Part shown: piece after piece, positions 1 through 64,000 of the stretch
Numbering within the stretch: position 1 is the first letter of the stretch
Layout of the letters: each line of letters begins with the position of its first letter
Assembly: GCF_016433145.1 (NCBI RefSeq)
Contig: NC_058136.1
Span: 73,188,345 to 73,252,344 of the forward strand
Reading direction: 5' to 3'
DNA from: Gracilinanus agilis
Taxonomy: Eukaryota
DNA: 64,000 bases
The notes under the pieces: model-generated
What the model saw: the letters and a program-made list of their open reading frames with translations, nothing else
Databases searched by the model: none
Told to the model about the DNA's origin: nothing
Made by a program: the position numbers and the translations under genes

Positions 1-1899
1 GGTGGTGGTGAGACGGGTTCTCCGAGGCCTTCAAATGGCCCCCGAAGTAAAGGAATCAGCATTTGTTCTGCTGCTTCCTGGGCACCTTCCCCGGCCCTGG
101 GACTGCCATCCGCACCAGGGGAGTGACCTCGTCCCTCTGTAGGCCCATTCCCGGCCCCCTAAAAGGTGTTCCCGGCTGTTGGGAGGGCGGGGCACTACTG
201 GGTGGCTGTGGCTCTGGATTCCAAGGTCTGTTCGGTGCCGCGGGAGGGATTCATTGAACCCTCGCCTCCTTTGGTAGGGCCCTTAGCCCTGGGTTCTCTG
301 AAGGCGCTGTCCAGCGGGATGCTATTGCATTTCTAAAGCCTCACTCTGCCCCTAATGGCGTGCAGAAGTCTATTTGAAGGCGGAATGGCCCAGAGCCCCT
401 CGCCGCCCCCCTCCCAACTCCTGGCCCACAGGAACGGGGGGAGTCTCTGTATAGCAAAGGCCCCGGGCCCGAGTCCAGCAGCACTGAGAGCCTCTCCTGA
501 AGTGTGGACAAGGAACTCTTGGCAGCCAGCAGTCTATTTCGGGGAGCTGTGAGGAAGGACACGGCTGTGGGCGTGGCCGTGGCCGCCGGGGGCATCTTCC
601 ATTCTCCCCCTCCTGGCTGGAAGGCACGAATTTACCCAACAGCCCCTGGAAGCGGGAGGGAGTGCCCTGCTCAGAACAGCCAGCCTGCCCCTTAGGGTCT
701 TCGTCCATTTGCCAGCCTTCAGAGTTCTACATGAAGTGACTCTGTGCTGGAGGGGGGAGTCCGAGAGAAAGAGAAGACAGAGAAGGGGAGGGGGCAGGGG
801 GAGACACAGGTGGGGGGGACCGAAGGACACACACATACACACAAAGCCAATCATTCTGATCCACTTTTCACAGCCTCCAATACTCCAGAGCCCCAGGCCA
901 AAAGGAAACCTTAAGCTAGATCAGAGTGGCCTTAAGCAAGTCTTTTCCTTCCTCCTCTGTAAAAAGAGTAGGTCCCGTAGTAGAAGATCTCCAAAAAGCC
1001 CTTCGGGTGCAAAATCTAGGCCGGCCTAAGCTTTGAACTCACTCTGCACGCCACGCCTCGCCTGAAGGATGTTGGGCTGATCCTACTAAAATGATTGAGC
1101 AAAAGGGTTGAGCTTAAAGCCACTTAAACCAGCACCAGGAAGATCTAAAGTCAAATTCAAGGGTAGAGAATTACTAGCTGCCTGACTCTGGGCAAACAAC
1201 GGAACCTCTCTCTGCCTTAGTTTTCTCATCTCTGAAATGGGAAGAGAGGGAGGGAATAAGCACTGGGCCTTACAAACATTATCTCATTGGCTCCTCACAA
1301 CCACCCTGGGAGGTCAGGCCTCCTATCCACCCCCATTTTGCAGTAGAGGCTGATGGAGGTGAAAAGACTTGCCCAGAATCCCATAGCTACCTAGCCTATA
1401 TAAATATGAAAAATAATTATGACTGAAATAATAATATTTAGATGGCATCTCCCAAATTTCACTTTTACACCTAGACACTAGTTGTTATTATTATCGTTAT
1501 TATTAGAGTGGATGGACAAAGCTCTCAGACACCTTAAGTCTGATCAGTAACAGTGATTTCTGAGCAAGGCTATTCCTTTGAAGATGTATTACTCTCGGCC
1601 GGCCGTTAGGAAGTCAGGCCCTGCCAGCTCTGCCCCAAAGCCTCTGGGGACGGGGTCAGGCATGTCTCTGCTGAGGGAGCCTTAAATATTTCACCTTCAG
1701 AGGCTGAAAATGCAAGAATCAGCAAAAGGGGCTGGGGAGGTAACAGGGAAGAGGCGGAGGGGAGCAGAGCAGAGGGCGGCGGAACAGGCCATAGTCTGTC
1801 TCTTTCACCCCCGCCCCTCTTCTTTCTAAATTCAAGAACGAAAGAGAGGACAAAGTAAAAGAGGAGACAACGGAAGGACCTCAAGAATTAACCATCAGA

Positions 1900-4104
1900 A
1901 CAAAAAACATAAAGGGGATGAGTTCTCCCATAAAATGGAGGAAGGGAGCGGAGACGATCCGAAAGCAGACGCTTGAAACACAGCATTAAAACAAGGGACT
2001 GGAGCCAAATTTATTATGCCTCAGGCAAATTTTGAAAATGCAAGAACAGCAATCAGGATCTCAGACAAAGCAACAGGAAAAAAACCAGACATGGTTAAAA
2101 GAGACAAGCAGGGAACCTACTGCAGTGATGGCGAACCTATAGCATGGGTGCCAAAGATGGAACGCAGAGGGCTCCCTGTGGACATGCAGCCCCACCCCAC
2201 CCCCCCCCCCACCCCACCCCCCAGAGTTTGTTATTAGGGACTTGGATGGAGCTGCTCCCTTCCCTCTCTCCTCCGACTCCCTCCCTTGTGTGGGGTAAGG
2301 CAGGGGCAGGGCCTGGCATTCCAGCTTTAGAAGGTTTGCCATCACTTACCTACTGTATGCTTCCAGGCACCATCGACATTAAAATACATCAATATCTAAT
2401 GTATGTGTAGCAAATGGTATAGCATCAAACTACTTAAAGGAAAGATTAATCAAGTCACTGGGAGAAATAGAGAGCAGACTAGAATAGTTGGGGACCTTGA
2501 CGTGTCCCTTTCAGACCAAATGACAACACCTAACAAAACAATAAACAAGAAAGAAGTTAAGGACCTGAACAGAATTTTAGAAAAAGTTAGCTATGATTAA
2601 CCTCCAGTGACTGATGAATGGGAAAATAAGGGAACACACACATTTCTCCACTTAGCACGACCCCTACACAAAAAAATGCTTTCTGTGGATGCAGATGAAC
2701 AGAGAGAATAAACAGCCTTCACCCTCCCCAAAGCACTACAAAGTATAATCAGCCAAGGGCATTTAGAGGAAAGCATGGAGACTAATAGGTTAATCCTATC
2801 AATCAAACTGCCGAAACAATAGATAGCTTCATTTTCAAAAGGACAACAATTAGACAACAGAACAAGATAGAGCAGTCCTAAGGGGACGGCTTAGAACACA
2901 ACACTTTGAGCAAAGTAGAGAGAAAGAGAAGATGGATGAACCGGGCACGCATGCAACTTAAAACAGTAGGGAGCAGAACGGGGAACGGGCCTGTGGGTAA
3001 CTTCGAGACAGCAAAACTCCCTCTGCCACCGCAGGAAGGAATCCGCTCATCTTAGAAAGTCGCCAAGAGTCCTGAAAGGTCAAGTGACTTGTGTAGAGGA
3101 CGTAAAAGAAACGAGGAAAAACGATTCTGTTCAATTACATGCCGATAACATTGATGACAAATTAAATGGATGGATATTTACAAAAATAGAGAACCCCCAG
3201 ATGGAAAAGCGAGACGTTAAGCGGCTCGCTCCTATGAAAAAAATACCAAGCGAGCCGGAACGGGGGCGGGTAGGGACGGAGTTACAAACAAATTCTATCA
3301 AGCGTTTCAATAAATATGAATTCCAATATCGTTCATTTGTTAGGGAAAATGGAGTCCTACTAAACTCCTCCAAGACCCACATGTGGTCCTGCTTCCTACA
3401 CCAATAGGAAAGGGAAGCTATAGGCCGCTATCTTCAAGGAATAGCAATATAAAAATATCGAATCAACTCTTAGCAGAGAGGCCATGACAACATATTAAAA
3501 AGCTCGTGCCTTCGAGCCGCGTGGGATTATACCAGGAATTCGGGGCTGCTTCGATCTTGGAAAAACCCTACCCAGGCCATACTGGTAGTGTGGGACGAGA
3601 TGGGGAGAGTTCCTTGGTAGTCTCACTGCCTTGCCAAAGGGCTACTTTGGAGAACGTGCTAAAACAAGACTCATCTGGAGACGAAAAGATCTCTGGCACA
3701 GCAAGGGGAACGAGGGCCCGCAAGGCAAAAGAAAAGGTGAACTGAACACTTCCGGACCACAAGCCAGATTATCGAAGCCCAGCTAGACAAGGGACAATCC
3801 GAAAGAGCCTGAATCGGATCCGAGACTTCAGGAAGAACTGCCCATCTGCTAAGAGCTGCTGAGGGGACACGGGCCCAGCTCGCCAGAAAGCGATGGAGGC
3901 GATCACAAAATAATAAAGGGCGTTTTGATTGCGGAAGACTGTGACCACATCTAAGAGGGGAAAGGAAGCAGCCCAAGGGGGAAAAGCTCCGATCGAATTT
4001 CTCAGCTGAGGGTTTCCTAGCCGAAATGTAGACAACTAACATTCACAACATCTGCACATGGAGGAATATATGTGGCATATATGCATGTGTCTGGAAATGT
4101 GTCG

Positions 4105-4155
<51 letters not shown>

Positions 4156-6930
4156 GTTCCAAATCACTAAAAAAGAGGAGCAATGCAGGTCCCAACCACT
4201 CCGAGGTTTTCCTCAGCTGGCTCCTACATTGTTGGCGGAGCTGTGAATTGTTCAGATAAAGTGGCTAAAAAGCTCATGCCCTCTGGCCCAGAGGTTCCCC
4301 AAGCCAGCCGCTGATAAAGAGAGAGGCCTCCCACACACCCACAAACTTAACAGAGCAGAGCAATGAATTGGAAACAAAGCAGAATGGCTCCATGGCACGA
4401 CACAACGCAGGGCACTGTGAGGAATACAGAGAAGCCTAGAAAGAGCTATACGAATTAATGCAGAGGGAAGTCCTCAGAGCCAAGGAAACAAGCTACACAA
4501 CGGCCACTGCGACAACATAAAAGGAGATAGCAAGCCACAAGGCAAGCACAAGGTCCATGTTGGTTGTGAACTGACAAAGAATGAGCTCGGCCCCAAGGAT
4601 GAGATGAGAGGAGGAGGAGGAGGAGTCCCCTTCGCTCTTTTGCAGAACAGCACGAAGGCTCTCCCATTTTGGCTGATCCTTTACTCTTCGTCCTCTTTTC
4701 CTTTGAAAACATGCTTTGTTAGATGGCTCTCTGGGAGGGGGAAGCACCACATTATTTGAAATCGTTCAATTATTTGGCATAGTTCTCGAAGTGCTGGCTC
4801 TAGCAAGGAGACAAGAGAGAGAAAGTGAGAGGATAAGCGCAGGCCAAGAGGAACCAGAACCATCGCTGCTTTTGCAGATGCCGTGATCTTGAAGCCCCTA
4901 AAGCGGGAACTAAAAAATTAACGGAAATAATAACCTCAGCCAAGTAACTGGACCCCAAAAAGGCCACGAACTCCTCAAGCTCCCTCGAGATTCCCGACAG
5001 AGCCTGGCAGGAAGCGAGCCAAAAAATGCATCGCCTCCCCAATGGAAGCCTTTTCTTTAAGAGGAACCAGATGAATTCGAGCTTTTTCAGAAAGAAATAC
5101 AAATAACAGGAAGCGAGAGTTCTTGCTCCTGGCTGGGCGGGGGCCACGTAGCCACAATGATGATCCTGCCTAAATTGCTTCCCAAGGGTTACTTGATCGG
5201 ATGGGAAAAAAGAATTTAAAGTTTCATCGAGAAGACCAAACGGTTAGTAATCTCAAGCCAGCGCGATAGAAATGAAGTCGGCAAAGGGTGGGGAGGGAAG
5301 CACTGGAGGTTCGGGTCCTGGTCTGTTTGGTTTTTTACCCTGACCCACTAGTTTATTTACTGCTTTTTTTTCCCCGTTCATAATCAGGGGCAGCTAGGTA
5401 GCTCAGTGGCTATATGGAAAGCCAGGCCTGGAGATGGAAGGATGTGGGTTCCTGCGTGACCATCTGCCTAGCCCTTCCTGCTCTGTCTTAGAATTGATAC
5501 CAATTTTAAAAAAACACACAGAATCAGTTCAACATATTGGGTACCAGCTTGGCCTGCTTTTGCTTGTCCATGTCGCTCTCCAGACTCGCTTCCTCCCTTC
5601 TGTTGGTTCTTCTTCCTGACTTTGCACCGCCCCCGCCCTTCTCTCTTCCCTTGTCCCAAATCCGCACTTCTCCAGCTGGCCGGGCCACAAAATGCCCATC
5701 GCCCTCCGCCCCCTGGTTCCTCCAGCAGTGGCCTCGGCCGTGCTTGGATCAGAGTTGTTGCTCTGTTCCTGATGAGCTTTGGAGCTCTCTTCTGGCTCAG
5801 TTCACCCGTCTGCCGAGATTTCTCGGAATTCGCCCAGGAATATCCATTAATCCAGAAACAGAAGAGCCGGAGGAATTGTGCTTCTTTATCACGAGGGACA
5901 AAGGGAAAGGGCAGGGCATGCTCTCTCGGTCTACACCACCGGGTGAAGCTGGAGGAGAGCTTCAAGGAGAACAACCACTGCAAGAAGCACGTGAAGTGAA
6001 AACAAGGGCCGAGCTTAGGCCAAGCCAAGAGCAGCAAAGCGAACAGAAAGTCCTTCTTCTGGGCGCAACAATCGAACTACCAACGAGTGACTCGACGGAG
6101 GCATCAAACACGCAGCCCTACTGAACAGATTAAAATGGAACTGAGAAATGGTTAACAGAATCAATGAAAAGACAATCGAACGGAGGAATCCTCAGGAACA
6201 GATTAGCCTTGTCTGGAGGAGTAAGAGGTCAAGAGCCTCCCGTGAAGGAGTGAAGAAAAAAATGGGAAGAAATGGAGAGGCATCTGGCCTGGTGTGCCAG
6301 ACGTAACTCGAACCCAAATGCCTTAGCTCCTGGCAGGAAGGGAGACCTCACTACCCGACAAAACCTGCTAGGAAAACTGGGCCACCGCCTGGCACGCCTT
6401 CTGCCCAGAACAGCTGCCAATGGACGCGCGGCCTAAATCTGTATGCAAATTAGAGGAACAAGAAATTATGGGTAGGGACGAGTTCATGACCAAATGAAGG
6501 ACAAAGAGCAGAGAAGTTAAAATGGCCAATTCGAATGTTTACAAAAAACCATTTTCTTTCAAAATCCTTACGTTCGATCTTCCAATGAGAACTGAGTATG
6601 TAAGGCAAAGGAGTGGTAAGGGGTAGGCACCAGGGGTGGAGTGACTTGTCCAAGGTCATCTAGCTAGGAAGTGTCTGAGGCCAGATTTGAACCCAGGACA
6701 TCCCCTCTGCAGACCTGGCTCTCTCTCCACTTTCTATCCACCTACCTGCCCCTAATATTAATATACAATTGAAAAGTTTTTGTACAAACGAATCCGTGCC
6801 ATGGCTAAGATCAGAAGGGAAACTGAGAAAAAAGCTTTGCGGCCAGCAAGCTTCTCGGACAAGGCCCGATTTCCAAGATACTCGAGGAACTGATTCCTGT
6901 TGATAAAAAGAAGCCGTTCACAGCTGCCCA
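1900..6930 (+). mobile_element. Ancient fragmented L1 ORF2 with SINE insertions
   Basis: EN-like peptide RIVGDLDVSLS...TINKKEVKDLNRILEK (2403-2600). 3130-3480 aligns by eye to young L1 42130-43160, and 6760-6900 to 45000-45140. Boundaries approximate. Confidence 0.7.
4107..4154. repeat. (GT)24 microsatellite
   Basis: Read directly. Confidence 0.97.
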
Positions 6931-9918
6931 ATGCAAACATGTTCTAACTCGCTAATGATCTGTCACGCTTTCGCTGTGTCTCAGTCACTTCCAAGTCGTT
7001 CTCTGTGACCTCGTTGGGGTTTGCTTGGCAGAGATGCTGGACTGGTTGGCCATTTCCTTCTCCAGCTCATCTGACAGATGAGGAACTGGGGCCAACAGGG
7101 TGAAGGGACTTGCCCAGGGTCACACTGCTAGGCAGTGCCTAAGGCCAAAGTGGAGCTCGGGAAGATGAGTCTTCCTGACTTTGGACCCAGGGGTCTACCC
7201 GCTGCAGTGCTGGCTGGCTACCTCACTAATAACTGGAGAAATGCAGATCACCCAAGTCGGAGGCCTACCTCACATTCATCCGACTGGCAAAGCTGATGAA
7301 AAAGAGAGGAAGACAAATGTCGGAGGGGTTGTGGGACGACAGGCCTGCTGATGCCCCACCGGTGGAGCTGTGGATCCCCCACACGACTAGCGCGGGAATG
7401 CTCTCCGAGAGTCTATGCGCAAAAAGAGGGCAGAAGCCGGACAAGCAGCGGCACGTGCCCGGGATGGAGAGACGACAAAAGGGATCGCTTCGGAGAAAGC
7501 ACGCCTGACTGGCGTCAGGAGGAGAACCAGGAGAGCAAATGACACCACAGAGAGAGTCAGCGGGGAAAGACTGGGGAGCTCTGCCCGACCCAGCGGCCAA
7601 CCCCAGTCCTCAACCGATGCGGAGGGAAGGGAGCAGGAGAGGCATGACAAACAAAGGCGGAAGACTCGGGAGGTCTTGGCCGAACCCCAGAGGCCTAACG
7701 AGGAAACGGGTGGCTCCTCCAGAGAGCGGAGGGATACCCGTTTGGAGAAGCGGCCAATGGGGGTTTTGTCTAACTCTATCCGGACGATCCAAGACTCTGG
7801 ACTTCCTTCCTTCCGTGTCAGTGGGCGGGGCGAGGTGGGAGGGAGGAAATGGCCACCCGGGCCCACTGATGAGTCTACCCAGCTGGGTGACTGCCCCCAC
7901 TAATGAAGAGAGCGCAGTGAGTGCTCCTTCCTGTCCAAACAGGGAACCCAGAAACATGTGCCAGGCGGTGAACCCTGGCCATGGACGCTGAAATTCAATA
8001 GAGGACGAGGAAGAGGGGGGCCAGCAAAAGCGCCGCCCTTTTAGAGCGGGTCTATTAGGGCCAAAGGTCCAGCAGACCCTCCCCTCCCCTCCCCAGCTCC
8101 CACGCTCCCCTCCAACGTACCTGGGGCCCAGAGACAGGAGCGAAAGGGTTAGTGGTCCTTAAGCCTGGCTGGGCGTAAATCAAGGGCTGGGGGGCCATGA
8201 GAGGGACTGCTCCCAACGGGGTCTGTACCTGTGAGTGGAAAAGGACAAAAAAGAACCCTGAAACAGCGGTTCTCCCGGCCAACCCCCGCCAGTAGACGTG
8301 TGGTGCGAGCCCGAAGAGGAAGACGACGGCGGCTGGCCAAATACAGCTGCAAAGCAAATCTCAAGGAGACGGGCCCATCGCCCAGGCCCTTCCGGAGCCC
8401 CACCCCTGGCAACTGGCCTGGCGCCGAGCACCCCGAATTCGGAGGCGACAGCTGCTAGCCAGGCCGGCGTCATGCTTAGCAGCTCAGAATCTCCAGCGTT
8501 CTCAACTGTCAACTTGGAGGAATAACGCTGGCCCGGCTACCTCGAGGGCAGCAAGACCCAAGGGCAAACCTGGCTGCGGACACATGCTAGCTGCATGACC
8601 TCGGCCGAGTCGCTTTGCTGCCTGTCTGCCTCAGCTTTCCCATCTGTAAAAGAAGGGCAAGAAGGGCGCCTCCCTCCCGGGGTTGTGCTGAGGACCGAAC
8701 GAGAGGAGAACTGCGAAGCCCCTTGGCACACCTGCAAAGCCTAGAGGGCGCAGAGGGACCTCCCGGGACCGCTGGGAAGAAAACAGTGAAGGACTGGCTG
8801 GAGACTTGTGGGGCCCCTCCCCATCCGCACCTCTGACCAAGCTGGTGGCCCTAACCCGGAGTGCAAAGGCAGGGGAGGAGGAACAAGGCCACCAAGTAGC
8901 CGAGAAGCCCTCTAAAAGTGATGCCCCGGCCGGGCCAGCCGAATCAGGAGCCCTTCGGCTCCCTATCTGTGGGTGGCTCATCTGTCCCCAGAGCGGGTCC
9001 CCTTGGCCAGCCATTCTCGAGCCAAAGTCCCTCGCAGCTCGGCCCAGGGGTCTTTTCCCACGGCTGATCCACCCACTTTGTCTCCTCCTTTGCTTGCCGA
9101 ACTGTAGCTTCTTCCCTCCTGACGCCATTTACTGCTTGAGCCCAAGGGCTCTCCAAGTCTAGCAGGAGGGGCCCGAGGCTGGGCTGCTGTGTGCTCTCTG
9201 CTCCCAAGGCCCCGACACGGAACAGAGGCCACTTTCCCAAGAGCGGAGGCCGACGAGGCAATCGGCCTCTCTCCCTTCGTCCCAACACATCTGAGGCTTC
9301 TTCGGCGAACGGACTGGACCCAGTCACATTCGGGTACAGAGTAAGGCAACGGAATGTCCCTTCCTCGGAGTCCAGAGAGGCCTCCCTCCCACACCCAGCT
9401 CGTCTCTGCTTCTAGGACTAGGGGGCCCCTTGATACTCTACTGAGTGCTGCTGCGGCCCCCTCTGCCAGTGCCAGGCAGGAAGGGTCTTGGCTCTGCTTC
9501 GTTTGCGCTCGGGCTAGCTAGTGGGCTTCTTACCATGCCATATACAGGCAGCGGATGTGGGTTCGCTGGATAGGATACGGGGACAGGCACCTGGAACAAC
9601 GACAAAAAAAAGTCTGTGATATTACGTGGGCTTCACCCGATCGGTGCTAACGAGGCGGGAGGAAACGAAAGGCGAGGGGAATGAGGTGGGGCCTGGAACC
9701 CAACGCTCCGGGCCTTCGAAATCCGAGGGGGCCCGAGAGGCCCAAGAAGAAGGCTAAGGCCGCCCTCGGCCCCTGCGCCGCCACAGAAGCCCGCCGTCGG
9801 CACGAGAGTCCAAGATGATGACTCCGGATGGTGAAATGCTGCAGAAGGAGAGAGTGAGGCTCGAGGGGGGGGGGGGGGGNNNNNNNNNNNNNNNNNNNNN
9901 NNNNNNNNNNNNNNNNNN

Positions 9919-10400
9919 TTTCCACGCGGAGCCTAACTCGGGAGAGAGCTTCGACAAGCGGGAACGGGATAACCCCAAACCAATGACTCCACGGACCAGG
10001 GAGACAGAGAGCAAAAAGATCAAGAGCGCAGCTCTCTGCCGTAAAAAAGAGCCGATCTGGAAAAGAGCTCAAGGGGAGATCATCGAAGAACCTTTCGACT
10101 TCTGGGCAACTACCAGAAAGAAGACAAGAAATCGTAAAAGGAAACCGTCCCCCTCTATTGGAAGCAGAGAGCAGAGTGAAATCAAAGTCCCCGAAAGCGG
10201 TGGCGTGGCCCAGCTCAGAGCTCCCGTGTCAAAGAAAGACGCAGTTCAGAAGCCAAGGAACCACGGGCACGATCGCCCCGAACCTGGCGGGTTCCAAGGG
10301 AAATAAGAGAAGAGCTTGGAACGTGATATTCCAGAAGACGAAGAATCTGGACGTACGGGGGGAAATGGATCTTTAACGGATGAGAGGACTCTGAGTCATT
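9919..10400 (+). mobile_element. Degenerate L1 ORF1
   Basis: Fragments ADLEKSSRGD (cf. DLENRSRRDN) and TIAPNLAGSKGNKRRAWNVIFQKTKNL (cf. ITQDLAASTLK..RRAWNMIFQKAKEL). Confidence 0.7.
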
Positions 10401-13400
10401 TGGCTGGAACTGAGCAAGAACTCTGAAATACAAACCCGAGTCCAGAGAAATGGAGAAAGCAAGTGAGTGGAAGGAGCCACGTGATGACGTGGCGCTGCCA
10501 TGCGAGGGGGAAGGAGAGGAGGGTCTCTTCAGAACTTTAAGGTCGGCAGAGGGCTCTGAGGGAGTTAAATAAGCAAAACGGCGGATCTGGGGACAGGGGA
10601 GGTTGGTTTTGTTGTGAGAGTTAGAAGAGAGGAAAAAGAAGAGAGAGAAAGAAGGGTTCCGCCAGAGTAGAAAGGAGGAAGAAGGGGTAGAACTTGCTCT
10701 TTTTCTTCGTTGGGGGACAAGAATGCAGAAACATGGAAGAAAGGATGCACAAGTGAGCATCGAGCAAGCCCCACTTTTTTCTGGAATGGATGAAGGTCAC
10801 ACTCACACTCACACACACACGCACACACAGAGGTTGGTATAGAAATTCAAGATCGCTTGCATTCCGTCTCCTCAGATGCGATGTGCAATCCAATGTGGTC
10901 GCTTGTCAAGATCTTTGGGAATATCTTGTCAGTCACCCGACAGCCTCCCAGCTTTGTGCCTTCTGCAAATTCTAGGCTTTCGCCAAGTTCATAATACAAG
11001 TGGGAAACCTCAGAGTGCCCGGCTGGCACCCACCCACCGATGGGCACTCAATCGATTCTGCAGCAACCACTTAAGTGTTCTCTCATCTAACACTGGACAA
11101 AGTCTCTTGTATCATCCTTAGGAGAAGGATGGGCCGGGGGGGGGGGGGGCGTGGCTACGGTACCAGGTCAATGGAAAAGGAAAGCAAGTTGAAAAACCAT
11201 CCGTCGTCACCACCCACGTGTCCTCCCCAGCCATCCTGGTGCAGGGGACGGAAAGCCCACCAATCGCCAACCCCAAAGCCCAGTGCTCGTGCAGGGAGTG
11301 GACGTTCCCTACCATATGTGGAACAGGAGAGATGGTGGCGGGACTCCACGTGGTCGCTGTGCTTGTCTTCACCTGCCAGTTCATTCCCCCCGTCATTTTC
11401 TTCTCAGAGGGCTGATTCCACTGGATGTCAGATCTAAAAGGAGACGCATCAATGAGCCTTTTCGTGGAGCGTTCCCCCCCCCCCCCCCGCCATATGATGA
11501 GGAAATGGGCCCGTTATCAAGAGCATCCTCGCACACACGCACACGCCAGCATTCAAAAACATCATCCCGTGTACAGGGAGATACAAACTAAGTGAAGTCC
11601 AAAGGGTAGGGCCCACAAGGCTAGTCTGCCGGTTGGAAAGCAGCAGCAGCCCCGCCTCCCTTTTTAGAGGCCCCCACCGTCCCCCTACCGTCTCCCCCAC
11701 TTCTCCGTCCCTCAAGGCCAGGGGCTGCTTTTTCCTTGGTGTCCCCAGGACACCTCAGAACAGGACCTTTCCCGGAGTCAGTCAGCAAGTGCTTGCTCTC
11801 ATCCCTGCACGGGGCTGCGGGCTCTAAACCTAGAAGATGGGCTCTGGCTGCCGCTCCCATCCACACCGTCCAGCCGCCCAAAGCCAGCCTGGGAAGGAGG
11901 CCGGGCCTCCCGGTGGGAGAGCAGCTCCTCCGGCCCATAACTAGGGGAACATTCGTCCTTTCTTCAGGCTTCCTTCTCTCCAAAGGGGCTGCAAGTCCTC
12001 ATACAAACTTAGGCTGGGGGAGCCCAGAGCCAGGAGGGAGAGAGAAATCACCGAGTTCCAACGGAACCGAGCCGGCCTTCACGAGAGCCTCACGGAGGCC
12101 GTTTTGACCAATACTGGTAGGGCCGGGCTTCTGCCACAGAAGATCAGAGCTTCGGAGCCCACGGCAGACTTCCCCCAGCTGCCGCGGGACCCAGGGAGAG
12201 TCACTTCACCGTCATCGCTTCACGATCGCACCATCAGGAGAAGATTCCACGCCACTGGAGTGGTGGCATACTTCTTTGGGGCTGGTAGCTGGTCACTGAT
12301 CGAGGCTGGCCCAGGGCCACGTGTTTGTGAAGCTTGTGTTAGGCGGGCGCGGGAACCACAAGAGAGAGAACGGTGCTTCCTGGGCCACGGTCCCCCCTCC
12401 TCTGGGCTGACTTGCCTTTAAGCCTCTCGGTCATTCATGTAGCCTGGGAAGCTCAGGCTCCTGGGAAGGTGGCGGGAGGAGGATGGGAGGGGGAGAGCCG
12501 GGATACCAAAGGACCATGCAGTGATGGGGCGGAATGGGCCGAGCACAAGAACCAAATCGCAGAACCCCGGGCTGCTCGGGCTTGGCCGAAGGAGCGAGGA
12601 ACACGCCGGTGGCGTCTGGCTACAGTACGGTGGCGAATGATCACGAGAGCGAGACGGCGTTAACGCAGGACGATGCCATTCGGGCCGACGGATGGAAAAG
12701 CAGTGAGCGCCGAGGCCGGGGCCGCTGGCAGAGCAGTGGCTTGGGAGGGGGCTGCCGCTGGGTCTCGCGTCGTGCCCTCCAGCCTTCGAGGTCGCTTTCG
12801 GCTCTGAACGCTAGTCTTCGGCTACCGAAGCTCTTAGGGGAGAACGTCCGAAACTTTCGGCCGGCCTCCCACAGCCAGTGCCAACTGGCCGGGTCACTGC
12901 ACTCTTAGGCCCCGGGGAGGCAGCCCTGCTCACGGCGGGCCTTAGGCCCAAGGGGAGGACTCCCGCCAAGCGATTATGGGCCTGAACCTCTAACAGGCCC
13001 CACGCTCCTTTCCCCCCAACCCTTAACCACGGGCTAGCTGCCCTTTGCCACAAGAAGGACTTACTTTTGGGGGCTCGTTCCAAAGTCCAGATCTGTTTTG
13101 ACAAAACAAAAGAAGATACGTCACTTTTCTTTAAAGCGCGGCCAGAGTGGAGGGGGCAGCTGGGTGGCTCAGGGGACTGGCTGAGAGCCGGGCCTCGAGA
13201 CAGGGCATCCTGGCTTCAGACCTGCTCTTGGACGCTTCCTCGCTGCCTTATCCTGGGCAGGTCACGCCCTGGCGCCCATCGCCTAGCCCTTGCCACCCTT
13301 CTGGCGGTGTTCTAAGAAGGAGGGGAAGGCTTTAAAAAAAACAAAAGAAAAGGGTGTAGAGTGCTGGGCCCGGAGCTGGGAAGACCAGAGCTCAAGCAGT

Positions 13401-14892
13401 TCAAGTCCAGCCTCGCGCCCTCTGCCTGCCTCGGTTTCCTCCTCTCTAAATGGGGATCAGAAGAGCTCGGATGAGCTATTCGCGAAGTCGGGAAGGGTTA
13501 GAGTCAGCGGCTGTGAATGGGGATCGAGACGAGCACTCACTTCCCATGAGGTTAGCAAGGGAGGAGTCCAGGTCGTTCACCAGGACCGTCCCTCTCCGCT
13601 GGCTGCCCGGGACCTCTTGGTGCTCCTGCGCGGCCAAAGCTGACAACGGGGCTGTGATCTCATCTAAGCCAGACCTGCAAAGCAGACGGGAATGAGCATG
13701 GCGAAGCCGAGGCAAGTCCCTGCCCCGGGGCCAGGGCACTTCTTCGCGGCAAGGAGGGGAGGTGCGGGCCTGACCTGCGGGTCACTGTCGGCCTCTTTGG
13801 TTTTCACTCTAAAAGGCAAAAAGGCTTTCGGGTGGGCAATTTTGTTCAACCGAATGCGCCTTTTAAAAGGGATCTTGTTTCAAGTTGGCAAGAGTTCGAG
13901 ACTTGGGTTCAAATCTAGACTCTGCTACTCGTTAGATAAAGATCGCGTTTGCTTTCTTGAGAAGGTGTGGACGGCGTACAGCCTGTCCATCCGGTCCAGA
14001 GGAGAGCCATGCCTTAGTTGAGTGGAAACGCCTTTTCCTTCTTTGCTCCGAAGGCCAACGGCTCCCTGAAAGCGAAGGCGCTATGAAAACAACCAAAGAA
14101 GCAACCAGATCTCTGAAGAAGCAAATAAAAGGGAACCATCGAGCTGAAAGGAAGACGGTGGCTCCTGGCAGGCCTCTGCATCATCCCTAGGAGCTCTGCA
14201 GGCTGCCCTCCTACAGGACAGAAACGCCACCACTGGGAGGGACCCACGGAATAAGCCACGGAGGGGGAAGGTGCTCACCACTCCCGGGGGCTGTCCCACG
14301 GCACCATGACCTGACCTATGTGGACGGCTGACAACTGCTCCGTGGGCTTAGGCTGGAAGCTCCTTGAGGGGGCGAGGCCTGTCTTTTGCCTCTTTTGGTA
14401 TTCCTTGAAGGACTGACTAAGAGCAGGAGGAGCTCCACTGCTCACCAGGGGCAGGACGCCCAAGCCTCAGGAGAGGCAGCAGAGCCCAGTGGTTAGAGAG
14501 CTGCTGCTACCGAGACCAGGAGGACAAGCCTGGTTCCGGCCCACTCTAGACCCCACTGCTCGTCCGAGAACCTGGCTGCCTGCGCCTGAGCGAGCCCCTT
14601 CGTGCTTGCTGTGGGCCAGGCAGCCCGCTTTGGGGGGATTCCACTGTACCCAAGGGGGGTCCCACCCCTCCTCCTCGGACCCCAGGACATGGGCAGTGTT
14701 GCTCTGCAGCCCGGAGGGGATAGGCCAAATCTGGCTCCAACTCACCCGATCCCGAGGTGGCAGGAGCACTCTGTCCAAAGAACATGTGAGAGAAAGCAGA
14801 GGATGTGTCCAGGTCAGCAAGAAATGCCATTTTCCATCATTACGGGGAATGCAGAGAAAAGATTTTGGAATTCAATTCACCGCCGCCCCCCC

Positions 14893-15392
14893 NNNNNNNN
14901 NNNNNNNNNNNNNNNNNNNNNNNNNNNNNNNNNNNNNNNNNNNNNNNNNNNNNNNNNNNNNNNNNNNNNNNNNNNNNNNNNNNNNNNNNNNNNNNNNNNN
15001 NNNNNNNNNNNNNNNNNNNNNNNNNNNNNNNNNNNNNNNNNNNNNNNNNNNNNNNNNNNNNNNNNNNNNNNNNNNNNNNNNNNNNNNNNNNNNNNNNNNN
15101 NNNNNNNNNNNNNNNNNNNNNNNNNNNNNNNNNNNNNNNNNNNNNNNNNNNNNNNNNNNNNNNNNNNNNNNNNNNNNNNNNNNNNNNNNNNNNNNNNNNN
15201 NNNNNNNNNNNNNNNNNNNNNNNNNNNNNNNNNNNNNNNNNNNNNNNNNNNNNNNNNNNNNNNNNNNNNNNNNNNNNNNNNNNNNNNNNNNNNNNNNNNN
15301 NNNNNNNNNNNNNNNNNNNNNNNNNNNNNNNNNNNNNNNNNNNNNNNNNNNNNNNNNNNNNNNNNNNNNNNNNNNNNNNNNNNNNNNNNNNN
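14893..15392. other. Assembly gap (500 N)
   Basis: N run; the round number suggests the true size is unknown. Confidence 0.99.
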
Positions 15393-15849
15393 CCCTCCCT
15401 CCCTCCCTCCCTCAGTTGCCAGGGGAGCTTTGGGGAACAGGAAAGAAGCAGTCAAGGGCATGCCTTAACTCTAGGGCTAGGTAGGAGCACAGGAAGTCAG
15501 GGAAGGCTGGGCCTGAATCAAGGTCAGGGTGCTTTCATTTGGCCTCAGCCCAGAGGATCTGTGTACATGGGAGGTGTGGGAGGAAAGGCCCAAAGCCTAA
15601 ACAAAAGGCCCCCAGGGTTCAGATCAAAGAGATGATTCAGCTCTAGGTTACAGTCAGTGCTCTATTCACTTGGGCCAGCAAAGAGCAGCTGAGACTGTCC
15701 CTAACCACTCCAGAGAAGTTCCCCCAAGGGCTGGCAAGTACTCAAGGCCCCAGCCCCAACTCTTCGGCTGCCCATCCATCCGTGCTGTCCTCTGTGTTCC
15801 TACATTATCTATCTGCCTTTGAGTCACCTCTGGTCTCTGCTTTGTTTTC

Positions 15850-16040
15850 CTTTTTTTTTTTTTTAAACTCTCACCTTCCATTTTAGAATCAATACCAGGT
15901 GTCTGTACCAAGGCAGAAGAGCAGTAAGGGTTAGCCAATGGGGATTAAGTCCCCGAGGCCACATAGCTAGGAAGTTACGGAGACCAGACTGGAACCCAGG
16001 CCCTCTGGCTCTCAATCCACGGAGCCACCCAGCTGCCCCC
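15850..16040 (-). mobile_element. SINE1_Mdo-like SINE
   Basis: Poly-T followed by the reverse-complement SINE body ending ...ggagccacccagctgcccc. Confidence 0.8.
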
Positions 16041-16891
16041 TTCTGATTTCTTTTCCAATCTCAAATCTTTTTCCATCTAAACAGCCTCCACTGCTCCCAA
16101 CTGCTCTCCTGTGCCAAACTAAAGGAAAGTCGAGTGGGCCTCTCAAGGAGAGCGCCGTGTGAGGGATCAAGGAAAGCAAAAAGCTCTAAGGACACCTTCG
16201 TCCAGCTAGGCTTGCAACCAACATTCAAAGCGGAAGGCTTCATTCCCAAGGGCGGGGTGGGTCCCGCCCAACTCTGCAGTATGAAACCCACTCCCACCTT
16301 GTGGCCCTACTTTTGCAAAAGAGCGACATGAGCTCCCAGCGTGAGGAAGAACGTGGAACTGAGAGGCCTGTGGGACTGAGGCTGGGCTGGGTTCCCTACT
16401 GAGGGCACTTTCTATGTGCCAGACACCGGGCTAAGTGCTGGAGACGATGGGCTCGGGAGGCAGGCCCCGTGGCCTTACGCTCTAAAAGGGGGCAAGGAAG
16501 AGACGTGCGTTTGGACAGCCTGGAAGAGACACGGGGGCCTGGGTCCAGGTAAGACGAGGCCCAAACTTAGCCTCTGACGCAGTGCAAGAGAAGAATCTTG
16601 GGAGGCCGATTTGTAACCTCTGGTGAGCAGAAAAACCAGGGGGCTGGGAGGGAGATCTGGGTTTCAGCCTCAGCTCCCATGCTTCCCGCCCTCCTTCACT
16701 AGAACGCATTTCCTCCTCCATAAAACTGTCTGCCCTCCCAAGGCGCCAAGGAGAAAAAGCAGTTCTGGGAAGCAGAAGGGGTTATTCCAAAGAAGTTCCA
16801 CCTGCTGGGCCCATCCAGCTTCCTTCCTTTCCACCATCGGTACCAATGAAATCGCTGCCAGGGCCCAGGATCTCCCCAGACCCACACTTAC

Positions 16892-16993
16892 TTGACGCCA
16901 TCGTTAAAGAAATGTGGTTTATCCGCCTGCACGATGACTATGTCAAAGAAATCTCTCCACTCCTTGCCCACCATGTACTTCATGCCTTTGTCA
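16892..16993 (-). CDS. NT5DC2-like exon 9 (last visible exon)
   Basis: [33 protein letters not shown](K), with the motif III Lys (ADKP); 102 bp; CAG acceptor, GTAAGT donor. Confidence 0.95.
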
Positions 16994-17243
16994 CTGGAGA
17001 GAGAGAAAAGGGGGGGGGGGCGTGGAGCTGGAAGGCGGGCCTCTGCAGGGAACCCAGGCCTCTCTTCCTTGGTGGCTGTGGGACATTTTGTGCACTGGGC
17101 TGATCTCAGACTCCACAGGACAGGGCCTCAACACCAACCTGTATGGGCTGTGACCAGATCTGGGGGCAGGGCAGGAGCAAAAGAAAGGGAGCTTTCTCTG
17201 GGACACCCCTCCCGAGCTCCCCGGGGGGCTCACACAAGCTCAC

Positions 17244-17346
17244 ACAAAGCTGAAGGGGCTGTTGGTGATGAGAAACAGCTTCTTGCCATTGTCCACCAGG
17301 CGGCGCAGGACAGCATAAGTCTCCTCGCCCCGAAGGATGTACTTCT
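17244..17346 (-). CDS. NT5DC2-like exon 8
   Basis: [34 protein letters not shown](V), containing HAD motif II (LITNS); 103 bp; TAG acceptor, GTGAGC donor. Confidence 0.95.
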
Positions 17347-17561
17347 CTACAAGGCAGAAACAAAAGTACAGATGCAGGGAGGTGCCTGGCACAACCGAGG
17401 GAAGCCCCGAAAGCTGGGACGAGGGTCTCCCCAGAGATCTCCCGGGAACGGTAGTGCACCACTTGTGGGGCAAAGAAGAGACACATGGGGCACCAACAGG
17501 ACCGGCCCTTTTCGGTAAGTTCCAACCCGACCTACACGTTCTAGGGCCTCTGCAGACTCAC

Positions 17562-17622
17562 CCAAGTCCTGGAGGATCCACTTGTACATGAGGCCTTTGA
17601 TGTGGACATCCCTGATGGCGTC
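17562..17622 (-). CDS. NT5DC2-like exon 7
   Basis: DAIRDVHIKGLMYKWILQDL(E); 61 bp; CAG acceptor, GTGAGT donor. Confidence 0.95.
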
Positions 17623-20620
17623 CTGAGGCGGCAAAGGGAGGAAACACGCAGCTTTAGAAAAGGCAAGGGTGCACCTTGGGGAGCCCATTCCCATCACGGA
17701 AGGTCGTGCCACTGACAGCCAATGGTGCGTGAGCTCACCCACCATCTTAGAGAGCGGCCAGGGACCTGGCAGGCCCACGAGGCCAACAGAAGACTCAGAC
17801 CAGAGAAAGTTGGCTCGTGATCCCTGACAGCACGAGTCGGGACGGAAAGTGTATCTCCAGCTACATTTCCGATGGCACGTCCTGCACCCGGTTTAGATTC
17901 CAGGGAGAAGGGATTCACTCGTAAATCCAACAGCCCAGCTGAGGCTCCATAGGGCCAATCGGTGAGCTACACTTGGGACTTGGCCCTCGCTTCTAGGAGA
18001 TGAGACGCACAGGCTCTCAGTGCCCGTCGGGGGGGGGGGGNNNNNNNNNNNNNNNNNNNNNNNNNNNNNNNNNNNNNNNNNNNNNNNNNNNNNNNNNNNN
18101 NNNNNNNNNNNCCAGTGCCGGGGGGGGGGGGGGGGGAGACAGAGGGGCCCGAAACCAGCTGGGCACAAAGAAGTGCTACATTCCACATGTGAGGGGGTCA
18201 GAGAGCAGCCTTCAGGGTTTCAAGTTACACATTCCGTAGCGCCCACACAGCATCTGGGCGAGCCAGAGGCTCCCGAAGAGCAAAGGGAAGCAGTTATTGG
18301 AGTTGTGGAAAAACAAGAGTCTCCCCCCACCCCCAGCAGAAGGTAGAGATGACAGAGGAATCCGTCCAAGGTACAAACAGGCCAGCTCAGTTGAGGGCTC
18401 TGAGTGGGGGCTGGGGAGGCTTAGAACAGAAGAGTGGTCCAGTCTAGCAAACTCTCCTCTGGAAACTTCAGGGATAAATACCCCTTGCCCTCCCCTGGGT
18501 CTGGGCTTTAGGGCACCACCGCGGCGATTCTCAGCCGAGCCTCCAAAAAAGGGTGAGGGACCCCCCCCAAGTGAAACCCCATGGCTGAAGTGGCTCAGAT
18601 CGCTCAGACCATGCTGGCAAGGAAACCTTTCCTATTCTCATGAGATGATCCCTAGACTGGCCTACTCTGGGACCCCAAAAGCCCTGGATTTGAACTATGC
18701 CACTCGGGCAAGTGTCTTCCCTTCAGAGGATCTCAGTTCCCTTCTCTGTAAGATGAGGGCATTAAACCGGCTGGCCTCGAAGGTCTCTTCCAGCTTGGAA
18801 TGCTGATGAGCCAATGAATGCGCTCCCCTCAATCGCCTTGGAACCCACGGTTTGGGACCTGTGATGCGGCCCAGCCTCACTCTAGAAAAGACCCGAATGC
18901 TTGCAGCGGCGACGGAAGCAGGCCCAAAGCTCGGGCCCCACGTTTACTGGAACTAGGCAGGCTGCTCTGCAACCTGGAAGGGAAAGGAGGGGGCACAGGG
19001 AACACCGAGACGGAACGCCAGTGCACACACCGGGGAGGGAGAAGACAGAATCCTACCCACTGCGAAATGCCACCTCCCCTTTCCACGGCAGAAAACAGTC
19101 GAGCCTTTTGCAACGAGCTGCTGCAGCTCACAAAAGCAACCAGGGGACCTGATGCCAACACACACAGACCCAGAATTCCAGAGAGTATCCAATATGTTCC
19201 CAGCAGTAAGAACACCAGTGGAAAAGTACTGGCCACAGGGGTGTGGGGAAGAGGGCAGAGCGGAGGAGGAGGAGGAGGAGGAGGAAGGAAGGAAGAAGAA
19301 GAAGAAAGGGAGAGGAGATAAGGGAAGAGGAGGGAAAGAAAGGCAATGGAGAGACTGAGGGCCATTCACATTAGGCCCGCTCTGGCTTCTCTAACCCAAG
19401 GGCAACCTTGGAGGCTGGCTGGGTGGCCTCTGGGAGTGAGCTTCACTTTATGGGGGGGCGGAGGGCCAACTACACTAGCCAAAGTAAGGAACAAGAAGCA
19501 AGCTCCTCACAGAAGGGAATTCTGGCCCCAGTCCTCTCCTCAGGGGCCCGCAGAGATGCCCATCTCAGCATGCTGCTGGGCTCTCCCCAAGTCCTGCTCT
19601 TGTCAACTCCCTCAGAGTGGCGAGATCATCTTTCTGGGGTGCCTTGAGATACTTCCGGGGCCCTACCTCCTTAGGCGAGCACTGAGGCTCTAGAGCCAAG
19701 AGTGCCTCGGCCCGTGTCTATTCGGGAAGTGCCGGGCGCCGGTCTAGGTAGCTGCCATCTGCCTTTCTCATTCCTGTGCTCAACAGGGCCGTGGATGCGA
19801 CAGCGATGAGGCTCCCAGGTCCACCGCCTGGAGTGACTGGGGAAGCTGAATGCTCCCATTGTTCCGTGTGTGTTCCGCCTGTCTCAGAACTCACGTGTAG
19901 CCTGTCGGGTGTTCGCTTCCAGTGCTGACTGTGGAGGAAAGTTCTGAGCTCCCTCCCCTCAAAAACGCAAGCCCGCAAGCGTGGGCAAGAACAGCCGGTG
20001 GAAAGGCCTCGCCTCCCCGAGGGGAGATGTTTAACTAGGCTCAACTGAGGGCCTCAGGGCTGGGGCTAGGGCTGGGCAAGCCCACCTAAAGCTTCTCTTC
20101 TCTAGCCCACCTCCAACTGTCCACACTGAGCTCATTAAGCCGTTATGCTTGCATGGCCTTCCAAGCTTCAGAGCTTCCTGGGCAGCTGATTGCACGAGAT
20201 AAGAGAAAGCTGCCTCTGGTCAGGGTCCCTCCTCTCGCGGAAGAGAACAGCTTGTTCTTTCCCAAGTTCAAGTTAGGAGGGGGAGGCTAGAGAAAGACAG
20301 AGAAAAAGGCCAGATCACCTCACACGCAGCTACCAGCCCAGGGGAAGAGAGTTCGTCTCTAAGAAAGTAGCCTGTGATCTACAACGGTCCACCCCGTGGC
20401 CTAGGCCACCCAAAGAGGACCAGCAGCACCAGGAAAGGGCAGAGATGAGGACCGGACAGTCACCAAAGAGCAAACTAGAGAGGCTGCCCCGCCGGCCCCA
20501 AATGAGCCATCCCCGCCCTGTCCTTTTCACGGGTGCCTTCCCCACCAACTAGAGTCTGGGGCTCTTCAGGAATCAAGAGATAACAAGCTCTCCGCCTCTG
20601 TCAGAAACAAGCAGACGCTC

Positions 20621-20622
<2 letters not shown>

Positions 20623-20670
<48 letters not shown>
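20623..20670. repeat. (TG)24 microsatellite
   Basis: Read directly. Confidence 0.97.
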
Positions 20671-20672
<2 letters not shown>

Positions 20673-22328
20673 GCTCGCTCTCCCCACTTCTGGAAACAAT
20701 TCATTTCCCAGAGAGGGTCCCCTTCCTCTTCTGAGCAACGACATGTGGAGGAGGGAAGAGCCAATAGAGGTTGGAGCTCCACTAATCCCCCAACCCCCAC
20801 CAGCCCTTTCCAAGAGTCCGGAGTCTTTTCCCTGCTCAGGCTGGTTGCCCCTAGACTTCTCTCCCTCTGAGCCTCCTCCTCGGGCTTTTTCCCACACTCC
20901 CCCCATCTTCCCATCATCCCTACTGTGAGCATCTTAGTCTGGAGCCTCATCCTCTCTCATCTGAACAGCTGAAAAGCGTCCTTCGTTGCCTACAGTGTCT
21001 CTCCTCCTGTCTGCCTCCATATTCCTCCTCTCCCATGAACCATTGCACTCCCGAGCCTTTAAGGGTTCACCACTGCCTAATGAGAAAGTGAAAGAGAGCC
21101 ACGGAGCCGGGAGCTGGCCAGCTGGGGAGATCCAGGCCCAAGCCCAAGGCAAGACAACTCAAGCGCAGGGCTTTAAAGGCTTGCAACTCCTTAGCCTGGA
21201 GCCCAAGAGACCACGTCAAGTCGTGCCTTGCCAGGCTCTCAGTTCCCGAAACATATTCTGTGCCTTCCTGACTCTGGGCTTCGGTGTGCACGCTCCCAGC
21301 GTCGCTGAAGTCTCATCTGCCGCTTCCTCTAGAAAACCGAGCCAGCTCTCCCTGCCTGAAGCCCTCCTCTGCCCCTCTTCTTTAGTCTGTACATCTCAGC
21401 CGTTTGCCGTGCACCAGCCCTTTCTTCTGGGCCCAGCCCGTGAGCTCCTCGAGAGCAGGGAGTGGGCACAGCTCGCCTCTGGTCAGGGCGCTTCACATGG
21501 CACCTCTGATCCAGGTGGGAAACCGTGACCCCGTAATCCCCTCCCCTCGACTCGGTTTGTCATTCGGTTCGGTCAGCGTCCCTTCCTATAGCTGCTCAGG
21601 GTCGCCACCCTAGTCTATGCCCGTTGAGGCTCGACTTGTCTGAAGGCCTCTGCGTTGGATTCGGGGGGCCCCTCGGATAACTTTCCACAAAGCACGAACC
21701 CTTGGCGTACGACTCCACCTAGAGCCCAAACGCCCGACTTCACGCCTGTCGAGCCACCTTCTCAGACTGGTCGCCATCTTCGATTTCCCAGCCCTCACCA
21801 CTACGTCCCGTGTGCACGGCGAGGGCAGTCCTGCGTTGGCGCCTTCGTGTAAGCCGGTCTGCCCACTCGTGCTGCCCTAGCCAGTAACACTCTCCTCTTA
21901 AAACCGGAACCTTTCTTTTTCTTCTCCCCCCACCTTCGGCACACACTCCAGCTCCGGATAACGACTCCATCTTTGGAACAGCTGCTGCGCCCACGCTCTG
22001 GCACTTACGATCTCCAACCCGGGAAATGACAGAAAGGGGGGGAAAAGATAGGAAACAATCCTGTCTCGGAGCACGGCACGCTCCAAAGCAAACATCCAAT
22101 CGGTCTTCGAGTAGGGACTAAGGACAGACGCCAGCCTCACAGGAAAGGGTGGGGGGAAGGTGAGGGCTAAGGAGGTGCAGATCGCTATTCTCCCTGCCTC
22201 TAGATGGAAAGGAGGCGGTCCAGGGCTTATCTTGAGCTCAGCTGGAATCTCTAGAATCTCTCTCAAGAAGAATTCGGGTGGGATACCCCCCAGGGCAGAA
22301 GGCGGAAGGCGGAAGGCGCAAGCGTTAC

Positions 22329-22457
22329 CGTGACGTCTTTGTATAGGTGGATGGGGTCATAGTCGATATCGTTGGAAATGAAGAAGTCGTTGGCCACCGC
22401 GAGAAGGGTCATCTCGGGAAGGGAGAAGATGTCCATGAATTGCTTTACGGCTGGTCC
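22329..22457 (-). CDS. NT5DC2-like exon 6
   Basis: [43 protein letters not shown]; 129 bp; CAG acceptor, GTAACG donor. Confidence 0.95.
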
Positions 22458-22954
22458 CTGAGATGGGAAAGGAAGAGAAGGTAAGATGCTTGGAGGAACA
22501 GGAACTGAGGGCCTTGCGCTGTGGCCCCGGCAGCGTCATCCGCACGACTTGCCACCTGGCCGAGTGGCAGAAGCACAGCTCAGGCTTCCTCAGCAATGAT
22601 AAGCGATCTGAGGCAGGTGGCCCATTCGCTTCCCTGATCCCCAAGACTTCTGCTGTGACAGCAGCTCCAGAAAGGACCAGAAGTTCCAACCTGTCCAGTG
22701 TCCAAAGTCCCCGTTTTTGAAGTGGCCCAGTCAGTCCATCAGTCAGTCAGTCAGTCAGTCAGTGCCGGAGAGGTACCGGACCTCTCCCTCAATACAAGCA
22801 CCGAAGTGACCCCCACTGAAGAAAGCGGATTTCTCCAGCTAACAAAGATGGACGTCCGGCTCCTATCTTTCTCCGTCATACTTGCTCTCTGTGGGGAACA
22901 GGTTGGCCTGGCAGACATACTAGACTGACCCTCGGGGAGGGAGGTTCCACTCAC

Positions 22955-23048
22955 CTTGCCATAGAATCCGCTAACCTGATGGAGGGGGATGTGATGTGTG
23001 CCTTGATACAGCTCAGTCACTTCTTCATCTGGGACTGGCTTGAGGCCC
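22955..23048 (-). CDS. NT5DC2-like exon 5
   Basis: GLKPVPDEEVTELYQGTHHIPLHQVSGFYGK; 94 bp; CAG acceptor, GTGAGT donor. Confidence 0.95.
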
Positions 23049-23414
23049 CTGGGAGAGATTAAAAAGCAGGAGCAGCCCTTGAGAGAAAAGATAAGTGGCG
23101 AAGCAGAGGCCACTGCAGAGACCGGGTAGTCGTGCAGAGAAAAGGCATTCTGGGAGCCCCAACATGGGCGGGGCTGATGGAGAAGGAAAGCCAGCCAGAC
23201 TGGGGAGACCTTTCACACCTCTGGCACCTTTACCTGATTCCTCTGTCCATGGGCCCTTGGGCTCTCTTATACGCAAGGCGAATGAGGGAACCCAAAAGAG
23301 TCCCCGAGTCTCTCAGACAAAACCAGTGACTGGAGAGATTTCCCACCATTCGTCCAGTCCTCAGCCACCACGGCGTTCCCCTCTCCCCCCACCCTCTGCG
23401 CCTGCCATTCTCAC

Positions 23415-23470
23415 CTGTATACGGTGCCCAGCTGGATGTAATGGAAGGCATCGATCTTCATCAGTAAGCC
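23415..23470 (-). CDS. NT5DC2-like exon 4
   Basis: GLLMKIDAFHYIQLGTVY(R); 56 bp; CAG acceptor, GTGAGA donor. Confidence 0.95.
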
Positions 23471-23620
23471 CTGAACAAGCCCAGTGGGAAGAGCATGGAA
23501 AAGACCACCGAAAGAAATCTTCTGAGAAGTCGTGCTACCTCGCCCTGGCCCCTTCCGGCAGGGCGACGGCTACGCCCCCTCCCCCCATGCCCAGCAAAGC
23601 GGCGAGAGAGGCCTCCTCAC

Positions 23621-23695
23621 CTTGGGGATGTCGTAGTGCAGTCCTCGGATGGCAAAGTTTGGCAGGTAATCATACTTTCGGATTCCTTCGGGATA
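23621..23695 (-). CDS. NT5DC2-like exon 3
   Basis: [25 protein letters not shown]; 75 bp; TAG acceptor, GTGAGG donor; in phase with neighbours. Confidence 0.95.
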
Positions 23696-24412
23696 CTACG
23701 GGGAAAGAGGAGGGAACAATTCATCGTCCGTGAGAAGGGAGCGAGCAGAAGAGGAGACACTGCCCTGTCGTATGTGGTTATCTCCCCACAAGGCACCAGC
23801 TCTAAGGGGTCTCAGGGTGGAGGCCCAGGGCCCTCGCCGGCCCATCGGCCTGGGTTAAAGGGTTTCTGCTTTCTGCTCTATAGGTCTTGGCCGGAAAACA
23901 GGCCGTGGGAAAAGCATCCGTCCGTTGACCGTTCTCATCGCTTTCAAAGCCCCAGCGTCACCCACAATCCAATGAGGGAGCGGCTGCTGCTTCTGCTCCA
24001 GCTCCAGAGGCACTTTTTTGAGGTCAGTGTTGACGCCAGAAGTTCTCATGTGCACATACACAGGAATTCCTGCACGCACATACCCTGTTTTGCAGATGAT
24101 GAAGCTGGCGTTCAGGGAGGCCAGTGCTTTGCTGTGGTCACAGTAACCCCAAATCCAGTCTGCCGCGCAAGGGCCACAGACATACAAGTATCCCACGTGT
24201 CCACGACGAGCAGGCGTCCAAAGGCTCGCTTTGCTTCCGTTTCGGGGGTTTCCATAACCTCCTCCCTTCCCCACGCCCCTCGAAGCCCGACCCGACTAGG
24301 CGACCCGCCCAACCAGACTCTGTCATCAGGCTGGAACCCTAACGGTCTGCGCTTCCCAAGGGAAGCGGGGCTGGCCCGGCCACTGACTGGGTGGGAAGAG
24401 GCCCCCCCTTAC

Positions 24413-24597
24413 CTTATACTGTTCCACCAAGATATCCCGGGCAGTGTTGTAAATCATGGAGTGGAGGGAGTTGGAGTAGAGGGCCAGAGTATAGTCGTAG
24501 TCGAAACCATAAATCTCAATGTCAGCCAGGCACACCTCGTTGTTGGCATAGATGGTGGAAGGGTTCAGGAGGTTGCACACACCCGGGGGGAGCAGAT
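24413..24597 (-). CDS. NT5DC2-like 5'-nucleotidase (HAD family), exon equivalent to NT5DC2 exon 2
   Basis: (D)LLPPGVCNLLNPSTIYANNEVCLADIEIYGFDYDYTLALYSNSLHSMIYNTARDILVEQYK. HAD motif I DxDxT (FDYDYTL) is intact. 185 bp, CAG acceptor, GTAAGG donor. Confidence 0.95.
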
Positions 24598-27507
24598 CTG
24601 AAAGCACGAAACACGGGACGAGAGCTACGTTCGGTCGGTCAGAGAAGACCGCGCTGCGAAGCGAGCACGCCCAATTCTGGGCCGGTTTATGACGAGAGCA
24701 TAGGCGGCGTGGCTAATACCCTGGCGTCTACTTCAGAGCAAACTGTTGGGCGGCCCAATAGCTTTCGAACCACGTGGCGGCCCTTAGCTCTGGAGGCCTT
24801 CGGGCCCACTTCAGGAAGTGGCGCCCCACGTGTTTTCGCTTTTCTTGTGGAGTGGCCACGCTTTTGCGATTGTGCCGCCAAGCCCTACTGGCATGGAGTG
24901 AGGCGGGAAACGAGGGGGCGCGGCACAGTTAAGTCTTCAGTTCCAAGACCCTGCCTCACATGGAATTTATTAACGGCCGGCTGGAAGGGCCTCCAACGAT
25001 AGCGAATCGCTAGCGATGTCACGGATACCTTTGGCTTCCCAAGCCCCTGGAGCGCGTTCTGAAAGCGCACTTCCAAACGTCCTGGCTCCAGAGCTCGGCC
25101 AACCCTTTCGCGTTTGACTTTTCAAACTCACGCGCTCTAAACAAAGCGTGCGACGCTGCACACTGGTACGCCCTTTCCTGCCGAGGTACACCTTCTCCCT
25201 TGACAAAAATCTTCCCAGCCTGTTGGGGCTCGAGAGAGAGAGCAGTTGGCTTACCAACACACCCTTTGGCGAGAGCCAGTACTGAGCAAAGGGAGACAGA
25301 GAGCAGCAACCAGGAAGGGAAGAACTGATCGGGCCCACCCCCACCCCGGCTCTCTCCATCCCCGAATGGCAGGGGGCCAGGGATGTGAGCTGCTGCCAGC
25401 CAGTCCTGTGCATTTCAGCCGAGGACTACGCGTGCCATCTGACATGCATCTGTGATGTATTCGCAGGACCCCCGACGAGCTGCTCAAGTAGAAATAGGCA
25501 CGTGCCCCGTCCTTCCCGGTACGAGCCAGACTGCTGGGGGGGGGGGGGGAATGTAGTCTCCTCATCAGGAGCCGGAGGGACTTTTGCCACTTTTGCCAGT
25601 GAACACAGAGAGGAATACCTCAAGGTGGAGGGGCTTGTACACGAGGCGGGGCTTGCGGTAAGGAAATCGTCAAGAATTCACTTAGAACTGAGCTGCCAGC
25701 CGAGTGGTTCCACATGGAGGTCTGAGGGAAGCCTCTTAGCCAAAGCGGGCAAGGCAGAGGAGACGAGCCGGCCTTCCCGACGCTCGGAGTCAAAGGGATG
25801 GCGAGGGCGGCTGCATTAGGTGGGCGTAGAGCAAAGGGACTTCCCTCCTTCCGAGTCCGGATTCCTAAATGACTCTCAAAGAAGTCAGACACTTCTTTTT
25901 GAGAAACAGAGTCCGACTTCCCAGAGAAGTCACTGGACTAAAGGGAACGCCTTTGCCTGGAGCCCTCCAGAAATGAAGGCCAGGTAAAGAGAATTTCAAA
26001 ACCAACTTGGGTCCTGGATGCCAAATACAAGCGGAGGCCCTGAACGAGGGAAGCCGAACCAGAGGCACCGACACCCACGAAAACTCAGCTAGAGGGTGTC
26101 ACCGTAAACACAGCACGGCAGAGGGAGGGCTCTCTATGACAGACGGACACACTAGGAAAAGGTGATTAGAATCCCAGACTCTACTAGCAAGCCTAGTCAA
26201 GTCACTTCACTCCTCTTCTTGCCTTGACTTTCCTTACCTCCAGAAGAATGGGGATGATAGGACGGACTATGGCCAGAGGCCACTCTGGTAACAGAGATGG
26301 CGCGTCTAATTGCTCCCAGATTATTGCCCTCCAGTTGCCAAGCCAAGAGCTTTTCGTGGCCACATCCTCATCAAACCCAATTCAAGAGCCTCTGTGCTGG
26401 GACTCATCATCCCGTGCTTGGCTTATACCTTCCCCTTTCTGCCCAGCACCCAAGTCACACGATTAACAAGGCAAATTCAACAGGACTGTCAGCCCAGCGT
26501 CAGGAAGTCCGGAATTCAAGTAATGTCTCTGTCTCGTGCTGCCCATGTGACCCTGGACTAGTCCCTTTCCTTCCCTGAGACCTGAAGGTACAAGCAGATT
26601 CCCAGAGGTCAGGAAGCAAAGGGAGCAAATTCAGGCCCAGCCTCTTGCTGTGGTTTGATTTGTTTCTAACGGCTGATAAGCTAAGCAGGTTTTTGAAGAA
26701 TGGCTTGCTTTCCCAACGTAGAAACTGGCTACAGAAGAGTCCGCAGCGGGCCAGCATGTGTGGCCCCCCTACGAAGCCCTACAGGCCCGTTTCAAAAACC
26801 AGAAAGAAAGCGAGCTGTCAGTCGTTCTCGAGCGGAGAAGAGGAAAATGAAGGCCCACAAAATGGCTCTTTCTGGAGATCTCTGCTCCGCGGTGACGGGC
26901 CTCCATTTCTGCGAGGACATGTCGTACGGCAGCTCGCCGCTAAGTCCCAAGTTGGCTTCTCAGTCAGGAAAGCGGCGGCGGGGAAGGAGGGAGCGGGAAG
27001 CAAGGGGCGGTCCGTCCTACCGGCCAGCAGCCAAGTGCCTAAGAGCACGAGCTCCTTCCCGTTCTTCATCTGCTTTTCCAAACACTTGGGCACGTGCCGG
27101 GCAAAAGCCAGAACCGGCCTGTTACAAACATCTTTCTATGATTCTGAAGCCTCCTCAGCAGAGTTCGGAACACTTGGCACAGGCAGAGAGCAGCGGAGCC
27201 CAGCCATTCGGGTTTTCCTCTCTACTTGGGTCTCCCGCGAGCTGTCAAAGCATCCTGTGGCCAAGTTAAAGAGGGCTTGCAGTGGAAACAGAACCATGAA
27301 ATCTGCTCCCTTGGGCAGGCGGCCTAATGACGCCCCCTGCTAAAATCTCATCCCAGAGAATGGTAGCATGGAGTTACAAAGGGAACCAATTCTACTGAGA
27401 TACACTTTAGCGTGAAAGCAAGTTTATGGACCCCAGGCCAAGGACGCCTGAGGCAGGGGGAGGGAATTGTCAGGGAGCTGCGTAGACCTTGGCCCCTGCA
27501 GAAAATA

Positions 27508-27708
27508 GGGGAACAGCTAGGAGGCTCAGAGAATAAAGTGCCAGGCCTAGAGACAGGAGGTCCTGGGTTCAAATATGGCTTCAGACACCTCCTAGGTGTG
27601 TGACTCTGGGCAAGTCACTTAACCCCACTGCCTGGCTCTTTCTGTTTTCTCCCTTGGAACCCGATACACAGCACTGATCCTAAGATGGAAGGGAAGGGTT
27701 AAAAAAAC
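27508..27708 (+). mobile_element. SINE1_Mdo-like SINE
   Basis: Same head, core (ctgggcaagtcacttaacccc) and tail (ggaagggttaaaaaaa) as the other copies. Confidence 0.85.
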
Positions 27709-28460
27709 GGGGTGAGGGAGAGCCCCTGTGCCTCGATTTGCCCATCTTCGTATGCCCTTAGACAGATTACCTAAATAGCTTTCTGAACTTCAGTTTCCCC
27801 ATCTGTCAAATGAGGATGTAATGCTGGAATGCTCCCCCGGAGAGTGATGCTGAGGAACAAGGCTGTGGCACAGTTCTGATACTCTCCATGAGGCCAAATG
27901 GTATTTACAGAAGAGAATTTTCCAGCTGGCATTTCTTCCCTGGTGCCTTGGGGAGGGAAGCAGGCTGATTTCGGAAGCATTTGATACTGTAGCCCGGGGG
28001 TTCCCCAATGTTTTTGGCCTGCCGCCCCCTTTCTAGAAAAAATATTCCTCAGCCCCTCTGGAAATGGATTTTTTTTTCAATTTTAATAGCAATGAATAGG
28101 AAAGATCAATGCACCTGTGGCCATCCCCGCCTCGCTGGATCTCTGCAGCACCCACCAGGGGGCGGTGGTGCCCACTTTGGGAATCACGGCGTATAGGCCC
28201 TCTCCTTTCCCCCAAACATTTCTTCTTCTCTTGCTCTCTTCCTTCCTATTAACTCTAACCCTAAATTCTCACTCATCAGTCTTTGTTTCACCATCAGGAA
28301 TGTCTCAGCCAACCACCCTGGATATCCCCCCTCCCCCCAAGGTTCTCTCCTGGGCCTTCTCCATCCTCTCTCCACATGTTTTCTCCTGGCGATTTCAGCA
28401 GCCCTCCTGGATCTACTTGTCTCTGACAGGTGGCTCTCATATCTAAAGAATCAACTTTAG

Positions 28461-28644
28461 GGGCAGCTGGGTAGCTCAGGGGATGGAGAGCCAGGCCTAG
28501 AGACCTGGAAGGTCCTGGGTTCAAAGCTGGCCTCGGACACTTCCCAGCTGGGTGACCCTGGGCAAGTCACTTGACCCCCATGGCCCACCCTAACCGCTCT
28601 TCTACCTTGGAGCCAATACACAGAAGTGAAGGGTTTGAAAAAAA
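28461..28644 (+). mobile_element. Opossum-type tRNA-derived SINE (SINE1_Mdo-like)
   Basis: gggcagctgggtagctcag...gggttcaaa...gggcaagtcacttgacccc...poly-A, flanked by a near-perfect 16-bp TSD (aaagaatcaactttag / aaagaattgactttag). Confidence 0.9.
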
Positions 28645-30440
28645 AAAGAATTGACTTTAGTCTCTCTCTTGAACTCTCTAGTCCTGCACTGTCAACTGCC
28701 TAGAAGCTATCTCCACCTCCACCTGAGCGTCCTTCAGCTGGCTCATACTAATTCAAGTACCTCCCCAACTCTCCCCTCCTCTTTATGTGGCACGCGGGCA
28801 GGCTCAAGGCTCTATGGACACCCTCAACTAATCATCCTCCTTCGGGCCTCCTTCCCGATGGGTTTCGACCTTTTGTGAGCTTCCTTCATCTGTCCCCGCC
28901 ACCCTGGTTCAAGGCACCATCAGCAAGGATCTGGAGTTGGGTTCTCCCTGCATCCAGGCCATCCCCAAGCAACGCTCCCATCTTCGGAACACGTTTGTGT
29001 GCGGCCAGGTTACTCCTCTGCTCACCAGATGCCGGTGGCTCCCGACTGCTTCGAGGGGCGAACCCAAACTCCTCGGCTGGGCTTTTGAAAACCTTTTTAC
29101 CTCCACCCAGGCGTATGGCACTCCCCTCCTTAACGCCCTGGACATCCCCACCCTCTATCTGCCTTCTCCCAGGCTAGAGCCTATGTCTGAAGGACTCTCT
29201 GGCTACCTTCCTTCAAAGCAAAGCTGGAAGGCCCCCTCCTAAGAGGGGCTGGTCTTGGCCTGGGGAGGGGGAGGGGGAAAGGGATGACATATTTAAGCAG
29301 CAACCTATGTGCCAGGTGCTTTACAATTATTATCTCACAACCATTCTGGGAGGGAGGTGCTGTTACGATCCCCATTTTACCGTTGAGGAAAACGAGGCAG
29401 ACAGAGGTGAAGTGACTTGGCCAGGGTCACACAGTTAGTACGTGTCTAAAGCAAGATTTTGACTCCAAACCTAATGCCTTCCCTCCCTCCTTCCAGTCCT
29501 GGGCAAGCAGTTAAGGCTCACTGCACTCTCCCAGCCCTGGGCTGAGGGTCAAGTGAGATCAGCGCCAAGAGCTTCGGCATTCGTGAGGTGCCGGAGGGAT
29601 GGGAGTTCGGGGTCTTGCGGGGTCTGCGGCTTCTGGGGTTCAAAGGCGGGGAGGTAGTCCGTTCCCTCCCTCCGACCCAGCTTCTCCCCCTCGCAGGCCT
29701 AGAACACCAGGCTCAGGAAGCCGGGCGGCGGGCCACAAACGGCAGCATATCCTGGGTGCTCCGAGGTGGGTGAGCCTTAAGCCGCGGTGAAACTGCCCTC
29801 CGACCTCATTTATGGGTCCTGGATTCTCCGCCCAAAAAAAGGGAAGCAGCCCTCCGGCCTTCCACACGGCCAGGGAGCGGCGGGCGCCTCTTTCTCCCCC
29901 TCTCTGGCTGCCAGGCCAGCCCCCGCTTTGATTCCATGGAGGAGGAGGAGGAGGAGGAGGAGGAGGAGCGGGCTGAGAAGGGCTTCGGGAAGCCCCCTGG
30001 GAGTACCGCCCTTCCCCATGCCATTCTGCGCCTCGGAAATGCTTGCTGACTAGGTGGCTGGAGAGGCCTCGAACGACCCGAAAGCCCGGACCTACTTCCC
30101 AAGAACGGGGGCCGAGGGTTAGTGCGCGTGGTGCCCCCGCCGACGCTGGCAGCGCNNNNNNNNNNNNNNNNNNNNNNNNNNNNNNNNNNNNNNNNNNNNN
30201 NNNNNNNNNNNNNNNNNNNNNNNNNNNNNNNNNCGGCCTCGGCCCCTGGATGCAGGCCTTCTAGCAGCATTTCCGGCCACTTGGAAAGTCCAGAAAGAGG
30301 AGGCCCGAGCGGGGCAAAGGCTCTGACCTCGCTGGGTCTCACCCCGGGGCCTTCCATGACTCGCTGCCAACAGGCAGCCCCAGCCCGGCCCAGTTCAGCT
30401 CGAAGTCTCGGGTCGTGCGAGCCGAGAGGAGCGGGCTGGG

Positions 30441-30482
30441 GCCGCTGCCGCTGCCGCTGCCGCTGCCGCTGCCGCTGCCGCT
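30441..30482. repeat. (GCCGCT)7 hexamer repeat
   Basis: Read directly. Confidence 0.97.
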
Positions 30483-30642
30483 GCCCCCTCCTTCACCCAG
30501 CGCCGAGGCTGGGGGGCACAAGTGCCATTTCTTCCTCTGGGTAGGAGGCTCCACTGGAAACAATGAGGGACCCGAGGAAGGACCCCTAGGGGCGGCCCTG
30601 GGCAATGGGGACGTGGCCCGGGATCCCCCCCCCCCCCATCTC

Positions 30643-31142
30643 NNNNNNNNNNNNNNNNNNNNNNNNNNNNNNNNNNNNNNNNNNNNNNNNNNNNNNNNNN
30701 NNNNNNNNNNNNNNNNNNNNNNNNNNNNNNNNNNNNNNNNNNNNNNNNNNNNNNNNNNNNNNNNNNNNNNNNNNNNNNNNNNNNNNNNNNNNNNNNNNNN
30801 NNNNNNNNNNNNNNNNNNNNNNNNNNNNNNNNNNNNNNNNNNNNNNNNNNNNNNNNNNNNNNNNNNNNNNNNNNNNNNNNNNNNNNNNNNNNNNNNNNNN
30901 NNNNNNNNNNNNNNNNNNNNNNNNNNNNNNNNNNNNNNNNNNNNNNNNNNNNNNNNNNNNNNNNNNNNNNNNNNNNNNNNNNNNNNNNNNNNNNNNNNNN
31001 NNNNNNNNNNNNNNNNNNNNNNNNNNNNNNNNNNNNNNNNNNNNNNNNNNNNNNNNNNNNNNNNNNNNNNNNNNNNNNNNNNNNNNNNNNNNNNNNNNNN
31101 NNNNNNNNNNNNNNNNNNNNNNNNNNNNNNNNNNNNNNNNNN
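30643..31142. other. Assembly gap (500 N)
   Basis: N run inside a CpG island. Confidence 0.99.
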
Positions 31143-31977
31143 TCCTAAAACGGGGCGTCCTCTGAAGGGCAAGAACGCGGCGCGACCACTGCCACGGGGC
31201 TTGCTCGAACCCCGGATCTCGGGAGCCGGTGCCCTCCCCAAGAAAGAACTGAGCCGGGACAAAGAGCCAACCTTTGCCAGTGGGGCCGAGTATGGCCCAG
31301 AAACCATTGTGTGCCCACCCGGGAACTGCAGGCCCGGCCCCCCCGGATCGCAATGTTCTGCCAGTCCAAATGGGCGCATTCACTACGGGGTCCTGCTGGA
31401 AGGTTCCCATGTCCATCCCCCGCCTTGGCAGCTGCCTGGGAGGAGGAGGGGGAGGAGAAGCCAGAGGGAGGGAGAGATACCGGGCGGACCTTGGGAGTCT
31501 GTTCCCTCTCGGGGCATCGGGCACAGCCCGTACCCAGCAACAGCCCCCCTTGGCGCATGCTGGCATCGCTGCGGGCCCTGAGCAGCCGCGTGAGTTACCG
31601 TCGCCTTTGAGACGTCCTGCTGGGCTGAGGGCAACGTGGCCGCCGTATCTGGAGATTCTCCTCCCGCAGAACCCACACGAAGGGGGCCGAAGCCGGAGAA
31701 AGGGCCCCCGTCCCCAGGGCAAGAGCAGGGCCGCCAAACCACCTTTGGGACCCCACGAGGCGCTCGCGTGTCCACAGGTGCCAAGGCCCACCCGGCGACC
31801 GGCTTTGAGGAAACCGTGGCCAGTGGCCGACTCCACGGCACCTGCTTCAGCCACCTCGGTGGCCACCGGAACAAACCGTTCCCTTCCGCCTGTTCTGCCA
31901 GGGAAGCCTTTGAGCCCGTTGGTCGGCCTCGGCCTGGCGTAGCCCATCTGCCGGGACGGTTTGCCAGAGTTCCATCG

Positions 31978-31978
<1 letters not shown>

Positions 31979-32010
<32 letters not shown>
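31979..32010. repeat. (TG)16 microsatellite
   Basis: Read directly. Confidence 0.97.
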
Positions 32011-32012
<2 letters not shown>

Positions 32013-32799
32013 CCCCGGGTGCAAGGCGGATGAGCAGCCCTGCAAAGGGCTTGACAAGCCCTCCCACCAGAGTCCCAGGAGCCGAGTTCAGATCCCGGCT
32101 CACTCACTCATTGTCCTCCTAGGACCCGGGGCGAACCGGCTAATCTCTCCTGGCCTCAGTTTCCCCCTCTATAAAATAAGAGGCCTCCCAGGGTCCTTTG
32201 GGTCTTCCCTTGGTTTGCCTTAGCTGCCACCCCGCCCCCTCCCACCAGTCATGACAAATGGTCCTCGAGAGCCGATCTGGGATGGCAGCTTTGCCAGCCG
32301 ATGCCAGTGACGAAGGGCACCGGACCAAGACACTGAACCCTTCGGGCTGGGGGGCACCTCAGATGCCTTCGACATGCGTGCGGGAGAGTCAGCCCGCAGT
32401 GAGGGCACTGCTCCGCGGCCCCGCGCGGCCTAGCGTCTGTGCCGGTAGGCAGGCGTGTCCCACTCCACGTGACCCTATTGGCCACTTGGCAGAGACCTTA
32501 GAGTGGCTCGCCGTTTCCTTCAGCTCATTTTACAGCTGAGGAAACTGAGGCCAACACGGCCAAAGGACCTGTCCAGGGTCACGCGGCTAGTGGACAGCTC
32601 TAAACTCTGGGAGATGGGTCTTCCTGACTCCAGCCAGAGCACGTTCTCAGCTGTGCCATGTAGCTGCCCTGATGTCTAGGTGCATCTATCAAGCTGGCAG
32701 GGGCCTTGAAAGCCATCTAATCCAGCCTCTCATTTTACAGAGGAGGAAACTGAGGCCTGAGGGTACCCGGGCAGGAAGTGACGGACGCCCAGGGTTCTT

Positions 32800-33700
32800 C
32801 CTCCCGTCTTTTGCGGCCCTCATTCTCTCGTGGGCCACAGGCCACACTTGGTTAAAAGCAAAGGCGCTCACTAAAACGGGGGAAGGGAAGTGGCAATAGA
32901 ATCTCGGGCATGCTCTGGGTGGGGGAGAGAGGGCACGCCTGGAGAGCCTCGGGGTGGCAGGTGCCTTTCGGCCCGGATCGTCTCCCCTGGGCAGGTGCCC
33001 GGGTTCCCTCCCTGTCTGGCCGGTTTCCCCTGCAAAGGGCAGGGGCTCCAAGAGCCAGTGATCAAAGGCAGGGCAGGGTGCCCGCCGCCCCCCTTCCCCG
33101 AAGCCAGCCCTTTGGTCCTTTTCTTTCGCCCCTCTGATGGGGCCAGTTAGCGCTCTCGCGGGTGCACTGAGCCGACCCGACGGGGAAGAGGACGACCCCC
33201 GGCCGTTGCTCCCTCCGGCGTTCTCGGCGGCGTCGCGCTGGGTCAGCTCCTCCCCTTTGGCTCTGGAAGAACTCGGGGCCCGCACGCACCCGCGCACACT
33301 CACACTCACCAGACAGAAGCCGAGAGCCCTGTTTAGCCAGCCCGTGTGGCCTGAGAGGGCAGGGGTCAAAGAGGGGCCCCTCCATCCGGCCCCGGCCTGT
33401 GACCCCGAAAGACGGGGCGCTTGGGAAAGGGCGCCCCGGGGAGCTTGTAGGGATGCCCTCCTGCCTCCTGCCTTGCCGAGAGCCTCTCCCGAGGGAGGTG
33501 GAGCAGGCCAGGGCAGGGCCTCGGAGTCGGCTCCTTGGCCCTCGCTGGCCCCTCCAGGCCCTCTCAGCTCAGCTGGAAATCCCACGGCCCGTGGCTGGCA
33601 CCTGCGGCCCACTAAAGAGGGAGAACCCGAACCCGAACCCTAAATCCATGCGTGGCCAGAGCAGTGAGCCACGTGGCGCTGGGAACAACAGGCAGCTACT
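32800..33700. promoter_or_regulatory. CpG-rich region around the candidate NT5DC2-like first exon
   Basis: High CpG density; strong minus-strand donor at 33304-33309. Confidence 0.5.
33310..33385 (-). CDS. Candidate first coding exon of the NT5DC2-like gene
   Basis: MEGPLFDPCPLRPHGLAKQGSRLLS plus 1 nt, then a consensus GTGAGT donor. Phase 1 is exactly what exon 2 (starts AT) needs, giving ...GSRLLS-D-LLPP. It sits in a CpG-rich promoter-like region. The splice is inferred only. Confidence 0.4.
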
Positions 33701-34109
33701 AGAGAGGAGCTACCGACGGGATGGGCTCCGCGTTGGGCCGTCCGTGCGATTTCAGGAAGCTCAGAGGCACCGAGTGCAACTCTCTCCCTGATTTTACAGG
33801 GGGGCGACTGGGCCGCGGGGAGGGGACGTAACTCGCCCAAAGTCACACAGGTATGAGCATAGGAGGCAGGATTCGAATCCAAAGCACAGGGATCTAGCTG
33901 CTCTGAGGTCAGGAGGCGAAGGGGGCCAGGGTCACGGACCCGAGAGCTCAGGGAGCGGCGCCAGCACTGCAAAGAGGGCCAGGCGAGGAACGGGCCTAGA
34001 TGAGGCTGGGAGGGGAAAGGCGACACACTGGCATCCGGGACCACGTAACAGCGCCGTGAAGCTATCTGGGGGCACGGCAGCGAACGGAGCTGAAGAGAGC
34101 GGGCTGAGG

Positions 34110-34270
34110 GGGCAGCCAGGAGGCTCAGAGGATGGAGAACCAGGCCTGGGATCCAATGTGGCCCCAGACGCTTCCTGGCTGGGTGACCCTGGCCAAGTCA
34201 CTTCATCCCCATTGCTTAGCTTAGCCCTCATCACTCCTCTGCCTGGGAACCGACGCACAGGAACAATTCA
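34110..34270 (+). mobile_element. SINE1_Mdo-like SINE (left arm of an inverted pair)
   Basis: gggcagccaggaggctcagagg...ccctggccaagtcacttcatccccattgcttagc. Confidence 0.8.
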
Positions 34271-34289
34271 AAGGGGGGGGGGGGAGAGT

Positions 34290-34392
34290 AGGGAGAGGGA
34301 GAGACAGAGACAGAGACAGAGAGACAGAGACAAAGAGATGGAGAGACAGAGAGACCCAGAGACAGACAGACAGAGAGACAGAGAGAGACAGA
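34290..34392. repeat. (GAGACA)n purine-rich low-complexity tract
   Basis: Read directly; a similar tract lies at about 49500-49640. Confidence 0.9.
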
Positions 34393-34499
34393 GATGTCCG
34401 AGTTCTTCTTCCTGTCCTCTGGGAGAAGCTTCATTCAGGAAAGGAACATCCACCCCTAGAGTAGGGGCCCGACTTCATTTACCTTCGGACCCGCTTTCT

Positions 34500-34685
34500 T
34501 GTTACCTTCTGTCTTAGACTTGAGACTGTGTGTGGGTTCCAGGGCAGAAGAGCCGGGAGGGCTAAGCAATGGGGGTGAAGTGACTTGGCCAGGGCCACCC
34601 AGCCAGGACGAGTCTGAGGGCACATGTGCTCCCGGGACCCCCATCTCTAGGCCTGCCGGGCTCTCGGGCCGCTGGGCCACCCCGC
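34500..34685 (-). mobile_element. SINE1_Mdo-like SINE (right arm of an inverted pair)
   Basis: gctaagcaatgggggtgaagtgacttggccagggccacccagccagga is the reverse complement of the left-arm core. Confidence 0.8.
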
Positions 34686-35369
34686 CGCCTCCTTTCCTGG
34701 TGAAGCTCTCGGGGAGTCTCGTGCTGGCAGCTTGGCCTGAGGCAGCGGGGCCGGCCCTGGCCCTGTTCCCATAAGCCCCCCCATTGCCTCCTTCCGCTCC
34801 CCGCGGCGCTGAATGCCACTCTCCGCCTCTGCCCCGTGGGCCCTCGTGGGATAAGGCCTTGCTTGGCCAGCTCGAGGCGAGAAGGAATGGCCGTGTACGA
34901 GGATTTGCTCCCAGGTGGGGCAGGCCCAGGACTCTCCGAGGTCCCGTATTCGATCCACGCCTCGGCGAGAATCCCCTGGACGTGGCCCCTGCCAAGTACT
35001 CTGCGCTTAGACAGACGGAGCAACGACGAGGGAAGAGAACGATGGCGTTGGGATGCCAGAAGAAGCTTCACACTCCGGCCACAGAATGGCTCGAGGGATC
35101 TGGGCCCGAGAGTCGGAAGGGGCTCTCACTGAGCAGAGGAGGAAATGGGCTCAAGCTTACACAGTTAAGCCTCAGAGCCAGAAATCGAACCCAGGCCTCT
35201 GACTGTCCTCACTGTGCCACACTGCCCCATAAACTTGAGGAGCCTCAGTTTCCCCGTTCATCAAATGGGGCCTTCTCACGGTTAGTGTAAGGAGCTAGCG
35301 AGGGAGGTCCCGTTTGGAAAGTACTTTGCGCACTGCTGTGACCTTTCAAGGCACTTTGGGAGGGACGCA

Positions 35370-35555
35370 TTTTTTTTTTTAACCCTTAGCTTCTGCGTAT
35401 TGGCTCCTCGGTGGAAGAGTGGTGAGGGTGGGCGATGCGGGTCAAGTGACTTGCCCAGGGTCACCCAGCAGGGAAGTGTCTGAGGCCAGATTTGAACCCC
35501 AGACCTCCCGTCTCTAGGCCCGACTCTCCATCCACTGAGCTACCCAGCTGCCCTC
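35370..35555 (-). mobile_element. SINE1_Mdo-like SINE
   Basis: Reverse complement of the SINE consensus, with a poly-T at 35369-35379. Confidence 0.85.
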
Positions 35556-35689
35556 AGGGAAGACTTTCTTCACTCCAAAGAGAAAGCTGCTGCCATCCCG
35601 CTTGCCCTGATGTCCCTCCAAAGCCGGGCAGCGGTCTCGCCCTTCCTCCACCCTCAAATCGAACATCCTCGGAGCACAAGCTCAAGTCC

Positions 35690-35830
35690 CTCCGCCATCT
35701 TGGCTGCCTTCCTCTGGACACTCTCCAGTCTCCCAGAGCTGCTCATCCGAGCGGGGCAGACGCCGACGACGAGCGAGAACCCGACTGAATGTCAGCAGAC
35801 GGGGATGCTGGGAAGATGCAGAGGACAGAC
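35690..35830 (-). mobile_element. Probable CR1/L3 RT fossil
   Basis: ttggctgccttcctctggacactctccag...agaacccgactgaa resembles the conserved L3/CR1 RT segment (recall only). Confidence 0.4.
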
Positions 35831-37099
35831 GGCGTGGCCCCGCGGTGCCCTGGCTACTGAATGCACGCCCGCCTCTGGACGCGCTGGCGGGGAGGCGGGA
35901 TCCACCCGCGGGATGGTTTCCAGTCGGATGGGAGAGGAGCGTCCCGAGCAAGGCCGTCGGGCCCACAGAGTCCCGGCAGGCCCGCGTCACGGGGGATCGA
36001 GGGATGAGCCCCAGACGGCGGCGCTCTGGCCCAGAAAGGGGCCAAGAAATCATTCGTGAGCCCCGGCCCGGGCTGTGGACCCAAGCTGAGGTGGGCTCCA
36101 AAGAGAAGAGGAGCTGGCCAGGGCCCTGGGTTCCAGGGACAGACTGCGCAGGAGCCAGGCGGGGCCGGCCCGTGACGTGGAGAATGAGGCCAGTCTGTGC
36201 CAGACCCCTTTCTGAGAAGGAATAGTTGGGGTAGGCCGTGCTCCCACGCGACCAACTTTGCACCACTCGTCCCCACTCAGGAGAAAGGACCAAGACACCT
36301 GCTGAGGCTGGGCTCCATCCACGGGGAGCAGAAGGAGGAAGGGAGAGAAGCAGAGGAGAGCAGAGCCAGCAAGTGGGAGCCCACCGGGAGTCAGGTACCT
36401 GGCAGCCAGCCACGGGCCCAACCATGGCACCAGAAGAGGGATGGAGGTGACTCCCTCTGGAGAAAGGCAGGCCCAAGAAAGCGTCCCGCGGGAAGCTGCA
36501 AAGTGCTCTAAGCAGCAAACTCTGTGCCCGAGGCCCAGGAAGGCCGGCCGGGAAGTACTCAGTATGAGAGCAAAGAACTGGGAATGGCCGCCAGCAACTG
36601 ACCTGAAGAAAGGATGGGGGGCGCGTGGGATGGAAACCCAGGACAAGGCCGCAAAGCGAGCGGGGCAGACCCAGCAAAGCAACAGTGCCGACATGTGGGG
36701 AAACGACAACTCCGACAGACCCTAGCGCTGGCTCGCCTCAAAGAAGTGCTACGGGCTCGGGCCTCCTCCCTCCACCCTGGGAGAGCCTGCTGTGGGGCCA
36801 GGCAGGGGGACGCCCTGGATGCTTTGGCCAAGCTGCTCTCCCTTCTCTGCGATAAGGGATGGCTTTGGGTGGAGGCGGGAGATGGGCAGAAATGGACATG
36901 ACGGAAAGCCAAGAGCCATGACGAGAAATGGCTTCGCCAGAAGGACTTTTCCCGCAATCTCCCTGGCAGGGACAGAGCCAGCCACCTCCTAACTGAGAAA
37001 ACAACACGCAAGATCTAAGGGAATTTCCCCCCCCCCCCCCCAGGGATGGGCTAGACGGCCGGGGAACAGATCCGGAGCAGGATCCGGGCCAGGGCCGGG

Positions 37100-37900
37100 G
37101 TGCTCCAGGGCTCATTTCTCGCCTCTCGGGCACCCCTCGGGGAAAGGCCACCAGCCCTCACGGCCCCTTTCCGGCTAGGCATTGCGGCGGTGAAGGCGCT
37201 CAAAGGAGCGCCGACCCCCCCGAACCCCCCAAGCCCCGCCGTCAGGCAGACCCAGAGTCCCAGCCGCCGTCGGGCCCCCAGCAGAAAAGAGCAGCGCCGA
37301 GGCTTACCGGGGGTCCAGGGCGAGAGTGTCGAGCAGCTCGCTCCTCCGGTAGTCCCAGGCCAGCTCGACGGCCCCGATGTAGTACCTGCGGGTAGCGCCC
37401 AGGCCCCCTTCCAGGAGGCGCAGGAGGAGGGCGGCCAGGAGCAGGCGCCGCATGGCTCCCCGTGTCTGGGAACGCTGGCGGCTTCTAGCCGGGACCCTCC
37501 CCGAAGGAGCCACCAAGAGCAGCCCCTGCCCGAGCTCCAGTAGGAAAGGGAAGCCGGAGGCGGGCTTCAGCCCCTTTGCTGCTGCCAGAATACCTCAGGC
37601 GAGCCAAGCTTGCGGCAGAGGAGAGGAAGGAAGGGCTCGGCGGGCCGACAAGGCAGGAAGGAGAAGCGCCGGCCCACACTGGCCGCCGGCGCCCCGAGCC
37701 CCGCTTTCCACACGTCTTCCCGGAACACGCTGTGCACGGGGAGGGGCCCGTGCCCGGCCGAAGGTCCCCCAGCAGCACGGCTTGGGAAGGGCCGGCGGAC
37801 AAAAGAACCGGCCCGACGGCAACGCTGACCCCTGGCACGAAGCGCCTCAGTGGATGGATCGGGGCCCTCCGGCAGCTGGCGGGCGAGAGCCAGCCTTGCC
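37100..37900. promoter_or_regulatory. CpG island spanning F8 exon 1 and its promoter
   Basis: Dense CpG and GC-box-like motifs around the F8 ATG, judged by eye; boundaries approximate. Confidence 0.7.
37308..37453 (-). CDS. F8: Coagulation factor VIII, coding exon 1 (signal peptide and start of A1 domain)
   Basis: Translates MRRLLLAALLLRLLEGGLGATRRYYIGAVELAWDYRRSELLDTLALDP(R), matching the FVIII N-terminus (human ...ATRRYYLGAVELSWDYMQSDL). ATG context gccATG. It ends at a phase-2 GTAAGC donor, as human exon 1 does. 45 of 48 codons end in G/C. Confidence 0.93.
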
Positions 37901-38869
37901 AATGCATGCTTGGTCCAGGGGGGCCGCCGAAAGGGGATTCAAGTAAAACCAGCCTGCCCGCACTCTAACAATGACAACAGGGTCACACAGCTCTGAGGAG
38001 AGACTGGAACTCAGGTCTCCCTGACTCCAGGCCTCATGTCCTCTCCACTGAGCCGCCCAGCCGGCACCGAGCACAGCAAGATGCTTTTGAACTTACATCT
38101 TCTTTCCTCCCAATAGGAAATGATAGAAGCTTTTCCCTCCCTTGCCCTCAGTTTCCTCCTCTGTAGAATAACGAATGGGGTTCGCCTCCACCGGGCTTCT
38201 GGGATCTAGATCCCACGGTCATCCGCTCAGGGGAAAGACTGTACGAACGAAGCAGGCGTAGAACTGGATTCGAAAGCTGCTCTAAGGACAGTCTTGGCCC
38301 ACGGCTAAGCCCGCCGGGCAGCTCGCTGGCAGGGCTTCGCACATCCTGTGTCCCGAGAACAGCTTCCTCCCGAAGAGCAGGCGCAGCTTCGGCAGAACTT
38401 GGATGCCATCCTGGCCGCTTCCTCCCATTCGCGAACGTGGCCGACGACCAGGTTTCCGTCTTCGGGATATCCTGACGGGAACATCGTGTCCGTGTCCCAG
38501 GACTGACCGCAAAGAAGGAACACGGCGGAGAGAAAGAAAGGCAGGCGGTGCTGTGCGGGGGCTCCATCCACAAACGTGCGGCTGCCGGCATTGGCGGCAT
38601 CTCGGCCACCTGGCTTGTTTCTGCAGGCAGGAGAATTTTCAATAAAATGAAAGAAGGGGAGAGGCAGGGAGGAAGAAACAATGCTGGTGGGCTGAGAACC
38701 GTGCGATAACCGACCGGTGAGCCCAAGCCACTGGAGGCAACCAAATCTTTTTAAAAAATGCTCATTTGGGGAGGGGAGCAGGTAAAGATTGGTGCCAGGA
38801 AAGAGCAGGTCTTTTTTTCCTTCCTTCCTTCCTTCCTTCCTTCCTTCCTTCCTTCTTTTCTCTCTCTCT

Positions 38870-39040
38870 CTCTCTCTCTAAACCCTCACCTTCCACCTTA
38901 GGATCAATACTGTGTATTGGTTCCAAGGCAGAAGAGTGGGAAGGGCTGGCATTGGGGGTGAAGTGACTTGCCCAGGGTCACACAGCTAGGAAGTGTCTGA
39001 GGTCAGATTTGAACCCAGGACCTTCCATTTCTAGGCCTGT
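38870..39040 (-). mobile_element. SINE1_Mdo-like SINE
   Basis: aaaccctcaccttcc...gtgacttgcccagggtcacacagctagg...gatttgaacccagg. Confidence 0.85.
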
Positions 39041-39179
39041 GAATTTCTGGATTACGCAGCAGAAGACCTGAGATTCCAATCCCAGCTTTGCCACGTCCTC
39101 TCACTATAATCAGGGGACACGAGATCGTCCCTCTTTGGTACTCAACAACCTTCACTTGCTCACCTCCCCAAATCCACAT

Positions 39180-40975
39180 TTTTTAGTCTCTTTTTTATTC
39201 AAAGTTGTTTTTTTTAAATTTTCCCAGTTACAGGTAACAACAAGTTTCGCCATTCATTTTCCAAATGTATCAGATCTGAATGGACTCCCTCCTCCCCTCC
39301 CCTCCCCCCCCCCCCGGAGATGGTAAGCAATTTGATCTGGATTATACATGTGTAATCTTGCAAAACATGCTTCCACATGGATCATCGCAAGAGAGTGATT
39401 GTATAGAGCCCCAAATGAACGGCTGTGGACGGCAGTCTGTTTTGATCTTGTGTGTTTGATGATCTATAATGCAAAGTCGAAGTTCTTTTGAGAGTAATTT
39501 CAGGATGGGCACTTTGCCGTCTCCCCAGAATCCAGACAACGAACCTGTTTGGTGGAGGCACCACGAAGATGCCTGGAGAGCCTTCACTGGATCATGAAGA
39601 TTCAAATTTGAACTATGGGGAGTGGAATGCATTTGTTTTGGATGTACGCTCTTATGCCAGTAGGGGGTTGTCCCAATTGGCTTTCTGTCAATGCGGCTAG
39701 TTTTATCCTTTTCTTGTATCCCCAAATTCCTGCAAGTTAGAAGTGGACTATGTTTAAGATCCACCGAAAAAAAAGATGGATCTTTTTTTGCCGGATCTCA
39801 GGGGGAAATGTGTTATTTGGAATTCGGGGGGTCCCATTTAAAAGTATTTGACAAACTTCCTGTGGACATGTGGGGGACTTTGAAACTACATTTTCCGTGA
39901 TCCAATGGGTTTCCGGTTTTGGACGTGGTGACGTCCCCAACGTATAGCATAGCTTAAATTCAGAGGTCGGCCTTGAGACGCTCTCTTTGGCCACTGAAGG
40001 AAGATGGGAGGAGATGAGGACGGGCGGCCTTTTTTGAAATAGTCAAGCGTGGTCGTATATATATATTTTTTTCTCAACATGGCCGTGGGGATTAAAATAT
40101 TAATTTTCCTCATAGTATCAGCCTTTATCATTTTCAATCGTTACAATCTGCATCTGACACCAACAGTTCTTTCTCTGGAGGTGGAGAGCGTTCTTGGTCC
40201 TAAGTCTTCTAGGGTTGCCCCAGATCAGTGCATTGCTGGGAGTGGCCAAGTTTCACAATATTGCTGTGATTGTACACGATGCTCTCCCGGTTCTGCTTCT
40301 TTCACTCTGCATCAGTCCATGCAGATCTTTCCAGTTTTCCCCAAATCATCCTGTTCATCATTCCTTACAGCCCAGTAGTATTCCGTCCCCAACATGCACC
40401 ACAAGTTGTTCAGCTGTTCCCCAATGGATGGGCGCCCCCTCACTTTCCAGGTCTTTGCCACCACAAAGGGAGCTGCTGGAAATACTTTTGTACACGCAGG
40501 GTCTTTTCCCTTTTTATGATCTCGTTGGGATACAGACCCAGCAGTGGTATTATGGGATCAAAGCATACCCTCTGGGCATCGTTCATTGCCCTCCGGAATG
40601 GCTGGATCAGTTCACAGCTCCACCAACAGTGCATTAGCATCCCAATTCCGCCGCACCCCCTCCAGCATTTATCGCTTTCCTTTGCTGCCCTCTTGGCCAG
40701 TCTGCTAGGTGTGAGGCGGTATCTCAGCATTGTTTTAATATGCATTTCTCTAATCAAGAGGGATTGAAAACGATTTTTTCATGTAATCATTGATGGCCTT
40801 GATTTCTTCATCTTGAAGCTGCTTGTTCATGTCCTTTGACCATTTGTCAGTTGGGGAATGCCTTGGATTCCTATGAGTTTGACTTAGTTCCTTATAAATC
40901 TGAGCCATTAGATCTTCATCAGAAAAAATTGTCACCAACATTTCCCCAGTTGGTTGTCTTCCTTCTAATCTTGGT
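39180..40975 (-). mobile_element. Older L1 3' end (ORF2 C terminus at about 40140-40975 and 3' UTR pieces), split by an unidentified insert
   Basis: Minus ORF IREMHIKTMLRYRLTPSRLAK...CWRGCG...HCWWSC...FDPIIPLLGLYP is homologous to the young L1 at 45188-45778. Boundaries approximate. Confidence 0.85.
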
Positions 40976-41339
40976 TACATACCAAAGGAGCATTTTTACA
41001 AAATGATGTTGCCTCAAATGGTTTCAGACCACACATCAGCTATCCCCGTGGTGCTCGGCTCACTGGCATTGTTTATTTCTCTCTCTTCCTTCTTTCCTTT
41101 CTTTCTTTTTCTTGATACTTTATTCAAAATTCTCCTGCCCGGGTCTCAGTTTTCTCTTCTGTAAAATAAGAGGGTTGGGCTCAGTGACTTCTGAGGTCCT
41201 TTCCCCCTTTAAAGTTACGAACTTACAAAGCTGTGACATTTGGGGGAGAAAAGCCACCACTAAAGCAAAGAGATGCTGGATTTATATAAGGAAGGTAGAG
41301 CTGTTTCAATGTTAGGAAAACTATGAACATCACTGACCA

Positions 41340-41660
41340 TGTTAGTAACAAAAACGATAAGAATCATAGGATGATGCCCCATTCTTGTTTAAAAAACACA
41401 AATACACAAAAACATAGGAATAGTCAGAACTTTCCTTAAAACGATAAGGAATGTCTATGTAAAACCAAATGCCAGGATGCTGGGTAATGGAGATAAGCTA
41501 AAAGCCTTTCCAATAAGACCAAGAGCAAGGGAAGGATATCCTGCATCACCATTACTCTTTGATATTGTACTAGACATGACGGCCCTAGCAATAACACAAG
41601 AAAAAAGGGACCAAAGAAGTAAGCCTAGACAAAGAAGAGACAAAGAAGAAACAAAAAAAA
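41340..41660 (+). mobile_element. Older L1 ORF2 RT fragment abutting the young L1
   Basis: NGDKLKAFPIRPRAREGYPASPLLFDIVL resembles the L1 RT segment NGEKL.AFP.RSG.RQGCPLSPLLFNIVL. Confidence 0.7.
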
Positions 41661-42436
41661 TTATTATTAACAAGGGTCCATGGAAAGGCAAATTTAAAGT
41701 TAATTGGAAACTAAATAATCTAATTCTTCAAAACTGGCGGGTCAAAGAAGAAATCATAGAAACAATTACAGACTTCATTAAAGAGAATGACAATGAGGAG
41801 ACATCATATCAAAACCTATGGCATATAGCCAAAGCGGTACTCAGGGGAAATTTTATATCTCTGAGCGCCTATATCAACAAAATAGAGAGGATGGAGATCA
41901 ATGAATTGGGCTTGCAACTTAAAAAATTAGAAAGAGAACAAATTAAAAATTCCCAGATAAAAACTAAAGGATAAATTGAAAGTACTTTGAAAAAAACAAA
42001 TAAAATAGACAAAGTACTAGTTAATCTAATTAAAAAAAGAGGAGAATCAAATTAACAGTATCAAAGATGAAAAGGGTAATCTCACCTCTAATGAAGAGGA
42101 AATTAAGGTAAGTATTAAACACTACTTTGCTCAATTATATGGCAATAAATATTACATTCTAGGTGAAATGGATGAATATTTACAAAAATATAAATTGCCA
42201 AGATTAACAAAAGTAGAAATAGAATATTTAGATAATCCCATCTCGGAAAAAGAAATTGAACAAGCCATCAAGGAACTTCCTAAGAAAAAATCTCCAGGGC
42301 CTGATGGATTCACAAGTGGATTGTATCAAACATTTAAAGAACAACTAATCCCAGTACTGTACAAATTATTTGACAAAATAAGCAATGAAGGAGTTCTGCC
42401 AATCTCCTTTTATGACACTAATATGGTGCTGATCCC

Positions 42437-43072
42437 TGAAGCCGTCCACCGACTCCACGAAGATTCCTAGTGGGTTGGACACTCAGAAAGGGGAACCAAG
42501 GACTGAGTGAAAATGGGTTACGGGTTAAGGATTAATGGAAAGAGAACATAAGGCGAGAATAAAGATACACAGACACAGAAAGTTTTGGCATAAGGTAGAC
42601 AGACAGCAAGTAAGCTCTGATGGTCAAGAGCTTCATGGTTAGGAGCTCTGATGGTCAAGAGCTCTCTTGCCAACTGGTGTCTTGTCACTTTTATTGGGGT
42701 TACAACAGTATGGGGGGAAGGGGAGAGGCTGGTGGCCTGATACATTAACATTATGAGGTAATCATCATAAAATGCAAACTACCAAAACCTGAAACAATAG
42801 GTAGAGTTAAGATCAGGATCCAGGGTGGATCTGGCCTAAGGCATCTACTGATGTTTGATACCTCTGTTAATTGATCATTGAAGGAAAAGTGAGGAGCCTG
42901 AGATAACTGACTCTCTTCTGGGGTGTAGCCTTAGGGAAGGGCTGGGGATTTGGCAAGGTCCACATTCAATTTGACTCAGGATTGCAGAGATCAATCATTA
43001 GCAGTATAAGAGTTAAGTTTTTGAATACTTCTTAAAATAATATCACAATTAATGTATACCTGGATTGCTACA
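42437..43072 (-). mobile_element. Solo LTR (636 bp) inserted in L1 ORF2
   Basis: TG...CA termini; 5-bp target-site duplication ATCCC (42432-42436 and 43073-43077); removing it rejoins the L1 sequence. Minus-strand AATAAA at 42690-42695. Confidence 0.88.
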
Positions 43073-43166
43073 ATCCCAAAGCCAGATAGACCAAAAAGAG
43101 AGAAAGAAAACTACAGACCAATCTCCCTAATGAACATAGGTGCAAAAATCTTAAATAGAATACTAG

Positions 43167-43796
43167 TGTTAACTTATAAAAAACACAGAACTATGAAATA
43201 GTCACAAAGCCACTCTTTAATCAAGGGAAATGGGGAGCAGGGCTGACGAGGCCTCTTATGCAGAGCTGCGCCTTGTGCAGAGTCCAAGGATTGAATGCTG
43301 CTTCGCTCTGCTCCCTGACCCCCTGGGAATGACACCCCACTAGATGACTCCCAGGAACAAAGGAAATGGGGGAAACTTCTACATCGTTTGGGCAGATCCA
43401 GGGGCTGGGAAAGATGATGGACATCATACTGGTAGGGATGGGATTTACAATCAAGCCTGGAAAAGGAATCCTGGCCAGAGGCTAGGTGTTAGGGAAGGGG
43501 CTGCTTACACAATGGACACTAAAGGATGGTCCCTACCCAGGTGTGTCTTCCTGGGAAAGAGTCTCTGATACAATGGGGAAGACCACCTAAGACAAAAGGA
43601 TATTTAGCATTTACATTAGGGTCCATTATTCAGTCTGCAACTGCTGGCCTGAGATTCCCTTCAGGGTGGATTCTCACAGGAACAGGGAACAAACCCAAGC
43701 TTTGGGGGTCTCCGGCCTACAAGTTATTCCTAAAACTTGGGGTTCATCCGATCTCACTCAGCCACAAGTTTGGGGTCTCCAGATTCCACGGCGACA
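43167..43796 (-). mobile_element. Solo LTR (630 bp, ERV1-like by 4-bp TSD) inserted in L1 ORF2
   Basis: TG...CA termini; CTAG duplicated (43163-43166 and 43797-43800); minus-strand ATTAAA about 50 bp from the LTR 3' end; L1 resumes in register. Confidence 0.88.
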
Positions 43797-46670
43797 CTAG
43801 CAAAGAGACTCCAGCAAGTGATCAAGAGGATCATCCACCATAATCAGGTGGGATTTATACCAGGAATGCAAGGTTGGTTCAACATTAGGAAAACCATCCA
43901 CATAATTGACCATATCAACAGTCTAACAAACAAAAATCACATGATTAACTCAATAGATGCTGAAAAAGCCTTTGACAAAATACAGCATCCATTCCTACTG
44001 AAAACACTGAAAAGTATAGGAATAGAAGGACCTTTCCTAAAAATTATAAACAGTATATACCTAAAACCATCAACAAACATCATATGCAATGGGGATAAAT
44101 TAGAGCCTTCCCAATAAGGTCAGGAGGGAAACAAGGATGCCCATTGTCACCTCTATTATTCAACATAGTACTAGAAACACAAGCAGTAGCAATTAGAGAA
44201 GAAAAAGAAATTGAAGGTATCAAAATAGGCAATGAGGAGACCAAGCTATCACTCTTTGCAGATGATATGATGGTCTACTTAAAGAATCCTAGAGAATCAA
44301 CTAAGAGGCTGGTAGAAATAATCAACAACTTTAGCAAAGTTGCAGGATACAAAATAGATGCACATAAACCATCAGCATTTCTATATATTTCCAACATAAC
44401 TCAGCAGCAAGAGGTAGAAAGAGAAACACCATTTAAAATCACCCTAGACATTACCTATTTAGCGCCATACCTATCAAATTACCAAAACACTTCTTTACTG
44501 AATTAGGAAAAACTGTAACAAATTTCATTTGGAATAACAAAAGATCAAGAATATCAAGGGAAAAAATGTGAAGGAAGGGGGCCTAGCAGTACCAGATATT
44601 AAACTATACTCTAAAGCAGCGGTCATCAAAGCAATATGGTACTGGCTAAGAGACAGAAGGGAGGATCAGTGGAATAGACTTGGGGTAAATGATATCAGCA
44701 AGAAAGTGTATGATAAACCCAAAGAGCCCAACTTTTGGGACAAAAATCCACTATTTGACAAAAACTTCCAGGAAATTTGGAAAACAATATGGGAGAGATT
44801 AGGTCTAGATCAACATCTCACACCCTACACCAAGATAAACTCAGAATGGGTGAATGACTTGAATATAAAGAGGGAAACTATAAATAAGTTAAGTGAACAC
44901 AGAATAGTATACTTGTCAGATCTCTGGGAAAGGAAAGATTTTAAAACCAAGCAAGAGTTAGAGAAAATCACAAAATGTAAATTAAATGGTTTTGATTACA
45001 TTAAGCTAAAAAGCTTCTGTACAAACAAAAACAATGTAGCCAAGATCAGAAGGGAAACAACAAATTGGGAAAAAATCTTTGTAACAAAAAACTCTGACAG
45101 GGGCCTAATTACTCAAATATACAAGGAGCTACATGAATTGTATAAAAAAAATCTAGCCATTCCCCAATTGATAAATGGGCAAGAGACATGAATAGGCAAT
45201 TTTCAGGTAAAGAAATCAAAACTATCAATAAGCACATGAGAAAGTGTTCCAAATCTCTAATAATTAGAGAAATGCAAATCAAAACAACTCTGAGGTATCA
45301 CCTCACACCTAGCAGGTTGGCTAAAATGAAAGAAGGGGAGAGTAATGAATGCTGGAGGGGATGTGGCAAAACTGGGACATTAATGCATTACTGGTGGAGT
45401 TGTGAACGGATCCAACCATTCTGGCTGGCAATTTGGAACTATGCTCAAGGGGCTATAAAAGACTGCCTGCCCTTTGATCCAGCCATACCATTGCTGGGTT
45501 TGTACCCCAAAGAGATCATAGATAAACAGACTTGTATGAAAATATTTATAGCTGAGCTTTTTGTGGTGGCAAAAAACTGGAAAAGGAGGGGATGCCCTTC
45601 TATTGGGGAATGGCTGAACAAACTGTGGTATATGCTGGTGATGAAATACTATTGTGCTCAAAGGAATAATGAACTGCAGGGATTCCACGTGAACTGGAAA
45701 GACCTCCAGGAACTGATGCAGAGCGAAAGGAGCAGAGCCAGAAGAACATTGTACACAGAGACTGATATACTGTGGTAAAATCAAATGTAATGGGCTTCTG
45801 TACCAACAGAAAACAATGACCCAGGACAATTCTGAGGGATTTATGGTAAAGACGCTGCCCACATTCAGAGGAAGGACTGCAGGAGAGGAAACACATAAGA
45901 AAAACAACTGCTTGAACGCATGGGTTGAGGCGGACATGATTGGGGATGTGGACTTGAAACGACCACCCCAATTTGGAAATAAGTCGTGATTGATGACACA
46001 TGTTAAAACCAGTGGAAATGTGCATCAACCATGGGGGGGGGTGCGGGGGGTGAAGGGGAAAGTAGGAGCATGAAGCATGTAACCAGGTTAAAAATGAATA
46101 TTAATAAATGTTTAAAAATTAAAAAAAAAAGGAGGGAAGCCACACACATAAATAGTAGATTCTAAGCAGCATTTTTAACAAGGTTCAGATAGAACACTGA
46201 ATGGCTCCCCAGTACCAGTAAAGTTTATGCATCTTGAAGCCTAAAGGCAGGAAACAAGGAGAGAAGGAAACTTTTGAGCCTAGGAATGCTGCTGAAATAG
46301 CCTATAGACTAGGCCTAAGTCCAATGGTAAAGGAGCCCTTATTGCCAATGAATAGATACTCAGGAAATTGAAAAGTGAACCCCAACCTACTTTGGTTAAG
46401 GAGATCTCAAGTGAACTGCCTAAGCAAGAGAATCATTTTCACAAGAATTTTTATCTACAGACTTTCCATTAGCTGACTCAGTGGCAACATTTTCCCTACA
46501 AAGTAAGAGGCAGGATAGTGAAGTAGTTAAAAGGTGAAGGAAAGCCATTTTTTAAATCGCAGCATCTCGGCCTCCCCAAAGGGGGTGTGTGAGAGCTTTT
46601 AAAATTAGGGCAAGTTAGAAGCATTTTTAATCTGGAGAGAATTTTTTGAGTTTTAAAAATCGTCTGGAAG

Positions 46671-46860
46671 GGCAGCTGGGTAGCTCAGTGGATGGAGAGT
46701 CAGGCCTAGAGATGGGAGGTCCTGGGTTCAAATCCGGCCTCAGCCACTTCCCAGCTGTGTGACCCTGGCCAAGTCACTTGACCCCCATTGCCCACCCTTA
46801 CCATTCTTCCACTTATGAGACAATGCACAGAAGTTAAGGATTTAAACAAACAAACCAAAA
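46671..46860 (+). mobile_element. SINE1_Mdo-like SINE
   Basis: Full head and body with A-rich tail; exact 16-bp TSD aaaaatcgtctggaag (46655-46670 and 46861-46876). Confidence 0.9.
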
Positions 46861-47427
46861 AAAAATCGTCTGGAAGTTGAAATTGTCCGTTTTCCATGTG
46901 ATTTTGCGATGGCCGTCCTCGAACGTTTCATTAGAATTTTTCTTCGGATTAGATGATATTTTAGATCTTTGGACGCCACTCTCAGATTCACAAGCCCTGA
47001 TTAGCCTAGGCCGGGGATCTATTTTTGCTTTTATATCTCTATAGTTTGTAGGGTTGGTTATACGACATTTTGGTAAAGTGAGGCAATTCCTTGATTGGGC
47101 AGGTGGTTTAAATAACCCTATAATGGGCGGAGAATGAACACTAAGAGTGAGCTTAGAATCATCTTTGTAGTGAGTAAGCAGGTTGGGAGTGGATCGAGGT
47201 GCTGCCCGCCAAAGGCCCGACACCAGGACCCGGGATTCGAAAGACTTAAAGACTTGGGGGACGTGGGCTAGCGCTGCGTTTGTCAAAATCTGCCAAGGGC
47301 AGACTGCCTACCTTTCTCTGGCACAGCCGTCAACGCGCCCCAAGTGCCAGTCGCCCATACCTGTGCCCCAAGTTACTGAGAGTTCCATTATTGGTCAGCG
47401 ACGTTCAGTCTTGACCAAAAGGGGGGG

Positions 47428-47766
47428 TGTCGACTGTGGAACCTGGAGGCCCCAAACGTGTGGCCTGCTGGGATGCGATGAACCCCAAGTTTTAGGAACA
47501 GCTCGTAGGCCGGAGACCCCCAAAGCCTGGGCTTGTTCCCAGGAAGCCACACCCGGGAAGGGAGCAGCCTTTAGCAGCCACTGTAGGCAGCCCCTTCCCT
47601 GACCCCCAGCCTCTGGCCAGGATTCCCTTCCCAGGCTTGACGGTAAATCCCATCCTTCTCTCCCAGCCCCTGCCTAGGAGGCCTCGCCAGCCCGGCTCCC
47701 CCCTTCCCTGGACTAAAGAGTGGCTTTGTGACTGCTGAATAGTTCTGTGTTTTTTCCAAGTTAACC
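47428..47766 (+). mobile_element. Internally deleted LTR of the same family as 43167-43796, preceded by a polypurine tract (probable 3' LTR)
   Basis: Both ends match the reverse complement of 43167-43796 (tgtcgactgtggaacc... and ...aaagagtggctttgtgact...agttaac). AAAAGGGGGGG (47417-47427) lies immediately 5' of TGT. Confidence 0.8.
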
Positions 47767-47964
47767 CTCCAATCACCGCGGACGGCACAAAGTTCTTGGG
47801 AGTCCAGCTGCCAAGATACACGACTGGAGAAACAGTCATTGCTCACGGGCAGGCCGAGCTCGTCCTGCTGCCTCAACTCTTCTGTGTCTTCAGCGTCGGC
47901 CCGATCAAACTACGGAAGGATCAGAAACATCGGGGAGACGCCATTCTTGTTTGTTGGTTGGTTT

Positions 47965-48110
47965 TTTACTTTTTAAACCCTTCACTTCTGTGTATTGGCT
48001 CCTGGGTGGAAGAGCGGGAAGGGTGGGCCGTGGGGGTCAAGGGACTTGCCCAGGGTCACCCGGCTGGGAAGTGTCTGAACCCAGGACCTCCCGTCTCTAG
48101 GCCTGAGAGA
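47965..48110 (-). mobile_element. SINE1_Mdo-like SINE
   Basis: ttttaaacccttcacttctgtgtattggc...gggacttgcccagggtcacc...ctctaggcct. Confidence 0.8.
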
Positions 48111-48749
48111 TGCCATTTTTGAAAGGGGCCTCCCCTACAAGGGCTCCTGTTCTCGTTTTGTTTGGGCTGTGGGCTTGGGGGCTTGGTTTCCCCTTCAGTC
48201 TGGCCTCCAGGCTCCTGGGCTCTCTGCTGGAACACGTGGCCGTGGATGTTTAGGAAACAAACGCTAGGCCGGTTGAGAAGTCGGTGCCAGTCTAGCCCCG
48301 TCTTTGAAATCCCTTTCCTACGCCCCCGCCAGGCCCCTGGACCCCTGGTCAAGTTTTCGTGCTTATGCGGACAGAGGGGGCAGGGGACCGGCCAACATGC
48401 TGGAGGCCTCCTCATGACGGGAGGGCCGCCAGGGAAGCGGCCCCATCCAGGCCCCCCGAATGGCCCCGCTATCTCGCGCGAGTTCCCCAGATCACAATGG
48501 GCTGCGGCTCAGCAAAGTGGAGCAAGGTCACGCTGTCATTCCCAGGGCCAAGGCTGGCAGAACACAATGTCTACACGGTGTCCTCACAGGGCGTCCCTCC
48601 GTCCCACCAGCAGCCGAGGTCATCCGGCCCTCGAAAAAGATACCTAATTGCCGCCACAGTAACCATCCGCGCAGGGAGCGGACCGGCCTGGACCGAAAAG
48701 AAACAAATGTTTGGGGGCCCGAAAGGAACGGAAGGCCTGATAGCAGGGG

Positions 48750-50617
48750 AAAAGCTACTTTTCGAGATAGAAGAGGCCGGCTGGAGCGAGGCCTATAAAG
48801 GGGAGGCGCGCCGAGGGGCCAACACTGAGCTTCCTGAGCGGCTTGGCCTGGAGAGGTGGCTGTGGTGAGAGCCCGGGCCCCGAGCTCGCTGGGGAGGGGG
48901 AGAGCTTGCCGCACTCGGGCCTTTCTCTCCAGAGCTCGTCTGCCAGGCCAGCCCAGAGGGGGCCTGCCCACTGCTCGCTCCCCACAGGCTCCTCTCGCTC
49001 CTTTGCTGCCTTCCTCGCCCTCCCTCTTTCTTGCCGTGCCCTGGCCTCGCTTTGGCCCTCGTCTCGAGCACCTCTGGGTGCTGGCTGGGCCCCGTTTGCT
49101 TGCGCAGTGATTGACAGCCTCGGCCTCGAGGTGGGGTTTCGGCAGGGGGGGATGGGCACGCCAAGCTGGCGTCTGTATGTTTCTGTTTTGAAAGGACCCG
49201 CGAGAACGCGAGCTGCTGGGGACGGACAATCGGCCACGATGCACTGATGTCAGGTGAAAAAGCTGCATGTAAGTCCAGACCGCGGGGGCCAGAGAGAGCC
49301 TTTCTGCCCGCCGCCCGCCCGCCCGCAGGTCTGGGGGCTGCCCAGAGTCACGTAACGGGCCCGTGGGCTTCCATGAACGGAACGGGGCAGGCTAGGCCCG
49401 GGGGGGAGGGGGCAAAAAAGGAGGCTGGAGCACACCCGGCCACGCAGGAGTTGGGAGTTTCCCTGGAAGTGAATGAGTGAGTGAGTGGGGGGGGAGGAGG
49501 AGAAAGAGAGACAGCCAGAGACACAGAGAGACAGGAAGGGGAGAAAGGAGGGAGACAGAGAGAGAAAGGGAGGGAGGGAGGGAGAGAGACAGAGACAGAG
49601 AGGGGCAGGCAGAGGGGAAGAGAGGCAGGGAGGCAGAAGAGCCAAATGCAGTCTTGGCAAGCGGACAGAAACAATGGGATTTGCTTCAAGTTGTGATGTT
49701 GCCAGTGACCAGTCTCTTGACTGGGCCTCTGACGGCTGGCGGGGCAATTTCCGGCCAGTGGTTTTCTGCCGCTATTCCGTACTTCGGCCTTCCCCGCACT
49801 GTCCTCCCAGCCCCCTGCTGTTGTGTTTGTTTGACTGGGAACCTCCGGGATGCCATGGATCGGCCTCGGTGCGCCCTCTACCCTTCGGCCCCGTTTGGTC
49901 CCCAGATGTGAGAGGCGGGAAGCTGGGCTCCTCTGGCAGGGCTAGCGTTGGCGGCTTGGCTGGGGGCTGATTTCTGGGAGTCTTTAAGAGGGTGTCTTCA
50001 GGGCAGTGGGCTGGGGAGAGAGACTTCCTGGAGGTCCTTTAAAGCGTCCCCTCGAATTCTGCACCTCAGCAGCCTCGGGTCCGCTGCCGCCCCGCAAGCC
50101 AGAGGGGGGAGCCAAGCCGGCGGGTTGGCGAAGCCCGGAGGGCCCCGGAGAGAGCGGCAAGGCCCCCGTGGTGGTGGTGGTGGTGGTGGTCCAGGTGAGC
50201 AGCGCCGCGATGGTGTCCAGAGCCAAGAGGCCCGCGCCCCTGCTGAAGGGAGAGGAGGCCCAGCTCTCCCTGGAGCACTGGATCCAGAAGAAGGGCCAGA
50301 GCCCCTGGCAGCCCGGCTTCTTTAAGTCGGAGAGCCCGGCGGCGGCGGCTAGCGAGGCCTACGCCAAGTTCTGCGCCGAAGCCAAGCCGAGCAAATGCCA
50401 GCGCGACGCCGGAGCCGCCTGGGCCCTGTGGCAGGCCTGCGTGGACGGCGGCCAGCTGCTGGCCCAGCGGCAGGAGGAGTGCGCGGCCTGGCAGACCAAG
50501 AGCCTGGAGCTGGAGTGCAAGTGTGCCCAGCTCCAGCAGGAGAAGCAGAGCCTGGAGGAGGCCTGGGAGGCCGAGAAGCTCCGGGCGGCCTTGGGGCCCC
50601 CGCCGCCCCCGCTGCCC
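48750..50617 (+). promoter_or_regulatory. CpG island and candidate TATA promoter upstream of the Gag-like ORF
   Basis: TATAAA at 48794-48799 in GC-rich context; ccgccc repeats at about 49310-49325; CpG density continues through the ORF. Confidence 0.4.
50210..50617 (+). CDS. Unrecognised protein-coding ORF, retroviral Gag N-terminus-like plus coiled coil; 3' end lost in assembly gap
   Basis: gccgcgATGG Kozak start; 136 stop-free codons up to the gap; 128/136 end in G/C, and the bias starts abruptly at this ATG. Motifs W-x5-SPW and KPSK-x5-GAAWALWQA, then a heptad-like stretch (LLAQRQEE...LEEAWEAEKLRAAL) and PPPPPLP. Coding status is well supported; the Gag assignment is from recall. Confidence 0.75.
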
Positions 50618-51117
50618 NNNNNNNNNNNNNNNNNNNNNNNNNNNNNNNNNNNNNNNNNNNNNNNNNNNNNNNNNNNNNNNNNNNNNNNNNNNNNNNNNNN
50701 NNNNNNNNNNNNNNNNNNNNNNNNNNNNNNNNNNNNNNNNNNNNNNNNNNNNNNNNNNNNNNNNNNNNNNNNNNNNNNNNNNNNNNNNNNNNNNNNNNNN
50801 NNNNNNNNNNNNNNNNNNNNNNNNNNNNNNNNNNNNNNNNNNNNNNNNNNNNNNNNNNNNNNNNNNNNNNNNNNNNNNNNNNNNNNNNNNNNNNNNNNNN
50901 NNNNNNNNNNNNNNNNNNNNNNNNNNNNNNNNNNNNNNNNNNNNNNNNNNNNNNNNNNNNNNNNNNNNNNNNNNNNNNNNNNNNNNNNNNNNNNNNNNNN
51001 NNNNNNNNNNNNNNNNNNNNNNNNNNNNNNNNNNNNNNNNNNNNNNNNNNNNNNNNNNNNNNNNNNNNNNNNNNNNNNNNNNNNNNNNNNNNNNNNNNNN
51101 NNNNNNNNNNNNNNNNN
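50618..51117. other. Assembly gap (500 N) truncating the Gag-like ORF
   Basis: N run. Smaller gaps are at 9880-9918, 18041-18111 and 30156-30233. Confidence 0.99.
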
Positions 51118-52075
51118 GAATTTTTCAGCTATCCGAATAATCCGCTGGTGGTTTGATTCGCCTGGCACCGAGTTCATTGAGGTAGTAGAATCATTATCAC
51201 AGGCCATAGTGTTGGACTCCTCAGGACCCCATTTTTTGGCCAAGAGACCGAAGTGGTTTGCCATTTCCTTTTCCAGCTCATTCTTCATGTGAAGGACTGA
51301 GGCAGAGAGACTCAGCGCCTTCTCCAGGGTCACACAGCTGAAAGAACTCACAGCTCCCCAAGCCTGGCACCATTCACTCTGCCACCCCGCCTTGGCCTAC
51401 CCATAAGGAATTCATTTCTCCAGTATTTAAGTCTGTTGTTATTTCTAGAAACAGTTATATCCCCAGAACCCCCCCAAGACTTTATACGTTCTGTTGTTAC
51501 TTGAAATGAAATGTCCCTCTCTGTCTCCTCTGACTGGCTCTTAAATATCACAAATAATTTGATCTTAGCGAAGCCCCTAAAGAAGCAAATTTCAAAATAA
51601 GAGTTTCCTTTCTTTCCTCTGTCCCAGGCCTAGGAAATTAGACACGAGATGATATTTGATTTGTTTCAACTGGCCAGTGTCTCCCGGCACCCCCAACTCC
51701 CCACCCTCGTCGCGATACACACAGCCATGGCCGAAACGATTGTCTCGTGGTGTGCTCTGAGCCCTTCTCTCTACCTCTTGAGCAAGAGGTGGGGAACATG
51801 TTTCCTTATTAGTCCTTGGGAATCCCATTTGTTCATGCTACTGTGAAGAGTTCAGCCCACTGATATTCTCTCACGTTTTCTCCCGTAATTTGTTCCTCTA
51901 GGCCCCAGTTTATGGCCGCCACCTTTGATTCCTGTTCTTCGGCACTTCAAGAAGAGCACCAAACAGTTTTCTGTCTCCTCGGGGCTCATTTCGTTTACGA
52001 TTCGTTTTGTTCTTCAGTCTTGTCCAACTCTGCCTGATCCCATATTGGGTTTTATTGGCCAAGATCTTGTTTTCT
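51118..52075 (-). mobile_element. Probable old LINE ORF1-like remnants
   Basis: Coiled-coil-like fragments and an RR-x-RII-x-E-like motif at 51120-51170; weak. Confidence 0.3.
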
Positions 52076-52084
52076 TTCTCCAGC

Positions 52085-52235
52085 TTGTGTTACAGATGGG
52101 GAAACTGAGTCAGACAAAGTGAAGTGCCTTGCCCAGGGTCACACGGCTACTAAGTGTCTGAGGCCAGTTTGGAACTCGGGTCCTCCTGACTCTAGGCCTG
52201 GCTCTTTATCCACTGCACCATCTAGCTGCCCCAGG
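52085..52235 (-). mobile_element. MAR1/MIR-core SINE
   Basis: ttacagatggggaaactgag...tgcccagggtcacacggct...ccatctagctgcccc. Similar core-SINE pieces occur near 6620, 7070, 29380, 32520 and 56510. Confidence 0.75.
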
Positions 52236-52358
52236 ACTTGATGAGGACTCATTTAATCTTCCCTCCCAATCCCATTTCCTTTTATCCCCCCGCCCCCAGA
52301 GTAAAATGTATTTCTGTGCCCAACTTGGGTGTTTGTGTGTCTGCATGTCTCTCTGTTT

Positions 52359-52360
<2 letters not shown>

Positions 52361-52404
<44 letters not shown>
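52361..52404. repeat. (GT)22 microsatellite
   Basis: Read directly. Confidence 0.97.
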
Positions 52405-52405
<1 letters not shown>

Positions 52406-52699
52406 TGTTTTTGATCAGGTCAAATGATAATGAGGTTTAAGCGTCAGCCACTCCTCCCATCGCCCACCTCCTTGTATCTGTGTCGGCTTGGGTGCCCTGG
52501 TTGGCCGTAGCCCTGCCATCCCCCACCCCCCCAGGTGTAGAGATCCCTCTTTCTGTCTCCGTTCTGAAGATCATTGGGACAAAGTGATCTATTTCGGCCT
52601 TGGCACATTGGGCTCCCTCAGTGGGATGCCTCTAATCGTGACAGGCCCCCAAGGGGAGCTTGGCTAGATCAGCTGCTCATATTTGGATGGGAACGGTTT

Positions 52700-54250
52700 C
52701 CCTTTGCTTAGTTGTCCATGGAGCCCTGGCTTTGTATTTCAGAGTTTCTCCTTGGCTCTAGCCTTCTCGTGGAATGGTTAGGAGTCATCTTTCAGTCAAG
52801 AGCCATTGCCACCATAACAGTTTTGCTGGGGAGGTTACCCTTCCGGACTGTTACATTTCCAGGTGTCTGCTCTTTAAGAGTGGCGGCTGCTAAATTGGGG
52901 CTCCTCCTTTCTGGCCACTTGCGGTATTTTTGCCCCACCCTGGATTTTGGCTATGATATTCCTGGGGGCTTTCTTCCTTTTTCCACTTGGTCCTCTGTTC
53001 CTACGAGATCCAGGCAGTTTCCTTTCCTGGTCCCGTGCTCTCGGTGCTCAGGAGATCTGCCGAGTCTCAAGTTTTGATCTCTCCTTGATCTCTTTTCCAG
53101 GTCAGCCGTTTTTGCTCCAATAACTCAGACTTTGGAGTTTGCTTGAATATTTCTTGTTGCCTCGTGGAGTTATTGCTGAGGGTTTTGCACTTCTCGTGCC
53201 AAGCTCTCGATGCCCTTCCCGATTCTTTCTCCCGTGTTTTCCCTTTTTGTTTCATCCAGCACCGACGCTCCATTCACGAGAACGTTTTTTAGCTCTGCTT
53301 TTCGACTCCTGTTTCGTCTCTCCCGGCAGCGGTCAAATTTGTGCCCAAGTTGGGTTTGCGTTTTACTCTGGGCCTTTGCTCATAGATGTTTCTTCCGCGT
53401 CTGCGTCTGTAATAAAAGCCCCTTCTTGCAGCCCGCCTGCAGACTCGATGTTCGGCCCGGGCCTTTTTGGGAGGAAGGTCTAGGCCCTGGTGTCTGAAGC
53501 CCTCCTGCCTGACTCCTCTTCTGAGCTGCGGGGGAACGAGGACTTGCTGTGACTTGGGAGGGGGGGGCGGCAATTTGCCAGAACCAGGATAAGGTCTGGT
53601 GTGTGTTTTCGATGCGTTTGGAGGAATGCGTGGAAGGGAGCTCGCCCCACTGCTTCCTCTAGGTCGGCCTTGGCTTGTCATTTGCGAGAGACCGGTAGCC
53701 GGACCATGGGGCAATCTGGAGCGTAATAAATTTAGAAAGGCGGCTGGACATGCCAAACGACTTGGGCCCCATTTGATCCCTTCTGAAACCTGAGCTTGCT
53801 GAGCGGGGAGTGACATAGACAGGCCTGGCCTTTGGGCAGATCACGTGTGCAGCAGTGAGATGGAACACAGATTGGGCAGGCGGGCGGGCATGCTGGAGCC
53901 AGGGAGGCCAGGGAGATGGGAGAGAAGCACAAGGTGGAGCCGGGATATCTAGAATGGTGAGGAAATGGAAGAGCATTATGCCTGGGTTGGAGGGGGAGAG
54001 CTAAAGGGCTCTCTTTGGGGCTTGGGGGTTTTCTGATGCATGCAGCCTAGAGGCTTCTGGATAGCCCCAGGCACCTGGGAGTAGAGGGCCCAGCTTCCAC
54101 TTTGGGCCTGGCTGATTGGCTTAGCAGAGGAGCCTGATTAGATGCAGAGCCAATCAGTGGCGAGGGCGCTGTGAGCGCAGGCTGGGGGTGGAGCCTCGAG
54201 TTGCTTTCGAGTTTTTGAGTGTCTTTTGCAGAGGAGCACGGATAGCTTAG
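52700..54250 (-). mobile_element. Degenerate L1 ORF1 with probable 5' UTR
   Basis: Minus strand KTADLEKRSRRDQNLR (L1 ORF1 hallmark) near 53050-53120. The assignment of the GC-rich upstream part as 5' UTR is tentative. Confidence 0.6.
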
Positions 54251-54769
54251 GTTTCTCCCCGAGAAAGCTGCTCAGCCGACTAGGACGTTTGGGTCTTTGG
54301 ATTTGGGATCATCTGGGTAACGTGAGATGTCACTGCTGGCGTAATGAGGCCCGGGCAGGGTACCTTTGGCTGGCACGAATGACAGACTCTGGAGGTCTTT
54401 CTTATTAGGCAAACCAGTACCCATTGAGCCATGATAGCTATCAGTGGCAGACGGGGAAACCATACAGATGGTTACGTCGAAGAGTCATGGTCCGGCCTCA
54501 CCCAGGCAGCCAAGTCCGGGTTACAGGCAAAGCTCATCTTTTTATGCCTCCCGTGACTTGGTAAGGAAGTGGGGAAGAGGCCAGAATGCGAATTCTTGGA
54601 GACTTTGGGTTGGGGCAAGATGTCAATATGCTCAGAATACTAATCAGGAAGCCCCTGCCAGAGAGGACCGGATTCCAGTTGCATGCTGGGACTAGACTTT
54701 ACGAAATTTGGCGTGCCCGCTCGTTCTTCCTTTTTGAAGGAGATGGTCAGGACTCGTGAACTCGGGAGT

Positions 54770-54890
54770 CTTTTTTTTTTTTTTTAAGCCCTTGTACTTC
54801 AGTGTATTGTCTCATAGGTGGAAGATTGGTAAGGGTGGGCAATGGGGGTCAAGGGACTTGCCCAGGGTCACACAGCTGGGAAGTGGCTGT
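54770..54890 (-). mobile_element. 5'-truncated SINE1_Mdo-like SINE
   Basis: Poly-T then aagcccttgtacttcagtgtattg...gacttgcccagggtcacacagctggg. Confidence 0.8.
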
Positions 54891-57289
54891 CGGGAGTCTT
54901 TTTGATTTTGCCACAATAGCTTGTTTTTGCCAGGAGACCCAGGGGGACGTCATTTCTCTCATCGTTCTTCGGTCTTGGCAATCCCTTCGGAGCCTCAGTC
55001 TCTTCGTTTGGAAAATGGGCCTTTTGGTTTTGGTCCTGTTGACTTGGAAAAACCCAGAACCACCGAAGTAGTCATAAAGCCAAATCTTTAATCAGGACAG
55101 AGACAGACAGGCCCTTTGTAAGTGGCCGCCACACGGAGCCCAGTGCGAAATACGGCAGAGTTAGAAATCGGGGGCTCTGGGACAGTGTCTCCTCTCTAAG
55201 AGAATCACCATCTGGATGATCCTCCAAAGAACAGTAGAACTTAGGGACTTAGATGCCTTTTGGGGGGGAAACGAGTACAGCGGACATCCACTGACAGTTT
55301 ACAAGCAGGCTTGGGAGAGAGGCAGTAGCCAGAGGCTGGGGAAACAATGCTGGGCTTCTTGGGAAAGGATCTCTGACACCACGGGGGAAGCTTCGTAATG
55401 AAGGGTTTGCGCACTTCTGTGAGGACAGATCCCTCATTCAGTCTGAGACTGAGTCAGTTTGGGACGTCCCCTAAAGGCAAGCTCTCGAGGGAAATGGGCA
55501 AACGTGGGGCTTCCAGAATTCATGGTGCCAGGACCATCCACCTCCACTACCAGGCTTGTTAGCTGGGAGGCTCCGTTGAGATAGCGTGAAGTGCTGGAGG
55601 ATGAGCCAGTCCTAAGTAATGCAGCAGAAGTGACCTTAGAGGTCATCTAAGCCAGGCCACCATTTCACAGCCAGAGAAAGGCAGACAAAACGGCACGGGA
55701 TGCAGCCCCCTGCTGGTAACCCCGCGTCGGGAAGTCAAACCCGCCTTCTCCTCCTTTTGGCTTCACAACCAAGGCAGTGCCATTCTGTCTGTGACCTGAG
55801 CAGCTTGCCAGAGACCTAGCTGGAGAGCCGAGGGTTCAGAGTGCCCGGCTCGCCTTCTCTGTCACTTTGGGTAACGGAATGGCTAGGCCTCGGTCTGCTC
55901 GGCCGACCGCTTGGAATATTGCGCAGTGAGTGACTTTCTTGTTTGGGGCGTGTTTTGAGAATGCCACTGATTGTCTTCCCACTCCCATTCGTTGTCATTT
56001 TCTGGATGCCCCCAAGGGGCCCAGTCTGGAAGGTCCTTGTCTACACAAGCTCCATAAGCTGTGCTTGGAGGAGTCTAGTGCTTGGCCCCTCCTCTCCCCA
56101 AGAGCCCTCGTGTGTCTAACTTGCCAGGTTTTCCCGGTGTAGCCGACAGCCCGAGTCATGACTGACTCGGCTTCATCTTCAACGGGCCCCTTCCCCCGGA
56201 GCAGCGTCACCTGCCCGGGGTCGCTCTCGGAACCTCTTGTGTGTGGCTGGCAGGCAGGCAGGCAGGCAGGCAGCTAGTTTTCCAGGAACCTGGTGTCTTG
56301 AAAGCCAGATGCTGTTGAAGCCTAAGAGGCAGATTAGAAAGCTGGGCCTCTTGCCTTTGCTTCTCAGCCCTCCTCCGTTGAGAGACGAGCATTTAGATCT
56401 TGGCAAACGTGTTCCTGAACAGCCTTAGGATACAAAAATATTTGGAGTAGCAAAGAGCCGAAAACAGATTCGGTGCCCATCGGTTGCAGAATGGCTGAAC
56501 AGATTGTCCGAGAAACTCAGGGACACTCGAATAAGGGAGCGGAAGCAGGAAAACGAGTCTGAGGCCAGACTCGAACTCGGGAAGATGAGGCTTCCTGACT
56601 CAAGGCCTGGCACTCTCTCCACTCTGCCACCTCCTTGCTCAAAAGCGACGTGTGATCACAATGGCCAACCTCGGCCCCGAGGAGGGGGATGAGGGAATGG
56701 GCCGCCTTCCTTTCCTTGGAGCACTAGAGTTGCCTGGGTGGTTCTTGTTGCCAAAGTTGGCCCTTCTTTTTTTTTCTTGTGGGAAGGAAGGGAAGTGGGT
56801 GAAGTGACCTTCCTCTGAATTCAGCCCTCCCAAAGCCTCGATGGCCTTTCTGATCGTTGCCCAATTGAACTTGGTTAGAATAGGATTCAGTTACACGCGG
56901 TGTCGTAGTCAGTGATTCCATCTGTCCGTAAAGAACCCTGTGTTGAAGACAATTTGAATCCAGGACAGGGAAGGTGATGGTGTTGGCAGAGATGTCTGGG
57001 AGGAAGGTGGAAAGCCCCGCCTTGCCGTTAGCTCCTGTTTCCATGGGGCTTCCAACAGATGTCGGCCTCGTTTTACAACGGAGACCCAGGCTTGGAGAGA
57101 TGAACCGCCTTGTCTAGGGACGCCCAGCCGGGAAGCGTCTGAGGCCTGGCGCAGGCCTTCCAGACTCTCTGTAGGACGCCTGCCATGGGAGCAAGGCTGG
57201 CCGCAGAAGAAAAGAGAACTAGGCCCCGGGTGAGGGGAATCACCCACTTGGTTTCTGCTTCTCTCAAAAGTCCCTTAACAATCACACAG

Positions 57290-57375
57290 ATTGGCTGAGG
57301 TGACTGGCCGTCCTATGCGTGTCGTGGGCTGGTATCATTCCCACCCCCACATCACTGTGTGGCCGTCCCATGTTG
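57290..57375 (+). CDS. BRCC3: BRCC3 (BRCC36 K63 deubiquitinase) internal exon with JAMM motif
   Basis: (R)LAEVTGRPMRVVGWYHSHPHITVWPSHV(D); JAMM HxH...S..D residues intact; CAG acceptor, GTAAGT donor. Confidence 0.95.
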
Positions 57376-58268
57376 GTAAGTAGCGATGGAGCAGGTACTT
57401 GGCAGTGTGGATTCATCGAGGCGGCCTCCGACGACAGAGATGGGGGAGAGGTTCACGCGCATCAGGACTCTGACCTGGTTTTTCTGCAGTGGCTGCAAAG
57501 CCACTGGGGCAAGGCTGGCTTTTGCCTCGGGTTTTTTCCTTGCTGACATGGAGCCATCCTCTGGCCATGGGGTCCCCGAGAAGGAGACAGAGACACAGAC
57601 AAACGGGCCCCCGAGCTGGCCGGCCCAGGAGGCAGCCCCACGGCCCTAACCCTAAATTCCCACCTGAGCTACGACCCAGAGCAGCTGATTAGGAGACGAT
57701 AGATGAGACGGATACGGCTCCCCTTTGCTCAGTGGCTCACTGGGCCGGCCAGGAGGGCAGTTGAGAAGGTGACCTGGGCTGAAGCCCCCCACGGTAGCAG
57801 TGATCTCCACTGGCCCCCGAGTTCACGTTTGACCCGAAGACCTCAAGGGATGGAGAAAATACAGGCTAGCTGATGGGGGAGGAGGGAGGCCCACTGACTG
57901 TCCTTAAAGGCCACCTGCCAGGGCTCCCGTTCCCTGATGGAGTCATCTCTGAGTGGTGACCGGCTAAGGAAAAGCAGGCTCTTGTATGTCAGCTGAGAGC
58001 AGGGGCCTGCCTTGGGTCCTTGGCAGTGGAGTCGTTCTTTTTGGTCTCTTTAGGAGCTCTCCTTCGCCTGTAACAGAGTTCCAAATGGAGGTGGACTCCA
58101 CGAGAGCCTTCCTCCAGACCTCTGTCTCGGTGCCGCTCCCGTTCCTTGGAATCCATAACGTGGCACCATTGTAACCCTTCACCGAGCCTCTCCAAGAACT
58201 TGCCGAGAGACTGCCAGTGGACTTGCCAGTGGACGCTTAGGTTTTCTTTGTGCTTTTGGCTTCTGTAG

Positions 58269-58357
58269 ATATTCGCACTCAGGCCATGTACCAGATGATG
58301 GATGAAAGCTTTGTGGGACTGATTTTCTCCTGCTTCGTGGAAGACAAAAACACCAAG
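58269..58357 (+). CDS. BRCC3: BRCC3 internal exon
   Basis: (D)IRTQAMYQMMDESFVGLIFSCFVEDKNTK; 89 bp; TAG acceptor, GTAAGT donor; in phase with the previous exon. Confidence 0.95.
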
Positions 58358-58423
58358 GTAAGTGGAGCCGCAGGAAAGTTGCCATTTTGAAGTCTGTAAG
58401 GGATTCAAATCTCCATTTGAGCC

Positions 58424-58457
58424 TGGGCTGGGCTGGGCTGGGCTGGGCTGGGCTGGG
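58424..58457. repeat. (CTGGG)n pentamer repeat in a BRCC3 intron
   Basis: Read directly; G-run spacing is compatible with a G-quadruplex. Confidence 0.9.
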
Positions 58458-58899
58458 CGAAGGGATGGAGGCTGATAAGTGGGCAGGTCTCCCCCTGGGC
58501 CAGTGTTTCTAGAATGGGAGCTTCCAGGCTGGCGGCCCAAGTCATCACAAGGAAGATTAGCAGCAGGGATTCGAAGTTGAGACTACATCGCTAGGGCACT
58601 GAGGTGCTGAGAGCTTCCATGATTTATGTGCTGGGTGTCCACATTAGGATTTGAACCCAGGCCTTCTTGCCTCAAGGGCAGCCACAGCGCCCCTCCCTGG
58701 AGTCTCGGTGCTCTTTTTATCTTACTTGAATCTCTTTCAGTTAGCCAACATCTGCCTTTTCTCCCTCCCACCCACATATCCCACTTGGAAAAAGAAAGCA
58801 AACCGAAGCCCCAGTTACAAGCAAAATGAATTTCCCTATTGAGTGTATCCAAAGAAGGGGGGCCGCTTCTGACCGTGCTCCCCAAAAGGCCACTTGTGG

Positions 58900-60960
58900 A
58901 ATCCAGGTTGACCTCGATGGGCCTTTCTGAGTCTCACAGAGTCCGTTAGCTCTCAGGTATTGCAGATTCTGTACCGACCGTTCTGGCTGGGCTCCCTTCC
59001 CTTTGCATCAGTTCATACGGGGCTTCCCGGGTTTTCCGGAAGCCTCCCTTTCCCCGGGCCCCACAGGAGTCCGTGGAATTCACACATAACGGGTTCGGCC
59101 CAATGGACGAGCACAGCGCCCCCCTCAGTTTCCTCCCATCCCAACTCGAGCTGTTTCCTGGATCCTTCTCTGGGGTCTCTTTTGCTTAGGCCTCACCCCT
59201 CACTGCCTCTCTCTAGCCTTCCTCTAGGTCCCCCCTTCTCTCTTCCTTCTGTTTTCTTGTCGAGTCCCTCGGACGCACGCCCCGACTCCGGGAGATCATT
59301 TTCCCTGAACTCCTCCTCTTAAGACCAAGGCTTACGGGCCTCCTTCTCTAACTCTGCTGGAGTGTGTGGGATGTTCAGGAAGGACCCCGGTGGGAGGGCC
59401 CCTTCGTGGGGCTACCATCAACCTTGATCCTCACCTCTTAACTTACTGCTCCAAGAAGCGGTCCCACATTCAGTGGCCACAGCTCGGTGAACCATCCTGT
59501 CAGATGGGGGAGGGGAACTAACTAACTCGGCGCTGAGTTGGGGGTGCGAAGACTGATGGCTTGGGCGGATGAGAACAGTCCATTCCGACAGCCACAAAGG
59601 TGGCAGAAACGGGCACTGGGGAGCGCTTAGGGCCCGGTCAGACATCAGAGACGGGGAGAGGTCGGCTACCGCGTCCCGGGCCGTCGCCAGCCATCCTGAC
59701 CTTGATCTTGCTGCTGGACTTGGCTGACTCGGGAAGAGAGGGCCACTTGGTCCTAAATTCACTTGGCGCCTCTCCGCCACGCTTAAATCCAGCTCACGCA
59801 CAGGTCGGGGCATCACCCCCTGCTGTCACGAGGACGAAGGACAACCAGCAGGAATCCCTGGTGATGACGGGACTCGTCCTCAGCCCATTTTTGAGTATAA
59901 GCAAGCAATTTAGCGTGGTTGAATCCCTTCAGGGTTTTTGTTCATTTTTACCTTGTTTCTCTAATTCCTGTGTTTGAACTTCAAAGTTTCTACACCGCTC
60001 TGGTCTTTCCCTCAGGAGTGCTTGGAAGTCCTCTCTTTAATTAATGATCCATTTTTATCCCGTTGCATTATCCTCAGTTTTGCTGGGTAAGTTGTTCTTG
60101 GCTGCACGCCCACATCCTTTGCCTTCTAGAATATTTTCCAAGCTCTCTGCTCTTTCATGGCGGTGGCTGCTAAATTTGGGGTGATCCTAATGATTATTCC
60201 TGGATCTTGGCAGTAGGCCGAGGCCCTGCGAACTTGCTGGGCTTCCGAGGTGACCTGACGATTCAGGGCAAAATCCAATCGCCGCCTCCTGCTTTGAGCT
60301 CTGCAAAGTCTGAGCAGCATAGCCTTGGAGGACTCGGCCACTCCGGGCCAGTCGGTTCAGCTTGACGGAAGCGCAGACTCCCCTTCGGTCTGGATCTTCT
60401 GCCCTGGTTATTCTGCTACAGGCTTTAGATTAGCCTAGAGGTTAGACCTGTGACACTCTGCTCTGCTCCACTCCACGGGGCCCGAGCCATACGACTGCCG
60501 CTTGCTCTCTTCTAAGCTTCCTTCTTGCTTGGTATAGAGCCTAAGGCCTACAACCGTTCTTTACCCAGGAACAAACACTAGCCTTGGCAGCGGGCCTGCT
60601 CCTCACTCCTTCCTGGATCCGTGTGGTGAGGGGCAGAACTGCCAGTGGCCACCTCTTTCTACGTCGTGCACAAATCTCGGTCTGTCTTGCCTCCGTGCAT
60701 AGCTTCTTCCTGTTCTGCCCTACTCCTGGCCAAACCCCCTCCCTCACCAGTGTTCACAGATTGCCCCGTCTCCCCGGGCTGATTTTTTTCCTTGGAGTTG
60801 CCCACCGGGTTGGGTTCTCGGGTATTTTCCTGGTTGGAAGAGGTTGGTTTGGGGGCAGGGGTGGAGACGGAGGGGGACGCCGTGCTTGCTCTTCTTGCTG
60901 TTCTGCCCTAGTGGCTCCTCCCTGCTTATAGTCGTTTAAATCAGTCTTTCCCTCTAACAT
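58900..60960 (-). mobile_element. Degenerate L1 ORF1 (59880-60960) and GC-shifted start of ORF2, in a BRCC3 intron
   Basis: Minus ORF ...IIIRITPNLAATAMKEQRAWKIF matches L1 ORF1 IRITQDLAA...RRAWN.IF. The ORF2 part is tentative. Confidence 0.6.
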
Positions 60961-61782
60961 ACTTGGGCCTTGGGGTCCTGACCTTTGACCCCTACAGTGG
61001 AATAGCCTTGCCTTTGTCGTGGGAAATGAGGTATGGCATTAGGGGGTCTTCACTCATTACGGTCCTCCCACGGTGGGGTTGTTGCTCAAAGGGAAGGAGG
61101 GGCCATAAGGCGCGGCCAAAGTGGGACAGCTCAGCGGCCCAACCAAGGCACCAAGTGTCCTAGATCTAGAAGAGATGGGGCCCTCGGAGGCTGTCGTGTC
61201 CATCCTACGTCACTTTAGAGAGGAAAAAACTGAAGCCCGGTGAGGTAAAGGACTTGGGCAAGGTCACACAGGCAATGACTAGAGTGATCAGGATTTGAAC
61301 TGAGGTCCTCTGACTGTACCCGCTGATTTCCATTCTATGGCCCTGGGTCACGTGACAGATTCTGTGTTTCGGTTTTATTGCTGCTTATTTTCCTTCTTCC
61401 ACCTGGAAAATGAAAAGTGCCATTTTCAAAAGGCACTATGTATGGCTTGGTGGACCTCCAGATATCTGGGTTCCAGTCCTGACTGCAGCGCATTGCCCAT
61501 GTGACTTGGCCCATGGCTCTTGACACCCTTAGGCCTCAGTTTCCTTGTCCATATAAATGAGGGGTTGGATCAGATGGCCTCTGAGGGCTTTTCGGACTCC
61601 GGGTCTCGGGATCCCATGTGGGGGGTCGTCCCTGGGCCTCAGTGCCCTCACCTGTAAAATCGAGGGCCTGCCAGCTCCGACCTAGCTCAGGAAGTTTTAC
61701 CAAGCTCTTTGGGGCTCTCGGGGCTTCAGGGAAATGTCCTTTGGGGTGGCTATTACCACTTTCTTCCTCTTGATTTCCCCAG

Positions 61783-61838
61783 ACTGGCCGGATCCTCTAC
61801 ACTTGCTTCCAGTCTACCCAGGCGCAGAAGGGCTCAGA
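61783..61838 (+). CDS. BRCC3: BRCC3 internal exon
   Basis: TGRILYTCFQSTQAQKGS(E); 56 bp; CAG acceptor, GTAAGT donor. Confidence 0.93.
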
Positions 61839-64000
61839 GTAAGTGTCACAGCCCCACGTGTGTCCCCGTACGTGTGTACGGGACTTCGGGCGCAGTCGTT
61901 TTGATTCCGTTTTCCCCTCGAGTCTGATAGGGTTTCCATACAGCTATGGGTCAGGCCAAGCTTGGCATCCACAGTCATTCCCTTTGAGGCACGAGTTAAT
62001 CAGCCCTTTCCGAAGACTGCAGGTGCAGGGAAGCTCCGATGGGCCTGCTCAGAAGAGAACTCTGGATTTCTTGGTCTAACTCTTAGGCCGCCTGGTGGAG
62101 GGGCTGCCGACTGATTTGGGGGTCACTGAGATCTGGGTAGCATTAGAGACGTGTGGGCTGTTGGGACCCTGGGCAAGTCACCAGAGAGAGAAGGCAAACC
62201 ATCGTCCCCTTTTGTTGGCCTGCCTCGCCTCACCTCGCCTCCGGAGCCCAGGACCCAGAGGCTGTCCTTACGCTTCCACTTGGTGCCTTTCACTTGACCT
62301 CCCTGCCTAACAGGGGGAGACACTCAGAAATCCCAAGAGTCCCCCATTTGCTGATGGCGTGCGTGTTGACCATTGTGTTTCTGGGCACCATCGCAGCTGG
62401 CAGCACAGACTGCCCGGTAGCGGTAGCCCCTCGCTCTTCCTAGAACAGGAACTTCATTAACAGTCCGATCAGCCCCACTGTGTGCCCAGCGATTTCTTTG
62501 TTGGGACAAGAGGGGAACAAGGAGGGCCTTCAGCGTTCTGGCTAGTTCCTCTCTGGAGAAGCCCTCACCGTGCCCTCCGAGGGCTTGGGAAGGCTGGAGT
62601 CGGCCAGTGGAGGAGGGAGTGTTGGCACCAGGGGAGGTGTGGAGAGGACCAGCTTTTGAAGGCTCTTTTGAGCTCTGTGGTCAGCCCTCGTGGGTCCGCC
62701 GAGCCCACCCCGGAGACTAGAGGCTTCACCTCGGCAGGCCTCGGGCCACCTGCATCAGGGGAGGCAGATAGCCTGCTTGGATGTCGCAGGGTTTGGGGAC
62801 CTGGGAGAGAGGTAAAGGCTAGAGGAGCAGCAGCCTTGGGGTTTGTAGTCCACAGAGGAAGTGCAGCTTCCAGAGGGATGGAGGTCTAAATGGGCATATT
62901 CTTAGCCTGTGGAGGAACAGGGAAAATGTGATGAACCGCCCACCCCATCTCTGTGGGTCAGAAATACGGCCTCAGGTGAGTTGGGCGACTGCCCTTGATC
63001 CGATTCCAAAGAGTCTGGAAAGGGTTTAAGGTTGGAGAAAACGGGTTCTCCGACGATGCCTGCATGGATTGGGTTTCTCCGGAATCGCCAAAGCTCAGGA
63101 GGGAACCCTGGCAGGGGCAATTAGCAAACTACGTTTTATCAAGCTGGAAGCCATAGCATGCCCAGTGGACGCGAGCCGGGGGTGGGGTGCTCGAGCAAAC
63201 GTGGGAGAAGCCAAGGCCAGCCGCTACCTCCCGAGCCTTTTCCAGTCATCCTAGTCTTTGTCTTGTTACTGGACCCGGACGAGTCTGGAAGAGAGAGTGA
63301 GGCCGAGGACTTTGGCAGTTCACCTGGGAGTCAAAAGACATCACCAGTGAAGTCCTCAACCCCCTCTCTGAGCAGGGAGGGCAACAGCCCGGCATCTACT
63401 GTGTGCTAACCTCAGGCCGTACGAAAAAGGAAACGGAGCCTCTGCCCTCAAGGGGCTCCCAAGCACCCCAAAGCTCCGGGCAGACTTCCTACAGGCAGGC
63501 GGAAAGGTAGAAAGGAGGAGCCTCCTCATGAAGGGATCCTGGAGGGGTGGGGCAGGGCCATCATTAAGTGGCCAGGGCTTGGACGGAGATCACTTTGGCA
63601 TCCGAGGGGAGGAAGGCCTGGAGTGAGGAGGGATGTGAGCCCGGGCGACCCACCAGAAGAAGGTGCAAGGTGGCCTAAAGGGTGGCGGGCACTGAGTTTA
63701 GTTTGGGCCGAGACGCCCACCAAGCAGCAGTTGGAGGGGAATAATTGGCCAGCACCTGGGGCAGGAGCCTAGCAGTGGCCATTTAGATTTAGGGGAGCCA
63801 GTGCTGGAGGGAATGGCCCCTTTGGGTCGGGCTTTGCCTTCCTCTAGCCTTTTCTTTCCACCCAGGAAAGTGTATTGGGTCATTCAAATGGGAAATGGAA
63901 AGCAATTCCTCTTAGAAGTCTAGAATGGGCCGGGAACTTGGAGATCTCTAGGGGCGCCGCTAGGGGGCGCAGCGGCTCAGCCAGGCCTTCCTGAGCCCTG

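Follow-up and report, generated by a model that had tools for sequence, protein, structure and literature searches.

The open reading frame (ORF) at 50210..50617 on the forward strand of the window, i.e., the 64,000-nucleotide stretch of Gracilinanus agilis DNA analyzed here, is the 5' part of a real and previously undescribed marsupial gene. It was assigned as a gene because it has an orthologue in the tammar wallaby that aligns without indels over the first ~130 residues and has the same head-to-head placement relative to F8. This single-copy gene, located between F8 and BRCC3, probably acquired its front ~110 residues by co-option from the Gag protein of an epsilon-like retrovirus. As judged from sequence comparison, residues 1 to ~110 descend from the pre-capsid end of a retroviral Gag, and a direction of transfer from virus to host is suggested by the distribution of the homologues rather than by a rooted tree.

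The candidate gene is represented by 136 sense codons from the ATG at 50210, found in the context GCG-ATG-G with a purine at -3 and a G at +4, up to the first N at 50618. G or C occupies codon positions 1, 2 and 3 in 93, 70 and 128 of the 136 codons, i.e., 68% and 51% at positions 1 and 2, with 62-66% GC in the flanking non-coding DNA. The largest position-3 count obtained in any phase of 20,000 shuffles was 114. Recount and shuffles thus bear out what the earlier note had read from the letters, namely a Kozak ATG opening 136 stop-free codons of which 128 end in G or C. Ranked by the excess of GC3 over the mean of GC1 and GC2 among all stop-free stretches of at least 50 codons in the window, the ORF comes first (0.34; runner-up 0.28). 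Its GC3 is equal to that of F8 exon 1 (0.94), in agreement with the proposed likeness of their codon signatures. The in-frame sequence upstream had been described as lacking this bias; the contrast is real but less absolute than implied, as 50 of the 68 in-frame codons 5' of the ATG end in G or C (74%), with no ATG among them. Openness alone is unremarkable, because the GC content across the ORF stretch is 72%, the opposite strand and the other frames are stop-free there as well, and the chance of 136 stop-free codons was estimated from base composition to be ~10%. It is the phase-3 bias together with the homologues that places the ORF beyond chance, and the claim of a real coding sequence, unlike a decayed transposon, is upheld. 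The gag genes of the gecko relatives described below have a GC3 of just 0.51-0.61 vs. 0.94 for the marsupial ORF, which therefore appears to have been long resident in the host with its codon positions 1 and 2 constrained.

The 5' end of the gene lies within a GC- and CpG-rich block, a candidate promoter or CpG island (48000..50617; GC 0.59-0.74, CpG observed/expected mostly 0.4-0.7). Past the gap that follows the ORF the DNA has a GC content near 0.47-0.52 and CpG observed/expected values of mostly 0.2-0.6. Just 5' of the ATG a (GGT)n run is followed by a splice-donor-like CAG/GTGAGC (50168..50200, forward strand). At the gap edge, residues 130-136 form a Pro-rich run (50597..50617, forward strand). 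A Pro-rich linker had been noted before; it is present, but consists of just the last seven residues before the gap and is missing at that position in the wallaby.

The tammar wallaby protein (P0001) has 433 residues, is encoded by a single exon and is annotated as "uncharacterized". Three RefSeq XP accessions stand for this one wallaby protein in the database, a hint that it may be expressed as a host transcript, and the gene is listed in the newest wallaby annotation only. The ORF matches P0001 with an E-value of 9e-52 and 71% identity over 129 residues, rising to 78% in the core (residues 21-80). Over residues 1-129/133 the two are 69-71% identical without indels and share the start codon. 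The lack of indels in 129 codons, the identity of the core and a GC3 of 0.94 at constrained positions 1 and 2 may be indirect signs of purifying selection. The wallaby gene is one exon of 1302 bp with its own stop, intact over 433 codons, whereas the frame in the window can be followed for 136 codons up to the gap. The wallaby gene is divergent from the 5' end of F8, which is 5.7 kb away, and has no other called gene within 10 kb downstream; the divergent arrangement is also seen in the window. The syntenic marsupial orthologue that the earlier note had named as a check was thus found. Database searches returned no further annotated marsupial orthologues, so that two species are documented. 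The coiled coil of P0001 is followed by an acidic/Pro-rich stretch that is disordered and, at the C-terminus, by the signature of a RanBP2-type zinc finger. Residues 395-414, a region outside the window, show the exact pattern W-x-C-x2-C-x3-N-x6-C-x2-C and align to the RanBP2-type fingers of RBM10 and RBM5, with weak scores (Pfam PF00641 16 bits, where the cut-off is 27; RBM10/RBM5 in the PDB E 0.08-0.1); Pfam returned no family for P0001 besides this weak zinc ribbon.

The homology to Gag covers residues 7-110 (50228..50539, forward strand), i.e., a small head domain and the start of a coiled coil. With hhalign, the marsupial pair compared with eight gecko/ENA Gags gave a probability of 97.8% and an E-value of 9.9e-13 over 101 columns. 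In a whole-library phmmer search six proteins were found with E 4e-6 to 2e-4, all aligned N-terminus to N-terminus, and BLASTP of P0001 against the gecko Gag P0004 gave E 2e-13. Across nine sequences 14 columns are invariant, including W, P, G, F, K and C columns outside the coiled coil, and the identity of the ORF to the wallaby protein peaks exactly where the Gag relatives are conserved. The homology includes the Met start and ends at about residue 110-125. Its Gag-like part makes up about one third of P0001, which shows no alignment to Gag past residue ~125, no MHR-like motif and no capsid region. The Gag origin proposed earlier consequently holds for residues ~7-110, which are homologous to Gag N-termini, and not for the remainder of the wallaby protein, which is unrelated. 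The non-marsupial homologues are seven proteins from two gecko species and one ENA contig, to which word-index protein searches with P0001, P0004 and a mixed alignment added solely P0012. A metagenome scan with the N-terminal motif gave no match, and the gecko Gag profile retrieved coiled-coil noise alone from the PDB. The 136-residue ORF has no match in Pfam (zero families at E ≤10), PDB sequences or PHROGs. In line with this, it stands outside the RTL/PNMA families, as had been claimed, and no eutherian or other host protein matched among 1.84 billion representatives, where the earlier note had spoken of eutherian Xq28 genes.

The reverse order of events, in which an old host domain was gained by gecko retroviruses at the front of gag, would fit with the shared part being confined to the first ~110 residues, with the unrelated remainder of the wallaby protein, and with a domain that is outside every described Gag family in Pfam and the PDB. 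However, all non-marsupial homologues found sit in the gag slot of LTR elements, the 1.84 billion representatives contain no host-type orthologue from other vertebrates, the marsupial gene is intronless in the wallaby, and the homologous part has a Met start and enters the same coiled coil as Gag. Such a capture by the virus is considered improbable.

Both neighbours of the gene were identified by phmmer searches against the PDB, which confirms the suspected position between F8 and BRCC3. The coding part of F8 exon 1 (37307..37453, reverse strand) was recognized by its similarity to the N-terminal end of coagulation factor VIII (E 9.7e-11) and is head-to-head with the candidate gene at a distance of 12.7 kb. 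On the forward strand, two BRCC3 exons match BRCC36 chains, one containing the JAMM motif and coding for residues ~104-134 (57282..57374, E ~2e-16) and one for residues ~132-166 (58259..58363, E ~2e-14). The ORF is interrupted by a run of 500 N (50618..51117). The rest of the gene was sought 3' of this gap and rejected there, as tblastn of the whole window found no match to residues 130-433 of the wallaby protein. The candidate gene is present in one copy in the window. BRCC3 codons 1-103 were not seen 3' of the gap by eye, and no second CpG island is visible between the ORF and the exon for residues 104-134. These two observations, the common strand and the location of that exon just 7 kb downstream would suit a place of the ORF within the BRCC3 transcription unit, as an upstream ORF or as an alternative 5' exon. 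Against this, the wallaby model is a stand-alone coding sequence with its own stop and no other called gene in the 10 kb downstream, and the N run probably represents far more than 500 bp; a part in the BRCC3 unit is very improbable.

The window was also searched for remains of a provirus. The sole direct repeat of at least 100 nt in 40-64 kb is a SINE-like pair of 116 nt with 83% identity. The repeat at 47962/54774 was considered as an LTR pair around the ORF and rejected, being merely a SINE-like sequence of ~120 nt, which is in accordance with the earlier statement that no LTR is evident upstream. The whole window shows no similarity to pol or env of the related retroviruses and no nucleotide similarity to them, and an Rfam search of the whole window gave no match. 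The LTRs and the other viral genes are thus lost at the marsupial locus. An undomesticated gag relic of an old provirus, open by chance in GC-rich DNA, would be compatible with the frequency of open frames at 72% GC and with the 5' part alone being visible in the window. It is contradicted by a phase-3 GC bias far above the shuffles, by a start codon that was kept and 129 codons without indels against the syntenic wallaby gene, whose ORF is intact over 433 codons, and by an identity that is highest exactly at the positions conserved in the Gag relatives. The relic is rated as less probable still.

The gag position of LTR elements is the place of every non-marsupial homologue found. One element (L001) encodes gag, a pol with PR-RT-RNaseH-IN and a third ORF of 773 residues; in a second (L002), LTRs of 1046 bp that are 99.9% identical surround gag and pol; a third (L004) carries gag, pol and env-like regions between repeats of 1068 bp. 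In both L001 and L002, pol follows gag in the same frame, with one TAG as the only stop between them, so that the spuma layout with pol separate from gag does not apply to them. The structural model of P0004 contains a beta-hairpin and a helical domain for which the top PDB matches are without exception capsids of retroviruses, led by MLV, and an MHR-like motif is present in the gecko relatives. Compared with BFVD, the P0004 model matches best the Gags of WDSV and WEHV-2 (E 4e-5 and 1e-3), and foamy Gags rank 18-19 with E 0.04-0.07. A CCHC motif is found neither in any relative nor in P0001, and P0004 has a Gly/Arg-rich tail.

Foamy Gags have a small N-terminal domain and a coiled coil, lack a Cys-His knuckle and end in a Gly/Arg-rich tail. 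The general plan is thus alike, i.e., a small N-terminal domain and a coiled coil in a non-myristoylated protein without Cys-His boxes. The absent zinc knuckle does not discriminate between spuma and other lineages because it is also absent in OVEX1-like elements (PMC2717909). For OVEX1, a one-frame gag-pol with an amber codon, a non-myristoylated N-terminus, a coiled coil, an MHR and no zinc knuckle were reported (PMC2717909), and the gecko relatives carry this trait set of amber-split gag-pol, non-myristoylated N-terminus, coiled coil, MHR and missing zinc knuckle. They resemble the intermediate epsilon-like group comprising walleye dermal sarcoma virus/WEHV, snakehead retrovirus, chicken OVEX1 and tuatara SpeV. 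The marsupial ORF itself aligns to the gecko Gag head and the start of the coiled coil; its locus differs in lacking LTR, pol and env and, judged from the wallaby orthologue, the capsid and basic tail. Layout and fold matches of the relatives, and not an RT tree, make an epsilon-like donor lineage seem more likely than a spuma/class III one. The class III/spuma assignment of the earlier note is accordingly not upheld, and its turtle and crocodilian hosts are replaced by geckos. A spuma-like Gag that kept its capsid and would serve as a capsid-forming protein or Fv1-like restriction factor agrees with the domain order, the missing knuckle and the tail of P0004, but it is largely refuted and the least probable of the alternatives, as Pfam (Gag_spuma), PDB sequence, profile and Foldseek comparisons gave no foamy match, the walleye epsilonretrovirus Gags are ahead of the foamy ones, the relatives combine one-frame gag-TAG-pol with a capsid that is MLV-like and has an MHR-like motif, and the wallaby orthologue has no capsid-like segment. 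An assignment of the relatives to the lokiretroviruses was tried as well. A match to Pfam PF00523 was reported for lokiretroviruses (PMC7947760); the third ORF of L001 has no such match, and the assignment was rejected on evidence that is not decisive.

In the AF2 model of the ORF, residues 64-127 form a predicted long helix or coiled coil (50399..50590, forward strand) with pLDDT >90 at residues 91-120, and in the gecko Gag model a coiled coil occupies the same place (residues 64-218). The head domain is modeled with low confidence (pLDDT 55-64). Foldseek comparison of the ORF model with the PDB returned chance-level matches alone, with no structural match for the head domain. The ideas of a capsid-forming or Fv1-like function are unsupported because nothing capsid-like is present in the wallaby orthologue, which ends in the putative RanBP2-type finger. 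From the coiled coil, we infer that the protein would be a parallel dimer or oligomer showing at least two Gag-type head domains.

The following course of events is proposed. From an epsilon-like retrovirus, of a lineage that would today be represented by the LTR-flanked gag-pol-env proviruses in geckos, the N-terminal portion of Gag ahead of the capsid may have been taken over as a host gene. The remainder of gag, with capsid and nucleocapsid, would have been lost together with pol, env and the LTRs, and the codon composition would have drifted toward that of the host locus, leaving a gene that is presumably intronless, as in the wallaby, with F8 divergent and BRCC3 on the same strand. As to function, a Gag mimic is preferred. 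It might bind the proteins with which the N-terminus of the ancestral Gag interacted, or else an incoming related Gag through its coiled coil, and thereby divert assembly or trafficking of related retroviruses. The alternative would be re-use as a cellular scaffold via the zinc finger as an RNA- or ubiquitin-binding module. An old co-option before the split from macropods, joining a pre-capsid Gag front to a RanBP2-type finger in a decoy or scaffold, is a possible but tentative outline, and the specific role as decoy against a related Gag is somewhat more doubtful.

Several known systems can be compared. In mice, Fv1 is a single-copy intronless gene derived from the gag of MuERV-L, a class III ERV-L; its N-terminal coiled coil serves multimerisation and its capsid-like C-terminal domain, which was kept, recognizes incoming cores. 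Like Fv1, the marsupial gene is single-copy and, in the wallaby, intronless, comes from the gag of a true retrovirus and has a coiled coil; it differs in that the capsid part is missing in the wallaby orthologue and that the donor is epsilon-like. A precedent for the proposed decoy mechanism is the sheep Gag enJS56A1, whose N-terminal (matrix) part co-assembles with JSRV Gag and misroutes it, causing a trans-dominant late block. However, the sheep Gag is of full length and belongs to a complete betaretroviral provirus, whereas the marsupial gene is a fragment fused to unrelated sequence. ARC, PEG10, RTL/SIRH, PNMA and SCAN are likewise host genes from pieces of Gag; these derive from the capsid of Ty3/gypsy-like elements (Metaviridae), whereas the homology of the ORF is to the region of a retroviral Gag that precedes the capsid. 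SCAN bears a loose architectural resemblance, as a dimerisation module of Gag origin that occurs together with zinc fingers. To our knowledge, the capsid was kept in almost all Gag-derived host genes described.

Few virus-derived genes are known to us in marsupials, among them PEG10 and a few captured env genes. SIRH12 and PNMA-MS1 also belong to these genes (PMC3158469, PMC3789554). The gene between F8 and BRCC3 would be a rare marsupial addition to the host genes made of retrovirus parts, and a lineage-specific gene in an otherwise well-studied interval. If the reading is true, it would be the first known host gene made from what precedes the capsid in a true retroviral Gag, and retention of just the Gag head and coiled coil would widen the range of retrovirus pieces that can be reused. 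The case also shows that such genes can escape annotation in GC-rich, gap-prone CpG islands. Furthermore, the gene would be evidence of a past entry of an epsilon-like retrovirus into the marsupial germ line, where a donor lineage now found in reptiles, fish and birds would have left a dated trace.

The ORF opens at window position 50210 on the plus strand, where the ATG and its flanking bases read GCG-ATG-G, and extends over 136 sense codons (50210-50617) into a run of 500 Ns (50618-51117). G or C is found at 93/136, 70/136 and 128/136 of the first, second and third codon positions, respectively, and in 20,000 shuffles the G/C count did not exceed 114 in any phase. GC3 exceeds the average of GC1 and GC2 by 0.34, the top value among all stop-free stretches in the window. 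The counts and shuffles confirmed the earlier note's description of 136 stop-free codons, 128 of them G/C-ending, from a Kozak ATG, and its comparison with the codon signature of F8, as F8 exon 1 likewise has a GC3 of 0.94. The absence of stops would be ordinary at 72% GC, with an estimated chance of roughly 10% by composition, and stop-free frames exist also on the opposite strand and in other frames over this stretch; the real signal of the ORF is the codon-phase bias, not its openness. The 68 in-frame codons 5' of the ATG show a GC3 of 74% and contain no ATG. A (GGT)n microsatellite and, after it, a sequence resembling the splice-donor consensus, CAG|GTGAGC, occupy 50168-50200, ending 10 nt before the ATG; the donor could be due to chance or be a piece of a 5' UTR intron. 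Further upstream, the GC-rich block contains a long purine-rich (GA/GGGA) low-complexity tract (49400-49640, plus strand).

When 1.84 billion representative proteins were searched exhaustively with HMMER, the ORF had a single strong match, P0001 (E 9e-52, residues 1-133), a tammar wallaby protein of 433 aa annotated as 'uncharacterized protein', and six weaker matches (E 4e-6 to 2e-4), all N-terminus to N-terminus, from the geckos Paroedura picta and Gekko kuhli and from one ENA contig. By genomic context these relatives are retroviral Gag proteins. In L001, a locus from an ENA metagenome assembly, gag (encoding P0004) is followed by a 1264-aa pol comprising protease, RT, RNase H and integrase and by a third ORF of 773 aa. 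In locus L002 (8179-18998), 1046-bp LTRs of 99.9% identity enclose gag (encoding P0005) and a pol of 1265 aa that shares 77% identity with the L001 pol. L003 (7946-16731) has gag alone, flanked by 903-bp LTRs identical to each other, and lies within a sulfotransferase gene of the other strand. In L004 (7728-24168), repeats of 1068 bp bound the gag, pol and env-like regions. The gag and pol genes of L001 and L002 are long open frames and the LTR pairs of the gecko retrovirus family are 99.5-100% identical; from its sequences, the family looks recently active.

The relationship to these Gags was also recovered by BLASTP of P0001 against P0004 (E 2e-13) and when hhalign compared the two marsupial sequences with eight Gags (probability 97.8%, E 1e-12, 101 columns). 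The 14 columns invariant across all nine sequences (W, P, G, F, K, C and A positions) fall within the head domain, so the coiled coil does not account for the match. For the window ORF, AF2 models two helices, residues 21-28 and 43-56, and then a long one over 64-127, with low confidence for the head domain. As judged from the alignments and the context of the relatives, the N-terminus of the candidate gene is Gag-derived, in line with the retroviral origin suggested before. The opposite direction, capture of a host domain by a virus, is disfavoured because each non-marsupial occurrence of the domain that turned up was at the gag position of an LTR element. In the window, no LTR pair was found, nor any pol, env or nucleotide similarity to the gecko/ENA elements.

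The assignment of the Gag to class III/spuma-like retroviruses did not survive. Neither the ORF nor its relatives matched Gag_spuma or a solved foamy Gag domain in Pfam, PDB sequence/profile or fold searches; a single TAG parts gag from pol within one shared frame in both L001 and L002; and the relatives' Gags combine an MLV-like capsid with a motif resembling the MHR. In the AF2 model of P0004 a coiled coil (64-218) precedes a beta-hairpin and a helical domain (258-457), and its top PDB matches are all retroviral capsids, MLV first. Against BFVD the best matches of this model were walleye dermal sarcoma virus (E 4e-5) and WEHV-2, with foamy Gags at ranks 18-19, and the relatives' RT matched MLV RT (8e-74) better than foamy RT (5e-59) in the PDB. 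The relatives lack both the Cys-His knuckle and the myristoylation glycine, as do foamy viruses. This absence is shared also by the chicken element OVEX1, for which the identical trait combination was described (PMC2717909). From all these features, the donor lineage was called 'epsilon-like/intermediate', a placement by traits and fold matches and not by an RT tree.

The ORF and P0001 share the start codon and 71% identity over 129 residues with zero indels (78% over residues 21-80). The wallaby CDS is one 1302-bp exon, divergent from F8 and 5.7 kb off its 5' end, and the 10 kb downstream are free of any other called gene. In the window, PDB searches placed F8 exon 1 at 37307-37453 on the minus strand (E 1e-10), 12.7 kb from the ORF and divergent as in the wallaby, and two BRCC3 exons downstream on the plus strand (residues ~104-134 at 57282-57374; ~132-166 at 58259-58363), which confirms the proposed position between F8 and BRCC3. 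By sequence and gene order, the ORF belongs to a gene with a syntenic orthologue. Additional protein searches and a metagenome scan gave no further orthologue or relative, leaving the gene known in two species. That it is a decaying relic is disfavoured by the synteny, the conserved start, the lack of indels and the phase bias. Its codon composition points to a long stay in the host under constraint: GC3 has risen to 0.94 (gecko gag, 0.51-0.61), with GC1 and GC2 remaining at 0.68 and 0.51. The stand-alone wallaby gene model makes it less likely that the ORF is an upstream exon of BRCC3.

Three 500-N runs occur in the window (at 14893, 30643 and 50618). After the last one, nothing similar to P0001 residues 130-433 was present in the window sequence, and in 51118-57280 neither BRCC3 codons 1-103, by inspection, nor a second CpG island was found. 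We therefore infer that the run at 50618-51117 stands for far more than 500 bp, probably for several kb of GC-rich sequence. Direct repeats of 116 nt and 83% identity (47962-48077 and 54774-54889) on both sides of the locus were rejected as an LTR pair, being SINE/MIR-like core sequence. In the interval that separates F8 exon 1 from the candidate gene, stop-free stretches at 40300-41000 (minus strand) and 44000-46100 resemble, by eye, LINE-1 ORF2 remnants and other decayed repeats. Three further minus-strand stop-free stretches (17243-17557, 23573-23695 and 24329-24712) match successive parts of the 5'-nucleotidase family profile (PF05761, E 1.5e-13 to 5e-5); they resemble exons of an NT5C2/NT5DC-like gene that shares the strand of F8 and is situated where F8 intron 1 should be.

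Homology to Gag stops near residue 110-125. In P0001 it is followed by a coiled coil that reaches about residue 220, an acidic/Pro-rich region whose sequence suggests disorder and, at residues 395-414, an exact RanBP2-type zinc-finger signature with weak alignment to the RBM10/RBM5 fingers. A second C-x2-C...C-x2-C arrangement at residues 303-324 may be a degenerate zinc ribbon. Neither a capsid-like segment nor an MHR was found in P0001, so the capsid-forming or Fv1-like capsid-binding role that had been proposed is unsupported. Retroviral Gag upstream of the capsid generally serves targeting and partner binding, and the ancestral segment corresponds to this portion. The product would probably form a coiled-coil oligomer presenting Gag-type head domains, in the wallaby tethered to a predicted RNA- or ubiquitin-binding finger. 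The likeliest roles would be that of a Gag mimic interfering with related viruses, for which the sheep enJS56A1 Gag offers a precedent, or that of a re-used cellular scaffold.
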